Virus record (IMG/VR): IMGVR_UViG_3300032163_000001
Location: 110,249-174,248 of that record
Reading direction: 5' to 3' (one strand)
Length of the DNA stretch: 64,000 nt
Source: a virus
Shown: positions 1-64,000 of the stretch, one piece after another
Layout of the letters: each line of letters begins with the position of its first letter
How positions within the stretch are numbered: the first letter of the stretch is position 1
Program-made: the position numbers and the translations under genes
The notes under the pieces: generated by a model
Seen by the model: the letters and a program-made list of their open reading frames with translations, nothing else
Databases searched by the model: none
What the model was told of the DNA's origin: nothing

Positions 1-192
1 GTTATTATGAGAATTCATAAGTGGATTACTATAGCAATGTATTCTCCCGATTTTCAACCTGTTGGAAGAGTGATGACAAATGGTCATATCTTCTTCGTAG
101 TGGACCACCTCAGTTCCACGATGAAACGGTGTAAGAGTTTTGATGAGGCTATGGACAAACTGACAAGAAATATGTTTTGTAATTGAAGACTA

Positions 193-240
193 AAATATAG
201 TGCATCTTGATTGAGACTATTAAGGTGCACTATAGTAGCA
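193..240 (+). promoter_or_regulatory. Inverted repeat (ATATAGTGCA...TGCACTATAG) overlapping a sigma70-like TTGATT-N18-TATAGT; candidate promoter/operator upstream of the first gene
   Basis: 10-bp inverted repeat read directly. -35/-10-like hexamers with 18-nt spacer. Confidence 0.3.
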
Positions 241-405
241 TTCTAATTTTGTTTCAGTAGTAGAAGTAGAGAATTCCAAAACAAATATGAAAGGGGGTGA
301 TGTGAAACTCACAGAAGGAAAAGGGAATAGAGAGGCTAGAGTGTGACTCATAATGAGTCCATATAATTTTCATCAACCGTTATGAGAAAAAGGAGGAAAT
401 TTAGT

Positions 406-1347
406 ATGAAAAAGAATTATTTGTTAGCTTTAGTTTTGGCAGTGGTGCTAATGGCTACACCTGCTATGGCGTGGAACCTTGGCTACTCATTCAGTAGCTC
501 CGACTATAGCCAGACTTCAAGTGGTTGGGTTGGTCCTGGTACGAGTGGAGGTGTCACTACGAACACCGATTCTTTCCATGCTGTTGGGGTTCTTGGCAGT
601 GGTACTGTTTTTGGTAGTAATTACTCTGGTGGTTATGCAGTGACCACGAATATTAATCCGATTTCAGCACCTCCTGGACAAGATCCTAATCCAGGTGGTC
701 ATGAATGGAACGCAACTCAGAACTCTGGTGGAGCAGTAGGCGGGTTCAGTTACTCTATCCAGACTGGAAGTAAGAACTTCCTTTGGATTATCCCCCCTGT
801 AGCTGGAGGCATTGGTGGAACCAAAGGTGATGTTTCTCAGTGGAGTGCTGATGGGTCTAATGTGATTGGTCTAAGTGGAGGACTTACTGGTAGCTATGCT
901 TCACAAAACAGCGCTGCCGGATTCTGTGGTGCGGATGCAGATTTGCTCATTGGCAAGGATAAGAGTCCTGTGACTGGTTTATTCACAGGGAACTCTCTGG
1001 TCAATGGTGGAACCTATTCCTACTCTTACAGAGGTAATGATGGACTTGGCACCAAGTTCATTGGGACTGAGTCTGGTGCCGGTAACTCTGCTAATACAAT
1101 CATTACTGGTGGTATCGGTTCTGGTTATGCAGGTGGGAACGGTCAGACTTTTGGTGGATCGTCCATCAATCCAACCGGACTTCCGCCCAGTGTGCATGCT
1201 TCTACTTCTGGTATGTATGCTGGTCAGTTCTCTTACTCAGGAAATGGGAATGGGAACGTGGCTGGATATAGTCAGTCATATGGTACTGCAATACCCTATG
1301 GTTACGTCTTTGGTACCTACTCTGGTGTTAGTGTAAACATGCCGTAA
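406..1347 (+). CDS. Secreted Gly/Ser/Thr-rich protein with signal peptide (start moved to the ATG at 406 that follows AAAGGAGG)
   Basis: SD AAAGGAGG 7 nt upstream of ATG 406. N-terminus MKKNYLLALVLAVVLMATPAMAW is a signal peptide. Low-complexity G/S/T-rich body. Confidence 0.6.
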   Translation: MKKNYLLALVLAVVLMATPAMAWNLGYSFSSSDYSQTSSGWVGPGTSGGVTTNTDSFHAVGVLGSGTVFGSNYSGGYAVTTNINPISAPPGQDPNPGGHEWNATQNSGGAVGGFSYSIQTGSKNFLWIIPPVAGGIGGTKGDVSQWSADGSNVIGLSGGLTGSYASQNSAAGFCGADADLLIGKDKSPVTGLFTGNSLVNGGTYSYSYRGNDGLGTKFIGTESGAGNSANTIITGGIGSGYAGGNGQTFGGSSINPTGLPPSVHASTSGMYAGQFSYSGNGNGNVAGYSQSYGTAIPYGYVFGTYSGVSVNMP

Positions 1348-1448
1348 ACTTTCACAACTGGGACTTCAATGTCCTAATCTGAAAAGGAGGGAGTTAACTT
1401 CTAGTTGACTCCTTCCTTTACTTTAAGAAAGAGGAGGTAAAAAGAGTT

Positions 1449-2225
1449 ATGAAAAGAATATCTTTATTAATTATGGTTTTGATCATGATGTTCACTACCA
1501 CAGCATTTGCTCAGGTGGGTATCACTAACAGTCAGAACAAACCAGACTATTCCCCAGTGGCCCAAGCTGGAGCTCAATCCACATCTGGAGCTACAGCTGT
1601 TGCCAATCCATCAAGCGTATCTGGAGCTACAGCTAGTTCCAATCCAACAACCATATCTGGAGTTACTAATACTAATACTCCAGTAACTACAGGCATCGGT
1701 GTTGTGGGCGTTGACGTTAAAGTTCTATCTGAGAACCCGGTACAAAATATCCAAAATACTGCTTTCTTTCCTTTACCCATCTCTTTAATTCAAGGTGGTA
1801 GAGTTGGTGATATAACTGATCAGTTACCCAACTTCGCTGGTATGAAGAAGTTAAGAGTTCCTTATATCAGAGAGAATGGTGAAAGAAGAGAAGTTGATTT
1901 AGGGGAAATAGTAAATCCGGATAAGATCGAGACTTTCTCAGGCTGGTTCCTTGACAGGGTATGTCTAGAGGATCTCTGGAAAGACGTTGTAAAGTCCTTT
2001 AGAAAAATGCAGGACAAGGGATGGAATATTGCCAAGATGAGATACCGGGTTTACTATAAAGACAAAGCCAAAGGCGTTGGTGCTAGCCTTGGTGGTAGTG
2101 GTGGTATGTCAACCACATCTAATAGTGGCACTGGTATTCAAGCCTCTGGTGGTGCAACGATTGGATATGCTTCTAGTTGGGCAGATCCAATGTATGTTAT
2201 TACAATTTGTGAAGTCGTACAGTAG
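1449..2225 (+). CDS. Secreted protein with signal peptide and Ser/Thr/Ala repeats
   Basis: SD GAGGAGG. N-terminus MKRISLLIMVLIMMFTTTAFAQ. Repeated SGATA(V/S)(A/S)NP units. Confidence 0.6.
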   Translation: MKRISLLIMVLIMMFTTTAFAQVGITNSQNKPDYSPVAQAGAQSTSGATAVANPSSVSGATASSNPTTISGVTNTNTPVTTGIGVVGVDVKVLSENPVQNIQNTAFFPLPISLIQGGRVGDITDQLPNFAGMKKLRVPYIRENGERREVDLGEIVNPDKIETFSGWFLDRVCLEDLWKDVVKSFRKMQDKGWNIAKMRYRVYYKDKAKGVGASLGGSGGMSTTSNSGTGIQASGGATIGYASSWADPMYVITICEVVQ

Positions 2226-2303
2226 AATCCATTTAGTGGTTAGGGGAGGAGGATTTTAGTTTAATCCTCCTCTTTATTTTCTCTATTTAAGGAGGATGAA
2301 AAT

Positions 2304-2606
2304 ATGAAAAAGGTTGCCTTAGTGCTGTTGATTTTGACGCTGGCAGTAATTACTGGTTATGGTTCAGCGTATGCATTTGATTCACCCAGACATTTCTGCC
2401 ATCATCCTTTTAACATCAAAACATTCACAGGGTTACCTTCTGTATTCATATTACCTACCAACGATCTTTCTGGACTCTACTGGCAATATTTACTCACTAT
2501 AAAACCTGGTCGAAATGGATGGGTTTATAGTGACTTCGCATTGAAGAGTAAGTATCTAGGAAAACCGATCGTAGGTAAAGTTACAAAAGGTAAACCTCTA
2601 AATTAA
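2304..2606 (+). CDS. Small secreted protein (signal peptide)
   Basis: SD GGAGGATG. N-terminus MKKVALVLLILTLAVITGYGSAYA. Confidence 0.5.
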   Translation: MKKVALVLLILTLAVITGYGSAYAFDSPRHFCHHPFNIKTFTGLPSVFILPTNDLSGLYWQYLLTIKPGRNGWVYSDFALKSKYLGKPIVGKVTKGKPLN

Positions 2607-2633
2607 CAACTAATTTGGTTTAGAGGAGGAGTC

Positions 2634-3392
2634 ATGAAAATAAAAATCCTGCTGTTAATTGTAAGTATTCTATTTATGTCAAACGCAGGTTTCGCTTCTG
2701 ATTTAAAAGATTTCCCTAGAGATAACTTCTTTCTCGAAATCTATTTACCTCTAGGTGACGTAGGAAAACCATCACCAAATGCTATAGGTAAGGGGTTGAA
2801 TGGGACTCAGTTAAATAAACAGGATTGTATTGGTCCTGGATTGCTACCTGCTGGAGTTGAGGAATGGATAGTTATAGGAAAGAATAAGAAGGGGAAAGTA
2901 ATTGTACAAGCTTCCCCACCTAAACCTGTTCCTTCACCTCCACTAGTAGTACAAGTGCCACTTCCACCAGTGCCAAAAGTAATACCCACGTTACCTCCCC
3001 CGTTACCTCCCCCGCCACTTCCGCCACTTCTACCACCAAAAGTAATTCCACTAGTAGTTTTACCACCTATCTATTTTGATATAAATAAGAGTATGATAGA
3101 TGCTAGAACTGCAGGCACGCTGGATAAAATTGGTAAGATTTTGAAAGAGAACCCCAAGATGAAAATCGAAATCATGGGACATACTGACGACAGTGGTGTA
3201 GAGGTAGGAAATAAGAAGTTATCCGAGAAGAGAGCACTTTCCGCTCAGAAATATCTCTCCGACAAATTCGGAATTTCAGAAGATCGTTTGATTGCTAAAG
3301 GGTATGGATCAACGAAACCTATCGCTGATAATAAGACTATAGAAGGCCGTAGACAGAATAGGAGAGTTGAATTTCATATTATTGAGAAATAA
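2634..3392 (+). CDS. OmpA/MotB C-terminal-domain (peptidoglycan-binding) protein with signal peptide and proline-rich linker
   Basis: Signal peptide MKIKILLLIVSILFMSNAGFAS. Pro-rich PPLPPPPLPPLLPP linker. C-terminus MGHTDDSGVEVGNKKLSEKRALSAQKYL...GYGSTKPIADNKTIEGRRQNRRVEF matches the OmpA_C consensus (GHTD..G....N..LS..RA..V...L......G.G...P......T..G...NRRVE). Confidence 0.8.
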   Translation: MKIKILLLIVSILFMSNAGFASDLKDFPRDNFFLEIYLPLGDVGKPSPNAIGKGLNGTQLNKQDCIGPGLLPAGVEEWIVIGKNKKGKVIVQASPPKPVPSPPLVVQVPLPPVPKVIPTLPPPLPPPPLPPLLPPKVIPLVVLPPIYFDINKSMIDARTAGTLDKIGKILKENPKMKIEIMGHTDDSGVEVGNKKLSEKRALSAQKYLSDKFGISEDRLIAKGYGSTKPIADNKTIEGRRQNRRVEFHIIEK

Positions 3393-3397
3393 TAGCG

Positions 3398-3428
3398 GGG
3401 GAGGTATGTAATTCCTCCCCTTCTATTA
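3398..3428 (+). terminator. Rho-independent terminator (GGGGGAGG-loop-CCTCCCC + T-rich tail)
   Basis: Perfect 7-8 bp GC stem immediately after the stop of the OmpA-like gene, followed by TTCTATT. Confidence 0.65.
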
Positions 3429-3456
3429 CATATATTAATTTAATGAAAAGGAGGTG
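3424..3456 (+). promoter_or_regulatory. Conserved bipartite motif copy 1: TACATATATTAATT-N5-GAAAAGGAGGTGAAA (putative phage promoter/leader element)
   Basis: One of five near-identical copies (3424, 6208, 30686, 36068, 63148), all on + strand upstream of + strand genes. Confidence 0.5.
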
Positions 3457-3508
3457 AAACCAATAGGTAAATTTTAAACATTAAACATTTATCAAAAAAG
3501 GAGGGAGT

Positions 3509-4288
3509 ATGTTAAGATACTTTGCATTATTTCTAGTTGTTGGATTAATGTTGGGTTGTGTTCATGTGGAAGAAATAACAAAAGAAACTCCGCAGAGAAT
3601 TCTAAGTCCTATAGCGCTGGGAGAAAAGCCTCCAGAGATAGTTGTTGGTTCTAAATTTCTTTATAAAAGGACTAACGCTATTACTGGAGAAAGTATGATA
3701 TTTATTCAATCAATTAAGAATAAAGTTGATTGGATGGGTTCTCCTGCATATGTAGTAGAACTCATGAAAGAAGAAGCACTTCCCAATAAAGGCTACTCAA
3801 CATTTAAGTATGCTTTAATTGATAGTAACTTAAATATGTTAGCTGCTATGAATAAAGAAGGTCAACTTATCGAGGCTGTATCTGGAAATGTTTCAATTGT
3901 AACACCAAAGGGAACTACTATTGATGGACGATCTATAGTAGTCTATAATTGGCCACTTAAAGTCGGTGACGCCTTTTCAGTAACTTATGAGACCTTCAAC
4001 AAATCAGCTAATCAGACTGTAAAAAATACTGACCAAGTAAAAGTTGAGCAGAAAACCATGATTCGGAATTCTAATATTGGTTCTTGGTTAGCATATAAAA
4101 TTCGGCACACCGCTCCTGGGATGATTGAGACTCGTTACTATTCACCAGATCTTGGACTTGAAATTAGACAAGAAGTTAACCAGACAATTGACAATCCTCA
4201 AGGTGCGGGAGTATTTGTAGTTGATATGATTGGTTACTCAATTCCAGGAGTTGGCGAGAAAGGTGAGAAAATCAAACTTCTTAAATAA
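3509..4288 (+). CDS. Putative lipoprotein (lipobox LMLGC)
   Basis: SD AAAAAGGAGGG. N-terminus MLRYFALFLVVGLMLGCVHV has an L-x-G-C lipobox. Confidence 0.55.
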   Translation: MLRYFALFLVVGLMLGCVHVEEITKETPQRILSPIALGEKPPEIVVGSKFLYKRTNAITGESMIFIQSIKNKVDWMGSPAYVVELMKEEALPNKGYSTFKYALIDSNLNMLAAMNKEGQLIEAVSGNVSIVTPKGTTIDGRSIVVYNWPLKVGDAFSVTYETFNKSANQTVKNTDQVKVEQKTMIRNSNIGSWLAYKIRHTAPGMIETRYYSPDLGLEIRQEVNQTIDNPQGAGVFVVDMIGYSIPGVGEKGEKIKLLK

Positions 4289-4289
4289 A

Positions 4290-4500
4290 TACACCCATGG
4301 CTACGCCGGCTGAGGAGAGCCACCTCTAATCGGGCTATGGGTTATATGTCAACTAGAATGTGGTCAGCTGAGAGTAATCCCAGAAAGTTCTAGTTGACGA
4401 TACCATAATAGTCCTATAGACAGTAACTATTCCCTCCTCAAGGTAGACTCAACTCCGCCTTCGAAAGGTCTAGTAGTTACTGCCTATTTTATAAAGATCA
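4290..4500 (+). ncRNA. Structured, GC-richer intergenic element with nested perfect inverted repeats (candidate small RNA or multi-hairpin regulatory region)
   Basis: ACCCATGGC...GCTATGGGT stem enclosing GGCT-gaggag-AGCC. Perfect 11-bp GTCAACTAGAA...TTCTAGTTGAC inverted repeat. No ORF. GC clearly above flanks. Confidence 0.3.
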
Positions 4501-4517
4501 AAGAAGGGGGTGTTTAT

Positions 4518-4709
4518 ATGACTGACAAGGAAAAACTGGTAGGGATACGACAAGCATTGAAAGACATAATTGCCTATCCCAAAAAAGGGGAATCTCGTCG
4601 AACAAGAGACGGTTATCCTTCTGAAATTATTCATGACAAATTTGCGTATGACCGTATTGTGAAATCGTATCGTGATGCACTTAAAAAGGTTCTTCATCAA
4701 TACAAATAA
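4518..4709 (+). CDS. Hypothetical small basic protein
   Basis: SD AAGAAGGGGG. 63-aa ORF. Confidence 0.4.
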   Translation: MTDKEKLVGIRQALKDIIAYPKKGESRRTRDGYPSEIIHDKFAYDRIVKSYRDALKKVLHQYK

Positions 4710-4765
4710 CATCTAAACGGAGGAACCGCATTTTTTTCTAAAATAATATAAATCAAGGAGAAATT

Positions 4766-5161
4766 ATGAGACGTACGAGAATCAAAACTTTTACAATCTC
4801 TGAAATCTTAGACAATATTGATCTTTGTAAAGATAGTATGATATTAGATGAGTTTTCTGTCAATCTAACTCCTAGATTTCTAACTTTTAAAGTAGATGGA
4901 ATAAAATGTCATCACTGCGGATTAGAGGGTAGTTTCTTCTCTTTGGATAAATTTCAGATGGACAAATCTCCTCACTTAAATCTCTATGCTATTAAAGATG
5001 GAAAAGAAGTTTTAATGACATCTGATCATATTATACCGAAATCAAAAGGAGGTAGTAACGGTATAAGTAATAGGCAGTGCCTTTGTCATAAATGTAATGA
5101 GAAGAAAGATCCTGCTGTAAACAAGAAGGGAGAAAAAGATGGAGAAAGATCACGAGTTTAG
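4766..5161 (+). CDS. HNH endonuclease (small, free-standing)
   Basis: CHHCG...DHIIPKSKGGSNGISNRQCLCHKCNEKK is an HNH motif with Zn-binding Cys pairs. SD AAGGAGA. Confidence 0.7.
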   Translation: MRRTRIKTFTISEILDNIDLCKDSMILDEFSVNLTPRFLTFKVDGIKCHHCGLEGSFFSLDKFQMDKSPHLNLYAIKDGKEVLMTSDHIIPKSKGGSNGISNRQCLCHKCNEKKDPAVNKKGEKDGERSRV

Positions 5162-5366
5162 AAATTTATCTACTAATCACAATGTCATTATTTTAAAGTC
5201 GAATTCAAGTATATGTCATTCTAGTTGTCCTTGGAAACGCATGCTAGGTTTTTACTGTTATTTGTTTAATCGTAAGTTAGAAATTAATAATAATGTGGGT
5301 CCATATACAAACCGCTGTTTTGAATGTATTAAGATGGAAAAAAAGAAAGAGAGAATAGTACTATAG
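5139..5366 (+). CDS. Hypothetical Cys-rich small protein (weak)
   Basis: ORF with SD-like AAGGGAG. Overlaps the previous gene end. Low complexity. Confidence 0.25.
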   Translation: MEKDHEFRNLSTNHNVIILKSNSSICHSSCPWKRMLGFYCYLFNRKLEINNNVGPYTNRCFECIKMEKKKERIVL

Positions 5367-5381
5367 AAAGGGAGATGAACG

Positions 5382-5897
5382 ATGCAAAAAGAAGCAGAGG
5401 AGAAAGAATTGGAGAAAGAATTAGAGTTACTAATGAAAGAGGTAAAAACGGTAGTGGATTTTTTCCAAACAAAAACTGGAGAAAAATTGATGAAGATTCT
5501 TCTAGAAAAAACTGAACCAGAAGGGAGAACAAAAGAGTGTCCAAGCATTGATGAAATGTTAGTAGTATCTAAACAGTCCCATGAACGAGTTTATGAAGTT
5601 CTTAAAGATTTTGATTTTAAAGATATGAATTTATTACCAGATCCGCCAAGTTCTCCACTCTTACAAAATCCTCCGCTATTTAGACATATCGCAACTTGCT
5701 ACCATTGTACAATGTGGTTATCTGCTTATAGTAGTCCAACTTCTATTAAAATCCTAGGGGATCTTAAGAAACAATTTAAACCTTCTGAAATAAATAAAGT
5801 TAAAATTATTCTAAGACTTACTAAGAAAATGCAGAATCAAGCCATAGATCTTTTACTTAAAAAGGCAAAAGAAGAAAAAGAAGGAGATAAAAAATGA
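5382..5897 (+). CDS. Hypothetical protein
   Basis: SD AAAGGGAG. 171-aa ORF. Confidence 0.45.
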   Translation: MQKEAEEKELEKELELLMKEVKTVVDFFQTKTGEKLMKILLEKTEPEGRTKECPSIDEMLVVSKQSHERVYEVLKDFDFKDMNLLPDPPSSPLLQNPPLFRHIATCYHCTMWLSAYSSPTSIKILGDLKKQFKPSEINKVKIILRLTKKMQNQAIDLLLKKAKEEKEGDKK

Positions 5898-6157
5898 AAA
5901 AAGTTAGTGTATCTTCTGCACCATGGGGTGATCCATATCCGTGTGGTGATTTAACAGTTGTACGCATTGGTGGGAAAGTAGTAGGTACTACTGTTGGTGG
6001 AGACCCAATAGAAATTAAACAACTTGCTAAAAAGTCCTATGAACTGGGTTTAAAGGATGGTAGAAAAGAAGATAAACAAAATATCAAATCAGAAGATTGT
6101 ACAGGTGCTGCCAAGTGTATAAAATCTTACGAGAAGTTAACACAACCTAAAAAATAA
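5894..6157 (+). CDS. Hypothetical protein
   Basis: SD AAGGAGA. ATGA start/stop overlap with upstream gene. Confidence 0.45.
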   Translation: MKKVSVSSAPWGDPYPCGDLTVVRIGGKVVGTTVGGDPIEIKQLAKKSYELGLKDGRKEDKQNIKSEDCTGAAKCIKSYEKLTQPKK

Positions 6158-6159
6158 GT

Positions 6160-6207
6160 ATTTAGTTTAATTTAGTTTAAACTAAACTATTTAGTTTAAG
6201 TTCTCTT
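6160..6207. repeat. Direct and palindromic repeats of TTTAGTTTAA, including the perfect palindrome TTTAGTTTAAACTAAA (candidate operator/terminator)
   Basis: Three or more copies of TTTAGTTTAA within 45 nt. The 16-nt unit is self-complementary. Confidence 0.4.
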
Positions 6208-6242
6208 GATTTACATATATTAATTTTTGAAAGGAGGAACTA
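6208..6242 (+). promoter_or_regulatory. Conserved bipartite motif copy 2: TACATATATTAATT-N5-GAAAGGAGGAAC
   Basis: See copy 1. Here the GGAGG also serves as SD for ATG 6243. Confidence 0.5.
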
Positions 6243-6437
6243 ATGTGTGTGATAGAAAGTGAACAAGAAATTTGTGGGACTTGTCGTTTTTGGGATTTTT
6301 TACATTACGCTGCAGGTGGTGGAGATAATTTAGATTGTAAAAGGTTTCCAAGGTATGAGGAAAAGGGAAAGTTTGAATCTTGTGGAGAATGGAAATCTAG
6401 AAAGGAAAAACAAATCTTACACGAATCGAAAGAATGA
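6243..6437 (+). CDS. Hypothetical Cys-rich small protein
   Basis: ORF directly after motif/SD. CGTC...C...C pattern. Confidence 0.4.
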   Translation: MCVIESEQEICGTCRFWDFLHYAAGGGDNLDCKRFPRYEEKGKFESCGEWKSRKEKQILHESKE

Positions 6438-6461
6438 TTTATTGAGAGAAGGGAGAATATC

Positions 6462-7151
6462 ATGCAAAAACCAATACTAGACAAAATCATAGTTGTTGAT
6501 ATAGAAACAACTTGTTGGAGACAAGATGAGTGGCCTAAACTTGAAGATGGTTCTAAAGTTAGGAGTGAGATTATTGAAATTGGAATCTGTTTGCTTGATA
6601 TAAGAAGTAAAGTAGTTTCGGAAAATAAAGGTTTTATAATCAAGCCAGAGAGGACAGAAGTTAGTAAGTTCTGTGAAAATTTAACTACTTTAAAACAAGA
6701 AGATGTAGATAAAGGACAGTCTTTGGTATCTGCTATATCAACTATAACAGATATTTACAAAGCTCCTAAAAGAGTGTGGTCTAGTTATGGTTTTTTTGAT
6801 AAAAACCATGTTTCTCAAGAATGCTATGATAAAAGAATTAAATATCCATTCTCACAAAGACACATTAATGTTAAAACTTTATTTGCAGTTAAAAATGAAT
6901 TGCGTGAAGAAGTTGGAATGGCTAGAGCTTTAGACATGTTAAAAATACAACCTATTGGAATACACCATAGAGGAGTAGATGATGCTGCTAATATAGCAAA
7001 GATTCTAGCTGTTACAATCGAAGGGAGAGAAGAAGAGTTTAGAAAACTAATAGAAGAGTTGGAGAAGGAAGATAGAAAATTAAAGGAAGAGTTGAAGCGT
7101 GTTACAAGTGAACGAGATCAATTAAGAATATTACATGAACCATTACCCTAG
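6462..7151 (+). CDS. DEDDh 3'-5' exonuclease (DnaQ/RNase T-like; T4 DexA-like role)
   Basis: Exo I motif VVDIETT. Exo III motif HHRGVDDAANIAKIL. 229 aa with coiled-coil C-terminus. Confidence 0.7.
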   Translation: MQKPILDKIIVVDIETTCWRQDEWPKLEDGSKVRSEIIEIGICLLDIRSKVVSENKGFIIKPERTEVSKFCENLTTLKQEDVDKGQSLVSAISTITDIYKAPKRVWSSYGFFDKNHVSQECYDKRIKYPFSQRHINVKTLFAVKNELREEVGMARALDMLKIQPIGIHHRGVDDAANIAKILAVTIEGREEEFRKLIEELEKEDRKLKEELKRVTSERDQLRILHEPLP

Positions 7152-7206
7152 AAAAAATGAAAGGAGGTATAAATATCGAAAAATTAAAGTAAGGAGGGTA
7201 TAGAAC

Positions 7207-7908
7207 GTGGAAGCAAGACTAAAAATCATTCCTAAATGGACTATCGAAAAAATTGATGGTGGAATTATGATAAATGGCGTGCCCTACAAAGATTATATTA
7301 AAGAAGTTGAAGATCAGCAACTAAGAGCTGAAATAGAACTAGAAGTTAAGAACCAGATTAAAGAAAAGAGAGCAGCCATTTCACACTGTGAACCTAAACA
7401 CAACTCGCTCATCAAAAATGGACCAGCAGGGAAATGTATAATTTTTCCTATAAAGCGAATACGAAAGGAGTATCCAAATATGTCAGTAACAGAGAAAACA
7501 AACGAAGAGAAAATCGTAGAAATGATTATTGACCAGGGACCAATATCAGGGAGAGATATTTCTAAACACCTTGGTATAGAACTATCCTCAATCAGAGCTG
7601 CTGTAAGTAGAATTACCAGATCCGTACCCGATCTTATTGATAAAATTCGAGATGGTACATCAGTTACTTATCTGAAAAATAAACACTCTGGATTTGGTCA
7701 GGAACTGACAGCAAAAGATGTATACGAAAAGTACAGAGAAAGAAGTACGAAGAAAGGCATAAAGAAAGAAGTAAAAACTCCATTTTCTCCAACCCCGTCA
7801 CTTATACCAGAACTTAGTACTTTAATGGGGATACCAAAAGAAGTGAAAGTTACAGTTGAGTTTATTGGACAAATCAATGTAGTTTTTGGATTTAAGAAAT
7901 CTGATTGA
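7207..7908 (+). CDS. Hypothetical protein with possible winged-helix region (GTG start)
   Basis: SD AAGGAGGG 8 nt upstream of GTG. Segment GPISGRDISKHLGIELSSIRAAVSRI is HTH-like. Confidence 0.4.
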   Translation: MEARLKIIPKWTIEKIDGGIMINGVPYKDYIKEVEDQQLRAEIELEVKNQIKEKRAAISHCEPKHNSLIKNGPAGKCIIFPIKRIRKEYPNMSVTEKTNEEKIVEMIIDQGPISGRDISKHLGIELSSIRAAVSRITRSVPDLIDKIRDGTSVTYLKNKHSGFGQELTAKDVYEKYRERSTKKGIKKEVKTPFSPTPSLIPELSTLMGIPKEVKVTVEFIGQINVVFGFKKSD

Positions 7909-7953
7909 GAAGGAGGGTGAACTCAAAATTTCTTTTAGAAGGAGGGGTGTGAC

Positions 7954-8202
7954 ATGATTAAGTTAGGTAGTAAAGTAAGAGATCCGATTACAGGATTGAC
8001 AGGTATTGCAGTAGTACGATCAGAATGGTTGTGGGGATGTGTAAGAATAGGAATACAACCCAATGAGATAAAAGATGGAAAACCTGTCGAGGAAACCTGG
8101 TTCGATGAGAACCGATTGGAAGTAGTCGTTAAAGAAAAAGGAGAAAAATCAAAACTAACTGGTGGTCCCGGAAGAGAGAGTAGAAAAGTAATTGAGGGAT
8201 AA
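7954..8202 (+). CDS. Hypothetical protein
   Basis: SD GGAGGGG. 82 aa. Confidence 0.4.
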   Translation: MIKLGSKVRDPITGLTGIAVVRSEWLWGCVRIGIQPNEIKDGKPVEETWFDENRLEVVVKEKGEKSKLTGGPGRESRKVIEG

Positions 8203-8263
8203 CATAACCTTCCTTATTTTCTCTCTTCATTCTAAAAAAAAAGAGAAAGGAGGTGATATATAA

Positions 8264-8515
8264 ATGGGAGAAATGAAAGTTATGATTCCTTTTAATGATC
8301 CAGAACATCCAAAAGAAGCAGGTCACATCAAAGAAGTATGGGATTCCTCTAAACCTGAAGAAGTACAACATGCGAAGGAAACTTATGAAAAATTTACTAA
8401 AAAAGGCTATCTTGCTTTTAGGGTAAAAAAGAATGGAGAACCTGGAGAAAAGATAAGTAAGTTTGATGCAGATGCTGAAATGATAATTCTCCAACCAATG
8501 TTAGCAGGAGGATAA
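8264..8515 (+). CDS. Hypothetical protein
   Basis: SD AAAGGAGG. 83 aa. Confidence 0.4.
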   Translation: MGEMKVMIPFNDPEHPKEAGHIKEVWDSSKPEEVQHAKETYEKFTKKGYLAFRVKKNGEPGEKISKFDADAEMIILQPMLAGG

Positions 8516-8516
8516 T

Positions 8517-9362
8517 ATGCAAGCTATAATGCTAGCTGCAGATGGTTCATCTGAACTTAATTGTATTGATAAGGAATATCCTTGTTTCAAAAGAGTGAAA
8601 TTACCTGAATCTTCTTACTACAAAGAAGATCAAGATCAAGATAGTCTTGTAGAAGTAGGAGTTATTCAATACAATCAAGTTGGTAGAATTTCATCAACAA
8701 ATTATTTGTTTGAACCAGAAATTAATAGGGATTCTGATTTAGTAATCTATATAGAAGAAGGAGTAAAGGAGGTGAGTGTAAGAGTGGTTTGTAATAATGA
8801 AACTAGTGATAATTCTTGGAGATATTGGACAAATAATACATACACAGCTTATACGTCAGGTGCATTTGTCCAATGGACAACTGATAGTGCTACAGCTAAT
8901 GTTGGTGGTTGCACTTTGGTATGTCAGAAACAACAACTCCGTCAAGAAACAGAAGAACAGAAGTGTGAAAGATTAGTTAAAGAAGAGGTAGCTAAAGAAG
9001 CAGTTAGAGTAGCAGCTGAAGAGTTGAAGAAAGAACAAAAGAGACTAAAAGAACTAAGAGAACTGTCTGAAAAGAGAGCTCTTGAACTTCTCTTAGATAA
9101 TCTCGATGGTAACCAAAAAGAAATTTATGAGAAGACCGGTGCTATTCCTGTTAAACCCCCTTCGGGTAGGCAGTATCAAATAGATGGTAAAAGTGGAACC
9201 ATATATGAATTGAATAGCGCTGGCAAGAAAATAAGTTCAATTTGTATTCATCCTCAACAAAGCTTTCCTCTTGCAGATTCTATCCTTGCTAAAAAATTAA
9301 TGTTTGAAATATGTGAAGAAGAAGCAAGGAAAATAGGTAATTTTTCTGATTGTAGAGCTTAA
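8517..9362 (+). CDS. Hypothetical protein with C-terminal coiled coil
   Basis: SD GGAGGATAATATG. 281 aa. Confidence 0.45.
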   Translation: MQAIMLAADGSSELNCIDKEYPCFKRVKLPESSYYKEDQDQDSLVEVGVIQYNQVGRISSTNYLFEPEINRDSDLVIYIEEGVKEVSVRVVCNNETSDNSWRYWTNNTYTAYTSGAFVQWTTDSATANVGGCTLVCQKQQLRQETEEQKCERLVKEEVAKEAVRVAAEELKKEQKRLKELRELSEKRALELLLDNLDGNQKEIYEKTGAIPVKPPSGRQYQIDGKSGTIYELNSAGKKISSICIHPQQSFPLADSILAKKLMFEICEEEARKIGNFSDCRA

Positions 9363-9396
9363 ATAAGAACTTAAAAAGAGGATTGTTAATACTAGC

Positions 9397-9478
9397 ACAG
9401 TAGGAATTGATAGCGGAAAATATGAGGGAGGATTTCCTATTGTGCTGTTTTCCTCCAGGTTCCTCCCTCATTTTTTTT
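9397..9478. terminator. Bidirectional terminator between convergent genes (nested hairpins GCACAGTAGGAA...TTCCTATTGTGC and ATGAGGGAGG...CCTCCCTCAT + T-run)
   Basis: Perfect 10-12 bp stems. TTTTTTTT follows on + strand and an A-run precedes. Confidence 0.6.
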
Positions 9479-9482
9479 GTTT

Positions 9483-10577
9483 CTAACACGGTAATTTATT
9501 TATAATCTCTTTATTTATTTTTTGTAATAAGAGTTTCCATTCATCTCTGTTAGAGTTAGTTTTAGCATGAGTAGAATGATTTAACCAGATTAGATTTTCT
9601 CTTGAGTCGTTTTGTTTGTTATAGTCTATGTGATGCAGGTGAGCTTCATCTGTTAACAACTCTTCTGTAATTGGATCTATGTTGTTTTGTTCTTGTTTGA
9701 TTTGACTTCGAAAATCTATGTTGAAGAATTTTTCTGTGTAGGGTGCAAATCTTTGTTCTCTATCTTCTATCCATCGATAGTTGTTTGGTCCAGTTCTTTT
9801 TTCTATAACTTCTGGAATTAGTAGTGGACTTTTATACCCATATTTCTCAAACACCTTTTCTTCAGACTTCTTTCTAACTTCAGGGTTAGACATAGCATGT
9901 TTAACTCCATATCTTTCTAAGTTAGTATTTTCTCTTCTCTCTTTAAACTCTTCAACTTGAGAAGGATTTTCTACTCCATATTTTTGAATACAAGTTTCTT
10001 TCTTCTTTTCTTTAATTTTAGATTCTCTTCCCGGATGTCCTTCTTCATAGTTCTTTTCCCAAGTATTTAAACACCTTTCCATAATATCAGGATTTGACAT
10101 CGCGTGTTTAACTCCATATCTTTCTAGATTAGTATTTTCTCTTTTCTTCTTAAATTCTTCAACCTGAGATGCATTTTTAACTCCATATTTCTCTAAAAAT
10201 GTTTGTTTACTCTTTTCTCTGATTTCTCTCCTCTTCATCGCATTATCCACACCATAGCGTTCTAAGTTCGTTCTTTTTGATTTTAAAGGATTGTTATAGG
10301 CGGGAGTTCCATATTTCTTTATTTTTGCTTCTTTCACTAGATTTTTATGAAATTCACTTTTCTGTACACATTTCCCATGGTATTTAAAGTATCCTCTTTC
10401 CATACAATCGAAGTTAGTAGCCTTTTTGCAAACTTCACAAAAACCTTCGTCATCTTTTTTTAAATATAAATCATAATATTCTTGAACTTTACTATGAAGT
10501 TTTTGAATATGCGTAGATAAGCTTCTTAACAATTCAAAATTCTTGTTACAAATTCTACATACTTTTTCACTAGACAT
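9483..10577 (-). CDS. HNH homing endonuclease with tandem YGV-repeat DNA-binding modules
   Basis: C-terminal HHIDYNKQNDSRENLIWLNHSTH is an HNH motif. Three or more repeats of ExYGVxNxSQVEEFK..RENTNLERYGVKHAMSNP. N-terminal Cys cluster. Confidence 0.65.
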   Translation of the reverse strand: MSSEKVCRICNKNFELLRSLSTHIQKLHSKVQEYYDLYLKKDDEGFCEVCKKATNFDCMERGYFKYHGKCVQKSEFHKNLVKEAKIKKYGTPAYNNPLKSKRTNLERYGVDNAMKRREIREKSKQTFLEKYGVKNASQVEEFKKKRENTNLERYGVKHAMSNPDIMERCLNTWEKNYEEGHPGRESKIKEKKKETCIQKYGVENPSQVEEFKERRENTNLERYGVKHAMSNPEVRKKSEEKVFEKYGYKSPLLIPEVIEKRTGPNNYRWIEDREQRFAPYTEKFFNIDFRSQIKQEQNNIDPITEELLTDEAHLHHIDYNKQNDSRENLIWLNHSTHAKTNSNRDEWKLLLQKINKEIINKLPC

Positions 10578-10671
10578 CGAAAAAAATACCTCTTTACTAT
10601 AGATTTTATTATTTGTTCTATAGTAAAGAGGTTGTAACTAACTAGGGTAGTAGAAATCTATAAGTTATTGA

Positions 10672-12651
10672 TTATTTTATGAAAAAGTTTAATTCTATTT
10701 TTTCGACTACTCTTGTAGGCTGAAGCGTCACGTTGATGTGAAATGTCTTTGTCTTCTTTTCATAATCACTAGCCCCTACTTCTACACTATATGAATAGAG
10801 ACCTCTCTTTTTCTTAAGATTTTCTAAGAATTCAACGATGTTACCAGCAACCATGTTCCAAGTAATTTGGTCATTCATTTCAAAAACGAAGAACCGACAA
10901 TAACGTTCTAGAGCTTTCTTACAATAAAGAACCAATCTTACAATATTTAAATCTTGTAAAGCGCTAGCTTTAGCTTGTGTAGTTAACTGACCCCAAACCA
11001 CATATCCTTCGTTAAATTTAACAATTGGGTTCAGTTGCTTCAAATACATTTGATCTCTTTGACCAAGTGAAGGGTTAAATCTTAGTTCTCTAATAGAATC
11101 GATTGCTGCTCGATTAAAGCCAGCTGCTGCATACCACAACTCTGCTACTGCATCATTTCGAGGTAAAATGTAAGACATATGATAAATTGGAGAGAACCAT
11201 ATATTTTGACCAGTAAACTGATCATAAACTTTGCTATATTCTTCGTACAAAGCACAGAAGTAGTTATTAAAAGTATGTACATCTTGTCTCTTACTCATAG
11301 CAGTAAGATAAGTTGGGTTATCTCCATTGTCCAATATAGCTACACAATCTCTTCTAGTCGTAACTAGACTTGAAATAAAAGTTTTAACCTCAGATGGATA
11401 TCCGCAATCAAACACCATATTAAAATAGACTGTTTCTGTGTCTAGAATTGACTCTACACGATCAGTACCATTTTCTACTGAAATTATTGTTCCAGCATAT
11501 CCTTGAGAAAGTAGTTGAGTAGCTTCCTCTTCAACTAGTTTTCCAGTTCCGTCTTTTAAAGCTCCATCAGAACCTTCCTTTAAAGGAAGTGGATTAAGAC
11601 TATTAAAAGGAGCAGCTATATTTCCATACTCTTTCTTGATATAATAATTTACTCCATAAGAAGCATCAAAATAGTCTATTTCACCGATCCAGCCTTTAAT
11701 TGCAGTAGTTAAATCTTTTTCATTAAAAACGTTGATTTGTGTTTTCTCACCTGAAGCTGTACCTAACCAACCATGAATTTTATTTCCTCTTCCATCAATA
11801 GCTATAATTGCAAAGTTAGCATTTCCAGTTTCAACGGCCGTTTGCCACTGAGTAAAATCTTGTTTTGAATCGCTAATAAAAGCACCACCATTTAGAATGT
11901 TAATATCAACGACTCCAATATTTTTGTCGTATATCTTAACTATATCATAATATCCAGAAGAATAGTCTTCGCTTGTTAAAATCATGTCAGCTCTAAGAAC
12001 TGCTGAATAAGTTTTTAACACATAAACAACCCAAATTGAATCTCCCGAGTTGTCAGTTGCACTTGGATCAAAAGATACTTCAAAAGATTCAATTATAGCT
12101 TCGTCTCCATCTGACTGTTTTTCATAGATGTCCATTACATAAACGCCAAATAGAGTTGGATTAGAATGTTCCAGAAATCTTACACCTAAACCGTTATAAT
12201 ATTCTCCTCTACCAATAGGATAGAAAATACAAATTGGATTAACCTCTCCTACTGTTTCTAAAGCAGTGTTGATATCTGTTTTTGTATTGATCGTATCTTC
12301 ATATTCTATTCTAATAGTAGCAGTTGAATCTGAACCAACCATTTCTGAACTAAATTTAATGTTTGCAAAAGTAGCATCAATTGATAAACATCTCATGAAA
12401 TATAGAGAACCAGATTCTCCCAAATAATTATAAGCACAATACAAACCTTGTCCATAATTCTTACCATATAAATTGATGTCGGGAGATCCCCATTCACTAA
12501 CAAGTTCAGATCTGGAGCCAACAAACTTTAATACGTTATCTTCTCCTTTTTCTGTCAAAGCACAAATTAATCCAGTCGTACCAGGAACTGCTTGTACGTA
12601 TGTGCTCAGATCTATGATTTTAGTATAAACCCCTGGTGAAATGTTCGGCAT
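10672..12651 (-). CDS. Contractile tail sheath protein (gp18-like)
   Basis: N-terminus MPNISPGVYTKIIDLS matches the sheath N-terminal signature (T4 gp18 MTLLSPGIELKE). 659 aa. Confidence 0.75.
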   Translation of the reverse strand: MPNISPGVYTKIIDLSTYVQAVPGTTGLICALTEKGEDNVLKFVGSRSELVSEWGSPDINLYGKNYGQGLYCAYNYLGESGSLYFMRCLSIDATFANIKFSSEMVGSDSTATIRIEYEDTINTKTDINTALETVGEVNPICIFYPIGRGEYYNGLGVRFLEHSNPTLFGVYVMDIYEKQSDGDEAIIESFEVSFDPSATDNSGDSIWVVYVLKTYSAVLRADMILTSEDYSSGYYDIVKIYDKNIGVVDINILNGGAFISDSKQDFTQWQTAVETGNANFAIIAIDGRGNKIHGWLGTASGEKTQINVFNEKDLTTAIKGWIGEIDYFDASYGVNYYIKKEYGNIAAPFNSLNPLPLKEGSDGALKDGTGKLVEEEATQLLSQGYAGTIISVENGTDRVESILDTETVYFNMVFDCGYPSEVKTFISSLVTTRRDCVAILDNGDNPTYLTAMSKRQDVHTFNNYFCALYEEYSKVYDQFTGQNIWFSPIYHMSYILPRNDAVAELWYAAAGFNRAAIDSIRELRFNPSLGQRDQMYLKQLNPIVKFNEGYVVWGQLTTQAKASALQDLNIVRLVLYCKKALERYCRFFVFEMNDQITWNMVAGNIVEFLENLKKKRGLYSYSVEVGASDYEKKTKTFHINVTLQPTRVVEKIELNFFIK

Positions 12652-12752
12652 TGCTTTTTCCTTTTTTTTCTAATTGAATTTTTATATTCTAATTAGAGAT
12701 TCCCTTACTTTCTACTATTCTATAAGACTCCTTTAGTAATTGAGTTTCTTTC

Positions 12753-13406
12753 TTAGCAATAAATGTACCAGACCAAAACGAGTTGTCTAGAAGAATCCTT
12801 GTATACTGAAGGAAAAGTAACTCTAGCAAATAAATGAAAGTCTCCGCTAAAACCACCTTGATTACTAACTGCAGTAAATAGCCCAGCTTCATTAATCTGA
12901 TTATTTATTGCATCTTCCTGACCAATTGTAATTAATATTCTTGCGATTAACCAAGAACTAGCATTATAAGTATCTTGTTCAAAGATCACTTCATCAAATA
13001 AATGTTTATAATATCCCTCAGCTCTGAGATCACCACAATGAATATTATCAGTAGGATGAATCATAATTGGTGTAACAAGATCAGTATTCGTGCTGGATGG
13101 TGGAGATGGATCAAATGGATCACCAAAGATCGTGCCTCCACTGCCGAGTCCTAACCAACAAATAAATTCATCAGTAGTTGGGGGTATTTCTGTATTTTCA
13201 GTGTTAAATATTTTACTAGCAACCCATTCTCTTCCTAAATATACTACTAAATTATCTTTCTCAAAAAGTTTCTTTTTTTCTCCATTAATGATTTCGTACA
13301 TCTCAACTTTTCCACGCAATGGAGATTTTCTATCACAGTTAGAGTTAAAATTATCTTCCATTTCAATTCTATCGCGTATAACTATTACCATATCTTTTTC
13401 TTTCAA
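12753..13406 (-). CDS. Hypothetical structural protein
   Basis: 217-aa ORF in the tail module. No recognisable motif. Confidence 0.4.
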   Translation of the reverse strand: MKEKDMVIVIRDRIEMEDNFNSNCDRKSPLRGKVEMYEIINGEKKKLFEKDNLVVYLGREWVASKIFNTENTEIPPTTDEFICWLGLGSGGTIFGDPFDPSPPSSTNTDLVTPIMIHPTDNIHCGDLRAEGYYKHLFDEVIFEQDTYNASSWLIARILITIGQEDAINNQINEAGLFTAVSNQGGFSGDFHLFARVTFPSVYKDSSRQLVLVWYIYC

Positions 13407-13449
13407 AGGTCTCTCCTAAGAAGGATTTATATTTTGTTCTCTGATCCTT

Positions 13450-14265
13450 TTAAAATAGAGCAGTTCCACATCCTTTACAAAACTTTGCGTCACTTTTAGA
13501 TCTTCTTCCACACGTTGGACACATAAGTTTAGTTTTAGTATGAACCGGTTTCTCTACTTTTTTACCATCTTTACTACCTTGTAATCTAATAATTATAACA
13601 TGAGAGTTTGTTTCTAAAGTTTCAACATTAGCAGGATAAAACACTTGTTCTGATTTAGATCCCGGCACGGTTATTCCATCAACATTGCAATTAAAACAAT
13701 TTACTTGTTCTATATTTTTATTTTGAAGATTATTAGAACAATTAAATGTTACGTCTCCCGGACTTCCAGATGTTAAACCTTTACCAACACTATAATTTCC
13801 GCTTGGTCCATATGATATATAAGGAGAATAAGGAGGCCACCAAGGCCAGTAGTAATAATTCCAATCATGATGGTGATAATGATAATCATTAATAACTTGA
13901 GGTTTAGAGGCTTCGAAAGTATACTGAACTCTGATGAGCCCATCATCTAATCTGTTCCCACGAAAGTTTGAAATCTGTTCTGTTTTCTCAATGAACTTAA
14001 ATTTGTTCACAACTCGAAAATCTTTTAAGAAGCCCTCTAAGGGGGTAGTTGAATTTGGTGTAACAATAATTGAACTATCAGAAACATCTATTCCATCAAT
14101 TGAAATTTTAACTAAAGCAGATCTGGTTTCTAAATTTTTAAGTAGTATTTGGTACTCAGAAGTAAATGGGAGTTTGACTACTGACTCTCCATTTTCATCA
14201 AATGTTTCTCTTAAAATTTTTCCATTACACTTAACTGCAACGACGAAACCTATTTTATGTACCAT
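13450..14265 (-). CDS. Hypothetical protein with aromatic-rich segment and C-terminal zinc ribbon (CPTCG...CKGCG)
   Basis: 271 aa. HYHHHDWNYYYWPWWPPYSPY segment. C-x2-C...C-x2-C at the C-terminus. Confidence 0.45.
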   Translation of the reverse strand: MVHKIGFVVAVKCNGKILRETFDENGESVVKLPFTSEYQILLKNLETRSALVKISIDGIDVSDSSIIVTPNSTTPLEGFLKDFRVVNKFKFIEKTEQISNFRGNRLDDGLIRVQYTFEASKPQVINDYHYHHHDWNYYYWPWWPPYSPYISYGPSGNYSVGKGLTSGSPGDVTFNCSNNLQNKNIEQVNCFNCNVDGITVPGSKSEQVFYPANVETLETNSHVIIIRLQGSKDGKKVEKPVHTKTKLMCPTCGRRSKSDAKFCKGCGTALF

Positions 14266-14333
14266 TGTTTTCCTTCCTTTCTTTAGGCTCTCTTGCTCAA
14301 AGCCTGTTTTAGTTTTAAAGCAAGATAGTTAGG

Positions 14334-14678
14334 TTAATTATACAACTTATGTTCTTTATGGTGGCATTTACTGCAAACACATTTCCAGTTCCACTGTTCT
14401 AAAATTGTAAAGTCTTTAGAAATACAATGCATGTTAAATCTTTTCTGTTTGTGCGTCTTTCTATAATCTTCTAAAGAAATTCTACATCCTTCACAAAATG
14501 GTTTTCCAAAGAACTTTCTTGCTTCTTCATGACAATAATCTTTTAATCCACCTTTCCAATTACAACTGTTTTCTCTACTTATTTTAATCTTAACTTCTGA
14601 TTTATTCATACCTTCTTTTGTTTTCTCACTTATCTTCTTTCTTATCCCTTCAGTTCTTATATAAATTCCCTTTGGCAC
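14334..14678 (-). CDS. Small HNH-family endonuclease (NWKGG-type)
   Basis: NWKGG...CHEEARKFFGKPFCEGC...CSKCHHKEH. Confidence 0.55.
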   Translation of the reverse strand: MPKGIYIRTEGIRKKISEKTKEGMNKSEVKIKISRENSCNWKGGLKDYCHEEARKFFGKPFCEGCRISLEDYRKTHKQKRFNMHCISKDFTILEQWNWKCVCSKCHHKEHKLYN

Positions 14679-14886
14679 TTACTCTTCTCCTTTTTAGAAG
14701 ATGTATAATATTCTGGATTTAAACTAAATCGTTTAGAATCCTTCTATCCTATTTAAGTATATGTTCTTTATACTTTTGACAAACAAAAACTGTTTTAGAA
14801 ATAGACTAAAAACACCAATAAAACGGGTAAAAAACAATTTATAATGGAACAAATATGAAATAAAGATTCCAAGGAAAAAAACCTAT

Positions 14887-16107
14887 ATGAAAAACATAGA
14901 CTATAAAAGAGTCAAGCAGTTTATTATTAAAAATTTCCATGATTTGACTACTCGACAAATGTTTGAAATTGTTAAACAATCTCATGGTTATAATTCTAAC
15001 TTTTCATCTTTTAAAGTATATGTTTCAAGACTAAAAAAGACGGTCATAACAAAGGGTAAGAAAAAAGAATTAGACCCATTTCAAAACAAAGTAATGCAAA
15101 TAATGTCTACTCATAAAGTAATGTCTATTATAGATATTTGTGATATGTTATCGTTTCCCCCTAGTTATGTTTTACAAACTGTATCAACTTTAGCTTCTAA
15201 GGGATGTGAGATTTCTTATGATGATCGTAATATTTACTTTGGAGTTGGGTGTGCTTCTATAGGAAAACCTATAGAAAAACCTCTTGAGGAAGATACTGAA
15301 ATAGTTTTTGGTACTCCATCAGATATACATTTTGGATCAAAAGCTTGTCAAATAACTGCTCTAAATGAATTTTGTGAAATATGCAGAAAACAAGGAGTAA
15401 AATATCAGTTTGTAGCTGGAGATGTCTTTGCAGGATTTAATGTTTACAGAGGTCAAGTTTTTGATTTATATGCTATTTCTTCTGACGAACAAGAAGAATC
15501 TACAATAGTAAATCTACCTGAAGGTTTTGAATGGTATATGCTTGGCGGAAATCATGACTACTCATTTATCAAATCTGGTCCGGGGCATAATCCATTTAAT
15601 GTTCTAACTAGTATAAGAAAAGATACACATTATTGCGGGTTTGATGAAGCAGTTGTACCACTGCTTCCAAATGTAGATTTAAAGATGTGGCATCCTTCTG
15701 GAGGAGTTCCTTATGCTTTATCATATAGGTTACAAAAAGGCATAGAACAAATAGCATTTAGTGAACTACAGAATATTTCTAAATCGTTAAAAGAAAAACC
15801 AACTGTTAGGTTTGTTTTAAGTGGTCATCTGCATATACAAATGCAAGCTATGTTTGGAAGTATTTTTGGAGCTCAAGTAGGAGCATTTGAAGGGACTAAT
15901 AATTTGCTAAAAAGAAAGGGAGTAGTTCCTGCAGTAGGAGGATGGATAATTAAAGCGACTTTAGGGAAAAATAATTTACTAAGATGTTTTGAAACAAAGT
16001 TTCATATGTTTGAGGAAATAGAGAACGACTGGAAAAATTATAAACATTATTTATCTAAAGATGAAAGAGAAAGGAAAGAACCAATTTTTAAACAAGAGAA
16101 AAAATGA
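14887..16107 (+). CDS. Calcineurin-like metallophosphoesterase with a roughly 130-aa N-terminal extension
   Basis: Motifs SDIHFG (D-x-H), VAGDVFAG (GD..D) and GGNHDY (GNH[DE]). Confidence 0.6.
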   Translation: MKNIDYKRVKQFIIKNFHDLTTRQMFEIVKQSHGYNSNFSSFKVYVSRLKKTVITKGKKKELDPFQNKVMQIMSTHKVMSIIDICDMLSFPPSYVLQTVSTLASKGCEISYDDRNIYFGVGCASIGKPIEKPLEEDTEIVFGTPSDIHFGSKACQITALNEFCEICRKQGVKYQFVAGDVFAGFNVYRGQVFDLYAISSDEQEESTIVNLPEGFEWYMLGGNHDYSFIKSGPGHNPFNVLTSIRKDTHYCGFDEAVVPLLPNVDLKMWHPSGGVPYALSYRLQKGIEQIAFSELQNISKSLKEKPTVRFVLSGHLHIQMQAMFGSIFGAQVGAFEGTNNLLKRKGVVPAVGGWIIKATLGKNNLLRCFETKFHMFEEIENDWKNYKHYLSKDERERKEPIFKQEKK

Positions 16108-16115
16108 GTAAGTAT

Positions 16116-17225
16116 TTATACTGGTTCTTCTCTTGACCCTAAGTAACAGCCTTTATTCACTCCACTATGGAACCATTTCATATGTCTCATAAGTTCTTCG
16201 TTAGTAGGACCTTCTTCAGATGGTAAATAAGAAACTTCTATGTAAATTTGAGTACATCTACACTCACCATCATAAAATCGAGACATAACATCTCCAAAAT
16301 ATTGTAGAGCATTAACTCCCTCTCCATTTACCCCATCAACAGTCCAAGTATTCCCGGTTTTTGGATTGTCATACCACAGATTTGCTTCCTCAACATAAGA
16401 AGTCTCAAAAGAATGGGCCCCTGATATATATACATGACCTCCAACTTGTATCGCCAAGTTCACGTAACCTGCATGACCTGTATCTACGCTTCTTACTAAA
16501 GCATAAACCTTAACATAATTAATTAATGAACCTTGCGGTATGTTAAAAGACAAAAACCCATATAAATCTTGAGGATCGAAACTACTAACTTCTATATAAA
16601 GTTGAGAAACGTAATATGTTGTTTCAGGACTATCAACCCCATACCCAAATGTATAGTTAGTATGCAAACTATTTATTTCTTCTGGTGTCCAAGGCTCATT
16701 TGTAAACGGATTTATATTTAGTCCCCAGCAAGTTGTTTCCCAATACTCATTGACTGGAAGATACTGTAACATATTACCAAGTCTTACATAAAATTTATCA
16801 CTATTTGATCCAGATAACTGTTGAGCCCGAACATAAATTTTAACAGACTCAATTACTCTATTAATAGGTATATTAAAACTTCCCATTGTAAATTCATCTG
16901 TACCTGCAGAGTCTGTATAATTATAATCATAATCCTCTTCAGGATATTCATTTATAGTTTCATATAGGTAAGATCCTTCTGACGGAGTCCAAGCAACATA
17001 TAAATCAGAAATTGGAAACTGTCGTTGCGTATAGAATGGTTCAGTTATACCGTTTATATAACAATAAGTAGCATCCCCATCGTGATTTCCTATCGGATCA
17101 TCCACAAGAGCATAATTGTAGTTTCCACCAGATCGGAGTTGTATAACATTAACATCAGATGTTGGAACTCTATTTTGAATTTCCATAGTATTATCCCAAC
17201 CAGCAACCTTTATTTTCTCCACCAT
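16116..17225 (-). CDS. Tail fibre/receptor-binding candidate carrying the conserved C-terminal ELMRHMKWFHSGVNKGCYLG motif
   Basis: 369 aa, Tyr/Asn-rich. C-terminal motif is shared with the upstream 824-aa gene. Confidence 0.5.
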   Translation of the reverse strand: MVEKIKVAGWDNTMEIQNRVPTSDVNVIQLRSGGNYNYALVDDPIGNHDGDATYCYINGITEPFYTQRQFPISDLYVAWTPSEGSYLYETINEYPEEDYDYNYTDSAGTDEFTMGSFNIPINRVIESVKIYVRAQQLSGSNSDKFYVRLGNMLQYLPVNEYWETTCWGLNINPFTNEPWTPEEINSLHTNYTFGYGVDSPETTYYVSQLYIEVSSFDPQDLYGFLSFNIPQGSLINYVKVYALVRSVDTGHAGYVNLAIQVGGHVYISGAHSFETSYVEEANLWYDNPKTGNTWTVDGVNGEGVNALQYFGDVMSRFYDGECRCTQIYIEVSYLPSEEGPTNEELMRHMKWFHSGVNKGCYLGSREEPV

Positions 17226-19665
17226 GAAACCATTTAAGATGTCTCATAAGTTCATCCGTAGTGGGAGCCGATGGTGGAGGTGGTGCTTCTGTATATGACC
17301 AAATACTCCCATCTTCTAAACCGGCCCATAATATATCATTTTCAACTTCAAGTGAATAAACGCTCGAATCAAAAGATTGAACATAAATCCAATCTGGATC
17401 ATCAAATCTATAAATCTTAGAATGTGTTTCAGAATTGTGAACACTAACATATAATTTATCATTATAGACAGCAATCTTTGCAGGTATGTTAAAAGGTTCT
17501 TCAAGATCTCCACCAATCTGGGTCCAATCTGTTTCTGATCCACTATATTTTCTAACTACTGTAGGAATTCCGTATGCTCCAGCGACACCGTAAAGTTCAT
17601 CATTAAAAATAATCAAATATTGTCCATAATAGTTATCAGGACTTATTGCTGTCCAAGTTGACTCACCATCAAATCTATAAACTTTTCCCTGATGACCTGC
17701 ACCATAAAGAACAACGAAGTGATTATCAATTGCGGCTAATGATATAATACTAACTTCTGCCCCTAATCTCCCAACAGAAGTCCATACTGGGCCATCATCT
17801 AAACGGTACACTATCCCAGATGGATAAGTTCCCACATATATTTGCCCTTCTCCAGTACCAGTATAGTCAAATTCGATCATACTATAAACAGATTTATTAG
17901 TTGATAAAGTACCTCCAACTTGAGACCATAAATCTGTCCCAGAATCGTACTTATATACTCTTGCATCACTGTCTGTACTACTGTAAATTCCTGTATAAAG
18001 CTCTCCACCATATACCAACAATACATTTGGTCTTTTAGGGGGTTGATGAATCATCAGTGTCCAATCAGGATCGTCAAAACGATACATTTCCATATATTCT
18101 GGAATGTCTACTGCAGTAAAAATGTTGGGAGATAGAAATGCAAAACTATGAACCTCAAATACAGGATATCCTGAGTATAAAGGAGTTCCTCTATTGATAA
18201 ATATAGGTTCAGGAGTTGATTCGTATGACCAAACAGTTCCATCCATTCCAGACCATAGTAATCCATCCCACGCTTTGAAACAATACAGGGAATCATATAT
18301 TTCAAAAATACCAGCTAACTGCTCCCAACTACCTGGAGTTCCTAAATATTTATAAAATTTAATCGGCCAAGGATCATCTCCAAAGCAACCTCCTATATAT
18401 AAGTCAGTACCATCAGAAACAAGTTCTCCATCCCCTCCATCAGCAAAATTTCCAATCTCAGTCCAGTCTGAGGGACCATTATACTTATAAACAAGAAGAG
18501 ACTCTTGATAATGGCAACCATAAAGTTCTCCGTTATGAACTACTAATCGAGAGCCTACTAAGTTTCCACTCTGTGCAACCCAACTACCAGTTACCAGTTT
18601 ATAGACCTTTCCATTGTAACCACCAGCAAATAACTCCCCACCAAAATCTATTAAAGAGTAAATTAAAGTTTCACTATCCACTTGTCCAAGGTCAGTCCAA
18701 GACTCACCATCTAATCTATAAACCTTTCCACTATTCCAGGTTCCAATATGGATTGTTCCATCAAAAACACACATACTACAAACTTCCTCATTAGTTCCAA
18801 TATCTCCTCCCACCTGTGTCCATGTTGTTTCACCCATATACTTGTAAACACGAGCATAATATGTTCCTGGAATTGTGCTTGAAGATGTTCCAACGTAAAG
18901 ATCACCACCGAATTCAACAAATCTATAGGCTGCTTCATATTCTCTAAAAGTACCAACAATTGTCCAAACACCACCATCATATCTATAAACACCAGCTAAG
19001 CTCGCATCGTCTGAACTTGTGCCAGAATATATTTCTCCACCAAAAGAAACAATATCTGACACTCCCCCATATGATAGAACCTCTCCTTTGTAAGTCCATC
19101 CAACAGGTGCTGGTTTTGTGGTAACTTGAGGATGGGATAGACCACTTTCCGGGGAAATTTCCCCTCCATCCAACAATAGTCTAAAATAATAAGTTGTATT
19201 ATAGAGAGCCTTAAGTGGTTGAATTGCAAAATCTATTTCTTGATATCCTATGTCAAAATATTTTGACAATGTTCCACTTTCATAGTAATTACCGTAAAGA
19301 GTACTGTTGCTTAGTTTAAAAGTAGATACTTGAGAAAATTCGTCGCCCTTACCGTTAGCATAAACCCAGTCGTAAGGGTAGGATCCAACATCACTAAAAT
19401 TCACGTCATCAGTACTATATTGCATTGAAACTATACCAGTAGCACCTTCCATCCCAAAGGTATTAACTGCTACCCTGCACCTAATTATGTTGTTATTTTC
19501 GAGTGTGGGTGTTACATTCTCCTCCTCTAATTGTTCAGTAGGTTCGGCTGCATCGTCTTGAAAAAACTTCCAATTGCTTTGAAACTGGGCAAACCAAAAC
19601 CGTAGAGAAGCTGGTGCTTCACCTTCTAATGTAAATGGATTCCACTCAAACTTTCTAATTGGCAT
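17191..19665 (-). CDS. Beta-propeller (kelch-like, YG-repeat) tail fibre protein ending in the ELMRHLKWFHGGENKGCWLG motif
   Basis: 824 aa with many repeats of the G(E/D)LY.G....(V/I)Y(K/R)(Y/F)(D/N) type. Confidence 0.5.
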   Translation of the reverse strand: MPIRKFEWNPFTLEGEAPASLRFWFAQFQSNWKFFQDDAAEPTEQLEEENVTPTLENNNIIRCRVAVNTFGMEGATGIVSMQYSTDDVNFSDVGSYPYDWVYANGKGDEFSQVSTFKLSNSTLYGNYYESGTLSKYFDIGYQEIDFAIQPLKALYNTTYYFRLLLDGGEISPESGLSHPQVTTKPAPVGWTYKGEVLSYGGVSDIVSFGGEIYSGTSSDDASLAGVYRYDGGVWTIVGTFREYEAAYRFVEFGGDLYVGTSSSTIPGTYYARVYKYMGETTWTQVGGDIGTNEEVCSMCVFDGTIHIGTWNSGKVYRLDGESWTDLGQVDSETLIYSLIDFGGELFAGGYNGKVYKLVTGSWVAQSGNLVGSRLVVHNGELYGCHYQESLLVYKYNGPSDWTEIGNFADGGDGELVSDGTDLYIGGCFGDDPWPIKFYKYLGTPGSWEQLAGIFEIYDSLYCFKAWDGLLWSGMDGTVWSYESTPEPIFINRGTPLYSGYPVFEVHSFAFLSPNIFTAVDIPEYMEMYRFDDPDWTLMIHQPPKRPNVLLVYGGELYTGIYSSTDSDARVYKYDSGTDLWSQVGGTLSTNKSVYSMIEFDYTGTGEGQIYVGTYPSGIVYRLDDGPVWTSVGRLGAEVSIISLAAIDNHFVVLYGAGHQGKVYRFDGESTWTAISPDNYYGQYLIIFNDELYGVAGAYGIPTVVRKYSGSETDWTQIGGDLEEPFNIPAKIAVYNDKLYVSVHNSETHSKIYRFDDPDWIYVQSFDSSVYSLEVENDILWAGLEDGSIWSYTEAPPPPSAPTTDELMRHLKWFHGGENKGCWLG

Positions 19666-19681
19666 TAAACTCCACCTTGGC

Positions 19682-20506
19682 CTATCCTACATACTCAATT
19701 GTTATAGCACCAATTTTTACATACTTACTATTTTGACTATACATACGAATTCGTATATTTAAAGTATCTCCTACTGCGAGATTTGAGATCACATTATCAT
19801 CATCAAAAAACTCTGCTGCTATAGTACCTTCTCTTTCTGAAGCCCAATCTCCAGCAGTTTCTGATACTATATCTGTTATACTAGAAGTAGTAGCTGATCC
19901 ATCTTTAGAAAGTATGATATCAATCTTATTATCTGCCGTTGAATCATCTTCTGTACAGATATCAACAATTATTGCAACTATATCATTAAAGTTAAGAAAT
20001 GTTTCAGGAACTCTCCATTGAAAAGAAATATCATAGCTTTGGAAAGTTACTTCATCAGAAACCCACTTATAGAAATTATAATTAAAATCATTATGGGTTT
20101 CCATATCTGTAGTCATATTTCCAATATTTGCACCACCAGGAGATGCAACGAATGTTGCTCCAGCAAATTCTGGAAAAAATACTTCTTTTCTTGAAAATCT
20201 AACATAATCTTTTGTTACATATTTATTTGTAGCACTTGGAGTTTCTTCTCCAGCTAGTGCTGCTTTCTGGTCTGAAGTTGGTCCAACATCTGATACATCT
20301 TTTAAAGCTACATCTAATTTATTAAGGCTTTCACCATGTGAATCTGTATGATCTATATAGTTTTCTTCGGTATATGACCTGCTACCAAAAACAGCATCTA
20401 TTATATCGAAGTTATTATTTAGAACCTGATCCCACGACTCAAAAGTTTCAGGATCTCGGTGAGATGGTTTCCTTAAGTTTAAATCCTCAGTATAGTTTGA
20501 AGACAT
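19682..20506 (-). CDS. Hypothetical tail/baseplate protein
   Basis: 274-aa ORF, tightly packed in the structural operon. Confidence 0.4.
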   Translation of the reverse strand: MSSNYTEDLNLRKPSHRDPETFESWDQVLNNNFDIIDAVFGSRSYTEENYIDHTDSHGESLNKLDVALKDVSDVGPTSDQKAALAGEETPSATNKYVTKDYVRFSRKEVFFPEFAGATFVASPGGANIGNMTTDMETHNDFNYNFYKWVSDEVTFQSYDISFQWRVPETFLNFNDIVAIIVDICTEDDSTADNKIDIILSKDGSATTSSITDIVSETAGDWASEREGTIAAEFFDDDNVISNLAVGDTLNIRIRMYSQNSKYVKIGAITIEYVG

Positions 20507-20534
20507 TTTTATTCTCCTTTACAATTTCCAAAAT

Positions 20535-21437
20535 TTATTCATCTCCGTTTAAGCCATAGTAACGAAAACCATACCACCAAGCACCATAGCCTGGTTTAAA
20601 CCATTTAGTATAGTCATCTGGAAAGTCTGGACTAATCTCAAAAGCTTTGATGTAGTTTGCCTTTTCTCTAGTATTATATTCTTTTTCATTCGAGATATCT
20701 AAAGATACATCAAATACTTCATATCTAGGTTCAACTACAAATAATCTTATTTCACAAATACCGATACCATATAGAGATATATCATCTCTAGGAACTAATC
20801 TTAACTCTAGAGAGCTAATTTCGTTACTAGTAAATTTTCTACTAAAAATTTTTTCCCAAAAGACTGTTTCCCAAGTTGAACTAAAAAATATTTCATCAGG
20901 TTTTAGTACACGCCATGAAGAACCTACTTTAATTATCGCACTTAAAGGAAAACTATTAGGAGGTCCAGATAGTTGTCTACCTCTAACTGCTATATCAATC
21001 CATCTATCTATCGATGAAGTTTCAACATCGTTAAAACCAAACGTAATAGCCTTAGAAGATGGATATTCAAATAAAGGTAGTGTTTGAGAAACGATTGTGA
21101 TTAATCTATTTTCTGAATAATGTTGTATTTCTCTTGGACTTGTTACTAGAGCAATAATTGTAGTATATAATAATTCGGGATAATAATATTGTATATCATG
21201 AGTATTAGTATCATACCAAACTATCGTAAAACTTGGTCCTTCAATATAATGTTGTAAGTCTTGAATAGACTCTTCAGAAACTATACTAAATAACGGTGTT
21301 TCAATATAGTTTTGTAAGTCTTGAATAGACTCTGCAGAAACTATATTAAACAATGGCGCTTCAATATAATTTTGTAAGTCCTCTATATCTATATCTATAG
21401 TAGACGTAGAATCGAGTTCTTCTTCATAAGTAGGCAT
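20535..21437 (-). CDS. Hypothetical structural protein with three tandem 19-20 aa repeats (IQDLQNYIE.PLF.IVS.ES)
   Basis: Protein repeats correspond to roughly 60-bp DNA tandem repeats. Confidence 0.45.
   Translation of the reverse strand: MPTYEEELDSTSTIDIDIEDLQNYIEAPLFNIVSAESIQDLQNYIETPLFSIVSEESIQDLQHYIEGPSFTIVWYDTNTHDIQYYYPELLYTTIIALVTSPREIQHYSENRLITIVSQTLPLFEYPSSKAITFGFNDVETSSIDRWIDIAVRGRQLSGPPNSFPLSAIIKVGSSWRVLKPDEIFFSSTWETVFWEKIFSRKFTSNEISSLELRLVPRDDISLYGIGICEIRLFVVEPRYEVFDVSLDISNEKEYNTREKANYIKAFEISPDFPDDYTKWFKPGYGAWWYGFRYYGLNGDE
21243..21400. repeat. About 2.6 copies of a 60-bp tandem repeat inside the 20535-21437 gene
   Basis: TCAATATA(A/G)T(G/T)TTGTAAGTCTTGAATAGACTCT(T/G)CAGAAACTATA(C/T)TAAA(T/C)AA(C/T)GG(T/C)G(T/C)T repeated head-to-tail. 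Confidence 0.6.
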
Positions 21438-21452
21438 TATAGTATCTCACTT

Positions 21453-22013
21453 TTACTGTAGTTTAATTCTAATTGTACAACCTAAAGTTTCATCTGCAGA
21501 TAATGTTCTACTTTGACTTAGAGCTACATAAGAAATAAGAGGTCCTGCAGTTCCGCTTCCAACTGTAGTTAGAACTGAATAAGTTACGGGTCCCCAACTA
21601 CCACCAGTAGCCTGAAAAATTACTTGTGCAGAAGTAATCATGTAATCTCCAGAATCAAGTTCTAAAGTAGGCCAGCTCGTACTATCTCTCGTTATTTCTT
21701 GTCTCTCATACCCATTAGTTGATGGCTCTCCCATAATATCTGCTAAAGAATCAGTTTCCTCAGGAGTATCATCAACAAGCATGAGATAGAAAGTTGGAGG
21801 AACATTTTGGTCCCTAAAATAAGCATCTAAAAGATTTTCTTCTCCTTCATCTGCTAAAGCATTTTCAGTAGTCCATTTAGCTATAAGTTCCCCATTTTTA
21901 TCTCTATGTTCCCATTCATATACTCCAAGCCAAAAAGGATGTTTCTTTCCATAGAGAACCTGCCTAGTAGCTGCCATCAGTTTTTCTTTAAAATTATTCG
22001 TAAACAACTTCAT
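21453..22013 (-). CDS. Hypothetical structural protein
   Basis: 186-aa ORF. Confidence 0.4.
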   Translation of the reverse strand: MKLFTNNFKEKLMAATRQVLYGKKHPFWLGVYEWEHRDKNGELIAKWTTENALADEGEENLLDAYFRDQNVPPTFYLMLVDDTPEETDSLADIMGEPSTNGYERQEITRDSTSWPTLELDSGDYMITSAQVIFQATGGSWGPVTYSVLTTVGSGTAGPLISYVALSQSRTLSADETLGCTIRIKLQ

Positions 22014-22199
22014 TTTAAACCTCCTATGTTAGTTATAATTTAATCCTCATCTGGATTTAAAGGACCGGAAAAACGAATTACAATATATGATAGTTCATTG
22101 GAATCTCTAACTTTTACATGAAAGTCAGTACTGTCTACTGGATATTTTTCCCAGATTGTACTCTTAATAGTTTCATTAGTTTTTAAAATTGCCATAATA

Positions 22200-24461
22200 T
22201 TACTCCGTTATATGAACACAAGCTTCAAATGTACTGCTACCAACAGGATTAACTACTGATAGTTTTACTAAAAAAACATCCATTCTAGGAAAACTATGGA
22301 CTGGATCTTTTTCGTTAGAAAAAGTGCCATCTCCAAAATCCCAATGAAAATTCAAGGAATCTAGATCTCCAATACAATCATTTGTAAATGATATAGCTAA
22401 AGAACCACTGTTAGAATAACTCCAAGAAGAAACTGGACCATTTAATCTTGGACTAATATATGTATTTGCTGGATTTTCTTCTTCTGATATATTACCATCA
22501 CCAAAAGTCCATCTCCAATCTGTAGGAATTCCAAGAGAAGTATTTGTGAATTGTACTAACAATGGACTATAACCAGATCTTGGATCTCCAGTAAAAGAAG
22601 CTTCTAGTACAAAAATACCTGTTTGAACTTTTACTAAGTCAGTTCCACCAATACAATCGAAGACACCACCCCAGTCAAAACCTAAGGAACCACCTGCTAT
22701 CAATACTTCAATATCACCAGAAGTAGCATCACTATGTCCATTAGTTGGAAGAAGTTCAAACTCAAGTTCAGTAGTAGCATCAGTTTGTACTTGCTGTCGG
22801 TACCAATAGTCACTTGACAAAACTTCAAATTCTAGATCAGAAGTTGTGTCACTCCATGGTGTAATACGACAGTTTAAAGAACTACCAGCATATTGAGTTA
22901 AGAGATATTGTAAAGGTTCATCCCACGCAATTCCAATATCAAAATAAGAACCACAATCATATGTTTCTCTTGAGTATAGAATTGGTTCTATAACACTAGT
23001 ACTATCAAAGCACTCTAATAAAGGAGACGAACAACATGCTAAACTATCAGCTGTTGCCCAATCATAGAATGGAAGTACACATTTAATGTAAAAGATTAAG
23101 TCGTAGAGTCTTACTACATCAAAGAGAGGGTTATCTATAATATAAGCAAATTGGATTCCAAGAAGTCTTGCTCTATAAGGTTTAAATACATTGACTATTC
23201 TTTTAATTTTTGCAAAAGCTCCAACACCTAATACAATTGAAATGATATCAGAAAATTCTGGTCCAATATGAATTTCCACCCATCCTGTTAGATCTTGTAG
23301 TAAATTGGCTAGAAGTTCATATTGTCTTCCAGAAGAGATCCAAGAATCTAAACTACCTTTTAGATCAGAGTTAATAAGCTGTAATTTTTGTCCAGCAGAA
23401 GATTTATCTTGTATAAAGTTTCTTGATCTTATTCTAGTAAAAGTATCGTAAAATTGTTCTATGTGTGATTCTCTATATGCTTTTTCTCCAACTGGATCAT
23501 CTGAATTATATTCTGGATATCCAGCTAAATCTTCGTATTGTTGAGTTATTTGATGAGTATTCGTTAAATCTCCATCGTAACATATATAAAGTGCAGAATC
23601 TGGAGCAGAGTCTGTCCCGTAATTATAGTAATTATTAAAAGTATATATACATGATAAATAAAGTTCTAGTAAAGAAACTGTATAATTTAAATAACTTAGT
23701 CTAACATCTTTCTCTAAATATCGTGTAGAAATCCATTTATCATATTGGTCTTCTACTTTTCTAATAAGAACAGCAAACGCTACTTGCACATTAGATATAT
23801 TAAATGCTGGTCTTAATCCAAAGTAAGGAGATTTAGAAGGAAGAGCTATTTTATTTAAATTAATAAGTTCTAAAATTTGTTCTTTACTTTGCATCCAATG
23901 AGGATCAATATTTATAGTTTCTTCAAAACTGATATCTGGCCAACCAATTATCGAATATTCAGGAAATACTGAAATTCCTCTAAAAATTAGTTCTCCATCT
24001 TCATTCTTTTGTAACCAATATTCAGCTAAATCTGTATCTTTCAAACCATAGTAATCAATAGCACTTTTTATAGCTAGAGGAGTTCCTTTTATTTTATAAA
24101 GATTAACAAGGTCTAGAAAGAAGTTTACTCTAGATGTTAAAGATAAAATGTCAGACGGATATTGAAATCCGAAGCTCTTTATTAATTCATCTAGATATTT
24201 CTGGGGCAAAATAAATGGATCACTGGTATGTTTTTGAATAGTTCCTAGTGTTCGAAAACCAGAATACCAATCTATAAGGAATTTTCGTATTCTTTTATAA
24301 TCTTGCGAATTAAAGCAGGTTTGATCAATTGTTTGTTCAAATAGTGTTCTTGCTTTAGTTCTTTCTGCATCGGACAAAATCTGTAAGGTTCCATCTAAAT
24401 CAGGAACTTGTTGTCCACTTAAGTACTGGAAGATTTTCCAGTAATCTGAGATATTAAACAA
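22200..24461 (-). CDS. Baseplate/tail protein with two C-terminal PKD domains
   Basis: WRWTFGDGNISEEENPANTY and FHWDFGDGTFSNEKDPVHSF match the PKD W.FGDG..S....P.H.Y signature. 753 aa. Confidence 0.55.
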   Translation of the reverse strand: MFNISDYWKIFQYLSGQQVPDLDGTLQILSDAERTKARTLFEQTIDQTCFNSQDYKRIRKFLIDWYSGFRTLGTIQKHTSDPFILPQKYLDELIKSFGFQYPSDILSLTSRVNFFLDLVNLYKIKGTPLAIKSAIDYYGLKDTDLAEYWLQKNEDGELIFRGISVFPEYSIIGWPDISFEETINIDPHWMQSKEQILELINLNKIALPSKSPYFGLRPAFNISNVQVAFAVLIRKVEDQYDKWISTRYLEKDVRLSYLNYTVSLLELYLSCIYTFNNYYNYGTDSAPDSALYICYDGDLTNTHQITQQYEDLAGYPEYNSDDPVGEKAYRESHIEQFYDTFTRIRSRNFIQDKSSAGQKLQLINSDLKGSLDSWISSGRQYELLANLLQDLTGWVEIHIGPEFSDIISIVLGVGAFAKIKRIVNVFKPYRARLLGIQFAYIIDNPLFDVVRLYDLIFYIKCVLPFYDWATADSLACCSSPLLECFDSTSVIEPILYSRETYDCGSYFDIGIAWDEPLQYLLTQYAGSSLNCRITPWSDTTSDLEFEVLSSDYWYRQQVQTDATTELEFELLPTNGHSDATSGDIEVLIAGGSLGFDWGGVFDCIGGTDLVKVQTGIFVLEASFTGDPRSGYSPLLVQFTNTSLGIPTDWRWTFGDGNISEEENPANTYISPRLNGPVSSWSYSNSGSLAISFTNDCIGDLDSLNFHWDFGDGTFSNEKDPVHSFPRMDVFLVKLSVVNPVGSSTFEACVHITE

Positions 24462-25100
24462 TTAACCTTCTCCTCTATACGGAAGTATTTGAACTGAATT
24501 TATAGCCGTATAGTTAAACATATTTTCCACAAGGTAAACTTCATAACAACATTCTAGAACAGATGATGGAGTTGATAATAAAGTTTCATTATCATATAAA
24601 CTAAAAGAGTTATTTATCTTAAGATCTAAATATAAATAAACCATTTTTGATAGTTGAGTTGATAAAGAATTATAGTCAATATCAAGAATGATACTAGCAG
24701 TTGAATCAGCAGTTCTATATTCAAGAAGTTTATCAAGTATTTGTAAGTCATTAATATTAGTTGCATCTGTACTTAAAGAAAAAATATTTGTGTTACAAAC
24801 TGGAGGATCGTCGTCTGCTATAAAATATCTACCAGTAACTGGATAAAGAAGTAATCTGGTTTTTATAATATTAGTCCATGTTCTCGTTGCATCTTCTCTA
24901 TACAAATATCTATATGAAGTATAAATTCTAGGCCAATTATCATCGAACAGCAATCGAATGAAACTTCTATTTTCAGTAAAAAGAGAATCTGGTAATGAAA
25001 CTGGATATGGAACACCAGATTTATTTAGAGCGGTTCTCTTCAAAAAATTAGAGAAATAATACTGCACTTCACCAACTAGTGTATTACTATTTGGAGGCAT
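24462..25100 (-). CDS. Hypothetical structural protein
   Basis: 212-aa ORF. Confidence 0.4.
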   Translation of the reverse strand: MPPNSNTLVGEVQYYFSNFLKRTALNKSGVPYPVSLPDSLFTENRSFIRLLFDDNWPRIYTSYRYLYREDATRTWTNIIKTRLLLYPVTGRYFIADDDPPVCNTNIFSLSTDATNINDLQILDKLLEYRTADSTASIILDIDYNSLSTQLSKMVYLYLDLKINNSFSLYDNETLLSTPSSVLECCYEVYLVENMFNYTAINSVQILPYRGEG

Positions 25101-25899
25101 TAACTTCTTCTCCTACATTTAAGATTTTATTTGCACGTCTGGTTTCCCATTGTTTCTTATAAAATTCGATTGGACGATTTTTTGCTGATATACTCATATT
25201 TTTTCTAGTTTCTTCAGATTTTGGTTTTCCTTTAAGTGCTTTACTAATTTTTTCTCTAATCTGAATGGAACGAGGTCCTGTACGTTTTCCTTTTCTTGCT
25301 TTACTCTTTTTCTCCTTTACTTCTAGTCTACCGGATGTTTCAATTCCTGAGCACTTATTGCACATCTTACTTAATTGCAGTACTTCTCTTTCTCCACATA
25401 TAGGACATAGTTTTCTATTAGTTGTAATACCACCTTTCCAATTTGGATGATTCTCTCTAGAAAAATTTGGTCTTTTCTTTCCTCTCCAAACTTTACTACT
25501 TCTTTCTCTATCTTCTTCAGTAAAAAGATATCCAGAAGAACCTTCACCGCCATCAGTTTGGTTAGTTAAAGGACCTGATTTTAAATCAGATCTACCAATC
25601 ACAGAAATAAGAGACCTTTCTAGTTCAAAAGCTTGTTTTTCATTTACGTTATCTTTGAATTTTATAACAATAGGTTCTAGCCCTTCTTGTATAATTTTTT
25701 TAATCTTGTTAAACTTATGAAAATTTCCAGAATAACATTTATTATAGTTTTTAGCTTCTTTCAAATGAGCTAAATATTGATTCTTTTTTCCTTTTCCTAC
25801 ATAAAATGGTTCATAGTCAAATGAGTATTTATTATAATTATATTTTCCATATTTTCTTGGATCTAAATACATATAAACATAGAAATTATTTAGATCCAT
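25087..25899 (-). CDS. GIY-YIG homing endonuclease (Seg/I-TevI-like)
   Basis: N-terminal FYVYMYLDP...PFYVGKGKKNQYLAH is the classic GIY-YIG motif. NHPNWKGG and CPICGE Zn-finger/NUMOD-like C-terminal half. Confidence 0.8.
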   Translation of the reverse strand: MDLNNFYVYMYLDPRKYGKYNYNKYSFDYEPFYVGKGKKNQYLAHLKEAKNYNKCYSGNFHKFNKIKKIIQEGLEPIVIKFKDNVNEKQAFELERSLISVIGRSDLKSGPLTNQTDGGEGSSGYLFTEEDRERSSKVWRGKKRPNFSRENHPNWKGGITTNRKLCPICGEREVLQLSKMCNKCSGIETSGRLEVKEKKSKARKGKRTGPRSIQIREKISKALKGKPKSEETRKNMSISAKNRPIEFYKKQWETRRANKILNVGEEVNASK

Positions 25900-26482
25900 T
25901 TTCTTCTCCTACACTCAATAAATCTGCAGTAGATAACATATCTAGTATGTGGAGAAAAAAGACTTCAACTGGTAAGTTACTAAAGCTAAAATTAACGTCA
26001 GAATCTGAGCTCCACCTCCCAGGATGATATCGAGTACATTTTTCTAATAAACATACCTGTTCTTCCGTGAAAATTCTCATAAAAACTGACTTATTTTCAC
26101 GAATTATATCGCCAATTAATTGGTCATGCTTAGTATTTGTATATCTACTATTAGTTGGATCTATCCCATATTTGAAACTGTCGTGTAGCACTACAGAAAA
26201 AAGTAAAATATCAGAATCTAAACTTTTTGGAGAAATATTAAAAATTGACAGAAGTTTAACACATGCTACCAACATCTCATGTGTGTGTTCGGCAATACTA
26301 GGAACTGTTGAATCTCTTCTTCGATGATATTTTCCCGTACTACTAGAAAGTCGTTGCCAAACATCTGGAATCTTTTCTTTAAGACCCTTCCAAAGAAGAA
26401 AAGATCTTTCTGTCATATTAGTATATAACAACCCGTCAATCTTCTCCATATAGTCCATAACAGTTCTCCATTCACAATTCAT
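25886..26482 (-). CDS. HD-domain phosphohydrolase (YfbR-like 5'-deoxynucleotidase candidate)
   Basis: SIAEHTHEMLVA and VVLHDSFKYG resemble the YfbR SEHS..VA / ALLHDASE metal-binding motifs. Confidence 0.45.
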   Translation of the reverse strand: MNCEWRTVMDYMEKIDGLLYTNMTERSFLLWKGLKEKIPDVWQRLSSSTGKYHRRRDSTVPSIAEHTHEMLVACVKLLSIFNISPKSLDSDILLFSVVLHDSFKYGIDPTNSRYTNTKHDQLIGDIIRENKSVFMRIFTEEQVCLLEKCTRYHPGRWSSDSDVNFSFSNLPVEVFFLHILDMLSTADLLSVGEENGSK

Positions 26483-26588
26483 TTTATATTTGTTCCAAAA
26501 CTTTAAACAAGTTTAGATTAGACAAAAAATAAGTGGCCTACCTTTTTAGGTTCTTTAAAAAGTAAGCCACTTTTACAATTTAGATCTT

Positions 26589-26978
26589 TCAGTCTTCTTT
26601 AACAATCATATAATCAATCAGCTGTAACTCACTAGCTGAAAGTTTAACATCGGAAAGATCGTCTATTTTAATTGGTCTAATATCAACTTCTATTTCTTCG
26701 TCTAATAACTCTCCTACTTCCTTGTAGAAAATTTGTAAGTTTGAATCTGTAACTACAATTTTTCCCGACTCGTCTTCTGTTCCATATTTTGCAACTAGTT
26801 CAGTCCTAGCTTTTTCAAAAGGTTCTATTTCTTGACTTATTTTTCTTGTATTTCTAAGAATATTATAAGAAGTTTTTACTGGAAGTGAAGTAGTAGTTAA
26901 TTTTTGGAGGACTGAAGAACTTTCTAAAATCTCTCTGATTTTTACTTTCATATTCGTTTTTCTCCTTTCATTATTCAA
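26589..26978 (-). CDS. Hypothetical protein
   Basis: 129-aa ORF. Confidence 0.4.
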   Translation of the reverse strand: MNNERRKTNMKVKIREILESSSVLQKLTTTSLPVKTSYNILRNTRKISQEIEPFEKARTELVAKYGTEDESGKIVVTDSNLQIFYKEVGELLDEEIEVDIRPIKIDDLSDVKLSASELQLIDYMIVKED

Positions 26979-26982
26979 AAAT

Positions 26983-27399
26983 TTACTTAATTAATAGAAT
27001 CAATCCAATACTAAGAATTACAAGTAGAACTCTCTCAATTGTTATTGGTTTAGGTTCTTGTGCTTTAAGTAACTTTTGGTACTGGTCGGATTCGAACTTT
27101 CTAGTTTCTCTTTCTTGAGTAAATTGATTGTGCTCAAAATCTGCCCTTTTCTTTTCAAGATCAATTTCTTGTTTTAATAAGTCTATTTGTTTATCTGTCA
27201 AAGATTGTTCTTGTTTAAACAAATTAATAGTCTTCTGCAATTGTTCACTCGTTAACTTTGCCTTAAGCAAATCCTCTACTTCTTCATTTGACAATACTAC
27301 TTCATTCTCATTTATTCGAGTCCACGCTTGAGCGATTGAAATATTGATTAAGAAGGTTATCAATATCAGACTTATTGAGATGAGTTTTCTGAATTTCAT
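26983..27399 (-). CDS. Secreted/membrane coiled-coil protein
   Basis: N-terminus MKFRKLISISLILITFLINISIAQAW, then coiled coil, then C-terminal hydrophobic segment. Confidence 0.4.
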   Translation of the reverse strand: MKFRKLISISLILITFLINISIAQAWTRINENEVVLSNEEVEDLLKAKLTSEQLQKTINLFKQEQSLTDKQIDLLKQEIDLEKKRADFEHNQFTQERETRKFESDQYQKLLKAQEPKPITIERVLLVILSIGLILLIK

Positions 27400-27679
27400 C
27401 TACTTTTTTCTCCGACTCTTTAATTTGCTTCTGTAATACGATCTTATCCTTTTGAATCTGGTTTATTTGGCTTTGAAGTTTTACTTTATCCTGACTATAG
27501 TTTTGTTCAAATATCTTTCGCTGATCATCAATTTGCTTGACTTTCTTGTTTACTTCCTCCGTGAGTTGCTTCTTCATTAAATTAAGATCGGATCTATGTT
27601 TGAATTCATAATATACAACAAAGACAAGTAATAGAATTATTACCCAAATTATAGGACTCTTCAAAATCTTCGCAATCAT
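27308..27679 (-). CDS. Membrane-anchored coiled-coil protein
   Basis: TM segment IIWVIILLLVFVVYY then heptad-rich region. Overlaps the next gene by 92 nt. Confidence 0.4.
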   Translation of the reverse strand: MIAKILKSPIIWVIILLLVFVVYYEFKHRSDLNLMKKQLTEEVNKKVKQIDDQRKIFEQNYSQDKVKLQSQINQIQKDKIVLQKQIKESEKKVDEIQKTHLNKSDIDNLLNQYFNRSSVDSNK

Positions 27680-27687
27680 AATTTCTC

Positions 27688-28104
27688 CTATTTTATGATA
27701 TGATCAAATAATGCTTTGGCAAGAAGGAAGAAGCCTGAACTACCAATTGATACTATTACTGCATATACAACTAGTTTTCCCTTCATATTACTCACTTCTT
27801 TTCCAAGACTTACAATAGTAGGTTCAACTAGAGAAAGTCTTACATTGTTCAATTCAATTTGCTTCTCCTGAACTCCTACATCAAACTTCAATGGTTCAAG
27901 ATCTAAATGCAATTTTTCAATCACTTCTTTGAGTTCTTCAAATCTTCGTTCTTCCTCTATATTGGATTTGGCTAACTCTGCTAGAATCTGGACATGTGAT
28001 AAATCATTTTGATCCAAGCGGGCATCTACTCTACCAACCCATCTTTCCAGAGAACCGTTTTCAAGTATAATTGTATCTGGATTTATCTTCTTCCTTGCAG
28101 TCAT
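27688..28104 (-). CDS. Hypothetical protein with C-terminal TM segment
   Basis: 138-aa ORF. Confidence 0.4.
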   Translation of the reverse strand: MTARKKINPDTIILENGSLERWVGRVDARLDQNDLSHVQILAELAKSNIEEERRFEELKEVIEKLHLDLEPLKFDVGVQEKQIELNNVRLSLVEPTIVSLGKEVSNMKGKLVVYAVIVSIGSSGFFLLAKALFDHIIK

Positions 28105-28122
28105 ATTTTCCTCTCTCTTTAA

Positions 28123-28437
28123 TTATTCGTTTAATGAAGAAACTCTATCAGAAGAAACTAAATCATAAAGGTCAGAAAGTTTATTTCCAGGAAGATCTTT
28201 ATTAAATTGTTTAGAATAGCTTCTTAAGTTGCCTTCTAGAATTTTTAGTTTTTCAAGGAAGTGATAAATATTTTCTAGTAGTTTTACTTCGATAGGATCT
28301 GGGTCTAGTTTATTTTCTAGATCATCTGTCAACTTTAATAAATATTCAAAACTAGATTTAGACCCTTCCGATACTAAAGATTCTAAAAATAATTGAGCTG
28401 TTCTTCCTGGATTTATTGCCACTTTATTTTCCTCCAT
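28123..28437 (-). CDS. Hypothetical protein
   Basis: 104-aa ORF. Confidence 0.4.
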   Translation of the reverse strand: MEENKVAINPGRTAQLFLESLVSEGSKSSFEYLLKLTDDLENKLDPDPIEVKLLENIYHFLEKLKILEGNLRSYSKQFNKDLPGNKLSDLYDLVSSDRVSSLNE

Positions 28438-28460
28438 ATTTTATAGAACTAGTAACTATT

Positions 28461-30566
28461 CTACCATTCTACTAAAACTAAACCCGAACCTCCTGATGCG
28501 CCTTCACCGTGGGTATGCCCAGCCAGACATCCGCCACCCCCTCCACCACCTGCTCCACTATTTGCGGCAGCTGACTCACCATCGTCTCCATTACCATTAG
28601 AAGACGATGCACCATCACCGCCGGCTCCTCCATTTCCATATAAACCTCCACCACCACCACCACCACCAAAACCATAACTCAGAAAGTTTAATCCACCTCC
28701 ACCGCCAAATCCTATAGTAGATAATGGAGAAGGAAACGGACCTCCGTCACCAGCGGATCCTGTAGGATACCCACTATTACTACCCGCACCTCCACCACTT
28801 CCACCAATTAAAAACACAGTAAAAGCACCAGACTGTCCAGATCCATTGGGATATTGTCCTCCAGAACCAGCTAAATATTGGGGCCCGCCGCCGTTTCCAC
28901 CGTTACCGCTTTCATAAAGTGAACCTTCATGACCTGCTTTTCCTCCATCTGCTATAACAAAGCTGCCAAAAGATGACAGTGATCCAATAGTTTCTTCTGC
29001 ACCTCCAGTTCCAACGATTACAGAAATTTCACTACCTGGAGTTACGTGGACAGGATACCTATACACTACAGCTCCTGATCCTCCGGCACCGCCACCGGAA
29101 TTACCTGGCGGAGCGCCAGCCCCACCGGGTCCACCTCCACCTCCACCACCTAAACAAGTTACATTAACTAGTGATATATTATTTGGAACAGTAAAAGTGC
29201 CACTTACTGTAAATAATTGAGATTGGTTAGACACAGCGTTTCCTCCTGATCTCGAAATTTCATACCAAACACCATTGTAATTTACTAAAGTCAAAGTACT
29301 TCCTGTAACTGCCGTAAAATTTACACCTCCAGAAAGAACTATCAAACTTGGATTATGAACTAAAGTAGTATTACTATTTCCAAAATACAGTGTAATCATT
29401 ATTCCTGAATTGTTTCCTGAAGGAGCACCTGTAAAATTAATTATATTAGTAGACACTGTATTTTGTACTGCAAGAACCCCACAAACGTGACTACCTGATG
29501 ATAAAATGTTCGGAGTAGAAGAATTATCATTAACAATTTTAACAAGGTTTGTATATCCCATAGATAAGTCAAGAGTAGATATCGCTATTCGTAAACTATC
29601 AGAATTATTAATACTCCTAGTAGATGTATAAGAAGGTAGTAAATTTCCTCTAGCTGATTTGCCTATAAAATTTCTCAAATAATCTGTCTCTTGATCTAAT
29701 GCACTAGCAGCAGCAGTCAGACTTATTCCTTGAGTTGCTATTGTAGTAATACTAGTATAATTAGGATCTATATCAGATGCACCAACTGATCCTACATAAG
29801 TTCTTAGTTTAGTTAACTGATCTTCTAAATCTAGACTAAGTATTCCAATACCATCATGATTTAGAACTGGGTGAGAATACATATCATTTGCTAACTGTGT
29901 TAAATCTAATGAACTTCCTCCACCACCTCCACCAAAAGGTTGCCAACCACTAGAAGATCCATAATATACATCATCACTACTTCTAACAATAATAACTCTT
30001 GCGTAATCTCTAAGGAGATCAAATGTTGGTATGTTATCTTCTAAACCAAGGTATAGTTTTGAATAAATTCTTTTAACTGTAGGATTCTCAGGGTCTAAGT
30101 CACTTATAGAAACAGTTGAAAATTGTTCTCCTGGCAAGTTTACAAGAATAGCTTTTAGAAAAACATAAAGACCAGTTGCAAAAGGATTTCTTTGAGAAGG
30201 TTTTAGTATTCTAATTGAAGGCCTTGGTGCTGGTCTAGCCTTTTCATAAACATAATGCATTACTATATAATAGTATCCTGGTTCGTTCCAATATCCCCCA
30301 ACTCCAGGAGAAATATAGTAATCTCCATCTGCCATATCTACTGTACACTCTGATATGGTAATAAAAACGTCATCTTTGAAGAAAGAACCTGATGAGATAA
30401 GTATTTCACTTGTGGAGTCAGGAACTAAACTTACGTCAATTTTATCAGCAGAAAAGATACAATTCTCATAGTTGGAAACTAACCTTGTTAGTCTATTAAC
30501 TACGTTACTGTGGTAACTATCAAAGGGAGAAACTGTACAAGTATGAACAGGATATGGATTTCCCAT
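28461..30566 (-). CDS. Glycine-rich tail fibre protein
   Basis: 701 aa. C-terminal half dominated by GGGGGG/GNGG tracts typical of phage Gly-rich fibre proteins. Confidence 0.5.
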   Translation of the reverse strand: MGNPYPVHTCTVSPFDSYHSNVVNRLTRLVSNYENCIFSADKIDVSLVPDSTSEILISSGSFFKDDVFITISECTVDMADGDYYISPGVGGYWNEPGYYYIVMHYVYEKARPAPRPSIRILKPSQRNPFATGLYVFLKAILVNLPGEQFSTVSISDLDPENPTVKRIYSKLYLGLEDNIPTFDLLRDYARVIIVRSSDDVYYGSSSGWQPFGGGGGGSSLDLTQLANDMYSHPVLNHDGIGILSLDLEDQLTKLRTYVGSVGASDIDPNYTSITTIATQGISLTAAASALDQETDYLRNFIGKSARGNLLPSYTSTRSINNSDSLRIAISTLDLSMGYTNLVKIVNDNSSTPNILSSGSHVCGVLAVQNTVSTNIINFTGAPSGNNSGIMITLYFGNSNTTLVHNPSLIVLSGGVNFTAVTGSTLTLVNYNGVWYEISRSGGNAVSNQSQLFTVSGTFTVPNNISLVNVTCLGGGGGGGPGGAGAPPGNSGGGAGGSGAVVYRYPVHVTPGSEISVIVGTGGAEETIGSLSSFGSFVIADGGKAGHEGSLYESGNGGNGGGPQYLAGSGGQYPNGSGQSGAFTVFLIGGSGGGAGSNSGYPTGSAGDGGPFPSPLSTIGFGGGGGLNFLSYGFGGGGGGGGLYGNGGAGGDGASSSNGNGDDGESAAANSGAGGGGGGGCLAGHTHGEGASGGSGLVLVEW

Positions 30567-30685
30567 TTAACAAAGATCTCCTTTACTAAAAGATTTTTCC
30601 AAGAAACCAAACCATTTTGTTTTTGTTCTAGTCTAATTCTTAAAAAGTTGCGAAAGTTTCTTTTTTAAGAAAGAGTCTTGATTAC

Positions 30686-30718
30686 TATATATATTAATTC
30701 TTGGAAAGGAGGAACACC
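30686..30718 (+). promoter_or_regulatory. Conserved bipartite motif copy 3: TATATATATTAATT-N5-GAAAGGAGGAACACC, placed 55 nt before the MVP-like gene's own SD
   Basis: See copy 1. No ORF follows the internal GGAGG here, so GGAGG is part of the element rather than an SD. Confidence 0.5.
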
Positions 30719-30773
30719 GTATTACTAATTTTTTTACACTCTAAAACTAAACTAAAAGAAGGAGGAAAAAACT

Positions 30774-33245
30774 ATGGCGGCTCCACAAGAAAGTAATGTA
30801 GTATTATCACCAAATGAGTTTGTATTTGTTCAAGACTCTACGAAAGGAGAGATTAAGTGTTTAGCAGGACCTTACAAAACAGGTCTTACTGGTGAAGATT
30901 TTCCAGTCATATTTAATAAAGATTCAAAAAAGTTTGAAAAAGTAGATCTTTACAAAGCTACTCAACTTTTTGCTATTGCACCTGAAGGTTGGTATATTAT
31001 TTTGAAAAATCCAGCTGGACAATACCCTGATCCAGGAAAAGCAAATATCCCTATTCCACTTAATATGGGCAGAAAAATTAACATTCCAGGTCCAGTTAGT
31101 TTTGCTTTATGGCCTGGTCAAATGAAAAAAGTAGTCCAGGGCCATCACCTTCGATCAAATCAATATTTATTAGTTCGAGTTTATGATGAAGGTGAAGCTA
31201 TAAAGAACTTAGATAAAGCAATTATCAAACGAGTAGAAACTGAACCACCAGAGAAAAAAGAAGCTCCTCAAGAATCTAAAGTAGAGAAAAAAGAAGAAAT
31301 CAAAAAATCTGAGTTTGCTGTATCAGATTTAACAATGGGAAAACTTCTAATTATTAAAGGAACAGATGTAGCATTCTATATTCCTCCAACTGGTATTGAA
31401 GTAGTAGCTCCAGAAGATAATAAATATGTTAGAGAAGCAGTAACTTTAGAAACTTTAGAATACTGTATTCTTCTAAATGAAAATGGCAATAAAAGATATA
31501 TCAAAGGTCCAGCTGTAGTTTTTCCAGAACCAACTGAAACTTTCATTCAATCTAATGGAAAGAAAGTATTTAAAGCATATGAACTCAACGAAATATCTGG
31601 TCTTTATCTTAAAGTCATCTCAGCATATAGTGAAGATGATAAAGAATATGAAGTAGGACAAGAATTATTTATCACTGGTGCAGAACAAGCGATTTATTAT
31701 CCAAGACCAGAACATGCGATTATAAAATATGGAGATCAAGAAATCCATCATGGAATTGCTATCCCAGCTGGTGAAGGTAGGTACGTCCTCGATAGACTTA
31801 GTGGGTCAATTTTATTAAAGAAAGGTCCATGTGTTTTTTTACCAGATCCGAGACACCAAGTAATTGTTAGAAGAATTTTAGATTTAAGTACAGTTGATCT
31901 ATGGTATCCGGGGAACCTAGAAGCTAGAGAGTATAACTCTTTTTTATTGAACATGCTGCAAGAAACTAGGGGTTTTGCGCCAAAAGAGGGAGTTAATTAT
32001 ATAGACCAACAAATGTATTCTTCTAGAGTAGCACCTCAAGCAAAAGGTTTTGTGGCTGACGAAGTCAAACGAAAAAATGTATACACACCCCCTCGAACAA
32101 TCACTTTAGATACTAAATATGAAGGAGTTCCAATCATCAAAGTTTGGACCGGTTATGCTGTATTAATAACTAGTAAAACTGGAAAAAGAGAAATGGCTAT
32201 TGGACCAACTCCGGTTTTACTACAATATGATGAAACTTTAGAATTTATGGAACTTTCTACAGGAACTCCAAAAAGTGATACTAACTTACATAAGACTGTT
32301 TACCTTAGAGTGTTAAACAATAAAGTTTCAGACATAGTCAAAGCTGAAACTAAAGATCTTTGTCCCATTAGTATACAAGTTTCATATCGAGTGAATTTTG
32401 AAGGAGAAACTAGTAATTGGTTTAACGTTGAAAACTATGTAAAGTTCTTAACAGATCATTTAAGGTCTTTAATTAGAAGTAATATTAAACAATATGGAAT
32501 TGAAGAGTTCTACTCAAATTCAATTTCTATTGTTAGAGATTGTGTTTTGGGAAAGTCAGATGGAGAAAAGAGACCAGGAAGAGCATTTGATGAAAATGGG
32601 ATGAGAGTTTATGAGTGTGAAGTTTTAAACGTTGAAATTAGTAATGATACTGTTAAAAGGATGTTAACTGATGCTCAAACTGTATCTGTACAAAACACAA
32701 TTAACTTAGCAAAGAGCAGAAGTAATCTATCATTTACGACAGAAAATGAAGATATCAAAAGAAAAATTGAAGGAGAAGTACATAAAAGTTTTATTAGTTC
32801 CTCAGATATAAAGATTGATTCAACAAAGAGGATACTAATAGAAAATTTAGAAAAGATTAAATCATCATATAAAGAAACGATTGAAAATATTAACTACTCT
32901 TTAGAAAAAGTCAAATTAACGGAAGGTGTTACAACTCAAGAGGTTTCCAATCTTAAAATTCGATCCGACTATGATTATAAAGTCAATCAACAAGACCAAA
33001 TCTTAGGACTAGAAAAACTTAAAGCAGAAAACGAAGCTGAAATTAAGAAAGTTGAAGCCGTCTCAAAAGATTTAATTGCAGCTCTGCAGTCTTTTGGTGA
33101 TCAGATTGCTCTAGAGAAAGTTACTCAATCACTAGCTCCTCTGGCTTTACTTGGTGGAGGTTCAATAGCTGACGTAGTTAATAAACTACTAAAAGGAACA
33201 GTTCTTGAAGGGATTTTGGCTAAAAAAGTTAAAGAAGTAACGTAG
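30774..33245 (+). CDS. Major vault protein (MVP) homologue: N-terminal MVP-repeat domains, SPFH/band-7 shoulder, C-terminal cap-helix-like coiled coil
   Basis: Repeats such as LYLKVISAYSEDDKEYEVGQELFITGAEQAIYYPRPEHAII resemble human MVP [41 protein letters not shown]. Shoulder MAIGPTPVLLQYDETLEFMELSTGTPK ... ISIQVSYRVNFE ... FNVENYVKFLTDHLRSLIRSNIKQYGIEEFYSNSISIVRDCVLG resembles MVP [27 protein letters not shown] ... LQLQLAYNWHFE ... [44 protein letters not shown]. C-terminal ALQSFGDQIALEKVTQSLAPLALLGGGS resembles MVP [28 protein letters not shown]. Length 823 aa versus 893 for human MVP. Confidence 0.7.
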   Translation: MAAPQESNVVLSPNEFVFVQDSTKGEIKCLAGPYKTGLTGEDFPVIFNKDSKKFEKVDLYKATQLFAIAPEGWYIILKNPAGQYPDPGKANIPIPLNMGRKINIPGPVSFALWPGQMKKVVQGHHLRSNQYLLVRVYDEGEAIKNLDKAIIKRVETEPPEKKEAPQESKVEKKEEIKKSEFAVSDLTMGKLLIIKGTDVAFYIPPTGIEVVAPEDNKYVREAVTLETLEYCILLNENGNKRYIKGPAVVFPEPTETFIQSNGKKVFKAYELNEISGLYLKVISAYSEDDKEYEVGQELFITGAEQAIYYPRPEHAIIKYGDQEIHHGIAIPAGEGRYVLDRLSGSILLKKGPCVFLPDPRHQVIVRRILDLSTVDLWYPGNLEAREYNSFLLNMLQETRGFAPKEGVNYIDQQMYSSRVAPQAKGFVADEVKRKNVYTPPRTITLDTKYEGVPIIKVWTGYAVLITSKTGKREMAIGPTPVLLQYDETLEFMELSTGTPKSDTNLHKTVYLRVLNNKVSDIVKAETKDLCPISIQVSYRVNFEGETSNWFNVENYVKFLTDHLRSLIRSNIKQYGIEEFYSNSISIVRDCVLGKSDGEKRPGRAFDENGMRVYECEVLNVEISNDTVKRMLTDAQTVSVQNTINLAKSRSNLSFTTENEDIKRKIEGEVHKSFISSSDIKIDSTKRILIENLEKIKSSYKETIENINYSLEKVKLTEGVTTQEVSNLKIRSDYDYKVNQQDQILGLEKLKAENEAEIKKVEAVSKDLIAALQSFGDQIALEKVTQSLAPLALLGGGSIADVVNKLLKGTVLEGILAKKVKEVT

Positions 33246-33253
33246 TAAAAGAA

Positions 33254-33289
33254 TAGGGAGTAAAGGATTAATGTTTCTTTACTCCCTAT
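33254..33289 (+). promoter_or_regulatory. Perfect 11-bp hairpin (AGGGAGTAAAG-loop-CTTTACTCCCT) between the MVP-like and kinase-like genes, sequestering the upstream ATG 33271
   Basis: Read directly. No T-run, so more likely an attenuator/processing structure than a terminator. Confidence 0.35.
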
Positions 33290-33306
33290 TAGAGGGAGGG
33301 GGGCGT

Positions 33307-34074
33307 ATGAATTTAAAAACTTTTTTAGATAGATTCTTTAATAGGTTTAGATTATTTCAGTCTGAAAAACTTTCTCTAAAAACTCTTGTATCAGAATACA
33401 AAAAAGTCGTACATTACATTTTTCTGATACAAGAGAAAGATAAAAAAAGGATTTCAGAACATTTACATGAATGTTTATCAAATTTATCTACTCTCAGATT
33501 TTATACAGATATACTGGAGGGAAACAAATTAAGCAAAGAAACAGATTTTGCAGTAATAGTTGAACTAATAGATTCAACTATCAAACGTATAAACACTCTC
33601 ATTAGTATTACCAGACCAATTGTTATAGATCAGCTCGATATTGGTAGATCAATACATTTTCTTTGTAGGCATTTCGAGAGAAAAGGAAATGTTCAAATTA
33701 AGATGATATCACAAAATAATAAAGAAATTTTCATTACTGACAAAGTTCTAAAGATATCTATATATAGAGTTGTACAAACGTGTATATGGAAATCTATCAA
33801 AGTTTTTGGAGCTACTGTTATTTATGTTAGTTTAGAAAATTCACTCAAAATAACTGTAGAAGATAATGGAAAAGAAGAACCAGTAAATAAAGAATTTTAC
33901 AAAACTTTAAATTTATGGATAAACGAGTTAGTAAAACTTACACGAGGGTCAATCAAAGAAGAACGAACCAAACAAGGTACAAATAAAACAATTATCATAT
34001 GGAATATGGAGAAAATAAAAAGTGAGATAAACCAGTTAATAAAAAAGGAGGAAAACTATAATGAAAACAAATAA
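33307..34074 (+). CDS. Soluble HisKA_3-type histidine-kinase core (DesK/LiaS-like H-box + GHKL ATPase), no sensor/TM domain (start set at ATG 33307 after GGGAGGGGGG)
   Basis: H-box KKRISEHLHECLSNLSTLRF resembles DesK RERIARDLHDTLGQKLSLI. G1 box ITVEDNGKEE (D-x-G). 256 aa. Confidence 0.5.
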   Translation: MNLKTFLDRFFNRFRLFQSEKLSLKTLVSEYKKVVHYIFLIQEKDKKRISEHLHECLSNLSTLRFYTDILEGNKLSKETDFAVIVELIDSTIKRINTLISITRPIVIDQLDIGRSIHFLCRHFERKGNVQIKMISQNNKEIFITDKVLKISIYRVVQTCIWKSIKVFGATVIYVSLENSLKITVEDNGKEEPVNKEFYKTLNLWINELVKLTRGSIKEERTKQGTNKTIIIWNMEKIKSEINQLIKKEENYNENK

Positions 34075-34345
34075 GAAAAAAATGATGGCGATGTTGACAG
34101 AATTTAGTGTATCAACACCTCAGGCAAAGAATGTATTCCTAGTTGGAGATTTTAATCAATGGAATCCAAGTACACATCCATTGAAACAGAAGAAGGGAGG
34201 AATATGGAAGATTACTCTTGCTTTAGATCCAGGGAAACATGAGTATCGATTTCTCATAGATGGACAATGGATAAACGATGTACATTGTTCTTCTTTTGTT
34301 GAGAATCCATTTGGTACAAAGAACTGTTTAAGAATTGTGAGATAG
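34061..34345 (+). CDS. Stand-alone CBM48 / AMPK-beta glycogen-binding-domain protein
   Basis: NVFLVGDFNQWNPSTHPL...GGIWKITLALDPGKHEYRFLIDGQWINDV matches the CBM48 signature (V.L.GSFN.W......L......W.....L..G.H.YKF.VDG.W..D). SD AAGGAGGA. Confidence 0.65.
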   Translation: MKTNKKKMMAMLTEFSVSTPQAKNVFLVGDFNQWNPSTHPLKQKKGGIWKITLALDPGKHEYRFLIDGQWINDVHCSSFVENPFGTKNCLRIVR

Positions 34346-34389
34346 TTCTTCAATCGAAGATAAGGAAAGGAAGGTGAAACCAAAAAATT

Positions 34390-34417
34390 AAGGGGTGACT
34401 TTCAATAGTCACCCCTT
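34390..34417. terminator. Bidirectional terminator (AAGGGGTGACT-ttcaat-AGTCACCCCTT) closing the MVP cassette and the convergent gene
   Basis: Perfect 11-bp stem, A-run upstream and T-rich downstream. Confidence 0.6.
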
Positions 34418-34481
34418 AGTAACATAAATGTAACTGTAATTAGTAATTAATTTGTATTTTGTATTTGTTCATCTTATTTAG

Positions 34482-35186
34482 TTAAATTAGTTTTCTATGT
34501 TCTAAATAAGTTTTTACATCTTCAACAGTAGGATCAATTTTGTTTATTTCTATTATTATCCAACCATCTCTCTCAATCTTATGGTTCCTATGAATATCAG
34601 GCATACCATGGTTATGCCAAAACGTTTTTGGGAATTCTAAATCTATTTTCTTAAGAGGAATGCAAATATCTGTAACAATTCGATAGTCTAGAGACCCGGA
34701 TAGAGAAACTTTATCAATCATATAATTGTTAATAACAGTATCAGTTGGAAATAGATTTCTTAGAAATTCTAGAATTTGAAGCTTTCTTGGATGAATCTTT
34801 GGAGCATGTGGAAAGAGATTATTAGTTTTTTGAATTTTAACCTGTTTTACAACTACATTAGCTTTCTTTTCGAGCTTGGTAAGTTCAGGTTTTTTCTCTA
34901 CAACTTCTCTTTCTATATCTAAAACGTCAGTTTGTGTTAAAGTTAGTTTAGTTAAATCAATATCTTCTACAATTGGATTTTCCTCTGTTTTAGAAAATAA
35001 GTTACCCTTCAAATATCTTTGTCTAGCTTTGTATTCTACACTAGTTATCGGACAATCTGGAAATCTCTCTCTATAAATTGATAAAGAAATTCCATGTTTA
35101 TTTTTCAAGTGCGATGGAGTTATAATAGGGAATTCTTCACCACATATCTGACAAACAACTTTTCCCTTATCTGTCACTTTTTCCAT
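34482..35186 (-). CDS. Ros/MucR-type zinc-finger protein with C-terminal nuclease-like domain (homing-endonuclease-like)
   Basis: VCQICGEEFPIITPSHLKNKHGISLSIYRERF resembles the MucR C.ECGK.FK.LKRHL..HH..SPE.YREKW motif. C-terminal DGWIIIEINKIDPTVEDVKTYLEHRKLI resembles DUF559/Vsr-like HE tails. Confidence 0.45.
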   Translation of the reverse strand: MEKVTDKGKVVCQICGEEFPIITPSHLKNKHGISLSIYRERFPDCPITSVEYKARQRYLKGNLFSKTEENPIVEDIDLTKLTLTQTDVLDIEREVVEKKPELTKLEKKANVVVKQVKIQKTNNLFPHAPKIHPRKLQILEFLRNLFPTDTVINNYMIDKVSLSGSLDYRIVTDICIPLKKIDLEFPKTFWHNHGMPDIHRNHKIERDGWIIIEINKIDPTVEDVKTYLEHRKLI

Positions 35187-35242
35187 TTTCTCTTTACTCC
35201 TTTATTATTAATTTAAGTTTTGTTCAGAAGAAAGGAGAAGAA

Positions 35243-35623
35243 ATGTATCATTATTTAATTACAGTAGGTATTCAAGAAATAGATTCGTCTCTTGCAGGAA
35301 AAATGTATTTAGATAACTTTTTATCATATGATGACAAAGCAAGAAAAAATGTGGAGTCTTGTCAAAAGTTGTCACAAGATCATCTGTTTAAAACCACTCC
35401 AGAACAGTCTGCTGAAATATTTGACTGTAGTAGATTATTAAATGACTTACAAATGATACTAATAAGATGTAAAGTTCAAAACACAATTTTACTACACTAT
35501 ATATCTGAAGATCAATTAGATAAATGCTTTTTCGAAGAATGGGTAATGGTGAACTCTTTAGAAGAACTTAAAAAAGCTCAAGTGGGGAAAGGAGAGGTTC
35601 TCAAAGATGGACATAATTTATAG
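35243..35623 (+). CDS. Hypothetical protein
   Basis: SD AAAGGAGAAGAAATG. 126 aa. Confidence 0.4.
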   Translation: MYHYLITVGIQEIDSSLAGKMYLDNFLSYDDKARKNVESCQKLSQDHLFKTTPEQSAEIFDCSRLLNDLQMILIRCKVQNTILLHYISEDQLDKCFFEEWVMVNSLEELKKAQVGKGEVLKDGHNL

Positions 35624-36017
35624 TTGGCAAGAGTTCGAAAACGACTGTTACGATATCCTAAGACTTTTGTCTAAACTAAAAGAAGTCAAGAACATTTTTG
35701 GAATTCCCAGAGGAGGATTGATACTAGCTGTTAGACTTTCACATTTACTATCAAAACCAGATCACAAAGTACCGTTAATTTTGAGAGATGAAGAAATAGA
35801 ACCAGAAACTCTTATAGTCGACGACATTTCAGACTCAGGAAAAACTTTACTAGAATACTGCTCTTACTACCAAACCAGTTTATCTATTACATTATGGATA
35901 TGTAACGAAACAAAATTTACACCATCGTTCTTTTTAAATACAAAAAACAAGGGTGATTGGATAGTATTTCCATGGGAACAAAACTACCGGGGAACTGCTG
36001 TTGATCCTGAATTGTAA
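35607..36017 (+). CDS. gpt: Xanthine-guanine phosphoribosyltransferase-like (Gpt, type I PRTase)
   Basis: FGIPRGGLILA and PRPP-binding LIVDDISDSGKTL. C-terminal DWIVFPWEQ resembles E. coli Gpt TWIEQPWD. 136 aa. Confidence 0.65.
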   Translation: MDIIYSWQEFENDCYDILRLLSKLKEVKNIFGIPRGGLILAVRLSHLLSKPDHKVPLILRDEEIEPETLIVDDISDSGKTLLEYCSYYQTSLSITLWICNETKFTPSFFLNTKNKGDWIVFPWEQNYRGTAVDPEL

Positions 36018-36067
36018 ACTTTCTCCTAATATTGAACAAATAACCATTATTCTTATGTTGTCTACTA

Positions 36068-36100
36068 CATATATTAATTATTTGAAAGGAGGTGAAAGTA
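36068..36100 (+). promoter_or_regulatory. Conserved bipartite motif copy 4: TACATATATTAATT-N6-GAAAGGAGGTGAAAGT
   Basis: See copy 1. Confidence 0.5.
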
Positions 36101-36131
36101 GTTTTTGAATCCAATTTTTAAGGAGGAGAAA

Positions 36132-36671
36132 ATGAAACATCTTGGTCATATTATTGTTCAAATCTTTAAAGTGGCTGTAGCATTGTTCCTAATCTTGGCG
36201 ATATTTTCTGTGGTCCATGATTATCTAAACTTTTGTGTTCCTGTTCAATTTCAAGACGAACTAGAGAATACTAAAGTTCTTTTAACAAAGATGAAAGTGG
36301 ATCCAAAGAAACTTAATGAGTTTTCAATAGCTGTAAAAACAGCAAGTCGTCTAACTGGATTTGCAGAAGAACTTCTAATAGCTCTGGTCTATACGGAATC
36401 GAGATGGATAACAACCGCTTGTTCTCCTAAGGGCTATAAAGGATTAGCACAAATTCCATATGATTTATGGGATCCTGATATTAATGTTTTGACTGGAGCT
36501 AAAGAACTAGCGAAAAAACTGATTCAATCAAAAGGTGATCTAAAACAAGCTCTAATGCGATACAAAGGTTATAAAGATTTAGACTGTAAGGAGGGAAAAG
36601 AAGATGCAGAAAGAGTTATTAGAATCGCAAGAGATCTTAGAAATTCGAAAGTCCGCGGCGGAGAAATCTGA
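36132..36671 (+). CDS. Lytic transglycosylase (SLT-domain) with N-terminal TM anchor; endolysin or virion-associated lysin candidate (start set to ATG 36132)
   Basis: ALVYTESRWITTACSPKGYKGLAQIP matches the SLT E.S....A.S..GA.GLMQI motif. N-terminal hydrophobic IFKVAVALFLILAIFSVV. SD AAGGAGGAG. Confidence 0.65.
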   Translation: MKHLGHIIVQIFKVAVALFLILAIFSVVHDYLNFCVPVQFQDELENTKVLLTKMKVDPKKLNEFSIAVKTASRLTGFAEELLIALVYTESRWITTACSPKGYKGLAQIPYDLWDPDINVLTGAKELAKKLIQSKGDLKQALMRYKGYKDLDCKEGKEDAERVIRIARDLRNSKVRGGEI

Positions 36672-36693
36672 AGATATTATAGGAGGGACGAAA

Positions 36694-36888
36694 ATGTTCT
36701 TACAAAGACTCTCAGAAAGAATCCAAAAGGGGGGTTTCTGGTTTCTTTTGATCCTGTTAGCGGGAATTCTAATTGGATCTTTTGGTATGTTCAAATACCA
36801 CAAATCGCAATTAAAGAATGCTACAACATTAAGTGGTATTCTCATTGATGGAGTAGCTTACGATTTGAAAAAGAGAAACCCTTTCTAA
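36694..36888 (+). CDS. Small single-TM membrane protein, holin/spanin-like (start set to ATG 36694 after GGAGGG)
   Basis: MFLQRLSERIQKGGFWFLLILLAGILIGSFGMFKYHK. Lies directly downstream of the lysin gene. Confidence 0.45.
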   Translation: MFLQRLSERIQKGGFWFLLILLAGILIGSFGMFKYHKSQLKNATTLSGILIDGVAYDLKKRNPF

Positions 36889-36899
36889 AGTAAATTTTC

Positions 36900-37375
36900 G
36901 TAATGGTGAGGCCCATAATTGTTGATGTTTGGAAATGCTACTCCGCCACAGGGCACCCAAGATCTATTGGGGTAGACACCTTGGACTCGAAAAGTCCGTC
37001 GAGCTTCACCATTACGATTTGATCCGAATAAAGAATGAGAGGATGCCTGGTAAATGTATTATCAAATAAGTATGGGTTGATACCCTCCTGCGGGCATCAT
37101 CTCTAGAAAAGAAAGGCAGTGCGGTTTGGGGTGAGTATACAAACCTGCGTTTGAATCAGGAGACAGACGCACAAAACCAAGGAGGAAGGAACAGTAGGGA
37201 AAGCCGAATGCGAGATTATACCGGGAGATGACCCTGGCGGGCTCTGCATTAAATACTGCCTTGGGTGTTCTGGCCCACTCATTAGACCAGTCAAGACTCC
37301 TTAATTGAGAAAGACACCTATCGGTGAAAATCCGGTCACTGCCTTGTATTTATTTTATTTTTAGAGAAGAAAGGA
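36900..37375 (+). ncRNA. GC-rich, ORF-free island of about 480 nt; candidate structured RNA of unknown class
   Basis: GC roughly 45% against about 31% in the flanks. No ORF of 60 aa or more on + strand. Multiple short GC stems (CCTG..CAGG, GGACTCGAAAAGTCC). Confidence 0.3.
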
Positions 37376-37382
37376 GGAAGCA

Positions 37383-37640
37383 TTGGATATTACTGAAGAA
37401 ATTATTGAAGCTATAGATAACTGGCAAAATGATCCAAGTTGTCATCAACTAACATGTGGAAATAATTCAAATCACAAACCTCTTGTAATAGTTAAAGAAG
37501 AATCTGGTAAGATTTTTTTAAAGTGTATGAATTGTGATTACAAACAAGATCATGTGCCTGAATCTATAAAAAATTGGTGGAATGAAAAATCCGAAGTAAA
37601 TCATAAAGATTCAAATAAATTGGTTTGGAACAAACTTTAA
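37383..37640 (+). CDS. Small zinc-ribbon protein (TTG start)
   Basis: SD AAAGGAGGAAG then TTG. CHQLTCG...CMNCDY. Confidence 0.4.
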   Translation: MDITEEIIEAIDNWQNDPSCHQLTCGNNSNHKPLVIVKEESGKIFLKCMNCDYKQDHVPESIKNWWNEKSEVNHKDSNKLVWNKL

Positions 37641-37754
37641 ACAAGTAAAGGTAGAAAGCAGATAGGTTGGCACCTAATATGGAAAATAAACTTTCTTCCA
37701 GAAAGGTTAAAAAACGCTGTAGAATCTACTATCAATAAAAGCAATCTACCTGTC

Positions 37755-37807
37755 GTTAAACAAGTAGAGGACGCGGAATTAGATACCTCTACTTGTTTAA
37801 CTTTTTC
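37755..37807 (+). terminator. Rho-independent terminator: perfect 16-bp stem GTTAAACAAGTAGAGG / CCTCTACTTGTTTAAC + TTTTT
   Basis: Read directly. 15-nt loop and T5 tail. Confidence 0.65.
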
Positions 37808-37823
37808 AGGGAGTTTCTAAAGT

Positions 37824-38360
37824 ATGCATTTAGTTGGGATCATCGGTAAAAAAGGAAGTGGGAAATCCGAGTGTTCAAAAATTTTGTGTGAAAAATATAG
37901 TTTTCAGAGGACTTCGTTCGCTGATAAACTTAAGCAAACTGTATCAGATCTTTTCGATATTCCCTTAAACTTTCTTTATGATCCCAAACTTAAAGAAACG
38001 TATGATAATAGATGGGGAAAAACTTACAGAGAAATTATGCAACTTTTTGGTACCGAAGTTGGTAGATGTATTTATAATGACATATGGGTGTATCACGTTG
38101 AGAAACACTTATTACAAAATCCTGATCTTAGTTTTGTTATAGATGACGTTAGATTTAAAAATGAAGCTGTTTTAATCAAAAAACTCAATGGTTTATTAAT
38201 AAAAGTAGTGCGACCATCTAATGACATTCAAAAAGATTTTCATAAATCAGAAACAGAACAAGATGAAATTGAAGTAGATATAACTATCTTAAATAACTCA
38301 TCTAAAGAAGATCTATATAATACAGTCAATCAAGTTTACCTTGAATTTTGTAACAAATAA
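37824..38360 (+). CDS. Deoxynucleoside monophosphate kinase (T4 gp1-like)
   Basis: P-loop GIIGKKGSGKS. FADKLK, REIMQLFGTEVG and LIKVVRP align with T4 gene 1 (VIHVVRP). Confidence 0.65.
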   Translation: MHLVGIIGKKGSGKSECSKILCEKYSFQRTSFADKLKQTVSDLFDIPLNFLYDPKLKETYDNRWGKTYREIMQLFGTEVGRCIYNDIWVYHVEKHLLQNPDLSFVIDDVRFKNEAVLIKKLNGLLIKVVRPSNDIQKDFHKSETEQDEIEVDITILNNSSKEDLYNTVNQVYLEFCNK

Positions 38361-38428
38361 AATTATATCAGATATCTATAGCACTAAAACTATTGTAAAG
38401 ATAATACGTTGAAAGGGAGGTGAAAACA

Positions 38429-39352
38429 TTGAGCTTAAATGAATTAATAGGTAGAAAATCAGTTGGTCGTCCTTGTGTCCCTACTTTAAATTTCATAGTA
38501 GGAAATAGACAATGTAACATGGAGTGTAAATATTGTATTTCTAAAATGACGAAGGCTGAGTTATCTAAACGAGGAGAGGTTTCTCCTTTATGGTATAGAA
38601 ATAGACGTTTAGCTTTTAGCGTAGCAAAGAAGTTTAGTACTGATACAGTGTTAATCACAGGAAAAGGAGAACCAACTATCTGGAAAACAGAATTACTAGA
38701 TACTATAGCAAGAGCTAGTGACGAAGGATTTATTACAGAACTTCAAACAAATGGAGTTTTATTAGATGAATCTTATTGTATTCATCTTGCTGGAGCAGGT
38801 CTTAATACTATAGCTATTAGTAGAGTCACAGTTGATACAGCTACGAATAATTGGATATGTGATCCTATACATTTTAGTACTCCAAATTTACACCAGTTAA
38901 TTCCAATGATCCAAAGACTTGAAATAAAGATGAACATTCGAATTACTTTTGTAGCTATGAAAGGTTACAATGACTCAGTTGAAAAGATAGAGAAAACATG
39001 TCTTTGGGCTTTATCGAATGGAGTTAAACAAGTTACTATTAGAAGAATGGGGATGCCAAATCTTAGTTCAATTGAAAGTTTAGATAGTGCATTCGAGATC
39101 GAAAAATTTGTAACAGATAACCTTGTTCCAGATGAAGAATGGAAAAAGATCATAGATTTCTTTATGAAAGAATACACTATTTTAAGAGTTTTTGACTGGG
39201 GCTCAATCAGCTGGTCTATTAATGGAGTCCAGTGTTTAATAGCTGATTGTTTAACAGTGCCAGGATTAGATGGCACAATCAGGTATCTTATATATTATCC
39301 TGATGGTCATTTAAGATATAGTTGGGAACACGATTCTACAATAATTTTTTGA
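38429..39352 (+). CDS. Radical SAM enzyme (CxxxCxxC; viperin/MoaA-like core), function unknown; start uncertain (TTG 38429 or GTG 38420)
   Basis: RQCNMECKYC, GKGEP glycine motif, LQTNGVLLDE and LNTIAISRVTVD resemble viperin IVSNGSLIRE / LDILAISCDSFD and MoaA. Confidence 0.6.
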   Translation: MSLNELIGRKSVGRPCVPTLNFIVGNRQCNMECKYCISKMTKAELSKRGEVSPLWYRNRRLAFSVAKKFSTDTVLITGKGEPTIWKTELLDTIARASDEGFITELQTNGVLLDESYCIHLAGAGLNTIAISRVTVDTATNNWICDPIHFSTPNLHQLIPMIQRLEIKMNIRITFVAMKGYNDSVEKIEKTCLWALSNGVKQVTIRRMGMPNLSSIESLDSAFEIEKFVTDNLVPDEEWKKIIDFFMKEYTILRVFDWGSISWSINGVQCLIADCLTVPGLDGTIRYLIYYPDGHLRYSWEHDSTIIF

Positions 39353-39386
39353 CAGGTAGACTAACAAATCATTCGACTTCTAATAC

Positions 39387-39460
39387 TCAGGAGTCGTCTA
39401 ATTTAGGCAGGACATTTGACTTTGAATCAAAAAATAAAGGTTCGATTCCTTTCTCCTGAA
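39387..39460 (+). tRNA. tRNA-Gln (anticodon UUG)
   Basis: Acceptor TCAGGAG/CTCCTGA perfect 7 bp. D-arm GTCT..GGAC. Anticodon arm TTTGA-CTTTGAA-TCAAA (U33, anticodon TTG, A37). T-arm AAAGG-TTCGATT-CCTTT. No encoded CCA. Confidence 0.75.
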
Positions 39461-39539
39461 TAGTGGTAGGTTATTAGAAGTTGATGTTCCTACCTCTTAT
39501 TATAGAACAAATAACTAAATTCTATGATAGGAGAGAAAA

Positions 39540-40160
39540 ATGGATATATGCAGTTATGGTTGTGGATTAGAAGCAAAATATACTTTAAAAAACGGAAAGT
39601 TTTGTTGCGAACGAAGTTGTAATCAATGCCCTGAAGTAAGAAAGAAGAATAGTCTTTCTTTAAAAACAAGTTCTCATTATATTAGATTTAACCCAAGTAA
39701 AATAATGGATACTTGTACTTTTTGTAATAAATCAATTCCATATCCTTCAAAAAAAGGACACGAAAAGAGCTGTTATTTAAATCCAAACAACTTAAAATTA
39801 TGTATAGTTTGTGAAAAACCCATTAAGAACTATAAGTTTAATATAACATGTTCCCATATATGTGCAAATGGACACTTTAAACAAAATACAAAAAATGGAA
39901 TTCATTGTGATGAATACAGAAGAATCTGTTTTAAGTATCACAAAAAAGAATGCATTATATGTGGTGAAAGTAATATTGTACATGCTCACCATTTAGATAA
40001 AAATAAAGAAAATAACTCTCCCAAAAACTTAATTCCCTTATGTCCTACTCACCATTATTATATGCATTGTAAACTTAAAGAATTAATAATCAATAAAATC
40101 GAGTCTTATTTAAGAGAGTGGGAAAACTCAATGTTACTCTCAACCAAAATCATAATATAA
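39540..40160 (+). CDS. HNH homing endonuclease with N-terminal C-x-YGCG zinc-finger module
   Basis: ICGESNIVHAHHLDKNKENNSPKNLIPLCPTHH is an HNH motif. N-terminal MDICSYGCGLEAKYTLKNGKFCCERSCNQCPEVRKK is shared with the 48857-49615 gene. Confidence 0.65.
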   Translation: MDICSYGCGLEAKYTLKNGKFCCERSCNQCPEVRKKNSLSLKTSSHYIRFNPSKIMDTCTFCNKSIPYPSKKGHEKSCYLNPNNLKLCIVCEKPIKNYKFNITCSHICANGHFKQNTKNGIHCDEYRRICFKYHKKECIICGESNIVHAHHLDKNKENNSPKNLIPLCPTHHYYMHCKLKELIINKIESYLREWENSMLLSTKIII

Positions 40161-40177
40161 AAAAAGGAGGGTATGAA

Positions 40178-40573
40178 ATGTGTTTGAATCTTACAGTAAA
40201 AAGAATAGCTGAAAAAGATATTAAAGTTTGGAAAGTTTTTAGAAAAGAAGACCGTGAAGAAATATCTTTCTTATTTAGAAATATCAATGGAGGCAAGTTA
40301 TATGGCAACTGTTTTCCAGTTCCTAAAGAACTCCCAGAAGTATCATATGGATACCATGCATTTTTGAGCGAAGAAGCAGCTAAAGATTATATAGCATCCA
40401 TGTCTGTAGCTTTATGGGATCATAAAGACTTTGTTATAAAAGAGTTCTACATAAAGGAAGAAGACGAATATGAAATTGGATTCATACCATGGCCTTTTAA
40501 AGGATCAGGATTACAGAGTGTAAGATCTAAAAAGTTGTTTGCTCAAGAACAACTGCAAGAAGAAACAAAATAA
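40178..40573 (+). CDS. Hypothetical protein (start set to ATG 40178 after GGAGGG)
   Basis: 131-aa ORF. Confidence 0.4.
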   Translation: MCLNLTVKRIAEKDIKVWKVFRKEDREEISFLFRNINGGKLYGNCFPVPKELPEVSYGYHAFLSEEAAKDYIASMSVALWDHKDFVIKEFYIKEEDEYEIGFIPWPFKGSGLQSVRSKKLFAQEQLQEETK

Positions 40574-40602
40574 AGTATAGAAATTTTAGAAGGAGAAAAG
40601 AG

Positions 40603-40890
40603 ATGGCTAAATTTATAGACTTTGTTGATAAGAAATTTATATGTGATAACTGCAAAAAAGTTATTCAAGGAAAAGAAATTGTCTTAGAATTAGCTCCAAC
40701 TAATTTTGATATATTAACTCCTCTTCACCCACTCATTTTTATTGATAAAGATGGGATTATCAAAGGAGGTTCTAAATTTGCAGACGGGTCTATTGGGGAC
40801 CAAATATTGAACTGTCCAAAATGTAATTACCCTCATTTATATGGATTTACACCATATGAAGAGAAAACATTAAAAGAGATGGGTCGGTAA
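40603..40890 (+). CDS. Small zinc-ribbon protein
   Basis: CDNCKK...CPKCNYPH. The stop codon overlaps the tRNA 5' end. Confidence 0.4.
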   Translation: MAKFIDFVDKKFICDNCKKVIQGKEIVLELAPTNFDILTPLHPLIFIDKDGIIKGGSKFADGSIGDQILNCPKCNYPHLYGFTPYEEKTLKEMGR

Positions 40891-40957
40891 GCTTAACTGG
40901 TTAAACTGCTGGACTCCAAATCCAGTCTTCGGGGTTCGAATCCTCGCCGGCCTGCCA
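40881..40957 (+). tRNA. tRNA-Trp (anticodon CCA)
   Basis: Anticodon arm CTGGA-CTCCAAA-TCCAG. T-arm CGGGG-TTCGAAT-CCTCG. Acceptor GGGTCGG/CCGGCCT (2 G-U pairs). Discriminator G and encoded CCA. D-arm is atypical. Confidence 0.65.
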
Positions 40958-40977
40958 ATAAAAGAGGAGGTGAAAAT

Positions 40978-42141
40978 ATGATAATTAATTCGATTCTTGA
41001 CAACGATTTATACAAGTTCACAATGCAACAAGCCGTTTGCCAACTGTATCCATCTGCTCACGCTAGATACGAATTTATTAACAGAGGCAAAACGATATTT
41101 CCACCTGACTTTGATCGTAAATTAGAAAGTGAAGTTAGATATTTTAGTGAATTTAAACTTGGTAAATATGAAAGGCATTTTCTTAATGATATCTATTTTC
41201 TTTATCCTCCCTATATAGACTTCCTTGATGGTTATAAATATAATCCAAGCGAAGTTCAAATAGAACAAAAGCATGGGGATTTAAAGTTAATAGTTGAAGG
41301 TCCTTGGTATAGGGCTATTTTATGGGAAGTACCTCTACTTGCTTTAATCAGTGAACTGTACTTTAAAGAAATAGGGGATATTGGTCCTTTCGCAGGTTAT
41401 GAATCAATAGCTAAAGGAAAAGCAGCTAGATTAAGAGATATTGGTGCTAAATTTGCTGACTTCGGAACTAGGAGAAGGTATTCCTATGAAGTTCAAAACC
41501 ATGTCATTGGGGCTTTAGAAAGTGGAGGAGGTATCTTCTTTAATGGAACTAGTAACGTTTATTTTGCTATGCAACATCAAGTTAGGGCAATAGGCACTCA
41601 GGCGCATGAGTGGATGATGTTTCATGCGTCACAATATGGTTTTCATCTAGCTAACCAGATTTCGATGGAAAAATGGGTGGACACTTATCAAGGAGACTTA
41701 GGTATTGCTTTAGCTGATACTTATACTTCAGATGCTTTTTTCAAGTCGTTTAATACAAAGTTCTCTAAACTTTATGATGGCGTGAGACAAGACTCTGGAG
41801 ATCCAATAGAATTTGCAGATAAAGCAATTAAACATTATGAAAAATTAAGAATAGACCCAACAACTAAAACCATTGTTTTTAGTGATGGGTTAGATGTAAA
41901 CAAAGTAGAAGAAATTGAGAAACACTGTAGAGGAAAGATTAGGACTTCCTACGGGATAGGGACTAACCTAACGAATGACGTAGGAGTCAAACCTTTAAAT
42001 ATTGTTATAAAAATGACTGCGTGTAAATCTACTCTTAGTGATCCTTGGACTAATACATGCAAATTGTCTGACGTTCCCACTAAATATACTGGAGATCCTG
42101 AAATGATAAAACTATGTAAACAAGTTTTGGAGATACAATAG
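40978..42141 (+). CDS. pncB: Nicotinate phosphoribosyltransferase (PncB)
   Basis: DNDLYKFTMQQAV, GPWYRAILWEVPLLALISE, FGTRRRYSYEVQ, IGTQAHEWMMFH, VRQDSGDP and KPLNIVIKM align motif-for-motif with E. coli PncB. SD AGAGGAGG. Confidence 0.8.
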   Translation: MIINSILDNDLYKFTMQQAVCQLYPSAHARYEFINRGKTIFPPDFDRKLESEVRYFSEFKLGKYERHFLNDIYFLYPPYIDFLDGYKYNPSEVQIEQKHGDLKLIVEGPWYRAILWEVPLLALISELYFKEIGDIGPFAGYESIAKGKAARLRDIGAKFADFGTRRRYSYEVQNHVIGALESGGGIFFNGTSNVYFAMQHQVRAIGTQAHEWMMFHASQYGFHLANQISMEKWVDTYQGDLGIALADTYTSDAFFKSFNTKFSKLYDGVRQDSGDPIEFADKAIKHYEKLRIDPTTKTIVFSDGLDVNKVEEIEKHCRGKIRTSYGIGTNLTNDVGVKPLNIVIKMTACKSTLSDPWTNTCKLSDVPTKYTGDPEMIKLCKQVLEIQ

Positions 42142-42154
42142 GAGGAAAAACAAA

Positions 42155-43039
42155 ATGCAAAACCTAGTAGAAAAATTTCGAAAAGCTGGATTAAGTACTG
42201 TGATCTTAAAAGAACCTATACGTCGTCAAGGAAGAGGAATGGAAGATATTGTTCAAATAGACATCCAAAGAAACGTTAAAGGTTTTAACCGACGCGAAAG
42301 ATTTAGACTTTACCCTGGTGATAAAAGTAATATAATTCAAGTTCGAAACATTGATCCTAATCTCAAACAACTCGTACTTTTCGTTAAAGAGCCAGTTCGA
42401 GAGTTTGATAACGTTACTCAATTAAACAGTTTTACCACATTTAAAAGAGTCAAAGAAGAAGCAGAGAAAAGTCTCCATAAACCTGTTAGAATTTTTAAAG
42501 TTGGAAACGAAGCACATGTAGTTATGAAAACTTCAGAAGGTGTTCGTTATTTCCTCTGTGGAGTAGATGAGCGACAACTATTTATTGCTCAGTTAACTGG
42601 ACCAGCAACTACTGTAGAAGAGGCAAGAAAACTTCTTGGAAAAACTGTTCAATTTGCAGATGGAAAAAGACGAGGAAGTTCAGTAGATAGACAGGGAGAA
42701 TGGTTCTTCTTAGAAACGAAACAAAGTACTAGAGACGAAATTGAAAGAGCAATTAGAGGAACTAGAACTGCTATTCAGCGGAAAGTCGCTATTGGTAGAT
42801 TTTTGGGTCGTCCTAGCACTAATCTCCATATAGTCGATGAACTAGTTATTCTTCCTTTTCAGACAGTCACTAACCGTGATCCAAATAGGTTACAGAGACG
42901 TCAAGTATTTGTTCGAGGATCTATTCGACATAGAGATCACAAAACTGTTAAATTTTCTAATTGGAGAGAGGTAATTGCTAACAACGAATCACAATCTACT
43001 GCTCGAGGAAGTGCTTCTGGAGTTTTTTGGGTAGACTAA
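42155..43039 (+). CDS. Hypothetical protein co-transcribed with pncB
   Basis: SD AGGAGGAAAAACAAAATG. 294 aa, Arg-rich. No NMNAT (H/T)xGH or Nudix box seen. Confidence 0.45.
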   Translation: MQNLVEKFRKAGLSTVILKEPIRRQGRGMEDIVQIDIQRNVKGFNRRERFRLYPGDKSNIIQVRNIDPNLKQLVLFVKEPVREFDNVTQLNSFTTFKRVKEEAEKSLHKPVRIFKVGNEAHVVMKTSEGVRYFLCGVDERQLFIAQLTGPATTVEEARKLLGKTVQFADGKRRGSSVDRQGEWFFLETKQSTRDEIERAIRGTRTAIQRKVAIGRFLGRPSTNLHIVDELVILPFQTVTNRDPNRLQRRQVFVRGSIRHRDHKTVKFSNWREVIANNESQSTARGSASGVFWVD

Positions 43040-43074
43040 ATATCTTTTTATTTTATTAATAAAGGAGAAGAACT

Positions 43075-43464
43075 ATGACAATATCAAAAGGAATATGTAT
43101 TACTGATGAGTTTAAAGATGCAGTTTTCTATGCAGCTCACTCAATTTGTCCATGTGAAGATTGTACTCAAACACTAATATTTGAGTATGATAAGGAATTC
43201 AATTTAGTAAGTTTAGAAGTTGATGCTACTTTTGAAAATTATGATCTTTTTGGATTTAACTGGCGTTCAAAATCAAAGTCAGAACTTCTTTACAGAATTT
43301 GGCGACGAATCAAAATTCCCTTTATGTTTTTCTTTACTGGAAGAATGAGTTTACGACATAGCTTTATGTTTAAAACCGAACACATTGAAGACTACATCAA
43401 AGCTTTACAAGAAGGTTATGAAAAAGTAAAACAATACAAAAAAGAACAGGAGGACAAAAAATGA
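43075..43464 (+). CDS. Hypothetical protein
   Basis: SD AAAGGAGAAGAACTATG. Confidence 0.4.
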   Translation: MTISKGICITDEFKDAVFYAAHSICPCEDCTQTLIFEYDKEFNLVSLEVDATFENYDLFGFNWRSKSKSELLYRIWRRIKIPFMFFFTGRMSLRHSFMFKTEHIEDYIKALQEGYEKVKQYKKEQEDKK

Positions 43465-43973
43465 AAGCGGAACCCTATCCGTCGTTATCAAAAACTTTGA
43501 GGGAGAAAAGTCTTTTAAAGAAACTAGAAAAACAGTATGAAACTTATCCAACGTTATTATCTGGTATTGCTAAAGAGCTTGGGTTAAATGAGAAAGAAAT
43601 TCTCAAATGGGCAAGACAAAAGCATGGACTCAGGTTTAGAACTTGGGCGATTAAAAATGGTCCAGAAGTTATCGGATCAGTTACGTCTATTTTAAGACCT
43701 TGGCCTAAAAACAAAGATGACAAAGATCCGCAAAGGTTTACTATGCAACTTTGTTTTCTTTCTAAAGAGGATCTCTTTTCAAAATTCGATGGTCATAGAT
43801 GGGCGTGCCAAAAGTTATTTAAACATGAACCTAACAAACCACTTATGGTTATAAATAAACCATTTAAAGAAGCTAAAGCAGCAATTAAAGAGATCATAAT
43901 GGAAGAAATTAATAAACGAAGACAGTACAAAAAATATTTTAAGTTACCTGATTCTAAAATAGACGTTGTCTAA
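43461..43973 (+). CDS. Hypothetical protein
   Basis: ATGA overlap with upstream gene. 170 aa. Confidence 0.4.
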   Translation: MKAEPYPSLSKTLREKSLLKKLEKQYETYPTLLSGIAKELGLNEKEILKWARQKHGLRFRTWAIKNGPEVIGSVTSILRPWPKNKDDKDPQRFTMQLCFLSKEDLFSKFDGHRWACQKLFKHEPNKPLMVINKPFKEAKAAIKEIIMEEINKRRQYKKYFKLPDSKIDVV

Positions 43974-44060
43974 CAAATCATTTTGGGAGGTTATCTTTAT
44001 GGAAGATCCTTTGTCACAATGTCATCTCTTTCTGCAGTTTCTAAAAAGAAAGGAGGAAGT

Positions 44061-44261
44061 ATGAATTTAGAATCTTTCTTTATTCCAGTCAAAATAGAAG
44101 GAGTTGCTTTAGTTTATGCAAAGTCAGGAATAAAAGCAGAAAAAATTCTTAAAGATAGTAACGTAGTAGTTGCTGGTAACAAGATGTGTAAGAACTTTGA
44201 AATAAAGCAACTTGCTCCAGTAATGACAAGAGATCAGTTTGACAACACGCAAGGAGATTAG
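44061..44261 (+). CDS. Hypothetical small protein (start set to ATG 44061 after AAAGGAGGAAG)
   Basis: 66-aa ORF. Confidence 0.35.
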   Translation: MNLESFFIPVKIEGVALVYAKSGIKAEKILKDSNVVVAGNKMCKNFEIKQLAPVMTRDQFDNTQGD

Positions 44262-44263
44262 TT

Positions 44264-44548
44264 ATGGTTAAAGAAAATGGACGACACTGGTTTAGAATCA
44301 CAGGTTACAAAGCTCATGTTGGCACGAATAGAGAAGACACAGTATGTATCTTTATTTATGAAAGAGGTTTACTGGAAGCTTTGGACCGCTACAAAACTAT
44401 TCCAGGAATTAAAAAGAAAATTAGTTCTACAAAATTTCCAGATATTACTCCTCTATCTGAAGCAGAACAATTTATCCTTGAAGAGAAAATCAAGATGAGC
44501 AATGTAACTTTAGAAAGAGCCAAAGAAACATGGTTCTTCTTAAATTAA
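44264..44548 (+). CDS. Hypothetical protein
   Basis: SD AAGGAGA. 94 aa. Confidence 0.4.
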   Translation: MVKENGRHWFRITGYKAHVGTNREDTVCIFIYERGLLEALDRYKTIPGIKKKISSTKFPDITPLSEAEQFILEEKIKMSNVTLERAKETWFFLN

Positions 44549-44572
44549 GATTATTAAAGGAGGTGAATAACA

Positions 44573-44908
44573 ATGGCAGATGATGATATAGATATAGGAT
44601 TTATCGAAGTTGAAGAGTGGGGAAGAACAGAAATTGCAGTCTATAAGAAAATAGCTTTAAGTAGCAAAGCTCTCTTAGCTATATCAATGATGGAGAGATG
44701 GGGACTAGTAGCTGGAGAACCAGATGGAGAAGATTCAGCGGGGAGAAGTAAATTAAATCTTATGCCTGTAAAACAACTTGTTGAAAGAGCGTGTGAAACT
44801 GCTGATATCGCTTTTAAGGAATTCAAGGAAAGGAAATGGATACTAGATTTACCAGCACCAAAGATAACTAAAAAAGAGCCACTAACATCAAGAGCATCAA
44901 AAGAATAG
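44573..44908 (+). CDS. Hypothetical acidic protein
   Basis: SD AAGGAGGTG. 111 aa. Confidence 0.4.
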   Translation: MADDDIDIGFIEVEEWGRTEIAVYKKIALSSKALLAISMMERWGLVAGEPDGEDSAGRSKLNLMPVKQLVERACETADIAFKEFKERKWILDLPAPKITKKEPLTSRASKE

Positions 44909-44920
44909 CTTTAACGAAAA

Positions 44921-44952
44921 AATAGGTCTAGGATTTTACTCCTAGACCTATT
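44921..44952. terminator. Bidirectional terminator (AATAGGTCTAGGA-ttttac-TCCTAGACCTATT) between convergent + and - operons
   Basis: Perfect 13-bp stem flanked by A-run and T-run. Confidence 0.65.
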
Positions 44953-44991
44953 TAACCATTTTACTACATTAAATTTTTTGTTTCTCTAGAA

Positions 44992-46446
44992 TTAGTCACC
45001 AATCTCTAGAGCACAGATTCCAAGCACACGAACTAGAGCTGTAGCATATCGGGAAAGAATCGTTAAGCTGGGAGTTGCTCCTAGTGGCCATGGATGTAAC
45101 ACTGCTGGAACGTATGGGCTGTAGAAGTAAACGCTCTTAAGTTCATCTGGACTCTTAAGAACTACAACCATAGTACCTTGTGTAACTACTGCAGATGTTA
45201 ACACTTTCCATTTTCCACCAGCTAACGTAGCTGCTCTGTATCCAAGTTCTCCATCAAGAACTGAAGTTCCAGTATAAACAAATGAGTTAATATCTTCAAG
45301 AATAGCAGCATCCAATGGGTTAACAGCAATTGTATTTCCACCTTCAATATTAGTATCAGTATAGATTCTGGCAGAAAGACCATTTAGTACAGGAATAATG
45401 TTTTCATGCCAGTATTTTGGTCCCCAGAGATATCCACCTGGAGGCGTTCTATCGAAACCAGAAATATGGTTACTTGGATTCAATCTGGTGTTAGCAGTAA
45501 TCAATGAATTTATGATCTCTCTATCAATATCAAGAGCAATTTGTAGACCAAGTAGATTAACAATTTCTGCCTGAACAGAGACATCAAATAATGCTCTCAT
45601 GTCCTGTTCCATGTTGATTGACCAGTTAGCAGAAATCTGTCGATCTTTTGCATAAAGACGAATCTTATCTACAGTTAAAGTGATTTTTGGATTAACTTTA
45701 TTTTCCTCAAGAGAACAAGTCACCTGGTAACGAACAGAAGTAATATCACTACTTGCACTAGAAATAGAAACTGTTCCATTTAGATAATCAACTTTTCCAG
45801 AAATAACGTCATCTGGAAATGAAAGGCTAAATCTAACACTCTGAGAAAAATGACCTTCAACTGCTGGAATTATAGAAACATTAACAAAATGAGTTCCATC
45901 ATGACTTATACCTGTGATTTCGAAATCTCTTTCAAGATGAGCATCAGCTGAGGTAATTCCAGCTACTCCAAGAATATCATAGTTAATACTAGGAACATCC
46001 ACATGCGCAGTAAAAGGAATTCCAATAGAAGGACCACCAGAAATATCTGTATCAGTAACTGGTGCTGCAGCTGCTGTTCCACCGTAAGGAGTAAAAGTAG
46101 CTCTAATAAAAGCTTTCACGCATTCTGGTTTATCCATTGGAGAAACCGTAACTAATTCTTTAGCAATCAATTTTGGATAGAAAACTCGAAGAATAGGCAA
46201 GGTCAAAGTTTCGTAAGGGTTAATCTGGAACATAGAGTTTTCAAGTAAGCTAATTCTAGTGTTCTCAGCTAACAGTTTAAAAACTTCCTGATCTTGTTTA
46301 TTCGTAATTGATTCGGCTAAAGAAGTAACGTATGCGGAAAATGCCGCATCATCAACCAAAACCGCTTTTAAATTACCGGGTTTGGAAGGATCGATCCCTG
46401 ACAACTTCTTAGTTGTTTTGTAAGCTTCCATTAAAATATGCTTCAT
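44992..46446 (-). CDS. Major capsid protein (T4 gp23-like)
   Basis: TLPILRVFYPKLIAKELVTVSPMDKPECVKAFIRATF resembles T4 gp23 AVMGMVRRAIPNLIAFDICGVQPMNSPTGQVFALRAVY. LGLQIALDIDREIINSL resembles LATEIMLEINREVVDWI. YFYSPYVPAV resembles IYYAPYVAL. 484 aa. Confidence 0.75.
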   Translation of the reverse strand: MKHILMEAYKTTKKLSGIDPSKPGNLKAVLVDDAAFSAYVTSLAESITNKQDQEVFKLLAENTRISLLENSMFQINPYETLTLPILRVFYPKLIAKELVTVSPMDKPECVKAFIRATFTPYGGTAAAAPVTDTDISGGPSIGIPFTAHVDVPSINYDILGVAGITSADAHLERDFEITGISHDGTHFVNVSIIPAVEGHFSQSVRFSLSFPDDVISGKVDYLNGTVSISSASSDITSVRYQVTCSLEENKVNPKITLTVDKIRLYAKDRQISANWSINMEQDMRALFDVSVQAEIVNLLGLQIALDIDREIINSLITANTRLNPSNHISGFDRTPPGGYLWGPKYWHENIIPVLNGLSARIYTDTNIEGGNTIAVNPLDAAILEDINSFVYTGTSVLDGELGYRAATLAGGKWKVLTSAVVTQGTMVVVLKSPDELKSVYFYSPYVPAVLHPWPLGATPSLTILSRYATALVRVLGICALEIGD

Positions 46447-46463
46447 GTTATACTCCTCCCTCT

Positions 46464-46883
46464 TTAGTAACTTCTACTAATTGTTTTGTTTGAGATTTTT
46501 AAAATATCTTGTAAATATGAAGAAATCTTTTCCTCTGGTAACTTTTCTATAATTCTTAATAAAACAACCACTTCGTTCTTCAAAGATCTATTGTACTCAA
46601 ATTTTACAAAGTCAATATTAGATATCGCATCAAAGATATTCTTTATTTTTTTCTCTTTCTCATATATTCCAGTTAATCTTTCAAGTTCAGATTTTTCTTT
46701 AGATATCTTTTTCTGATTATTTTCAAACTCAAAAACAAGTGTATTCTTCTCTTCAACTCTTTTAGAAACTACCCCATCAAGTAATGGTGTAACTAAAGAA
46801 AGTATTCTATCTGATAGTAAAACTTTCTGTTGATCAATATTACTATCAATAACATCAGGGACAGAAGATTCAACTATTCTCAT
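46464..46883 (-). CDS. Coiled-coil protein, scaffold candidate
   Basis: 139 aa, heptad-rich. Sits between protease and MCP like T4 gp22. Confidence 0.4.
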   Translation of the reverse strand: MRIVESSVPDVIDSNIDQQKVLLSDRILSLVTPLLDGVVSKRVEEKNTLVFEFENNQKKISKEKSELERLTGIYEKEKKIKNIFDAISNIDFVKFEYNRSLKNEVVVLLRIIEKLPEEKISSYLQDILKISNKTISRSY

Positions 46884-47188
46884 ACTTCAACACCTAACTT
46901 AGATAGTAGTTTAGATCGAAGATTCGAATTTTCAGAACTCAAGTAAGAGGCTTTTTTTGATAAAGAGTTCTTTAGGAAAGAAATCTTCTCTAATACCTCA
47001 TTCTGTTTCTTTATCTTTTCTTTGATCTTTAAAATCTCTGTTTCTTCTATTTTAACTTTTTCATTAATTTGTAATCTTTTGTCTAACTTCGATATAGAAA
47101 AAACAGCATCTACAATACTTGAGATCAGTTCCTTCTTCTTTTGTATATGTTCTAGACCTGAAAACGATTCAGAGTTTACAATCTTCAT
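46880..47188 (-). CDS. Coiled-coil protein, scaffold candidate
   Basis: 102 aa, heptad-rich. Confidence 0.4.
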   Translation of the reverse strand: MKIVNSESFSGLEHIQKKKELISSIVDAVFSISKLDKRLQINEKVKIEETEILKIKEKIKKQNEVLEKISFLKNSLSKKASYLSSENSNLRSKLLSKLGVEV

Positions 47189-47279
47189 ACTTCCCTCAGT
47201 CAGTTTCTAATCAAAAAATTTTATTATTTAGAATGATTCTTATATAATCTAGTTCGTTTCTTTATGCTATTCCTCTCTT

Positions 47280-47939
47280 TTAGATCCACTTTTTACAAAA
47301 TCTGATTATCTTTTTTTCTACTAGTTTATCGAAATAGTTAGGTAAGAAGCAAACACCATATATACAAACCAAATCTTTAGTCTCTCTTAATATAGATGAT
47401 TCAAACCTCATCTCGCTAAAATTTACTATTGCAGAAGAGTGACTTGGTAAAGAAACTGCATCATAACAAATAATAGTTAACGGAGATTTTACTATAGAAG
47501 CATCTGCCCGTTTTTCTAACTCAGCCATCCCTCTCATACTAATCCCTACTCCCGTTTTATCATGTAACAAACCTAACAAAGTTCTTCCATTTTCAGTACG
47601 TAAAGTTTCAAGTTCTCCAATAACTTTATTTCCATCTAGTTCATATTCTCGGACTATATGAGATGCTTCTTTTAAAGCTACAGTAGTTTGTCTTACTCCA
47701 TCGTATTCATCATTTCCCATTGGAAATGGATGATCTAATTCTCCATAAAAAGATCTTCTTTCCATTCTTGGTCTACACTCTTTCAGTGCTTCCATAACAA
47801 CACTACTGGGGTATATTCTCTTATTTTGATTCTTTTCGTCTACTGTCTGAAGTATCATTCTAAAAAAAGCTTTATTAGGGCTAGATTTAATTACTTCTGC
47901 TTCTTGGAAAATAGCTTGCTCAATTATAAAATTAGCCAT
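47280..47939 (-). CDS. Prohead core protease (T4 gp21-like)
   Basis: NQNKRIYPSSVVMEALKE...FYGELDHPFPMGND resembles T4 gp21 NRNKRLYPKRILEKAVKD...ALGELNHPPRANVD. GISMRGMAEL resembles GVSSRGLGSL. Confidence 0.7.
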   Translation of the reverse strand: MANFIIEQAIFQEAEVIKSSPNKAFFRMILQTVDEKNQNKRIYPSSVVMEALKECRPRMERRSFYGELDHPFPMGNDEYDGVRQTTVALKEASHIVREYELDGNKVIGELETLRTENGRTLLGLLHDKTGVGISMRGMAELEKRADASIVKSPLTIICYDAVSLPSHSSAIVNFSEMRFESSILRETKDLVCIYGVCFLPNYFDKLVEKKIIRFCKKWI

Positions 47940-48840
47940 TTTGAATACTACCTCCAGTTTCCTTTTCCTCTTTAGGTCTGTAATAGAACTTTAGAATCTC
48001 GTAAACTCTTTCAATAAATTCGTAAAATAGTACTATAATATCATTTATCTTCTCTTTAAAAGAAGGTAAATTATCAATTACAACTCTAAATAATTCTATC
48101 GATTTTGAAACATAATCTCTCAAAACTAGAACTTTTTCATCAGTTGCAGTTGATAAATAATTTTCTAAAGCTAGTAATCTAGAAAAGATCTTTTTTAATT
48201 CAAACACTTTTCCAGGATCAGAAAACTGTTCTTGCGAAGTCATATCCATTTCTGAAGGATCTGGATCTCCTGGTGTATTCATATCAGCTTCAGGAGCAGG
48301 GGGAGTTCCACCAAAAGAACCAGGAGGAGCATCTGGATCTTCTTGTTCTACGATCTTTATTCCATAAACTTCAATTCCACCAGCTAAAGAATGTGGTAGT
48401 TCTCTTTCATACTCTTCGTCTGCTTCTGGACTTACATCTCTATAAACAGAAGGAGAAGGAAAAGCTGGAATTTCTTGTACATATTCATCACCTTCACCAT
48501 CTCCTATCCTTCTATCTAAATCATCCATAGCCTTTTTGGAACAACCAGGACACATACCATCACTTACTCCACCTTCAGCACCTTCACTATCTTTAGTACC
48601 CATATCCGCGCCACACCATCCACACTTGACTTTGATTTCAGCTTCACTCTGAACTAACTCTTTATCTTCATCAGTATCTACAATCTTAGGTATAGCATTT
48701 TGGGCATCCTTTGGTAAGGGAGGAGCATCTTTATACGTAGTCATTGGTCTTTCATCTTGAACATAAGGAACATCATCTACTACTGCATCTAATTCTAGTA
48801 AAATCTTAAATACTTTATCTAACATTACTTCTGTTATCAT
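47932..48840 (-). CDS. Acidic protein with Zn-ribbon (CGWCG...CPGC); prohead core/internal protein candidate
   Basis: 302 aa, Asp/Glu/Pro-rich. Lies between portal and protease. Confidence 0.4.
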   Translation of the reverse strand: MITEVMLDKVFKILLELDAVVDDVPYVQDERPMTTYKDAPPLPKDAQNAIPKIVDTDEDKELVQSEAEIKVKCGWCGADMGTKDSEGAEGGVSDGMCPGCSKKAMDDLDRRIGDGEGDEYVQEIPAFPSPSVYRDVSPEADEEYERELPHSLAGGIEVYGIKIVEQEDPDAPPGSFGGTPPAPEADMNTPGDPDPSEMDMTSQEQFSDPGKVFELKKIFSRLLALENYLSTATDEKVLVLRDYVSKSIELFRVVIDNLPSFKEKINDIIVLFYEFIERVYEILKFYYRPKEEKETGGSIQNG

Positions 48841-48856
48841 AGGATTTCTCCCAAAT

Positions 48857-49615
48857 CTAAAAACTTTTTATTTTATTATATAGTGCACCTTTATCATTTA
48901 ACTCATTTTCCCAAATAATTAAACAATCAAATCCATATTTTCTAAAGTGATCAATTCTATCTTGTTCATGTTCTTTATTAGTAAAAAAATCTTTATATTT
49001 TTTTCTTCTACGTTCTTCTCCATGAAAATAATCTCCAAAAAATTCTATTATTTGCTTCTTTCCATTGATATTGATCCAATCTGGATTTCTACCTCCAATC
49101 CAAACTTGAAAGTCTCCAACATATTTGAATTCATCTGGTTTAATAGTTCGAATCATATTATCAACTAAAAGTTCAGTGTCGTTTGGTTTTCTTTCACATG
49201 CCTTAAAAACTTTTCGGAAAAGATCTTCTTTTTCTTCATCTGTTTTATTTTTCCAAGAATCTTTTTGTGCTTTTGAATTTCTAGTTCTTTCTTCTGGTCT
49301 ATTCATTGCTTCTTTAAGATTCTTTCTCTTTTCTGGATCTTGCCAAGCTTCTTTCATTATTCCTGACATTTCTATTCTCTTTTCTGGATCTTGCCAAGCT
49401 TCTTTTAGTGACTTTAATTTTCTCTCTTTTACTTCAAGTCTGTTTAATGCATCTACTCTATTTTTTCTCTTTACTAGATTTTTCCAAGTTACTTTTATTA
49501 CTTCTGAATGCTTCTTTCTATTAACTGGACAAGAATTATGATGTTTACTACAGCACCATTTACCATTCTTGAACTGGTATTTCGATTCTTGTCCACATCC
49601 ATATTCACAAATCAT
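48857..49615 (-). CDS. Homing-endonuclease-like protein: N-terminal C-x-YGCG zinc-finger module + C-terminal Vsr/PD-(D/E)XK-like tail
   Basis: MICEYGCGQESKYQFKNGKWCCSKHHNSCPVNRKK parallels the 39540 gene. C-terminal IDHFRKYGFDCLIIWENEL. Confidence 0.55.
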   Translation of the reverse strand: MICEYGCGQESKYQFKNGKWCCSKHHNSCPVNRKKHSEVIKVTWKNLVKRKNRVDALNRLEVKERKLKSLKEAWQDPEKRIEMSGIMKEAWQDPEKRKNLKEAMNRPEERTRNSKAQKDSWKNKTDEEKEDLFRKVFKACERKPNDTELLVDNMIRTIKPDEFKYVGDFQVWIGGRNPDWININGKKQIIEFFGDYFHGEERRRKKYKDFFTNKEHEQDRIDHFRKYGFDCLIIWENELNDKGALYNKIKSF

Positions 49616-49617
49616 TT

Positions 49618-51591
49618 CTAAAACCCGCCTGTAGTTGGTCCTTCAATCCCACCTAATCCGCCAAGACCACCAAGACCACCCATACCTCCCATTCCTGTTG
49701 TTGAGTTCTCTTCTTCTTCACTTCGAGATTTTAAGTTTCTATCAATTTTCTCAGCAGTTTTAAAGTTATCTATTTCTACCCAGTCAATACCACTTAAATA
49801 TTTCTTCTTCGACCATGCTTGCGGAACTCCAAGTTCTGCTAAAGATTTAATTAGCTCAGATACATCTCTAATATATTTAGATTCTCTCTCAAATTGAAGA
49901 GATTTCGGAGGAAGAAATGCAACTATAATATCTGATGTCTCTAGTGCTTCTTCTGGATCAATTATCGAAACACACTTCCTTACTAAATCAGTTATCTGAC
50001 TAGACATATATTTTTGGTGGTGAATTACAGTTCTAGCAAAAAGAACATTCTCTTCTGATAGAGTACTTTTATTTGATAAGTTTTCCTCCAAGCCAATAAA
50101 TGCAGGGGGAACACCTAAAGAAGCAACTATAGAATCTCTAATAAATTTAAGTTCTTCAACTTTGCTTCTAGTCTCAACATTTCCTTCATTGAATGTAGAA
50201 ATATCCACGAATGGTTTTCCATCTTTTTGAGGAATATAAACATCTTCAAAAGTTGAAATCATCGAAGGAATAGTATCTATTGTTCCAAAAGAATCTAGAC
50301 TAATTTTTCTCTTTTTCATTTCTTCTCGAAGTTTTTCAATCTGTTTCTTAGCATCTCGAGGTAAACCAATTTCAATACTAATCTTTCTTTTTTCTGTAGA
50401 TCTATTTAATCTATGTATAACTAAAGCAGTTTCCATAGCTATTAATAGTTTTGCAGAAAACTGACATGTATCAAAAACAGATTCACCATAGGGGTAGTAT
50501 TTAGTAGATGGAACTAAAAAATGTTGCATTCTCTCAGGTGGAATATATCTAATATCAACTTGAGTATAGTTAGTTCCAGCTTTCGAAATCATCGCGTGAA
50601 GTAGTAATCTAATTTCATCTGCAGATCCTGGAATATTTTTAGCTTCAGGAATTTTCTTTTCAATCTTCTGTAAAATAGAAGAACATAATTGATTAACTAA
50701 TTGATCTTGTATCATAACTTGAGGAACAAATGTCATTAGTGGAAAAACTAAATATCCAAAACAAATAGGAAACGCCTCACTTTGAAGTTTTACTACTTGC
50801 CTTGGTTCATAAAATAAAAGCTTTAAGTCAGATAGTTTCTCACCTTTTGATTTTTCTTTTTTATCTTTATCCTCAGTGTTTAATTGTTGAGATTTATTTC
50901 TAGATTCGTTTAATAATGAAAAATCTAAATTTATTTTAAAATTAATGTCATTTACTTCTTGTTCAATTTTCTCAATATTTTCTTCTTTATCATCTCTATT
51001 AGTTAAAATTGCTTCTGTAAATGACTTATCTTCAGTAACAATAGATTTGCTAAGTAAAGCTGTTTTAGAATCCGCTATTTCACTAAAGAAATCTCCAAAC
51101 TTTAGAGTATTCTTAACAACCATTGTCAAATGTTTTTCAAGGTCTAATTTATCTATTACTTCTCTAACGCTTTGAACCTTTTTAGTATCGTTTTCTAGGA
51201 AAGTTTTAGCTTTAACTTCAAGAGCAACTTTTGTTATATCGTCAGGTGATATTATATTATCTACAATAACATTAAGAGCTCTATAACAATAGTTAATATG
51301 TGTTACTATAGCCTCATAAGTTTTATACCTCATGACTCTTATATTTTGTCCAAAAGCAGCAGGAGATACTCCAGTTTGTCCAAAACCCATTAGATTTTGG
51401 TTACTCAAATTACTACCAACAGTTGTTTGAGAAATTAACGTCTTTACTAAATCTATATATGAATTTCTACTAGTTTGAGTTCTAAACAAAGAAATCTCTT
51501 TAGAAGCCAGATCTAGTTTAACATCAATCTCAGAAGTCTTCGCGCCTGTGATCGCAGTTTTAAGTTGATTATATTTATCTTTAAGGCTCAT
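49618..51591 (-). CDS. Portal protein (T4 gp20-like)
   Basis: HRLNRSTEKRKISIEIGLPRDAKKQIEKLREEMKKR resembles T4 gp20 [37 protein letters not shown]. 657 aa. Position in head module. Confidence 0.6.
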   Translation of the reverse strand: MSLKDKYNQLKTAITGAKTSEIDVKLDLASKEISLFRTQTSRNSYIDLVKTLISQTTVGSNLSNQNLMGFGQTGVSPAAFGQNIRVMRYKTYEAIVTHINYCYRALNVIVDNIISPDDITKVALEVKAKTFLENDTKKVQSVREVIDKLDLEKHLTMVVKNTLKFGDFFSEIADSKTALLSKSIVTEDKSFTEAILTNRDDKEENIEKIEQEVNDINFKINLDFSLLNESRNKSQQLNTEDKDKKEKSKGEKLSDLKLLFYEPRQVVKLQSEAFPICFGYLVFPLMTFVPQVMIQDQLVNQLCSSILQKIEKKIPEAKNIPGSADEIRLLLHAMISKAGTNYTQVDIRYIPPERMQHFLVPSTKYYPYGESVFDTCQFSAKLLIAMETALVIHRLNRSTEKRKISIEIGLPRDAKKQIEKLREEMKKRKISLDSFGTIDTIPSMISTFEDVYIPQKDGKPFVDISTFNEGNVETRSKVEELKFIRDSIVASLGVPPAFIGLEENLSNKSTLSEENVLFARTVIHHQKYMSSQITDLVRKCVSIIDPEEALETSDIIVAFLPPKSLQFERESKYIRDVSELIKSLAELGVPQAWSKKKYLSGIDWVEIDNFKTAEKIDRNLKSRSEEEENSTTGMGGMGGLGGLGGLGGIEGPTTGGF

Positions 51592-52046
51592 TATCTAGTT
51601 TCTCCTATTGAAGGTTCAATCTCAATTTCTTTTCCCATTAGATTCTCTGTCGCAGTTTCTTTAATTTTATCATTCTCATAGTATCCACTAAAAAGTTCTA
51701 AAATATTAAACATCAACGTCTTATCATCACCAAAGAAATTTGAGAGTTCTTTCACAAGAGATGGACCAAGAAGTTTTAAAACAAGACTACAAAATTCTTT
51801 TGATACCGCTTTGTACTCTATTTCATTAATAGACATTGCTTCTATAGAATATATCATTATTCTATCTTTGTAAATCATATCGTAAGCTTTTTTAGAAAAG
51901 TATTCTAAAGTAGCTAAATAAGAATCAGACTTTTCAATAGAAAAAGTTCGACTCTTTTTTTCCATTTCTCGAGCTTTAAAAAAGATATAAGATACTGTTC
52001 CAGTTATAATACACAATGACATTACTAAATATAAAAAATCAACCAT
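51591..52046 (-). CDS. Membrane-anchored hypothetical protein (N-terminal TM)
   Basis: 151 aa. ATG overlaps portal stop. Confidence 0.4.
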   Translation of the reverse strand: MVDFLYLVMSLCIITGTVSYIFFKAREMEKKSRTFSIEKSDSYLATLEYFSKKAYDMIYKDRIMIYSIEAMSINEIEYKAVSKEFCSLVLKLLGPSLVKELSNFFGDDKTLMFNILELFSGYYENDKIKETATENLMGKEIEIEPSIGETR

Positions 52047-52059
52047 TTCTTTCTCCTTC

Positions 52060-52311
52060 TCATTGATCAGTTATAATATCTTGAATTTCTTCTTTCTTGA
52101 TTCCACTTTGTTGAAGATCTTCTGTTACTTTAATTCCATTCACTTTTGATGGTCTCAAAACTAAACTACATGAACTAGTCTCTAGTATAACTATATTGCC
52201 AGAAACAAACAAAGAAGAAAGGGATTTTGAATATTCTAACATAGTACTTTCATCTTCGTCAAATAGTTCCTCTGACGGTGAAGAATCAAATATAATCTTA
52301 ATTTTCTTCAT
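52060..52311 (-). CDS. Hypothetical small acidic protein
   Basis: 83 aa. Confidence 0.35.
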   Translation of the reverse strand: MKKIKIIFDSSPSEELFDEDESTMLEYSKSLSSLFVSGNIVILETSSCSLVLRPSKVNGIKVTEDLQQSGIKKEEIQDIITDQ

Positions 52312-52467
52312 AATATCGTTCCTTAACCCATTTTTTCAGAATTCTATATTTGGTTTTTGTTCACAAAAGAAACGAAAATCTTATCACAGAGATAACGATA
52401 AAAAAGAGGGATCTCCTTTTTATAGAAAGATCCCTCTTGTTTAAAACTATATTTTTATTACTTATTC

Positions 52468-53505
52468 TTAGACAACTTCATCTTCTTCAAAGAAGAAGTT
52501 TAAAGCTTCTTTACATTCTTCTATACCACATCTATCTTTATCTAATTTATCTTCTGGCATAGACTTTGGAGTACCAGGAGGAGTATCCTCTTTTATTTCT
52601 TTATCTACATCAATTTCTTCTTCTGGACCCTCTTCTTCTCCCTCTGGTTCTTCCTCTGGTTCTTCCTCATCTGCTTCCCCTAGTTTTTTTTGGGCAATAT
52701 GACCTGCTGCTCCTCCAGCCACTGCTCCAGGTAGTCCTCCAGCCATTGCTCCAAGAGCTGCACCTCCAACCGCCCCGGCGATGCCTTCTTTTATCACTTC
52801 TTCATCTTCAAGTTCAGCTATTAATTTCTCGATAATAGCTTTTTCTGCATCATCTTCAGATGGTGCTCCTTTAGGTTTGGCTTCGGTTCCGCCTTCGTCT
52901 TCTTGCTGTCCAATAAGATCCTCTGCCTCTTCTACTTCTTTTTCTTCCTCATCTTCTTCTTCAGGTCCTTCTTCTTCAGGTCCTTCTTCCCCTTCTTCGT
53001 CTTTTGCCTCTTTTACTTCTTCTGGTTTTTCTTCCTCTGCTTCTTTATCTTTATCCTCTTCCTCTTTTGAAGGTTCTTCGTCAATCTGTTCTTTAAAAAT
53101 TTTGTATGCTTCTAGAACTTCTTTATCCTCTTCTCCTTCTTCTTCTTTTTCATCTTCTTTCTCTTCATCAGGTTCTGCATCTTCACTAAGTTCATCTTTT
53201 ACTGCTTTAACACCTTCCGGAGGTTTAGCCTCAGTTCCACCTTCATCTTCTTGCCGATCAATAAGTTCTTCATTTTGTTCTCTAAAATAGAACCTCTCTA
53301 AAATAGAAGAAACATTCACGTGAGTTTCAAGTTCTCCTTTTCCCGGATAATCTAAAACTTTTTTAATTGGAGGCGTAGTAATATCAAATTGAGAAGTATC
53401 ATATTCAGAAACCTCTTTAATCGCCTCTTTTAACAAACTTATGTAAGAAACTTTCTTTGTTGTCATTGTATATTTCCTCCTAACATAGAATTCTGAAGTG
53501 TTCAT
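52468..53505 (-). CDS. Extremely acidic Glu/Asp-rich protein with internal repeats (QEDEGGTEAKP x2) and Gly/Ala-rich patch; scaffold/internal-head or DNA-mimic candidate
   Basis: 345 aa with roughly 40% E+D. Head-module position upstream of portal. Confidence 0.45.
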   Translation of the reverse strand: MNTSEFYVRRKYTMTTKKVSYISLLKEAIKEVSEYDTSQFDITTPPIKKVLDYPGKGELETHVNVSSILERFYFREQNEELIDRQEDEGGTEAKPPEGVKAVKDELSEDAEPDEEKEDEKEEEGEEDKEVLEAYKIFKEQIDEEPSKEEEDKDKEAEEEKPEEVKEAKDEEGEEGPEEEGPEEEDEEEKEVEEAEDLIGQQEDEGGTEAKPKGAPSEDDAEKAIIEKLIAELEDEEVIKEGIAGAVGGAALGAMAGGLPGAVAGGAAGHIAQKKLGEADEEEPEEEPEGEEEGPEEEIDVDKEIKEDTPPGTPKSMPEDKLDKDRCGIEECKEALNFFFEEDEVV

Positions 53506-53551
53506 TTGTATTTTGTTCTGATCGTAGGAAAGATCAAAGGTCAGTTTGTTT

Positions 53552-55030
53552 CTAAAAGAGGTTCCTCTGTCCTAACCCACCAAATGACAATGTTGGATCT
53601 GAAGTTGGGTCTGGTTTATTACTATTAGAAACTTTTGAAGCCGTTAGAAATTTAAAACAATTAAAATCTACTGTAAAATCTAAAGCTATATTAGTTTTTC
53701 CAGATCTATTCTTTCCTACTTTCATATGAACTAGATTCTCTTTTTGTTCGTCTAGAGCTAGCAAACCTATAAAATCTGCATGCTCAACTTTCTTAATCGA
53801 TTCAGATATTTGATCTAAGTTTAAGTTTCTAGAATCTTGTATCCTATACGCTGATCTTCCTAGTTGTGTAGCTGTTATAACTGGAATATTATAATGAACA
53901 GCAATAGTCTTTAAATCCAATGTTATCTGACCAAGTTCTATTCTATATAAATCAAATTTATAATCACAACTTAATAAATCTAGATAGTCAACATACAACC
54001 CTTTAATCGAATCTTTCCCATATTCGGATATTGTATCATCTAAAACCATCATGATATCAATACAACTAATTTTTGTTGGAGGAAAATATTTCATAATAAC
54101 ATTACTATCATTTCTATTTAAAAGACCTTTTAAATAAGACTTGATATCCAATCCACTAGAAATATCTCTTATAGCTTGAGCTGGACCTTTATTTGTTAGA
54201 CATTGATAAATTCTTTGCAAAGACTCATCTATTGTATTTTCTAAAGTGATATAAACGTAAGTTTTAAATTTACCTTTTTCTGCGTTTGGGTTTGGATTTA
54301 CTGCTGCGTTTATTATAAAGTTATCTAACAAAGTAGACTTTCCAGATCCAGAACCTCCTCCAAAAACATATAATCTTGACGGTTCAAACCCTCCATTAGT
54401 TAATATTTCAGTATCAAATATTGGAAAACCTGTTGGAGTTGTATTTTTTCTTTCATACTTCTTTCGTATCAATTCTATAACAGATGAATAATCATCTTTA
54501 ACTAAATCTAATGATGAAGAAGCTTCGATAGCTGCAAATCTATTGTTATCCATCATCTTTGTATACAGTTCTTTAATCACTACTTCATAATCCATTACTA
54601 CATCATCAATTGAGTCAAACGAACCATTTTTTATAGTATCAACAAAAGTGTTTAGTTTATCGTAATTTGAAAATAAAGAGAATAATTTCTTTCTAATTCT
54701 TACTTGTTTTACATTATCAAGTAAAACTAACTCATTAATTTCTTCATCTAATTTAGTATGTAAAAAGTCAGAAAACTGTTTATATTTCTCACTATAACAT
54801 AAGCTATCAACTATATTCAAATCTCCTTTATCTTCTAGCTTCATTTCACATATTTTACATAGACAATCTACTTTATTTCTAACTATAACTGGGATACCCA
54901 AAGAATCTTTCTCTTTAAAGAAATTAACAATTTCAAGAATATCCCTAAATAAGACTTTATCTTTTCTTATCTTTTCATGTGCAGAAAAAACTAAAGAAAA
55001 ACAATTATTTAGAAAAAACTCTGTTAGCAC
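53552..55030 (-). CDS. Replicative DNA helicase (DnaB/T4 gp41-like)
   Basis: Walker A GGGSGSGKST, RecA-like C-terminal domain. 492 aa. Confidence 0.65.
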   Translation of the reverse strand: MLTEFFLNNCFSLVFSAHEKIRKDKVLFRDILEIVNFFKEKDSLGIPVIVRNKVDCLCKICEMKLEDKGDLNIVDSLCYSEKYKQFSDFLHTKLDEEINELVLLDNVKQVRIRKKLFSLFSNYDKLNTFVDTIKNGSFDSIDDVVMDYEVVIKELYTKMMDNNRFAAIEASSSLDLVKDDYSSVIELIRKKYERKNTTPTGFPIFDTEILTNGGFEPSRLYVFGGGSGSGKSTLLDNFIINAAVNPNPNAEKGKFKTYVYITLENTIDESLQRIYQCLTNKGPAQAIRDISSGLDIKSYLKGLLNRNDSNVIMKYFPPTKISCIDIMMVLDDTISEYGKDSIKGLYVDYLDLLSCDYKFDLYRIELGQITLDLKTIAVHYNIPVITATQLGRSAYRIQDSRNLNLDQISESIKKVEHADFIGLLALDEQKENLVHMKVGKNRSGKTNIALDFTVDFNCFKFLTASKVSNSNKPDPTSDPTLSFGGLGQRNLF

Positions 55031-55042
55031 AAGAATCTCCTT

Positions 55043-55288
55043 TCATAATTTTACACTAGGACTAAGAGCGACATCTATAGTTTCTGAAGATAATTCACCT
55101 ACCTCTCCTTTTGAAACTATTAGTCCAGGTTTTCCCCACCGGTTTTTTAAAACCTTATCTCCACATAATATCAAATCAGCTTGATAAATTATACTATCTT
55201 TCATCCCCTTATAGTTCTCTATAGCTACCAATCCATGTCTCTCTATTAGTTCTGATCTCTCAATAAAAAGTACAGTTCCCTCTTTCAT
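55043..55288 (-). CDS. Hypothetical small protein
   Basis: 81 aa. Confidence 0.35.
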   Translation of the reverse strand: MKEGTVLFIERSELIERHGLVAIENYKGMKDSIIYQADLILCGDKVLKNRWGKPGLIVSKGEVGELSSETIDVALSPSVKL

Positions 55289-55298
55289 AAATCTCCTT

Positions 55299-56687
55299 TC
55301 ATATTTTTAAACCAGGGGTAAAAAGTAAAGTTTCACCCGTCAAATCAGTAAATTCATCTTTAGATAGAAACTTTTTTATTATATAATAGCAAAATTCTTC
55401 ATCTAAATTAGTTAACATTTCAATAGACTTTAAGATACTATTAGATTTTGATGTTTGTTTCTTAGTTACTTTTCCGTCATTCATATCAGAAACGATACTA
55501 GATGCTTTTCTATTAAATTCTTCAAGATTTCCACTTTCGTAAATTGCATATATACTAAGCGCTTGTTCCCTAAGAAAATCTTGTATCTTAGAATACATAT
55601 AGAGGGTTTGTAACATTGAATATATTTTCACTCTTTCAAAGAAAGTTCCAGTTTCTTCAGAATATACTTGTTCCATTTTAATATCTTTAAAGCCAAATTT
55701 ACAAAGTTCTTGTAGTGATTCTCTATATACATCTATCACTTTCTTTTCTCCCCAGTATCTCATTTCTAGAGAAGAAGATCTTATATTTAATCTTTTTACT
55801 TTACCATCTTCTAAAATTGGCAGAAGTCTCCCTATCATTAATCCTTTAAAAACCCCTGAAGAATCATACGTTATTTCTAGATCTATTTCGTGAACTTTTT
55901 GGACGTGTAATTTAAACAGTTCATAGAAAAAAATATCTCTAAAACCAGCTCCACCAAGAATATGAAAATATAGTTTCTTTCTATCAAACTTTTTAGCTCT
56001 ATTTATAAGAGGAATTAGAGGTAGAACATAAATGATACATGGAATACCAGTGTCTGATGCCATATTAGCTACAATGCCACCAGTAGCATGATACTTAAAT
56101 TTATTAAATAAATCATTCTCATCTAAGATTTTAGTATAAATTTCCCACAACTTGGGTGTTCTAAAATGGTGAATATAAATTATTTTTTCTCTAGCATCAT
56201 CTGGTAAATTAGATGCTTCAATATACGACTTTTCATTCATCTTATAAACATCATCAAAAGATTCAAAAATCTTGCATCCTGGTCCTGGAGGGATATCTAA
56301 GATAAAAGCTCGATCATAAACATCTTTATGAACTTGTACAAATTCATAATAAATTTTATGTAGAAGCTCAATTTCTCTTTTATCTAACAAACCAATTGAT
56401 GCTTGGAAACCTCCTGAGTCTGTCATAAAAATACAGTTATCAAGAAATCCATAACCCCTACACTTTTTAAAAAGAGCAGCTTCTTGTTCGGCATATTTTG
56501 AATGATTTTTTCTCCCTCCAAAACCACTTCCAAATGAATGTAAAAACTTATCACATGTTGAAAGAAAGAAATCATTCAAAGTTTTTTTAGTGAAATTATT
56601 ATCAAACTCCTTACTCTTAGTAATAAAGGAATCCATAAAGTCAGCTAAGGTTTCAAACCCTGCACATGTAAAGCCACAATTAGTCAC
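55299..56687 (-). CDS. dpdA: tRNA-guanine transglycosylase-family protein, DpdA-like DNA 7-deazaguanine transglycosylase
   Basis: IFMTDSGGFQASI matches the TGT catalytic ILTDSGGFQVFSL motif. ATGGIVANM resembles YAVGGLAVGE. 462 aa. Adjacent to queE. Confidence 0.65.
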   Translation of the reverse strand: MTNCGFTCAGFETLADFMDSFITKSKEFDNNFTKKTLNDFFLSTCDKFLHSFGSGFGGRKNHSKYAEQEAALFKKCRGYGFLDNCIFMTDSGGFQASIGLLDKREIELLHKIYYEFVQVHKDVYDRAFILDIPPGPGCKIFESFDDVYKMNEKSYIEASNLPDDAREKIIYIHHFRTPKLWEIYTKILDENDLFNKFKYHATGGIVANMASDTGIPCIIYVLPLIPLINRAKKFDRKKLYFHILGGAGFRDIFFYELFKLHVQKVHEIDLEITYDSSGVFKGLMIGRLLPILEDGKVKRLNIRSSSLEMRYWGEKKVIDVYRESLQELCKFGFKDIKMEQVYSEETGTFFERVKIYSMLQTLYMYSKIQDFLREQALSIYAIYESGNLEEFNRKASSIVSDMNDGKVTKKQTSKSNSILKSIEMLTNLDEEFCYYIIKKFLSKDEFTDLTGETLLFTPGLKI

Positions 56688-56969
56688 TTAATTTCCTCCT
56701 ACCATCTTTCCATAGATTTCACCTTCTTTTAAAACCTTTAAAATTTTCTTACCATTCATAACAGCTTGCCCACCATACTTCGCAAAAATGACTATATCCC
56801 CAGGTTTCAATATAGATACAACTTTTGGACCAACAGAAAGCACGTATCCATAGCATTGTGGTCTACTACTAACAGTTTCTGGGATGACTATACCACCCTC
56901 GCTAATTTCTTCTACTTCTTCTAGTACATCAACAACAACATGATCATTTAAAGCTTCGATTGTCTTCAT
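56688..56969 (-). CDS. groES: Co-chaperonin GroES (Cpn10) homologue
   Basis: EEISEGGIVIPETVSSRPQCYGYVLSVG and LKPGDIVIFAKYGG align with E. coli GroES [27 protein letters not shown] and VKVGDIVIFNDGYG. 93 aa. Confidence 0.75.
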   Translation of the reverse strand: MKTIEALNDHVVVDVLEEVEEISEGGIVIPETVSSRPQCYGYVLSVGPKVVSILKPGDIVIFAKYGGQAVMNGKKILKVLKEGEIYGKMVGGN

Positions 56970-56978
56970 CTTTTCCTC

Positions 56979-57653
56979 CTATGTGAAATTATAGACAATA
57001 TGCATTCTATCCGAAATGCAAAAGTTATACTTTTCTGCCATGTCTAAAACAACTTCAGAATTACCAATTAGTTCATCTCTAGTCTTTCCTTGTGGCATAA
57101 GATAAACTCTAAGGTTTGGAAAATTTAGCACCTTCAAGAAATCTAAATATTCATAAATCAACTCTTTATCTTCACATACTAATTTAATATAAACTCGTTC
57201 ATCATTCATTATTTCTTTACTTAGTTTCATATAGAAACCAAGATCTTCGTTTGTAAATATTTTAGGAGACAATATAAATCGAACCTTTTTCACTGGATCT
57301 ACTTTCTTAATTAAACCAACTAAATTACAACCATTAGTCTCTACATTATAAATTGGAGCATTTACACCATTTATTAAAGATATTGTCTGATTTAAATTTA
57401 AGTTAAAAGTTGGTTCTCCACCTGTAATCAATAACCCACAATTATGTTCATCTACAATATTCTGGATATCTCTTAGAGCATAATCTGCTTCATTAGAAAT
57501 CCTCATCTTAACTAAAGTATCACAAAATGGACATGGTGTTCCTGCAGATACTCTTGAGCACCTCTTAAATCTAAGAATTATCATTGGTTGTCCTACATCT
57601 TTTCCTTCTCCTTGAAAACTTAGAAAATTTTCTATAAGTCTAACCTTTGACAT
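56979..57653 (-). CDS. queE: 7-carboxy-7-deazaguanine synthase (QueE, radical SAM)
   Basis: N-terminal ENFLSFQGEGKDVGQPMIILRFKRC matches QueE EMFQTLQGEGYFTGVPAIFIRLQGC. Cys cluster C-x8-C-x2-C then CDT. Confidence 0.7.
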   Translation of the reverse strand: MSKVRLIENFLSFQGEGKDVGQPMIILRFKRCSRVSAGTPCPFCDTLVKMRISNEADYALRDIQNIVDEHNCGLLITGGEPTFNLNLNQTISLINGVNAPIYNVETNGCNLVGLIKKVDPVKKVRFILSPKIFTNEDLGFYMKLSKEIMNDERVYIKLVCEDKELIYEYLDFLKVLNFPNLRVYLMPQGKTRDELIGNSEVVLDMAEKYNFCISDRMHIVYNFT

Positions 57654-57666
57654 AATTTCTCCTTTC

Positions 57667-60600
57667 TCAAAACTTTAAGATGTTTTCATTTCTTCCTATT
57701 AACGGTTCTAGCATCAGTTTATATCTGTCAACCCATGAAAACTTAATCATTTCTTTTATATCTATATTGTAATAATTTGGTAGAGAAAGTTCTTCATCCG
57801 GTAAACATATAACATCTAACTTCTTATTTTTAGATAAAAATTCTTTACTGTATCGTTCTAAAACTTCTTTAGGAGCTATTTGATCATTTATTCCATTTAT
57901 CTTAAATAAATATCCTTTCGAACCATGAGCAAATATTTGATATTCTAAAACATTCCAGTTCAAAAAACCAATTACGTTTTGCGGAATCCTTTTATAATCA
58001 TCTAAATCTTTAGTAAAAGATGCTGGTCTAGCTACACTTTTTTCTCCTCCAGTAACTCTCTGAAAAAATTCTGTTTCTTTTGAATCAATAAATTTTTTAG
58101 TTGCAAACATAGAAAACTTTTCCGACTTCAAAATTAAATCTAAAAGTTCTTTTAGACATTCTTTTGTATAACTTGGATAATCGGATCTTTTAGTATCTAA
58201 ACCCATACTTTTAATTTCATCTGTTTCTGTCCCTTCTTCAGAGATAATGTATATAGAATAATGTTTTTTACTTAAAAATAATCCTCTCTTAATAACTAGT
58301 TCATTCTTTAAATCTAATCTATTATATTGTAAACTAACATTATGCTTTTCAACAAGTTTCTCTACAACATCTTTATTTAAATAAGATCGAATTTGATCAC
58401 ATAAAACTTTTACTTCTGCAACTTTCTCATTTTCATTCTTTCCTTTAATTAAAGAATCTAGACTTAAAAATACAGAATCAGTATCACCAGTAATAACATG
58501 TTCAATCTTTCTATCTAATTCTCCAAACATTTCTTTTTTATTTAATCTAGTTTGTTCAATGTCTTTTTTGACTCTTAGAGATTCAACAAATACGTCAGAA
58601 GAAACAATAGTTGATTTTAAAAATTCTTGACCACTTAAAGTAATACTTATTGCGCAATCTATATTATAAAATCTATAAGCTGCATTACCAAGAACTCCAT
58701 ACATAGCATTCGCTAAAACTTTAAAAACTAACTGTCTAACTTCATACAATTCTTCTTCAGATTTATTCTTTGCTTGTTTTGCTTCGAACATTTTCTTCTT
58801 AACTACTTTTCTAGATTGTAAAATATATTCTAATATTTCACTATAAAATGATAATTCGGTTCTATGAGGTTTAAAGAAACATCCATTTATTGTATATGTT
58901 AAATTAGATTCTATAATTTTCTCTATCAATTGTTCTCTAGTAATTTCCATTTCTTGAAGAGTTAAGTCAGGATCTAATATAACAGAAAGTTTCTCTGGTA
59001 ATTTTTCTGGTTGATAAATAAGATCATACCCAAGTGTATGGTCCTTAAGCTTCATAACAATTGTATTAAAACCAACATTAAATGTTTGAATTATACTAGG
59101 ATATAGTGATGTAAAATCAAAATCAACTATCCATTCATGTAAACCAACCTTAGGTTCTTTTACATAAGCTCCTGCAAAAGCTTCATCTTTTAACTGAACA
59201 TTTGCATTTCTAGAAGCATACCCTTTGGATTTTAACCAAGAAGATACTAAAGAATCTAATTGACCCATTGCATTTAGCGCTGATTGAAACGTACACTTAC
59301 ATATCTTTTTTAACTCACTAGCTAAAGAAATATGTTTAACTTTATCTTCTAATTTAACTGTTAGTAAAACGTCTCTTCTATTGTATTCAATCGCTTTATT
59401 TACATCATCTCTAAACATCTGGGAGAAGTTTGATCCACTATCTAATTTACTTTCTTTTAGTTCTATCTGTGCTATCGTTCCAAGTCTATAGTTTTCTTTC
59501 TTTGTAGGTGTAAAAGTCCTGTATAAAGTTAACTGGTCAAGAATTATAAAACCATAAATATCTGCGTAACCCTTATCTCCATCAATATTTACTTCTCCAA
59601 GTTTAGATAGAAGATCTTTGTTTATACCTAATTTTTCACATCGATTAGTTAAATATGGAATATCAAACCATGAAAGATTCCAACCAGTTATAACGTCTGG
59701 ATCTATTACTTTAATATCCTTTATGAATGTAGTGAGCAAATCTTTTTCACTTTTAAACACAAGAATTTCATCTGATGCTTTTATAGCTTGAAGAGAAGTA
59801 TCTTTTAAAAGAATTCTATTATCCATAACATACGTTACAATTTTATCTTTATAACCATAACTAATCATACAAACTGGATCTTTTGCTTCAGCAATATTAG
59901 GGAACTCTTTCTTAATACTATACACTTCTATATCTAAAAACATTATATTAAGATCCAAATTCTCTTCTTCTGGTTTTTGGATATAATAGTCATTAGAATG
60001 TTTAGTTACTAATTTGAAATCTCCATCATAAGTAACTTCATGGTCAAGTCCATACTTTTCTCTGTATAAAACTTTCATCTGAAATAGTTCATCATACTTC
60101 ATTACTTTTTTAGCTAAAACACCATCAGGTACTTTATAACAATAATAATCATCATTCTCCCTATGAAAAACTTTCTTACTATCTTTATCTTTAAAGATAT
60201 AAAGAACTTGGTTACTTCTATGTAAATATTGAATATCTAAAAGTTTGTAGTCTTTAGTGTAAAACTTATCTTCTATTTTATAAAAATGAATTCCCTTCTT
60301 TTCTAACTTTTCTACTTTCATAGAAGAAGATACAATTCCAGGAATACCCAAATATGCAGATACATATCTCATATCTTGATCAAACTTTTCTTCAAAACTT
60401 CTATTCCTAGAAACATATGAAGGATGGACCGTAAAAAATACGTCATGTTCTTTCCATCGAAACATCTTTCCTCTGAAGCTTGTTATATGAGCATCTTTAT
60501 CAAAAATCTCAAATGCTTTTCCTGCAGTCCCTCCCATTAGAACAATTAGCTTGGCATTACTACACTGTTCTATGATCTTAAAGCAATTTTCTTTACAAAG

Positions 60601-60909
60601 ATCTATAGTTCGATCACTTGGATTTATAGTTGTTTTTCTTTCTTTATCTAATGTCTGACAAAGAACTACGTTCGTCAAAAGATACTTAACACTGTTAAGT
60701 TTATACATACTAAAATATTTTCGAAATAATTGTCCAGTTTTTCCTATAAGTGGAACTTCTTTTTCAACCTCATCTTTCCCTGGATTCTCTGCAACAAAAA
60801 TTACTTTTATTTGATCAAAAGATTCTGCATTTGTTTCAAGTATACAAGACTTCTCTCCAAATAATTCACATGAAGAACAATCAGCAAAACTATTTTTAAT
60901 ACTAAACAT
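57667..60909 (-). CDS. Family B DNA polymerase with N-terminal family-4 uracil-DNA-glycosylase-like domain
   Basis: ITGDTDSVF (Pol C motif YGDTDS). DIEVYS exo I. N-terminal roughly 170 aa carry CSSCELFGEKSC, AENPGKDE (UDG4 GE.PG..ED) and VHPSYV (HPS). Confidence 0.8.
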   Translation of the reverse strand: MFSIKNSFADCSSCELFGEKSCILETNAESFDQIKVIFVAENPGKDEVEKEVPLIGKTGQLFRKYFSMYKLNSVKYLLTNVVLCQTLDKERKTTINPSDRTIDLCKENCFKIIEQCSNAKLIVLMGGTAGKAFEIFDKDAHITSFRGKMFRWKEHDVFFTVHPSYVSRNRSFEEKFDQDMRYVSAYLGIPGIVSSSMKVEKLEKKGIHFYKIEDKFYTKDYKLLDIQYLHRSNQVLYIFKDKDSKKVFHRENDDYYCYKVPDGVLAKKVMKYDELFQMKVLYREKYGLDHEVTYDGDFKLVTKHSNDYYIQKPEEENLDLNIMFLDIEVYSIKKEFPNIAEAKDPVCMISYGYKDKIVTYVMDNRILLKDTSLQAIKASDEILVFKSEKDLLTTFIKDIKVIDPDVITGWNLSWFDIPYLTNRCEKLGINKDLLSKLGEVNIDGDKGYADIYGFIILDQLTLYRTFTPTKKENYRLGTIAQIELKESKLDSGSNFSQMFRDDVNKAIEYNRRDVLLTVKLEDKVKHISLASELKKICKCTFQSALNAMGQLDSLVSSWLKSKGYASRNANVQLKDEAFAGAYVKEPKVGLHEWIVDFDFTSLYPSIIQTFNVGFNTIVMKLKDHTLGYDLIYQPEKLPEKLSVILDPDLTLQEMEITREQLIEKIIESNLTYTINGCFFKPHRTELSFYSEILEYILQSRKVVKKKMFEAKQAKNKSEEELYEVRQLVFKVLANAMYGVLGNAAYRFYNIDCAISITLSGQEFLKSTIVSSDVFVESLRVKKDIEQTRLNKKEMFGELDRKIEHVITGDTDSVFLSLDSLIKGKNENEKVAEVKVLCDQIRSYLNKDVVEKLVEKHNVSLQYNRLDLKNELVIKRGLFLSKKHYSIYIISEEGTETDEIKSMGLDTKRSDYPSYTKECLKELLDLILKSEKFSMFATKKFIDSKETEFFQRVTGGEKSVARPASFTKDLDDYKRIPQNVIGFLNWNVLEYQIFAHGSKGYLFKINGINDQIAPKEVLERYSKEFLSKNKKLDVICLPDEELSLPNYYNIDIKEMIKFSWVDRYKLMLEPLIGRNENILKF

Positions 60910-60912
60910 TAT

Positions 60913-61440
60913 TTATCCCCTAATAATTGAGAAATGTTCAGATATGAAACTTTTGATTTTTATTTGAATTCCTTCTTCTTTCTTCTTCTTTAAGTTCTTA
61001 ATTGCCTTAGCTTTTTCTGGTTTCAAAAGTCCAAGAGAGTCATAGATAGATTTTTTAGAATCTTCATCTTCTCTATCTATAATACTAGACAACAAATTTA
61101 TATCACAACCTTTTAATGTAGGAAATTTCTTCCTCAAAGCTTGAAATAAATCACTATTTTTTTTCGAACTAAAAAATGACAAATTATTTCTTCTAACTCT
61201 AAAGTCTATAATACACTTTTTGATAAACTTAAATAGATCTTCTTTCTCTAGATAAAACACTCCAACATTATTAAAATACTTATCTAAATAATGGTTAAGT
61301 TGTCCATACAACAAAAACATTGAAATAATTCTATTATTACTTATTGGAGAATTGTACTTTAAGAAAACTTCTTTTTGTGGAATTTCTGAAGTTCTACTCC
61401 CGTCAAACAACCATTGGTTAAAGACTTCGTATTCATTCAT
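60913..61440 (-). CDS. Hypothetical protein
   Basis: 175 aa. Confidence 0.4.
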   Translation of the reverse strand: MNEYEVFNQWLFDGSRTSEIPQKEVFLKYNSPISNNRIISMFLLYGQLNHYLDKYFNNVGVFYLEKEDLFKFIKKCIIDFRVRRNNLSFFSSKKNSDLFQALRKKFPTLKGCDINLLSSIIDREDEDSKKSIYDSLGLLKPEKAKAIKNLKKKKEEGIQIKIKSFISEHFSIIRG

Positions 61441-62374
61441 TACTCTCTTCTTTCATAATCCTTATTATATTGTTATAGAAATTATTAATAAGATCCTGAT
61501 TTAATAAGTTAGGAACTGTATCAAGAAAATCAATCCTTAATTCTGATCCTGCAGGGTATAAAAAAGGTTTTGGTAGTAACTCAGGATATGAGAACTTATC
61601 TGGAGCAATAACAGATGTGTTATTCATAACTGCTTCTAGAGCTTGATATCCAAATGTATCTTCATTAGTAGTGATTAATAAAACTTTTCCTTGCGATAGA
61701 AATTTATAATATTCTTTCCATGTTGAACATTCTTTTCTTACTATTTTAGTTTTCAAACTCTTCTCAATAAAACGTTCTAACCTTTTATTGACTTTCTGCC
61801 TACACGGTCTAGAAACCGAAATTATATCATATATCTTCTTTTCTTTAAACGTTTTAAAAGGGGGTTTTGGAAGACCTACAACTTCAGTATTTTTCCATCC
61901 TAGTTTTTCTTGGTGATATTTAGTTGCTACAAACACTTTTTTAAACAATTTTGAATGTCCAGTTTCTACTAACCATTTACTTTTTCTAACTGGAGCAAAA
62001 TAATCAAACGCATTTTTAGATGTTGCGTGACAGAACGCAAAACAATTTTTCATTGGTTTATGATACAAGACATTCGAAAACAAACCAGGAAAAGAAATAT
62101 CAGCTAAAAAGAGAATATCATCATTTTCTAATCTTATATTTAGAAACTGGTGAATTTGTTGATATTCAAAAGAAATAGATTGTTCAACTGGAGAAAATAA
62201 CCTTTTATCCCTATTATCTTCATAATCAGTAAGAGACTCTCCTAAAACAACAACTTCATCAAAATGTTTTATAAACTCTTTAAAAAATTCTCTATGCCAC
62301 CATTCTTGATATCTCATTTTAGCTGGAAACTGAGGAACAAAAATTATTCTGGACATATGATAAAGTTTCTCCAT
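61433..62374 (-). CDS. GT-B fold glycosyltransferase (GT4-like C-terminal E.FG...LEA motif)
   Basis: NEDTFGYQALEAVMNNTSVIAP. 313 aa. Confidence 0.55.
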   Translation of the reverse strand: MEKLYHMSRIIFVPQFPAKMRYQEWWHREFFKEFIKHFDEVVVLGESLTDYEDNRDKRLFSPVEQSISFEYQQIHQFLNIRLENDDILFLADISFPGLFSNVLYHKPMKNCFAFCHATSKNAFDYFAPVRKSKWLVETGHSKLFKKVFVATKYHQEKLGWKNTEVVGLPKPPFKTFKEKKIYDIISVSRPCRQKVNKRLERFIEKSLKTKIVRKECSTWKEYYKFLSQGKVLLITTNEDTFGYQALEAVMNNTSVIAPDKFSYPELLPKPFLYPAGSELRIDFLDTVPNLLNQDLINNFYNNIIRIMKEESNE

Positions 62375-62580
62375 TCTTCAGGAATACAATTACTTTTGAA
62401 TTCATTTGTAACAAACCAGTAGTTCTCTTTTTCGTTTAATGTTAGTTCAGTTAGTCCTTTAAATGTTTTAATTAATATTTTGTTACCAATTTCTTTAATT
62501 ACATCTAATTCAATATTGACTGGTCTAGTAAGCCAAGTTTCTACTTTCAACACTTTCTTTGAAGTTTTTAAGGATATCAT
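62344..62580 (-). CDS. Hypothetical small protein
   Basis: 78 aa. Confidence 0.35.
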   Translation of the reverse strand: MISLKTSKKVLKVETWLTRPVNIELDVIKEIGNKILIKTFKGLTELTLNEKENYWFVTNEFKSNCIPEEWRNFIICPE

Positions 62581-62597
62581 TGATCCTCCTTAATATC

Positions 62598-63095
62598 TTA
62601 TTTTACTAGCCACTTACACCGCCCTTCAAATAAGTAATATTTACCATCATTCGTCCACAAATCTTTTTGAGATGGATACACTTCATCTAACACTTCTTTC
62701 TTCTTCATCCAATGTTCAACTTCAAAACAATATGGTGCTTGCATATTTATTGAATAGAAAATAACATCAAGACCTGAACGAAGCATGCTTTCTCCTATTG
62801 CACCCCATCTTCTGTGTTGGTAATGACCAGCTTCAGTAGGGTCTGGAAAATAGAGAGTAGTTTTAGGGTTTATGAAAACTGGTGGGATTGAAGCTGTAAA
62901 GTACTGAGAAGTTACATTGTTAAACTTAGACTTAAGAGAAAGAGCTTCTTCTCTTCTAATTATATCAATATTAGTATCTGTATAAACTATACAAATACTT
63001 CTAGACTCATTTGATATGACTGAGAAACAACCAATTAGTTCATCATCAGCGTGGGGAGCCACAATCACAATTCTGTTATTTTCTTCTTTCACCAT
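62598..63095 (-). CDS. PIG-L/LmbE-family N-acetylglucosaminyl deacetylase
   Basis: IVIVAPHADDELIGCFSVI matches the PIG-L AHPDDE..G motif. 165 aa. Confidence 0.6.
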   Translation of the reverse strand: MVKEENNRIVIVAPHADDELIGCFSVISNESRSICIVYTDTNIDIIRREEALSLKSKFNNVTSQYFTASIPPVFINPKTTLYFPDPTEAGHYQHRRWGAIGESMLRSGLDVIFYSINMQAPYCFEVEHWMKKKEVLDEVYPSQKDLWTNDGKYYLFEGRCKWLVK

Positions 63096-63147
63096 TAATC
63101 TCCTTCCTTTATTTTATTCTAAAATTTTCAGTAACTATCGCACTAAC

Positions 63148-63180
63148 CATATATATTAATTACTGAGGAGGCAAACAATC
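63148..63180 (+). promoter_or_regulatory. Conserved bipartite motif copy 5: ACATATATATTAATT-N4-GAGGAGGCAAAC (divergent region)
   Basis: See copy 1. Confidence 0.45.
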
Positions 63181-63205
63181 TTTTTTGTTAAAGGAGGTGT
63201 TTCAG

Positions 63206-63484
63206 ATGAGAGCTTTTGTACTTCCAGATTCTAAATTAAGACAGGATGGAGATTGGAAATTTGTGCCAATCGGAAAGGGCAAAGCACTGGAAATATTGTC
63301 ACATGGTTTTGCATCTATAGTCCAAGATCCAGAAATATCTGACTTAATAGAAGATTATCTGGGAATTACTTTACCTTCTCCAAAAGATAATATATTTATG
63401 AAGAAAGGTGATAAGGCTATAGTAGTTGGAAAAAGTAAACCAAAACCCCAACTCCAATGCTTTCTCCTGACCAAAGAGAACTGA
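63206..63484 (+). CDS. Hypothetical protein (start set to ATG 63206 after AAAGGAGG)
   Basis: 92 aa. Confidence 0.4.
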   Translation: MRAFVLPDSKLRQDGDWKFVPIGKGKALEILSHGFASIVQDPEISDLIEDYLGITLPSPKDNIFMKKGDKAIVVGKSKPKPQLQCFLLTKEN

Positions 63485-63488
63485 AAAA

Positions 63489-63550
63489 AGAGTATAGTTG
63501 TATCCACATATTTTTTTAGTAAGGATACAACTATACTCTCTAAATTTTTT
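63489..63550. terminator. Bidirectional terminator: perfect 17-bp stem AGAGTATAGTTGTATCC / GGATACAACTATACTCT flanked by A6 and T8
   Basis: Read directly. Lies between convergent genes. Confidence 0.7.
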
Positions 63551-63570
63551 TGTGTCAATTCCTATCTTTT

Positions 63571-63990
63571 TTATATATGGGGTAAAGTCTGTATAATAGC
63601 ATATAATTCAAGTTTACAACTTAAGTGGGTCATAAAATCTCCCCATAAACTAGATATAAAAGTTTTATCTGTATACCATAAAACAGCAACTCCCTCAACA
63701 CAGCCTTTTTTTACAATATCATAATGAGTTACTATTCCATCACTAATCATACCAGTTACATTTCTTAGAGACTGAATATCATTTGTAAACATTTTCATAT
63801 TTTTACATTCTTCAGTAATAGTTAAGACAAGAGAATCTAAATCACTTAAAGACTGATCACATATTATTCCTACATACATAGGCCAACCTTCAAGTATATA
63901 CTTTCTAACTATAAGAGGAGAATAATTCTTATCTAATAACCTAGTTGATACACCTTCATCATTTCTTCCCAGCGAATGTGCAGGATTCAT
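63571..63990 (-). CDS. Hypothetical protein
   Basis: 139-aa ORF. No motif recognised. Confidence 0.4.
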   Translation of the reverse strand: MNPAHSLGRNDEGVSTRLLDKNYSPLIVRKYILEGWPMYVGIICDQSLSDLDSLVLTITEECKNMKMFTNDIQSLRNVTGMISDGIVTHYDIVKKGCVEGVAVLWYTDKTFISSLWGDFMTHLSCKLELYAIIQTLPHI

Positions 63991-64000
63991 TGTTTTCCTC

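Follow-up and report, generated by a model that had tools for sequence, protein, structure and literature searches.

Experimental work has established the phage pathways NARP1 (Adps+Namat) and NARP2 (NadV+NatV), in a report that makes no mention of PncB (bioRxiv 10.1101/2024.02.11.579819), and a further phage pathway, NARP3, which consists of PnuC and NadR (PMC13464706). The concept that these pathways share with the locus described here is that of a phage enzyme which feeds NAD+ pools and could thereby offset NADase defences. Clusters of pncB, nadD and nadE have already been published from jumbo phages (PMC11662467), and as a genomic observation the PncB route is known and not new. A separate body of work concerns RNA repair and tRNA arrays: long tRNA arrays of bacteria are linked to HNH and rtcB genes (PMC8421152), and the TrcR regulon of Anabaena comprises a trn array, rtcB, an HNH gene and an operon encoding a hypothetical protein and a slipin (PMC10272220). 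We have analysed a phage locus in which pncB is followed by a gene for an Arg-rich protein of 294 aa, a pair that an earlier note had regarded as an NAD+ salvage module in which the second protein might be PncB's missing partner. On balance we favour the reading that the locus holds a real PncB helper gene beside an unrelated gene, whose product probably acts on RNA or tRNA, and that the two were brought together by insertion.

The DNA analysed (a stretch of 64 kb, referred to here as the window) comes from the 185-kb contig of a large T4-like phage, for which Gp23 capsid, Portal_T4, sheath, DnaB and PolB serve as T4-like markers and whose host probably belongs to the Bacteroidota. When INPHARED phages were searched by megablast and tblastn, neither the region nor the 294-aa protein gave a match. 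PncB is encoded in a tRNA and accessory-gene region of the phage, where the features listed next all lie on the plus strand. A radical-SAM protein of 310 aa (positions 38420–39352; Pfam Radical_SAM) is followed by a tRNA-Gln gene with anticodon UUG identified by tRNA search (39387–39460), an HNH homing-endonuclease-like ORF of 206 aa (39540–40160; PHROG HNH families, best E 1.2e-10) and a 95-aa ORF without Pfam or PHROG match (40603–40890). The HNH-like ORF is situated between tRNA-Gln and a tRNA-Trp gene with anticodon CCA (40881–40957), and the two tRNA genes delimit a small tRNA region containing the cassette. The tRNA-Trp gene was detected by ARAGORN and by Rfam model RF00005 (40881–40954; 44.7 bits, gathering score 29), and its 3′ CCA is encoded (40955–40957). 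Then come the ORFs for PncB (387 aa; 40978–42141) and for the 294-aa protein (42155–43039). The tRNA and both ORFs are thus present where they had been reported, as is the overlap described between the 5′ end of tRNA-Trp and the end of the preceding ORF, whose TAA stop (40888–40890) falls inside the tRNA. An AGGAGG-type ribosome-binding site precedes the PncB ORF, and the 294-aa ORF, which starts 13 nt beyond the PncB stop codon, has a TAGGAGG site of its own. No terminator-like site was found between the two, and a promoter scan was uninformative (24 sites seen against 21 expected).

The assignment of the 387-aa product as PncB, nicotinate phosphoribosyltransferase, was correct. It scores above both NCBIfam cutoffs (427.1 bits with TIGR01514, cutoff 269.55, and 471.5 bits with NF003704, cutoff 379), and matches PF17767 (NAPRTase_N) with 104 bits and PF04095 (NAPRTase) with 212 bits; the best solved structure is 2IM5 from P. 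gingivalis (E 3e-109). The catalytic motifs GTQAHEW, with His210, DFGTRRR, DSGD and GIGTNLTND are intact, so that the loss of catalytic His or Asp, which the earlier note had named as refuting its proposal, is not seen. Indeed, H210, R165–R167, D272-S-G-D275 and G326-I-G-T329 are invariant in an alignment of 20 sequences, and the conserved residues align with those of 2IM5 and 1YIR. From the Salmonella enzyme we take H210 to be the phosphohistidine. The full-length two-domain architecture is common to the phage protein and to bacterial PncB of the E. coli/Salmonella type (TIGR01514; 2IM5), and the phosphohistidine motif and the motifs of the PRPP and nicotinate sites are kept; the phage protein differs in being phage-encoded, apart from the rest of the pathway. 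Its nearest named cellular relatives are from Bacteroidota (55–60% identity), and phage loci L172–L195 encode proteins of the same PncB clade (50–57% identity). The composition of the gene (GC 0.35, GC3 0.25) has drifted to the values of the phage genome. Judged from its sequence, this protein is a genuine NAPRTase of the E. coli type, encoded by a host-derived auxiliary metabolic gene.

To place this gene among other phage pncB genes, we searched IMG/VR, which yielded 548 PncB stretches, and scored the neighbours in the best 80 loci. Among these best 80 of 548, PncA was found near PncB in 57, NadE in 56 and NadD in 29, the genuine NadD neighbours matching PF01467, and there were also neighbouring radical-SAM proteins (24/80), PTH2 (17/80) and Nudix proteins (14/80). 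At least one of PncA, NadE and NadD was present in 65 of the 80, the other 15 being ‘PncB-only’ within 10 kb. A deamidated PncA-PncB-NadE-NadD cassette, often with radical-SAM protein and PTH2, is therefore common in phage contigs. HMMs made from the 57 PncA, 56 NadE and 29 NadD phage neighbours found no match in a six-frame translation of the 64-kb window, where PTH2 and Nudix also gave none, and Pfam annotations across the window did not contain PncA, NadE or NadD either. The window thus shares with the phage Preiss–Handler clusters (PMC11662467, and the cassette seen in IMG/VR) the PncB clade and the upstream radical-SAM gene, but differs from them in having no PncA, NadE, NadD or PTH2. It encodes neither the conversion of nicotinamide to nicotinate nor that of NaMN to NAD+ and, with no PncA, NadD or NadE in the window, the phage alone would be unable to rebuild NAD+ from nicotinamide.

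The radical-SAM ORF at 38420–39352 matches an HMM built from the 24 radical-SAM neighbours with an E value of 1.9e-38. The usual order in phages is a radical-SAM gene of about 300 codons and then pncB and, because this family recurs just upstream of phage pncB, the radical-SAM protein is predicted to be the likelier true companion of PncB in the window. PncB itself would convert nicotinate, PRPP and ATP to NaMN, and because the window lacks PncA, NadD and NadE it would raise flux only through the host's own Preiss–Handler pathway. We therefore regard it as a putative NAD-supply helper, a reduced form of the widespread phage cassette of PncA, PncB, NadE and NadD (with radical SAM and PTH2), and infer that it boosts NAD supply. 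The route had been described as unlike the known phage routes, and it does differ from NARP1, NARP2 and NARP3, none of which involves PncB or relatives of the 294-aa protein: it is deamidated, proceeds via NaMN and depends on host PncA, NadD and NadE. By analogy with those pathways it might also act against NAD-depleting defences, a proposal weakened by the lack of PncA, NadD and NadE in the window; in the searchable literature we found no study that pits the PncA-PncB-NadE-NadD cassette against NAD-depleting immunity. The ‘NAD+ salvage module’ is thus mostly ordinary, the phage pncB being a further example of the catalogued NAD-supply genes of large phages.

The 294-aa protein was described as Arg-rich, and with 35 Arg residues (11.9%) and a pI of 10.6 it is. 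One database search returned 322 homologues and another about 2,175 cluster representatives, which argues that the ORF is a real gene and not a chance ORF. Its family (referred to below as the 294-aa family) exceeds 2,000 clusters at 50% identity and has a median pI of 10.0, all aligned full-length members lying above 9; all named members are annotated ‘hypothetical protein’ in their sources. The conserved motifs are G136-x-D138-E139, R179-Q-G-E-W-F-F185 and H225 and, in the C-terminal part, G255..H259-x-D-H262-x-T264, E278 and the C-terminal Asp294. Some 20 residues, the C-terminal Asp among them, are strongly conserved across phage and cellular members, the latter encoded on chromosomes of Mb scale (Myxococcota, Planctomycetota, Verrucomicrobiota) and in Asgard MAGs. 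In one protein of 523 aa (P0362) the family forms the C-terminal part, and no Pfam domain was found in the N-terminal half. An apparent fusion to RtcB in locus L118 was an artefact of ORF calling, the two parts lying in different frames.

The absence of an NMNAT or Nudix motif from this ORF, as claimed, was borne out, Pfam, PHROGs, NCBIfam and PADLOC all being blank. When 45 family members were compared with Pfam at E≤1 only scattered noise was obtained, phmmer and profile searches of PDB sequences with the family gave nothing credible, and a Foldseek search of the viral structures in BFVD with the 294-aa protein gave no match at E≤0.001. Candidate identities were rejected on more particular grounds. 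An adenylyltransferase of the NadD, NadM or NadR type is expected to have a CTP_transf_like fold and an (H/T)xGH motif, but Pfam and NCBIfam gave no such match for the query or the 45 members, and the motif is missing from the invariant columns; nor does the family have the catalytic-Cys isochorismatase signature of PncA, the SGGxDS PP-loop of NadE, a Nudix box or any conserved Cys. The H-x-T at 262–264 recalls the 2H phosphoesterases, but there is no second HxT and no fold match, and the HxD...H arrangement is likewise unaccompanied by a fold match to cupins or 2OG oxygenases.

These results bear on the proposal of an NAD+ reconstitution unit of two co-transcribed genes, in which PncB is joined by the 294-aa protein and the latter supplies the missing step as an NaMN adenylyltransferase, an amidase/NAD synthase or a nicotinamidase. 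A gap of 13 nt between genes of like orientation, free of any terminator-like site, is what such a unit would show, and the invariant Asp, Glu and His residues of the family look enzymatic, but the signatures of the enzymes concerned are those that the family lacks. Genomic context is equally unfavourable. In phages the missing steps are filled by canonical PncA, NadE and NadD at the frequencies given above, whereas the 294-aa family occurs in only 3 of the same 80 PncB loci (best 80 of 548), all three of them already found from the side of the family. From that side, 5 of 68 distinct phage loci have PncB within 10 kb, as do none of 80 cellular loci, and it was also absent from the first four homologue contexts examined. 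One of the five is phage locus L078, where PncB is 829 nt away within the run NadE-PncA-GIY-PncB-x-PTH2-(294-aa family)-NADAR; however, canonical NadE and PncA are already present there, so that the 294-aa family is unneeded for completing the pathway. These five loci, L078 included, make a loose NAD/ADP-ribose connection of the family conceivable. Moreover, a related phage (L007) has the 294-aa gene, with a product 66% identical, but no pncB: the gene is kept beside a dNMP-kinase (DNMK) gene, and the block of radical-SAM, tRNA, HNH and pncB genes is absent. We consider a two-gene NAD+ unit highly improbable, and the failure of the partner-enzyme proposal spares an experimental detour. The present adjacency would have arisen by insertion of the radical-SAM/tRNA/HNH/pncB block beside the 294-aa gene, leaving two functionally unrelated accessory genes side by side, with the 294-aa family being kept by this phage lineage whether or not pncB is present.

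The neighbourhoods of the 294-aa family point in another direction. In Polyangia, Obscuribacteraceae and Verrucomicrobiota MAGs, and in phage locus L044, a gene of the family is followed directly, at +19 to +254 nt, by a same-strand gene for RtcB, and the RtcB-linked members also have the conserved motifs of the family. Within 10 kb of the gene in 80 cellular loci, RtcB was found in 11, TROVE in 9 and Band_7 in 9; RtcB was present in six phage loci, and HNH in 16 loci, phage and cellular combined. At least five tRNAs accompany the gene in 25 of 74 phage loci, and chromosomal loci have 12–38 tRNAs. A tRNA lies within 500 nt of the 294-aa family in 15/74 phage loci, as against 4/80 for PncB (Fisher p=0.006). 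Across unrelated lineages, members of the family thus recur beside RtcB, TROVE or SPFH genes of the same strand and within tRNA arrays. The neighbours (RtcB, TROVE, SPFH/slipin, HNH and dense tRNA arrays) are those of the RtcB/Ro60(Rsr)-Y RNA operons, the L-arrays and the TrcR regulon, although the 294-aa family was not found described in the accessible parts of the L-array and TrcR papers (PMC8421152, PMC10272220).

Around phage PncB, taken as a control, TROVE (13/80), RtcB (3/80) and NADAR (5/80) are about as frequent as around the 294-aa family, and there is no excess of RtcB or TROVE around its phage members over this control; in phages, TROVE, RtcB, NADAR, the 294-aa family and PncB share one accessory island. 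The specific signal consequently comes mainly from cellular genomes and from proximity to tRNA. Mis-binning of phages or mobile elements could account for some of the MAG contigs that carry dense tRNA arrays, and full-length members from Myxococcota are found in vertically conserved surroundings of an unrelated kind (transglycosylase, mechanosensitive channel). The window itself has an SPFH-related MVP-shoulder protein encoded about 9 kb upstream of the 294-aa ORF and two tRNA genes within about 2.8 kb upstream of it, but differs from the RtcB/Ro60 and L-array systems in that neither RtcB nor TROVE was found within its 64 kb, so that the link to RNA repair is transferred from relatives.

Two other explanations of these neighbourhoods were weighed. 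The 294-aa family might work on ADP-ribose or on NAD-derived adducts or by-products, such as ADP-ribosylated nucleic acids or the products of RNA repair that uses NAD, in which case PncB, NADAR and ARPP-1 would reflect an NAD/ADP-ribose theme and not NAD synthesis. The NADAR gene adjoins the family at +19 nt in L078, overlaps it in L043 and is separated from it by 728 nt in L016; ARPP-1 adjoins the family at −15 nt in phage locus L027 and at 63 nt in Blastopirellula sp. JC732, and is near in L015 and L020; and NADAR and ARPP have been tied to ADP-ribose processing and RNA repair (PMC9503650). These links are confined to a handful of loci, however, and NADAR is just as frequent around PncB (best 80 of 548); no similarity to Macro, ARG, NADAR, 2H or Nudix folds was found for the family, and RtcB-type repair does not use NAD. 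We think this explanation unlikely. Also quite unlikely, in our estimation, is that the protein is a counter-defence factor which binds or inhibits a host immune protein or signal, its neighbours merely reflecting a hypervariable accessory island. The highly variable neighbourhood of the family, the location of the 294-aa gene among early/accessory genes of large phages and the proximity of anti-defence genes at two homologue loci (Acb5 at about 1.6 kb in L002, an Acb2/Tad1-hairpin protein at about 2.6 kb in L010) would all suit such a role. Set against this are the conservation of a widespread family on bacterial chromosomes and in Asgard MAGs, its tight, operon-like adjacency to RtcB and the lack of any PADLOC match, and inhibitors that evolve fast do not typically keep some 20 residues, here with the C-terminal Asp among them, so strongly conserved.

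We thus return to a role on RNA or tRNA, which genomic context suggests is probably that of the 294-aa family; no fold or sequence homology pointing to a biochemical activity was found for it. Our current working hypothesis, drawn from the neighbourhood and the pI of about 10, is that the protein binds RNA, most likely tRNA, and that its invariant Asp, Glu and His residues may process damaged RNA ends; alternatively, it may assist an RNA-repair or translational-stress response that counters tRNA-cleaving defences. More ambitiously, and only as a tentative proposal that we would not yet call probable, this large unannotated family, possibly with a new fold and with a conserved Asp/Glu/His site, may be an unrecognized component of the tRNA-array and RtcB/Ro60 RNA-repair (translational-stress) system, acting as an RNA-end-processing enzyme or as a tRNA-binding cofactor that aids phage survival of tRNA-cleaving defences and is common to jumbo and T4-like phages, Planctomycetota–Verrucomicrobiota (PVC), Myxococcota and Asgard archaea. 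What makes the family worth pursuing is that it is very large, conserved and basic, is without detectable fold relatives and, in phages, bacteria and archaea alike, goes with tRNA arrays and RtcB/Ro60/SPFH genes. Should it prove to be an RNA-repair factor, it would be a new part for a system whose substrates and cofactors are poorly understood.

The gene layout described in the earlier note, in which a tRNA-Trp gene is followed by pncB and a 294-aa ORF, was borne out in every detail by ARAGORN, Rfam, the ORFs and their ribosome-binding sites. The tRNA-Trp(CCA) gene (40881–40957, +; Rfam 44.7 bits, gathering score 29) overlaps with its 5′ end the TAA stop codon (40888–40890) of a 95-aa ORF, as had been noted, and is one of only two tRNA genes found by ARAGORN in the window, the other being tRNA-Gln(UUG) (39387–39460, +); both were confirmed by Rfam. 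The 387-aa PncB ORF (40978–42141, +) is preceded by an AGGAGG-type ribosome-binding site, while the 294-aa ORF (42155–43039, +) has its own TAGGAGG site and begins 13 nt past the PncB stop codon. Its product was correctly labelled Arg-rich, having 35 Arg residues and a pI of 10.6. No terminator-like site was found between the two ORFs, a promoter scan gave no signal above background level, and the two genes are probably co-transcribed. An HNH homing-endonuclease-like ORF (39540–40160, +) lies between the two tRNA genes and overlaps the start of another ORF (40118–40573, +) by about 40 nt; this placement and overlap are consistent with a local gene order assembled through mobile-element activity.

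The window derives from a metagenomic contig of 185,628 bp, and its PncB/294-aa region matched none of 50,697 deposited phage records at the nucleotide or protein level. The phage (GC content 33 %) is a T4-like myovirus, since it has a Gp23-type capsid gene (44992–46446), a T4-type portal, a sheath, DnaB and a family-B DNA polymerase (57667–60909, −; 1,080 aa) fused at its N terminus to a uracil-DNA-glycosylase domain (PF03167). The gene for a Cpn10/GroES-like co-chaperonin (about 56688–56969, −) lies near the polymerase gene.

The identification of PncB is secure: both NAPRTase domains are present, the score against the NCBIfam equivalog for E. coli-type PncB is 427 bits (cutoff 269.55), and the motifs GTxAHEW, DFGTRRR, DSGD and GIGTNLTND are conserved. 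Among solved structures, 2IM5, an enzyme of Porphyromonas gingivalis, comes closest (E 3e-109). Because the nearest named cellular relatives, at 55–60 % identity, are from Bacteroidota, the phage host is probably a member of this phylum and pncB is likely to be host-derived; its base composition matches that of the phage, so that acquisition would not be very recent. PncB was found by tblastn in only 13 deposited phage records, and a pattern scan of IMG/VR gave 548 confirmed stretches. When ORFs within ±10 kb of the best 80 of these 548 loci were clustered and their identities checked with Pfam, the companions of pncB were an isochorismatase-type PncA (57/80), NadE (56/80), NadD (29/80), a radical-SAM (rSAM) protein of about 300 aa encoded just upstream of pncB (24/80, in 16 of those less than 1 kb away), PTH2 (17/80) and Nudix (14/80); PncA, NadE and NadD were all absent within 10 kb at 15 of the 80. 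The commonest order among the closest PncB relatives was dCMP deaminase–NadE–PncA–…–rSAM–(small ORFs)–PncB–…–PTH2. A PncA–PncB–NadE–NadD cassette is widespread in phage contigs (the IMG/VR PncB loci L172–L251), and metallophosphoesterases and GIY-YIG homing endonucleases often lie alongside. In the window, HMMs built from the phage PncB neighbours detected the radical-SAM gene (38420–39352, +; E 1.9e-38) and none of PncA, NadE, NadD, PTH2 or Nudix, and, by the window's precomputed Pfam annotations too, radical-SAM is the only usual neighbour there. The phage therefore carries a reduced rSAM…PncB version. NCBIfam gave only weak sub-threshold matches, viperin- and MoaA-like, to this radical-SAM protein.

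The claim that the PncB route differs from the phage routes shown by experiment is supported. None of the experimentally shown routes NARP1 and NARP2 (bioRxiv 10.1101/2024.02.11.579819) and NARP3 (PnuC+NadR; PMC13464706) uses PncB, unlike the window, and a survey published in 2022 listed only NadV, NadM and NadR among viral NAD+/ADP-ribose systems (PMC9503650). However, the route is already known as a genomic feature, since a computational study of 2024 described pncB–nadD–nadE Preiss–Handler clusters in jumbo phages (PMC11662467). The literature searchable here yielded neither validation of the PncB route as a counter-defence nor an experimental test of the PncA–PncB–NadE–NadD cassette against NAD-depleting defences. 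From established pathway knowledge, PncB would raise NaMN synthesis from nicotinate, for which host PncA, NadD and NadE would be needed, and the added NaMN could help to meet the NAD demand of phage replication or compensate in part for NADase defences. As an NAD module this is one more case of a known type and of moderate interest.

The proposal that the 294-aa protein is the partner of PncB was not sustained. The most direct evidence against it is synteny with L007, a related phage locus whose family protein is 66 % identical and that shares with the window a Ros/MucR-like gene, a 116/126-aa gene, a dNMP kinase gene and downstream ORFs. In L007 the family gene directly adjoins the dNMP kinase gene, without rSAM, the tRNA–HNH block or pncB, so the adjacency seen in the window results from a lineage-specific insertion or rearrangement. 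PncB was absent from the first four homologue contexts and from all 80 bacterial/archaeal family loci, and lay within 10 kb of the family gene at 5 of 68 distinct phage-side loci (the window; L078 at 829 nt; L050, L059 and L065 at 4.7–6.9 kb). Reciprocally, the family was present at only 3 of the 80 PncB loci, all three on contigs already represented by L078, L065 and L050. The family is independent of PncB.

The 294-aa protein belongs to a sizeable, well-conserved family: one search returned 322 homologues, and an exhaustive profile search gave 2,175 cluster representatives (E≤1e-3), nearly all single-domain proteins of 250–320 aa; the source name of family members was ‘hypothetical protein’ in every case. 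The protein had no match in Pfam, PHROGs, NCBIfam or PADLOC, PDB sequences gave nothing credible for the single sequence or the profile, Pfam at E≤1 on 45 members gave noise only, and neither sequence nor fold pointed to any biochemical activity. Residues that are invariant or nearly so are G136, D138, E139, F143, R179-Q-G-E-W-F-F185, H225, G255, H259, H262, T264, W270, E278 and the C-terminal D294, and RtcB-linked members keep the conserved motifs. The full-length members in the alignment are without exception strongly basic (median pI 10.0).

At least 536 chromosomal family stretches were found in species-representative genomes, some on contigs of several Mb, from Myxococcota, Planctomycetota, Verrucomicrobiota, Acidobacteriota and Asgard archaea; mobile elements or mis-binned phages may be among the MAG contigs. 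One copy is in a cultured Blastopirellula isolate. Asgard MAGs with the family (L113, L116, L127–L129, L133, L137, L142) belong to Promethearchaeota and Hermodarchaeota, and in several the gene is downstream of paired ABC-transporter genes. When neighbours were clustered in 80 cellular loci and checked with Pfam, the family was associated with the RtcB RNA ligase (11/80, often directly following the family gene in the same orientation, at +19 to +254 nt), Ro60/TROVE (9/80) and SPFH/Band_7 (9/80), as well as with HNH endonucleases (16 loci, phage and cellular together) and tRNA arrays; sigma-54 activators also recur. A gene that is typically single-copy in a genome of about 5 Mb should fall in a random 20-kb window by chance well below 1 % of the time; this is a rough order-of-magnitude figure based on usual genome sizes, not a calculated one. 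The RtcB/TROVE-type cellular loci are long arrays of 12–38 tRNA genes in 20 kb. Full-length Myxococcota members occupy unrelated, vertically conserved contexts. In Planctomycetota and Verrucomicrobiota the arrays (L144, L156, L158, L160, L162, L165 and L168, MAG contigs of up to several Mb) show conserved orders of the genes for TROVE, the orphan family, HNH, RtcB and Band-7. Bacterial long tRNA arrays have been linked to HNH and rtcB (PMC8421152), and the TrcR translational-stress regulon of Anabaena comprises a trn array, rtcB, an HNH gene and a hypothetical-plus-slipin operon (PMC10272220), the same gene set as in the family neighbourhood.

Among phage family loci, 25 of 74 have at least five tRNAs; the family gene has a tRNA no more than 500 nt away at 15 of 74 loci, pncB at 4 of 80 (Fisher p = 0.006). 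RtcB occurs at six phage family loci, and TROVE-like proteins are also present; neither RtcB nor TROVE was found in the 64-kb window. TROVE (13/80), RtcB (3/80) and NADAR (5/80) are about as frequent near phage PncB as near the family, so the phage signal is in part non-specific, and NAD-supply, ADP-ribose-processing, RNA-repair and tRNA genes share one accessory island. The jackhmmer model used for TROVE may, in addition, pick up proteins in which vWA is the only such domain. Large-phage family loci (L015, L024, L036, L040, L050, L053) also have tRNAs with a CUA anticodon (amber-suppressor-type, ‘tRNA-Pyl’ in ARAGORN), which hint at TAG recoding in those phages, and tmRNA genes lie in the same tRNA/accessory regions at L037 (14184–14536), L051 (4693–5108) and L050 (10782–11140, beginning about 180 nt downstream of the family gene). 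Anti-CBASS/anti-Thoeris genes, for Acb5 (L002, 10517–10855) and an Acb2/Tad1-hairpin protein (L010, 11423–11632), are 1.6–2.6 kb from the family gene; within about 8 kb of it, L010 also has an RNA ligase (PF09414) and an RlaP nucleotidyltransferase (PF10127) (1–896 and 16385–16828). A type-I phosphoribosyltransferase of 136 aa with weak similarity to xanthine PRTase is encoded in the window (35607–36017, +), some 6 kb upstream of the family gene, and near that gene at L036 (14966–15373) and L040 (11784–12218). An 823-aa protein of the window (30774–33245, +) combines a vault repeat (PF17795) with a major-vault-protein (MVP) shoulder domain (PF11978, 95 bits), and a close homologue is encoded at L023 (19635–20855), some 9 kb away from the family gene of that phage locus. 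MVP-like proteins are, to our knowledge, unusual in phages; the shoulder domain and SPFH are related, so that this protein echoes the Band-7 genes that adjoin the family in bacteria.

Genomic context and charge together suggest an RNA-directed function for the family. We hypothesize that the 294-aa protein is a tRNA- or RNA-binding factor that helps to repair or maintain the translation machinery, perhaps as a metal-dependent end-processing enzyme. The NADAR genes that adjoin the family gene in the phage loci L078 and L043, and ARPP-1, which adjoins it in phage L027, would suggest instead a link to ADP-ribose or NAD by-products, which we consider unlikely; that the protein serves anti-defence as an inhibitor of the protein type is likewise unlikely. 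The orphan 294-aa family, rather than the NAD module, is the more interesting residue of this locus.

Follow-up and report, generated by a model that had tools for sequence, protein, structure and literature searches.

The 64,000-nucleotide stretch of virus DNA that we analysed (hereafter the window) carries a predicted DNA-modification gene pair inside its replication module. The module lies on the minus strand and comprises, from upstream to downstream:

57667..60909, minus strand: family-B DNA polymerase (PolB) with an N-terminal UDG-superfamily domain; the upstream neighbour and replication-module context
56979..57653, minus strand: 224-aa QueE-like radical-SAM enzyme (PHROG 2076), predicted 7-carboxy-7-deazaguanine synthase
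56688..56969, minus strand: 93-aa Cpn10/GroES co-chaperonin (Pfam Cpn10) with an intact mobile loop (G-G-I-V-I)
55299..56687, minus strand: 462-aa protein of the TGT/DpdA superfamily, predicted DNA guanine:7-deazaguanine transglycosylase, with a GTG start
55043..55288, minus strand: 81-aa ORF (orf81) between transglycosylase and helicase; context only, no family match
53552..55030, minus strand: DnaB-type replicative helicase; context, and the conserved downstream neighbour of the transglycosylase-family gene

The gene calls supplied with the source contig agree with the three minus-strand ORFs of 462, 93 and 224 aa. The 462-aa protein has more than 600 homologues, which speaks against chance ORFs, and the conservation of the N-terminus among homologues shows that the GTG start is right. 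The module reads PolB–QueE–GroES–transglycosylase–orf81–DnaB with gaps of 0–13 nt: PolB ends 13 nt before the QueE-like start, and the stop codon of GroES is immediately followed by the start codon of the transglycosylase. GGAG ribosome-binding sites are found at the module genes, there is no intergenic terminator in the module, and a scan for promoters and terminators returned sites at chance level; transcription of the module genes together with those of the replisome is probable. The product of orf81 had no match in Pfam, PHROGs or PADLOC, and the ORF was not detected in related loci. Those loci share a backbone of PolB, QueE, GroES, a variable segment, the transglycosylase family, DnaB and portal, with DnaB as the downstream neighbour of the transglycosylase-family gene in 45 of 48. 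An apparent fusion of a transglycosylase-family protein to DnaB helicase (P0186) was an artefact, in which gene calling under code 4 had translated an in-frame TGA at the domain boundary as Trp.

We then considered what the 462-aa protein is. As the initial annotation had described, it carries the motif DSGGFQ, at residues 90–95; the same motif is identical in E. coli Tgt and thus marks the TGT superfamily rather than DpdA specifically. Its length, which had been read as a sign of DpdA, is not diagnostic either, since E. coli Tgt has 375 residues, Salmonella DpdA 413, the phage enzyme DpdA2 458–464 and DpdA3 259. The protein conforms to the TGT-type (beta/alpha)8 barrel fold, with a C-terminal four-helix region at residues 351–440, and its five hallmark motifs follow the same order as in E. 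coli Tgt, at nearly matching positions. The predicted catalytic residues are D90 (general acid/base, in TDSGGFQ), D131 (base recognition) and D275 (nucleophile, in TYDSS), which are collinear with D89, D143 and D264 of E. coli Tgt and are aligned to DpdA2 by hhalign; H173/H174, G203-G204 (pocket) and H242-L244-G245 are further predicted active-site residues. Among 63 family members, down to about 20% identity, D90, G93, H242, L244, G245 and D275 are invariant, and S91, Q95, D131 and H174 are conserved in at least 90% (H174 in 97%). These residues are the counterparts of those whose essential role in DpdA has been demonstrated.

Standard resources did not identify the protein. It had no match in Pfam (including PF01702, the TGT family), NCBIfam Tgt, PHROGs or PADLOC DpdA; phmmer and profile searches of PDB sequences came back empty; and neither tblastn of 50,697 phage records nor megablast of the 14-kb region gave an identification. 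Profile comparison assigns it to a family that had not been annotated before, a sister of phage DpdA2, the enzyme of Vibrio phages nt-1, VH7D and ValKK3 (Hutinet et al. 2019, 2023). In hhalign the two families aligned over 190 columns, from DSGG to YDSS, at 96.8% probability (E = 2.3e-10). They are similar in length and have in common the motifs DSGG, (F/L)D(E/I)(I)P, H(M/I)LG(V/G)G and (S/T)YDSS; neither is detected by Pfam or has the CxCxxC zinc site, and both are found in T4-like myophages that encode a gp31-type cochaperone close by. They are nevertheless distinct: identity is only about 19% in the aligned core, and at E < 1e-3 the DpdA2-family HMM detected 2 of 269 members of the new family, the reverse search finding 1 of 120 DpdA2 sequences. 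Where DpdA2 has a TGT-like QGN, and so lacks the conserved histidine of DpdA, the new family has an invariant HHFRT, and where DpdA2 has TCIGNG it has GGIVAN. DpdA2 sits in a full FolE/QueD/QueF/QueC cluster, whereas the new family sits in a replication module with QueE only.

Other members of the superfamily are further away. Bacterial DpdA (Salmonella Montevideo, PDB 7ui4) and DpdA1 (phage 9g type) are 12% identical to the 462-aa protein, which, unlike them, has no structural zinc site, Pfam TGT match or PADLOC DpdA match. No DpdB-like ATPase partner was recognised by PADLOC in the protein or its neighbours; HTH-like genes upstream in GC-rich members (L137, L138), considered as DpdB-like candidates, had no PADLOC or Pfam support. 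DpdA3 (Cellulophaga phiST CGPG_00065 and the Campylobacter CP220 group), a distant phage TGT-like enzyme found in some T4-like phages, shares with the new family the absence of the zinc motif and an HxLG...DS core but is much shorter, at about 260 aa. Membership in DpdA3 was rejected, as hhalign gave probabilities of 0.14% with the single sequence and 3.5% (E = 0.012) between profiles, with no HMMER cross-matches. The DpdA4 domain DUF6610 (PF20314) had no Pfam match in the protein at E ≤ 0.01, and we found neither a 'DpdA5' nor a description of the phage clade that carries this family in the literature.

These comparisons bear on whether the enzyme might act on tRNA, modifying host or phage tRNAs as classical Tgt does. 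We consider this very unlikely. The closest homologous family, DpdA2, is a DNA enzyme that has been shown experimentally to insert preQ0, preQ1 and CDG into DNA. The 462-aa protein differs from bacterial Tgt (PF01702) in its C-terminal domain and its phage replication-module context as well as in lacking Pfam and NCBIfam matches. The zinc motif CxCxxC (site CxCx2Cx22H) was absent from all family members in two sets (39/39 and 63/63). In TGT and DpdA this site pins Ins8, the insertion through which Z. mobilis TGT touches the anticodon stem of the tRNA; its absence also from the DpdA2 and DpdA3 alignments indicates that the phage subfamilies do not require it. The gene keeps its place between PolB and DnaB throughout the clade, the only tRNAs in the window, Gln(UUG) and Trp(CCA), are not GUN-anticodon substrates, and according to the literature none of the phage Tgt-like enzymes examined to date has turned out to be tRNA-specific.

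The second member of the pair, the 224-aa protein, matches PHROG 2076 ('QueE-like radical SAM', E = 3e-25) and, by tblastn, an annotated phage QueE; its only PDB match is Burkholderia QueE. It has an N-terminal FxSFQGEG motif (Q14-G15-E16-G17), a TGGEP SAM motif (T77-G78-G79-E80-P81) and cluster cysteines C32, C41 and C44, which are spaced Cx8CxxC here and in the canonical CxxxCxxC in most relatives. The positions of the cysteines, QGEG and TGGEP are at least 95% conserved among 24 clade sequences. The copy in this phage had no Pfam match, and the protein falls well short of the curated QueE equivalog cutoffs (best NCBIfam model TIGR03963, 45.9 versus 260.1 bits). That a QueE gene lies two genes from the transglycosylase was borne out, and the association extends beyond this phage: a QueE-like gene is found within 1–4 kb of the transglycosylase-family gene in 43 of 48 loci, QueE directly adjoins that gene in a member only about 20% identical, and in one natural fusion (P0260) a QueE-like protein is joined to the transglycosylase-family domain. 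A 166-aa ORF following this fusion, examined as a split C-terminal domain, gave no significant match.

It could be argued that an enzyme of TGT fold performs another chemistry here, acting as a DNA glycosylase without 7-deazaguanine insertion or exchanging a base unrelated to the QueE product, in which case the QueE-like protein would serve another purpose. The isolation of the family in sequence, pocket motifs (HHFRT and GGIVAN) that differ from those of DpdA2, the shortfall of the QueE-like protein against the curated cutoffs and an incomplete preQ0 pathway in the clade would all fit such a function. Against this, the equivalents of all three catalytic aspartates and the pocket glycines vary little or not at all, the pairing with the QueE-like gene has been kept over long divergence, including as a fusion, and the QueE-like protein retains QGEG, the cluster cysteines and the SAM motifs and matches nothing but QueE in PDB and PHROGs. 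We therefore regard a different chemistry as unlikely, and 7-deazaguanine modification of the phage DNA as likely. The proposal that a 7-deazaguanine replaces guanine in the virion DNA finds partial support, in the DpdA2 homology and the QueE pairing; the length and the DSGGFQ motif do not contribute, as neither is specific to DpdA.

To look for the rest of the pathway, the initial annotation had suggested searching the remainder of the genome for queC, queD, folE, gat-queC or dpdB-K. We combined Pfam searches of about 50 window proteins, precomputed Pfam calls on contig positions 7.6–89 kb and phmmer searches with phiST references of all ORFs of the window and its flanks. QueC, QueD and FolE are indeed not encoded in the window, but a QueC gene lies on the same strand about 1.6 kb past its right end (contig 15317–16042, equivalent to window positions of about 65577–66302), 8.9 kb from the transglycosylase gene. 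The protein passes the NCBIfam TIGR00364 equivalog cutoff (188.5 versus 150.3 bits) and carries the PP-loop motif SGGxDS as SGGMDSS. QueC at this distance was found in this phage only, and its closest relatives adjoin DpdA3 genes in 39 of 80 loci. QueD and FolE were not found in the 81 kb of contig examined (7.6–89 kb), nor were QueD, FolE, DpdL or QueF among the ORFs of the window and flanks by phmmer, and the search for a DpdB-like gene was likewise negative. In relatives, FolE, QueD and QueC were all missing within 10 kb of the transglycosylase-family gene.

The 93-aa protein between the two enzymes is, as had been stated, a genuine Cpn10/GroES, scoring 54 bits against the Pfam cutoff of 21.1. 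Its mobile loop, EGGIVIP at residues 24–30, contains the glycine and three hydrophobic residues that characterise such a loop. Although tblastn against phages gave no match, pairwise comparison showed it to be homologous to the gp31-type head-assembly cochaperone of Vibrio phage ValKK3, at 35% identity. With T4 gp31 and RB49 CocO it shares the Cpn10 domain, the mobile loop and residence in a T4-like phage with a gp23-type capsid protein, which this phage encodes; its Pfam score is that of a canonical Cpn10, not of a strongly diverged gp31. In this clade it takes the place of T4 gp31 and RB49 CocO, as a co-chaperonin with the gp23-like capsid protein as its predicted folding client. The placement of groES within the locus had been called unusual, but its position belongs to the conserved backbone described above. 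The abutting GroES and transglycosylase codons, and the proximity of a cochaperone gene to deazaguanine genes in ValKK3, might suggest that GroES serves the modification system, for instance as a folding factor reserved for the transglycosylase or for QueE. We give this idea almost no credence: in relatives, GroES and the transglycosylase-family gene lie 0.3–4 kb apart, with variable cargo between them (thymidylate synthase, MazG, HD, RF-1 and others), distant members have QueE directly beside that gene with no GroES, and a gp23-type capsid protein is encoded by the phage. GroES is a neighbour by conserved synteny and not a component of the modification pathway.

The location of the pair directly between DNA polymerase and helicase also raises the possibility of pre-replicative modification, in which the enzyme or a partner makes a 7-deazaguanine deoxynucleotide that the adjacent PolB incorporates, with wholesale replacement of G. 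The window does encode a dNMP kinase and a xanthine/guanine-PRTase-like protein; however, these lie about 18 kb away and have ordinary salvage explanations. All characterised 7-deazaguanine DNA modifications have been attributed to post-replicative transglycosylation by DpdA, and the TGT mechanism acts on polymer-bound nucleotides, which makes a pre-replicative route highly improbable.

Together, these data favour, with a probability of roughly two in three, a model in which the 462-aa protein, a DNA transglycosylase of a DpdA2 sister family, inserts a 7-deazaguanine made with the adjacent QueE-like enzyme, GroES being an unrelated neighbour. By analogy with TGT and DpdA, D275 would attack C1' of deoxyguanosine in phage DNA while D90 would protonate the leaving guanine, and a 7-deazaguanine base bound by D131, H174 and the GGIVA pocket would then resolve the covalent intermediate. 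The base would come from conversion of CPH4 to CDG by the QueE-like enzyme; in this phage a laterally acquired QueC may carry CDG on to ADG/preQ0. CPH4 itself would be supplied by host FolE/QueD or by genes on the unseen part of the genome, and the modified DNA would be expected to resist host restriction.

A broader, rather doubtful possibility is that QueE and a fifth DpdA subfamily with a bacterial-DpdA-like histidine form a core pair in the replication module of a large clade of uncultured aquatic T4-like phages, sampled worldwide and with contigs of up to 312 kb. The pair would install a QueC-independent 7-deazaguanine (dCDG or a new derivative), perhaps, through co-expression with polymerase and helicase, at high density during replication. 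If so, 7-deazaguanine DNA would be a lineage-defining trait of these phages and not an accessory one. Curated DpdA/TGT models are used to decide whether a 7-deazapurine cluster serves nucleic-acid modification; because none of the Pfam, NCBIfam, PHROGs and PADLOC models detects the transglycosylase family, they would credit this entire clade of T4-like phages, abundant in the environment, with a QueE but no insertase. Recognition of the family lends wider reach to the proposal that a DpdA is encoded by every phage possessing genes for deazaguanine synthesis. The subfamily adds a distinct base-recognition motif, HHFRT, its substrate may differ, and together with the QueE-like enzyme it provides a concrete gene pair for a possibly QueC-independent modification.

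The family protein, a 462-aa member of the TGT/DpdA superfamily and a predicted DNA transglycosylase, is encoded together with a GroES and a QueE-like radical-SAM protein between two replication genes. The ORF listing and the contig's own gene calls agree on all three ORFs, which are on the minus strand, and this bears out the places given to them in the initial annotation. Read in reverse complement, the window corresponds to positions 17619-81618 of a metagenomic contig of 111,530 bp (ENA ERZ27247924 k141_4250956). The source is a low-GC (~30%) T4-like myophage whose portal is of T4 type and which also encodes a gp23 capsid protein and a prohead protease.

Genes of the run from PolB to the helicase (window coordinates; for the QueE-like, GroES and family genes, ORF listing and contig gene calls are identical)
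57667-60909, minus strand: family-B DNA polymerase (PolB), flanking the trio on one side
56979-57653, minus strand: QueE-like protein, 224 aa
56688-56969, minus strand: GroES, 93 aa
55299-56687, minus strand: family protein, 462 aa
55043-55288, minus strand: ORF of 81 aa with no family match
53552-55030, minus strand: DnaB-type helicase, flanking the trio on the other side

Intergenic gaps across this run are 13, 9, 0, 10 and 12 nt, a GGAG-type ribosome-binding site precedes each gene, and a promoter and terminator scan found no terminator-like site between them. The PolB N-terminus (residues 33-175) is a UDG-superfamily domain (PF03167, E 1.4e-16), a fusion also called in the related loci L003 and L009. 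A low-complexity protein of 345 aa, extremely acidic and rich in E/D/K (52468-53505, minus strand), is encoded between the helicase and the genes near the portal.

The family protein had no match in Pfam, PHROGs, NCBIfam or PADLOC, none among all PDB sequences by single-sequence or profile search, and none in 50,697 phage records by tblastn. More than 600 metagenome homologues were found, none carrying a domain or name, and when 1.84 billion representatives were searched exhaustively by profile, the family emerged as a discrete set of 321 clusters at 50% identity. The protein's catalytic motifs come in the same order as in authentic E. coli Tgt and at nearly matching positions.

Catalytic motifs of E. 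coli Tgt and the family protein
TDSGGFQ: Tgt D89, family D90
Tgt FDEC (D143), family LDIP (D131)
Tgt GGLAV (214), family GGIVA (203)
Tgt MGVG, family LGGAG (~245)
Tgt FDC (D264), family YDSS (D275)

Across 63 family members, down to ~20% identity, D90, G93, H242, L244, G245 and D275 are invariant, and conservation is at least 90% for S91, Q95, D131 and H174. In DpdA the conserved residues correspond to the acid/base Asp95, to Asp130 and His181, which recognise the base, and to the nucleophile Asp256; mutagenesis of DpdA found Asp95 and the nucleophilic Asp essential. That the TGT fold serves a different chemistry here is improbable. One GC-rich (55%) member, P0156 (L138:10001-12055), sits on a bacterial-looking contig near a serine recombinase and a sigma-54 activator, its C terminus fused to a Cys-rich GP88 domain of unknown function (PF17338, E 3.5e-16).

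We compared the family with the divergent phage DpdA subfamilies. The DpdA2 profile was seeded with a 458-aa gene from the FolE/QueD/QueF/QueC cluster of Vibrio phage ValKK3 (61% identity to nt-1 VPFG_00171) with 42 relatives gathered, and the DpdA3 profile with phiST CGPG_00065 and 28 relatives. Profile-profile comparison (hhalign) of the family with DpdA2 gave 96.8% probability (E 2.3e-10) over 190 columns, which begin at the DSGG motif and end at YDSS, the motif of the nucleophile; as a yardstick, DpdA2 against DpdA3 gave 73%. Membership of DpdA3 was rejected at an hhalign probability of just 3.5%, and membership of DpdA4 because its defining DUF6610 gave no match. HMMER cross-detection between the family and DpdA2 was near nil (1/120 and 2/269). 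Whereas DpdA2 has a TGT-like QGN, the family has an invariant HHFRT at the same position, its histidine resembling bacterial DpdA and DpdA1; according to Hutinet et al., the histidine of that type is missing in DpdA2. From these comparisons we conclude that the family probably forms a separate sister family of DpdA2.

The CxCx2Cx22H structural zinc site of TGT/DpdA is absent in every family member, and also in DpdA2 and DpdA3, so its absence does not distinguish the family. It does bear on whether the protein, sharing the motifs of Tgt, might instead act specifically on tRNA: the zinc site pins insertion Ins8, which in Z. mobilis TGT touches the tRNA anticodon stem. Such a role is unlikely, given also that the nearest family, DpdA2, works on DNA, that the gene is placed in the replication module, and that the window's tRNAs (Gln-UUG and Trp-CCA) are not Q-family substrates.

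The 224-aa protein matched PHROG 2076, 'QueE-like radical SAM' (E 3e-25), and several NCBIfam QueE models, every score well under cutoff; it is 24-28% identical to annotated QueE of Cellulophaga and Campylobacter phages, and its sole PDB match is Burkholderia QueE. Across the clade, conservation is at least 95% for the QGEG motif, the three cluster cysteines and the TGGEP SAM motif; the cluster motif is CxxxCxxC in most relatives, and a five-residue insertion makes it Cx8CxxC in the window phage. In the QueE-like genes of two relatives (L136:131-1363 and L053:1460-3181), an intein-like insertion interrupts the sequence precisely at the third cluster cysteine (...CPW|C...HN|CDT...), the L053 insert matching the Pfam Hint module (E 1.5e-4). 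Insertion at this residue points to a functionally critical cluster motif; we know of no inteins reported in QueE.

The order PolB, QueE-like, GroES, variable cargo, family gene, DnaB, portal is near-universal in 48 related loci, which form one syntenic lineage including near-duplicates, so that counts are not independent events. The QueE-like gene is present in 43; of the five loci lacking a separate match, three have less than 3 kb of upstream sequence. The pairing extends past this lineage: P0260 is a single table-11 ORF in which a QueE-like part (first 235 residues, 33% identical to the window protein, E 1e-27) runs straight into the family domain, and at L136 a family member ~20% identical to the window protein lies directly 3' of a QueE-like gene, and no GroES separates the two. 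An apparent family-DnaB fusion, P0186, was discarded as a code-4 read-through artefact. In a relative's contig (L011:441-3350), in-frame TGA codons that the source translated as Trp suggest either gene calling under code 4 or a phage whose host recodes TGA.

Pfam identifies the 93-aa protein as a genuine Cpn10 (54 bits against a 21.1 cutoff); it has the mobile-loop signature GGIVI and matches phrog_931 'head morphogenesis' and the ValKK3 'head assembly cochaperone', itself a Pfam Cpn10 (35% identity, E 4e-6). According to the literature, the viral GroES homologues T4 gp31 and RB49 CocO are needed for capsid-protein folding, and GroES-only genes rank with the commonest in aquatic viromes. The position of GroES next to QueE and the transglycosylase, between the two, had been called unusual, a view we could not sustain: 38 of the 48 loci share it, and relatives carry 0.3-4 kb of variable genes inserted after GroES. 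GroES is thus backbone synteny, an ordinary neighbour outside the pathway, and despite its position a part in modification has little support. In ValKK3 (L139, 4637-9457), a cultured Schizotequatrovirus, a gp31-type cochaperone lies ~1.4 kb from QueC and ~3 kb from DpdA2, echoing the window; this may reflect ancestral linkage in T4-like genomes.

A QueC passing the curated equivalog cutoff (L001:386-1111) lies 8.9 kb from the family gene, ~1.6 kb past the window's right end. Its C-terminal Cys-rich (zinc-binding) motif reads ...SCY...RPCSKCGTDVER, with Asp where the last Cys ligand of QueC is expected. QueC does not belong to the clade's gene set: within 10 kb of the family gene it is missing from every relative, and the 80 best QueC loci in IMG/VR are all on contigs without a family gene. 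The closest QueC relatives (at most 52% identity) adjoin DpdA3 genes in 39 of those 80 loci, suggesting that QueC was probably acquired laterally. FolE, QueD, DpdL and QueF were not found in the 81 kb of contig examined; relatives of 148-312 kb suggest that the contig is partial.

In the window phage, the host would supply CPH4, the QueE-like protein would convert it to CDG and QueC would convert CDG to ADG or preQ0, the resulting 7-deazaguanine base then being inserted in the predicted last step. A nucleotide route acting before replication has little support. Across the clade at large only QueE and the transglycosylase are conserved, leaving CDG, or a host-completed preQ0, as candidate bases. 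The modified share of G is below 0.1% with DpdA2 and complete with DpdA3, so the extent of modification in the family is not predictable. The original proposal that a DpdA-like enzyme and QueE indicate 7-deazaguanine DNA holds as the likely reading: fold, motifs, remote homology and gene linkage all point to it.

Several other genes were observed. A 136-aa protein (35607-36017, plus strand) resembling xanthine/guanine phosphoribosyltransferase (NF006613, E 6e-10, under cutoff) could salvage guanine freed by base exchange; the phiST annotation also includes a phosphoribosyl transferase, and an NAPRTase lies at 40978-42141. A second radical-SAM protein (38420-39352, plus strand; 310 aa), adjoining a dNMP kinase (37824-38360), best matches prokaryotic viperin (E 5e-15) and MoaA GTP 3',8-cyclase, all far under cutoff, and could be another nucleotide-modifying enzyme. 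Just upstream of PolB are a weak glycosyltransferase match (phrog_2170; 61433-62374, minus strand) and a 165-aa protein (62598-63095, minus strand) whose 'APHADDELIG' motif resembles the PIG-L/LmbE deacetylase signature; with a Glycos_transf_1 gene past the window (L005:3354-4373), these possibly indicate a sugar-based modification. An 823-aa protein (30774-33245, plus strand) combines a vault repeat with the shoulder domain of Major Vault Protein (PF11978, E 3e-27), unexpected in a phage. Extra genes of relatives (L003:5357-5596, L003:6412-6618, L008:7436-7714, L008:8818-9204 and L008:16824-18569) include ribosomal protein S21 between QueE-like and GroES, an RF-1 domain protein, an Acb2/Tad1-hairpin (anti-CBASS/Thoeris-like) protein and, beside the portal, a large protein with a Mom-like domain.

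A literature search found no description of the family. Throughout an uncultured T4-like clade its gene is a fixed part of the replication module, and what is new is a predicted transglycosylase of an unannotated, widespread putative sister family of DpdA2, one overlooked by current models.

Follow-up and report, generated by a model that had tools for sequence, protein, structure and literature searches.

The gene at positions 57667-60909 of the window (the whole stretch of 64,000 nucleotides analyzed here) is the main replicative family-B DNA polymerase (PolB) of a large uncultured T4-like phage. Its product of 1080 aa starts with a family-4-type UDG domain (aa 1-188), to which a linker of 17 aa joins a complete PolB of the RB69/T4 gp43 type. 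Based on sequence, structural models and analogy to known systems, the most likely function of the tethered UDG domain would be replisome-coupled uracil surveillance, to which we assign a probability of about 60%. The common UDG-PolB architecture was found in at least 119 independent homologue clusters (90% identity, ~1080 aa each) drawn from four sources (JGI, ENA, Logan and NCBI assemblies). The gene is located on the minus strand; a preliminary description of this DNA had given no strand. Its parts are:

57667..60909, minus strand: whole gene of the UDG-PolB fusion, a single ATG-initiated ORF of 1080 aa
60346..60909, minus strand: family-4-type UDG domain, aa 1-188 (PF03167, PDB 1ui0, AF2/Foldseek), with the putative [4Fe-4S] ligands C11, C14, C84 and C105
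60769..60792, minus strand: UDG motif A, AENPGKDE, aa 40-47 (translation; conservation in 119 clusters)
60418..60426, minus strand: UDG motif B, H162-P163-S164 (translation; conservation; alignment to 1ui0)
60295..60345, minus strand: variable Lys/Glu-rich linker, aa 189-205 (IPGIVSSSMKVEKLEKK; translation)
60010..60294, minus strand: PolB N-terminal domain, aa 206-300 (Foldseek to RB69 gp43; borders approximate)
59230..60009, minus strand: 3'-5' proofreading exonuclease domain, aa 301-560 (PF03104, aa 305-465, E 1.7e-24)
57667..59229, minus strand: polymerase palm, fingers and thumb, aa 561-1080 (PF00136, aa 567-954, E 2.1e-40)

The preliminary description had proposed a family-4-like UDG domain at the N-terminus of a T4-like PolB, and this was borne out, well above chance level, by three approaches. 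The Pfam UDG model PF03167 matched aa 33-175 (E 1.4e-16; 61 bits, cutoff 24.3). In a phmmer search of aa 1-200 against the PDB the family-4 UDGs scored best (1ui0, E 8.5e-13), and the four Cys, E41, N80 and HPS paired with their counterparts in 1ui0. The AF2 model of aa 1-195 (pLDDT 89.6, pTM 0.88) adopted a UDG fold with Tth UDGA (1ui0) as best Foldseek match (E 2e-14, TM 0.77); other family-4 UDGs, UdgX and the phiLo PolA UDG domain ranked next. The curated NCBIfam cutoffs were missed both for family 4 (TIGR00758, 65.8 against 125.3 bits; NF040953, 66.8 against 250) and for UdgX (TIGR03914, 64.6 against 189.95), and the domain therefore represents a divergent subfamily.

Both motifs quoted previously were present, AENPGKDE at aa 40-47 and HPS at aa 162-164 (in VHPSYV), and so was the four-Cys cluster (C11-x2-C14, C84, C105). 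Motif A differed from the family-4 pattern G-E-(G/A)-P-G. It reads A-E-N-P-G, with the first Gly replaced by Ala and the E-G doublet by E-N; E41, P43, G44 and E47 agree with family 4, and N42 takes the place of the family-4 Gly. E41 was found in 118, N42 in 117 and E47 in all of the 119 clusters. Motif B agreed with H-P-(S/A), and H162-P163-S164 was kept in 118-119 of 119 clusters. According to the alignment to 1ui0, H162 corresponds to His155 of Tth UDGa, which stabilises the leaving group. The four Cys were conserved to the same extent (118-119/119) and align with the four of 1ui0. Family-4 UDGs are described as [4Fe-4S]-containing enzymes with four Cys ligands; judged from these residues the domain is presumably loaded as well, so that a phage B-family replicase would bear an Fe-S domain.

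In Tth UDGa six residues line the uracil pocket, E41, G42, E47, F54, N80 and H155 (PMC5387724). Four of these (E41, E47, N80 and the motif-B His) were kept in 116-119 of the 119 clusters, with N80 at the lower end (116/119). F54 was replaced by Leu in 118 clusters, and both pocket substitutions, G42N and F54L, were fixed throughout the clade here named clade 1. In addition, the clade-1 loop after C84 (consensus CQTLNxDGTTGNP) exceeds that of Tth UDGA by about 5 residues. The domain thus shares with the family-4 UDGs (Tth UDGA 1ui0, T. maritima TM0511 and S. tokodaii 4zbx) the fold, the four Cys, E41, E47, N80 and H-P-S, but differs in G42N, F54L and the longer loop, scores under the curated family cutoff and is not a free-standing enzyme. 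Among 52 aligned homologues no other segment was as well conserved as the UDG (58.5% mean pairwise identity compared to 46-55% for the polymerase domains). The preliminary description had named a missing UDG fold or degenerate catalytic residues as counter-evidence; the HMM and fold matches and the kept catalytic residues indicate instead that the UDG domain on PolB is no remnant.

The linker was variable and modelled with low confidence, with a mean pairwise identity of 14% and a pLDDT of ~52 (residues 193-196 <50). The PolB N-terminal domain behind it showed 54.5% mean identity, and the alignment to PHROG 262 begins at aa 281. As described before, exonuclease and polymerase domains follow the UDG; motif C, previously given as YGDTDS, has to be corrected to TGDTDS according to the translation. 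In the alignment of 52 sequences the Exo residues were invariant (Exo I D326/E328, Exo II D416, Exo III Y509/D513). The polymerase motifs are motif A D596-F-D598-FTSLYPS, motif B K730...N734..YG and motif C TGD809-T-D811-S, of which D596, D598, S601-P604, K730, N734, Y737-G738 and D809-T-D811-S were likewise invariant. Thus the gp43-type signature (Exo I-III carboxylates, motif A DxxSLYPS, motif B KxxxNxxYG, motif C DTDS) is present throughout.

For the full-length AF2 model (pLDDT 88.6, pTM 0.75) the top 50 PDB matches in Foldseek were all RB69 or T4 gp43 (E down to 1.7e-42, TMt 0.69-0.80), with ~950-1000 columns aligned to RB69 gp43. T4/RB69 gp43 are therefore the closest solved polymerase structures (TMt 0.73-0.80) and match in the exonuclease and polymerase motifs. 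However, they share only ~18-19% identity in the structural alignment, lack a UDG domain and differ in the TGDTDS reading of motif C. The nearest PolBs of cultured phages had ~28% identity (tblastn). The C-terminal tail (...ILKF) is disordered in the model, with residues 1074-1080 at pLDDT <50, and its ...I-L-x-F ending resembles a clamp-binding tail.

According to the reading we favor, the family-4-type Fe-S UDG would be tethered to the PolB N-terminal domain via the flexible linker of ~17 residues, and would flip out and probably excise uracil from DNA traversing the replisome. Such uracil could stem from misincorporated dUMP or from deaminated cytosine. It might be met on the single-stranded template entering beside the N-terminal domain or on the newly made duplex. 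In Tth UDGa, N80 and H155 read uracil O4/N3 and O2 (PMC5387724). Since the pocket positions kept here do the uracil reading in that enzyme, uracil rather than a purine would be the simplest substrate. Substrate, catalytic activity and the strand scanned are all inferred. In the UDG-PolA of phiLo and YerA41, template dU is excised ~5 nt ahead of the active site, and the mpox UDG occupies an equivalent place on a B-family polymerase (phiLo/YerA41 preprint).

Against this reading, excision on the template ahead of the enzyme would be hazardous, because abasic sites are a strong block to polymerases of the T4/RB69 type. Structures bearing on this, such as 2p5o, were among the Foldseek PDB matches. 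An AP endonuclease, PolX, dUTPase or ligase was not found among the ~70 ORFs scanned in the window, which is part of a 186-kb contig.

As an alternative, the UDG domain could be catalytically silent and help the polymerase in a structural role, in DNA binding or in processivity, which we regard as unlikely. G42N and F54L occupy positions where single substitutions in Tth UDGa cost 17-fold (F54A) to ~89-fold (G42D) of the activity (PMC5387724), and these substitutions speak against uracil surveillance as well, as do the divergent domain scores. In the PolB-fused homologue P0163 the motif-B His is lost and motif A is degenerate, while the domain and the cysteines are kept; as the catalytic His is missing here, at least this lineage would have a non-catalytic role, and it too counts against uracil surveillance. 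Furthermore, a processivity role has been proposed in the literature for polymerase-fused UDGs (N4-like, T5/SPO1 UDG-PolA), the N4-like domains being inactive, and vaccinia D4 does not need its glycosylase activity for its role in processivity. On the other hand, E41, E47, N80 and H-P-S are near-invariant in the 119 clusters and three clades, whereas the N4-like domains lost them, and the UDG is better conserved than any other part of the protein. Across a UDG superfamily sample A40/L54 covaries with G40/F54, which points to compensation in the packing rather than to lost function. Finally, if the C-terminal tail does bind a clamp, the UDG would not be needed as a processivity factor.

Fusion of a UDG to family-A polymerases is known from phiLo, YerA41 and SPO1, as correctly stated in the preliminary description. 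These SP15-like/SPO1-like UDG-PolA proteins (PDB 9qhs) also carry an N-terminal family-4-type UDG on a replicative polymerase with C-x2-C, E-x-P-G and H-P-S. The phiLo domain matched the one studied here directly (sequence E 4.7e-7, Foldseek E 3.6e-9), and some UDG-PolA representatives share its A40/L54 signature. For phiLo and YerA41 excision of dU ahead of the active site was demonstrated experimentally. The polymerase is of family A there and of family B here, so that UDG-PolB is akin to this group but no member of it. The UDG of UDG-PolA was reported to be rigidly sandwiched between exonuclease and polymerase, in contrast to the variable low-confidence linker found here. The pocket of phiLo has E-A and Phe instead of the clade-1 E-N and Leu54. 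Moreover, phiLo-type phages have thymidine hypermodification, PolX and ligase, none of which was found in the 64-kb window. In the N4-like UDG-PolA (cluster 17, Czernecki et al. 2023) a phage replicase likewise starts with a homologue of family-4 UDG, but this one lost catalytic residues, which UDG-PolB keeps, and a beta-hairpin.

Poxviruses (E9/F8-A20/A22-D4/E4) and herpesviruses also have a replicase of family B in physical association with a UDG. In contrast to UDG-PolB, the coupling occurs in trans via a bridging subunit and in eukaryotic viruses. In these viruses the UDG is a UNG-type enzyme of family 1, has no Fe-S cluster and is at the same time a component of the processivity factor. 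The UDG of mpox is positioned in front of the polymerase, where it scans the 5' template. Archaeal PolBs also sense template uracil via their N-terminal region (PMC7544198), and according to a report cited therein only archaeal PolBs recognize uracil. Their 'read-ahead' pocket, however, lies within the N-terminal domain and only binds and stalls, while UDG-PolB has an appended glycosylase fold. Replicase-coupled uracil removal is thus known in two forms, the covalent family-A fusion and the multi-subunit PolB complex of pox- and herpesviruses. The T4-like phages would supply the combination still lacking, a covalent UDG-PolB, which may serve as a 'Rosetta-stone' link indicating that UDG recruitment extends to the B-family replicases of bacterial viruses. 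The fusion would offer a single-chain model of how a high-fidelity, abasic-site-sensitive B-family polymerase lives with a glycosylase.

The preliminary description had further connected the domain with non-canonical purines. Three neighboring ORFs bear on this question:

56979..57653, minus strand: QueE-like radical-SAM gene (phrog_2076, E 3.3e-25), immediately downstream of the polymerase gene
55299..56687, minus strand: p462, 462 aa, putative DpdA (DSGGFQ and YDSSG motifs reminiscent of TGT/DpdA)
60913..61440, minus strand: p175, a 175-aa ORF upstream, ending 3 nt before the polymerase start codon

The QueE-like gene matched five QueE models of NCBIfam (5e-12 to 2e-5), all under their cutoffs. 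It was syntenic in the related loci L003, L004, L005, L011 and L013 but not in L012. It is a conserved neighbor, and its tie to polymerase function is putative. Beyond the DSGGFQ motif every attempt to confirm p462 as DpdA failed, so that it can be called a putative DpdA at most. Its invariant columns are D90 S91 G92 Q95 and D275 S276 S277. None of its more than 600 homologues had a Pfam match. Pfam, PHROGs and NCBIfam gave no statistical support for DpdA, neither phmmer nor profile hmmsearch gave a match in the PDB, tblastn against phages did not confirm DpdA, and hhalign with E. coli TGT aligned only the 20-residue motif (probability 11%).

The order PolB, QueE-like gene, p462 and DnaB was found in 6 of 7 UDG-PolB loci (the window and 5 of 6 related ones) and in all three clades. 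One could therefore imagine a retuned glycosylase or base sensor acting with the QueE-like protein and p462, which reads deaminated or unmodified purines (hypoxanthine, xanthine, or guanine versus 7-deazaguanine) and not uracil. Members of UDG families 2, 3, 5 and 6 do excise deaminated purines. The clade-1 pocket with N42, L54 and the extended post-C84 loop is derived, and the Asn at the position of N42 is the water-positioning residue of family-2 MUG (N18, PMC5387724). Nevertheless, we consider this distinctly improbable. N42 is uncorrelated with the cassette, as clades 2 and 3 have the same neighbors with an ordinary E-A doublet; N80 and H162, whose counterparts read uracil in Tth UDGa, have been kept; and L012 encodes a UDG-PolB without the QueE-like gene and p462. 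Synteny is weak evidence of coupling here, because gene order is generally conserved in T4-like phages. With only the QueE-like gene identifiable next door and p462 without DpdA support, the proposed link to non-canonical purines is weak.

The p175 ORF is colinear and homologous with an extension of 150-190 aa N-terminal to the UDG in clade-3 UDG-PolB, and homologues lie upstream of PolB in L003-L005. No known family, PDB entry or GenBank phage was matched. As its homologue is fused to UDG-PolB in one clade, p175 is a candidate accessory module or subunit of the polymerase, which the comparison flags for the first time. A wider scheme, quite doubtful in our view, would unite UDG, p175, the QueE-like protein and p462 into one replisome-coupled base-editing and surveillance unit, with the clade-1 pocket (E-N, Leu54, extended loop) retuned to a non-uracil substrate. 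If true, this substrate could be a deaminated or unmodified purine at sites bound for 7-deazaguanine exchange, and polymerase-borne base excision would be mechanistically tied to DNA hypermodification.

That the domain acts like UdgX, as a suicide protein left covalently crosslinked to the abasic site once uracil is excised, is highly improbable. The UdgX model scored about equal to the family-4 model (64.6 and 65.8 bits), and UdgX structures were strong Foldseek matches. However, the KRRIH loop, whose His109 makes the crosslink in UdgX, is absent, the post-C84 loop has no conserved His, and a covalent suicide reaction would inactivate the replicase. Entries of H109 mutant UdgX were among the Foldseek matches of the UDG model.

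That two adjacent genes were joined by an assembly or sequencing error is effectively refuted: short UDG-only ORFs related to the domain do occur (e.g. P0132 with 218 aa in L001), but an uninterrupted ORF of ~1080 aa with identical architecture in at least 119 independent clusters from the four data sources, an N-terminus conserved from residue 1 and an AF2 model confident over UDG and polymerase parts alike argue against an artefact. An internal start at Met197, which would yield a UDG-less polymerase, was rejected as well since Met197 is not conserved in the homologues.

The family is broad. The fusion occurs in at least three PolB clades that have diverged deeply (to as little as ~30% PolB identity), 56 of the 150 closest UDG representatives were PolB fusions from metagenomes, and the architecture persists in split-gene and intein-containing variants. 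Clades 2 and 3 have the motif A A-E-A-P-(A/S/G), an E-A doublet shared with phiLo PolA and different from the clade-1 E-N. As the phiLo UDG excises dU, this doublet speaks for the uracil reading. For enzymology, the fixed E-N/Leu54 pocket offers a naturally occurring alternative to the much-studied E-G/Phe54 pocket of family 4.

The preliminary description knew of no such fusion on a T4-like PolB, in agreement with our searches of GenBank phages, BFVD and the literature. Against GenBank phages, megablast of the gene gave no match, tblastn with the full-length protein no record with a coverage of 80% or more, and tblastn of the UDG domain only 18 matches below 30% identity, all PolA-fused or free UDGs. 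In the loci L008, L009 and L010 from this search the UDG has no adjoining PolB. The fold search in BFVD returned only UDG-less PolBs of ~840-910 aa. Literature searches for a UDG-PolB fusion found PolA work only, a 2020 paper on PolB diversity does not mention UDG, and the family seems absent from reviews of PolB diversity. A covalent UDG on a family-B polymerase, in contrast to its family-A counterpart, has apparently not been described yet. The UDG-PolB family is entirely uncultured, with contigs of up to 312 kb, and T4-like portal, capsid and protease genes are also present in the phage.

The UDG-PolB gene (57667-60909, minus strand) is a single ATG-initiated ORF encoding 1080 amino acids, in which Pfam distinguished three domains.

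Domain layout of UDG-PolB according to Pfam
aa 33-175: UDG, PF03167 (E 1.4e-16, 61 bits vs a gathering score of 24.3)
aa 305-465: PolB exonuclease domain, PF03104
aa 567-954: PolB polymerase domain, PF00136

The UDG profile at the N-terminus was thus matched well above its gathering score, as expected from the preliminary description. Both UDG motifs quoted there were found in the translation (AENPGKDE at aa 40-47, HPS at aa 162-164) and the four-cysteine cluster was located at C11-x2-C14, C84 and C105. Polymerase motif C had been given as YGDTDS, but the translation reads TGDTDS.

Comparison of aa 1-200 with PDB sequences by phmmer identified the family-4 UDGA of T. thermophilus (1ui0) as best match (E 8.5e-13), followed by T. 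maritima TM0511 and the S. tokodaii UDG and then by the phiLo family-A polymerase's UDG domain (9qhs) and by UdgX. The AF2 model of aa 1-195, built from 45 homologues (pLDDT 89.6, pTM 0.88), was closest to 1ui0 as well (E 2e-14, TM 0.77). Its further structural matches were the same relatives, with UDG families 5, 3, 2 and 1 more distant. The N-terminal domain therefore has a bona fide family-4-type UDG fold, in agreement with the initial proposal. The NCBIfam models for archaeal family 4, family 4 in general and UdgX scored the domain alike (~65-67 bits each), in all cases below the curated family-4 and UdgX cutoffs, and it therefore represents a divergent subfamily within the family-4/UdgX branch.

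The polymerase portion constitutes a complete replicase of the T4/RB69 type. The AF2 model of the full-length protein (pLDDT 88.6, pTM 0.75) was confident throughout except for residues 193-196 and the last seven, and its top 50 PDB fold matches were all RB69 or T4 gp43, with TMt up to 0.80. All catalytic residues of exonuclease and polymerase were invariant in an alignment of 52 sequences. The C-terminal ...I-L-x-F tail is conserved and disordered; presumably it is comparable to the clamp-binding tail of gp43. The window (GC ~31%) is a fragment of a T4-like myovirus and encodes a gp20-like portal, a gp23-like capsid protein, a prohead protease and a tail sheath.

The uracil pocket of the T. 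thermophilus enzyme (Tth UDGa) has been defined by mutagenesis and structure (PMC5387724). We compared its six residues with 119 homologue clusters of 46-69% identity from clade 1, the group of homologues to which the window gene belongs.

Tth UDGa pocket residues in clade 1
E41: kept, 118/119
G42: Asn, 117/119
E47: kept, 119/119
F54: Leu, 118/119
N80: kept, 116/119
H155 (motif B): kept as H162-P-S, 118-119/119

A loss of catalytic residues, considered in the preliminary description, was not observed in clade 1, where E41, E47, N80 and H162 are near-invariant across the 119 clusters. The four cysteines aligned with the [4Fe-4S] ligands of family 4, here putative ligands, were retained in 118-119/119 clusters. 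Mean pairwise identity was highest in the UDG segment (58.5%), compared with 46-55% for the three PolB domains (N-terminal, exonuclease and polymerase) and 14% for the Lys/Glu-rich linker of 17 residues. Conservation of this kind indicates that the UDG domain is under strong constraint. Besides the four presumed Fe-S ligands, C22, C109 and C116 of the UDG domain (60346-60909, minus strand) recurred in 94% or more of the sequences in clade 1.

The fixed substitutions G42N and F54L deserve caution. In 150 diverse relatives Ala40 pairs with Leu54 and Gly40 with Phe54, which looks like a compensated packing change. The Asn of the family-3 motif G-x-N-P-G is a water-positioning residue. The Asn equivalent to N42 in family-2 MUG, N18, positions water as well, and in Tth UDGa the k2/Km losses were 89-fold for G42D and 17-fold for F54A (PMC5387724).

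A survey of PolB N-termini, as had been suggested, revealed that the fusion is widespread among uncultured relatives. A word-indexed search yielded at least 120 clusters that combine the UDG, exonuclease and polymerase domains; their contigs reach 312 kb. The UDG domain gave 248 matches at E ≤ 1e-10 in an exhaustive phmmer search of 1.84 billion representatives; the PolB region was also present in 56 of the best 150 of these, and Pfam detected UDG and PolB in 9/9 sampled proteins. The remaining long matches were known UDG-PolA fusions, some of them with the A40/L54 signature. The UDG-PolB homologues fall into three clades.

Clades of UDG-PolB homologues
Clade 1 (window gene): AENPG, Leu54; about 1080 aa
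Clade 2: AEAP(A/S), Leu54; 814-1281 aa; includes forms with inteins and others whose polymerase is divided into about 830 + 266 aa
Clade 3: AEAPG, Leu54; 971-1296 aa; additional N-terminal extension of 150-190 aa

PolB identity to the query decreased to 30-34% in clades 2 and 3, and the architecture is therefore old. In clade 3 the loop following C84 (CRPPQNRAP in P0206) is identical to canonical family 4. Seven homologues (P0028, P0062, P0066, P0072, P0154, P0170 and P0175) measured ~1220-1570 aa, compared with ~1080 aa as a rule. One of these, P0175 (1223 aa), was scanned with Pfam and contained an intein splicing domain; from length alone, inteins are suspected in the others. Split clade-2 polymerases were common, with genes of ~830 and ~266 aa (for example locus L012, 5599-8818).

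Two further groups of UDGs were noted. Locus L001 carried a free-standing UDG of 218 aa (8001-8657) that shares 45-52% identity with the fused domain across query aa 1-233 and thus extends ~30 residues into the PolB N-terminal domain. Next to it lies a FEN-like 5'-3' exonuclease bearing a GIY-YIG domain, and no PolB was present within 8 kb. A large group of proteins of 440-560 aa (P0190-P0292) combined a C-terminal family-4-like UDG, with a MUG-like motif A of G/A-(L/I)-N-P-G, and an N-terminal half (~200 aa) that lacks annotation. Ranked by phmmer E-value, the top members of this group stand nearer to the phage domain than most canonical family-4 enzymes do.

UDG fusions on family-A phage polymerases were, as previously stated, already established in the literature. 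For those of SPO1 and T5 a possible role in processivity has been discussed; the UDG domains are inactive in the N4-like group, and in the SPO1-like group their residues are intact. The phiLo and YerA41 polymerases excise template dU five nucleotides before the active site (biochemistry, cryo-EM), bypass the resulting abasic site and recruit PolX and ligase, and in pox-, herpes- and ASF viruses a UDG is coupled in trans to a B-family polymerase (bioRxiv 10.1101/2025.03.26.645540). A fused B-family enzyme is not mentioned in that report, nor is UDG in a 2020 survey of PolB diversity. The fusion protein was absent from GenBank phage records and from BFVD, and the term 'UDG-PolB' had no occurrence in searchable papers. 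With UDG-PolA precedents and no mention of a fused PolB in this literature, the fusion is therefore anticipated in concept yet apparently undescribed.

The best-supported reading, to which we assign a probability of about 0.6, is a functional uracil-directed domain, that is a UDG tethered to the replisome, for which we infer activity, substrate, Fe-S loading and docking. We consider it unlikely that the domain is purely structural. The PolB-fused P0163 (1088 aa) has a degenerate motif A (SEYPS) and ASD in place of HPS, with the catalytic His gone and the cysteines intact, and a UDG domain can therefore persist without catalysis. The catalytic residues of N4-like UDG-PolA have decayed; in clade 1, on the opposite, they are retained.

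In this reading the linker would flexibly join the UDG to the first residues of the PolB N-terminal domain. In B-family polymerases the single-stranded template enters along this region. The uracil read-ahead pocket of archaeal PolB resides in the N-terminal region (PMC7544198). The tethered UDG might scan the template before the active site, with which the topology is compatible, as in phiLo and mpox. However, T4-type polymerases stall at abasic sites and no BER partners were found in the 64-kb window, both of which count against this template-ahead version. Alternatively, the UDG may act on newly made duplex.

The genes adjoining UDG-PolB include the following.

55299-56687, minus strand: p462, an ORF of 462 aa that lacks a Pfam domain and has more than 600 homologues
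60913-61440, minus strand: p175, an ORF of 175 aa ending 3 nt upstream of the polymerase start
61433-62374, minus strand: weak glycosyltransferase match (phrog_2170, 6e-5; BshA-like, 0.024), conserved upstream of PolB in loci L003-L005
62598-63095, minus strand: ORF of 165 aa next after the glycosyltransferase ORF, with an 'APHADDELIG' motif, by eye LmbE/PIG-L deacetylase-like

Directly downstream of UDG-PolB lies a QueE-like gene (phrog_2076, E 3e-25) matching five NCBIfam QueE models, all below cutoff, followed by a Cpn10 gene, p462 and a DnaB-like helicase. The order PolB, QueE-like, p462, DnaB was shared by three distant loci of clade 1 and by one locus each of clades 2 and 3; another clade-2 locus, in which a split PolB abuts DnaB, lacked it. 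The invariant p462 motifs DSGGFQ and YDSSG, ~185 residues apart, presumably recall the pair of catalytic Asp motifs in tRNA-guanine transglycosylases (TGT/DpdA). As a TGT/DpdA, p462 failed every statistical test, and no profile or PDB search supported homology. Furthermore, N42 in the pocket and the QueE-like/p462 cassette do not vary together. The role with non-canonical purines initially proposed for the UDG domain is therefore conceivable but without positive support. A specificity retuned in connection with DNA modification appears improbable to us.

In the related phage contigs L004 and L005 a gene for ribosomal protein bS21 (at 15265-15543 and 15409-15645, respectively) separates the QueE-like gene from Cpn10. 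Further genes are those of QueC, dCMP deaminase and ThyX in L004 and of ThyA, HD and MazG in L005.

Upstream of the polymerase, p175 had no known relatives in family-profile, PDB and GenBank phage searches. It is a homologue of, and colinear with, the extension at the N-terminus of clade-3 UDG-PolB proteins (P0237, P0208, P0206, P0183 and others), and homologues were found upstream of the polymerase in the other clade-1 loci. Being separate in one lineage and fused in another, p175 is probably an accessory subunit or module of the polymerase. The glycosyltransferase and the ORF next to it could form a sugar-modification pair.

Two further genes of the window were noted.

30774-33245, plus strand: 823-aa protein in which a major-vault-protein shoulder domain (PF11978, E 3e-27) accompanies vault repeats
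38420-39352, plus strand: a second radical-SAM enzyme

Vault-protein domains are unusual for a phage genome. The radical-SAM enzyme scored best against models of prokaryotic viperin-like proteins and of MoaA (E 5e-15, below their cutoffs), and its gene is located near those of a T4 gp1-like dNMP kinase (37824-38360) and a nicotinate phosphoribosyltransferase (40978-42141).
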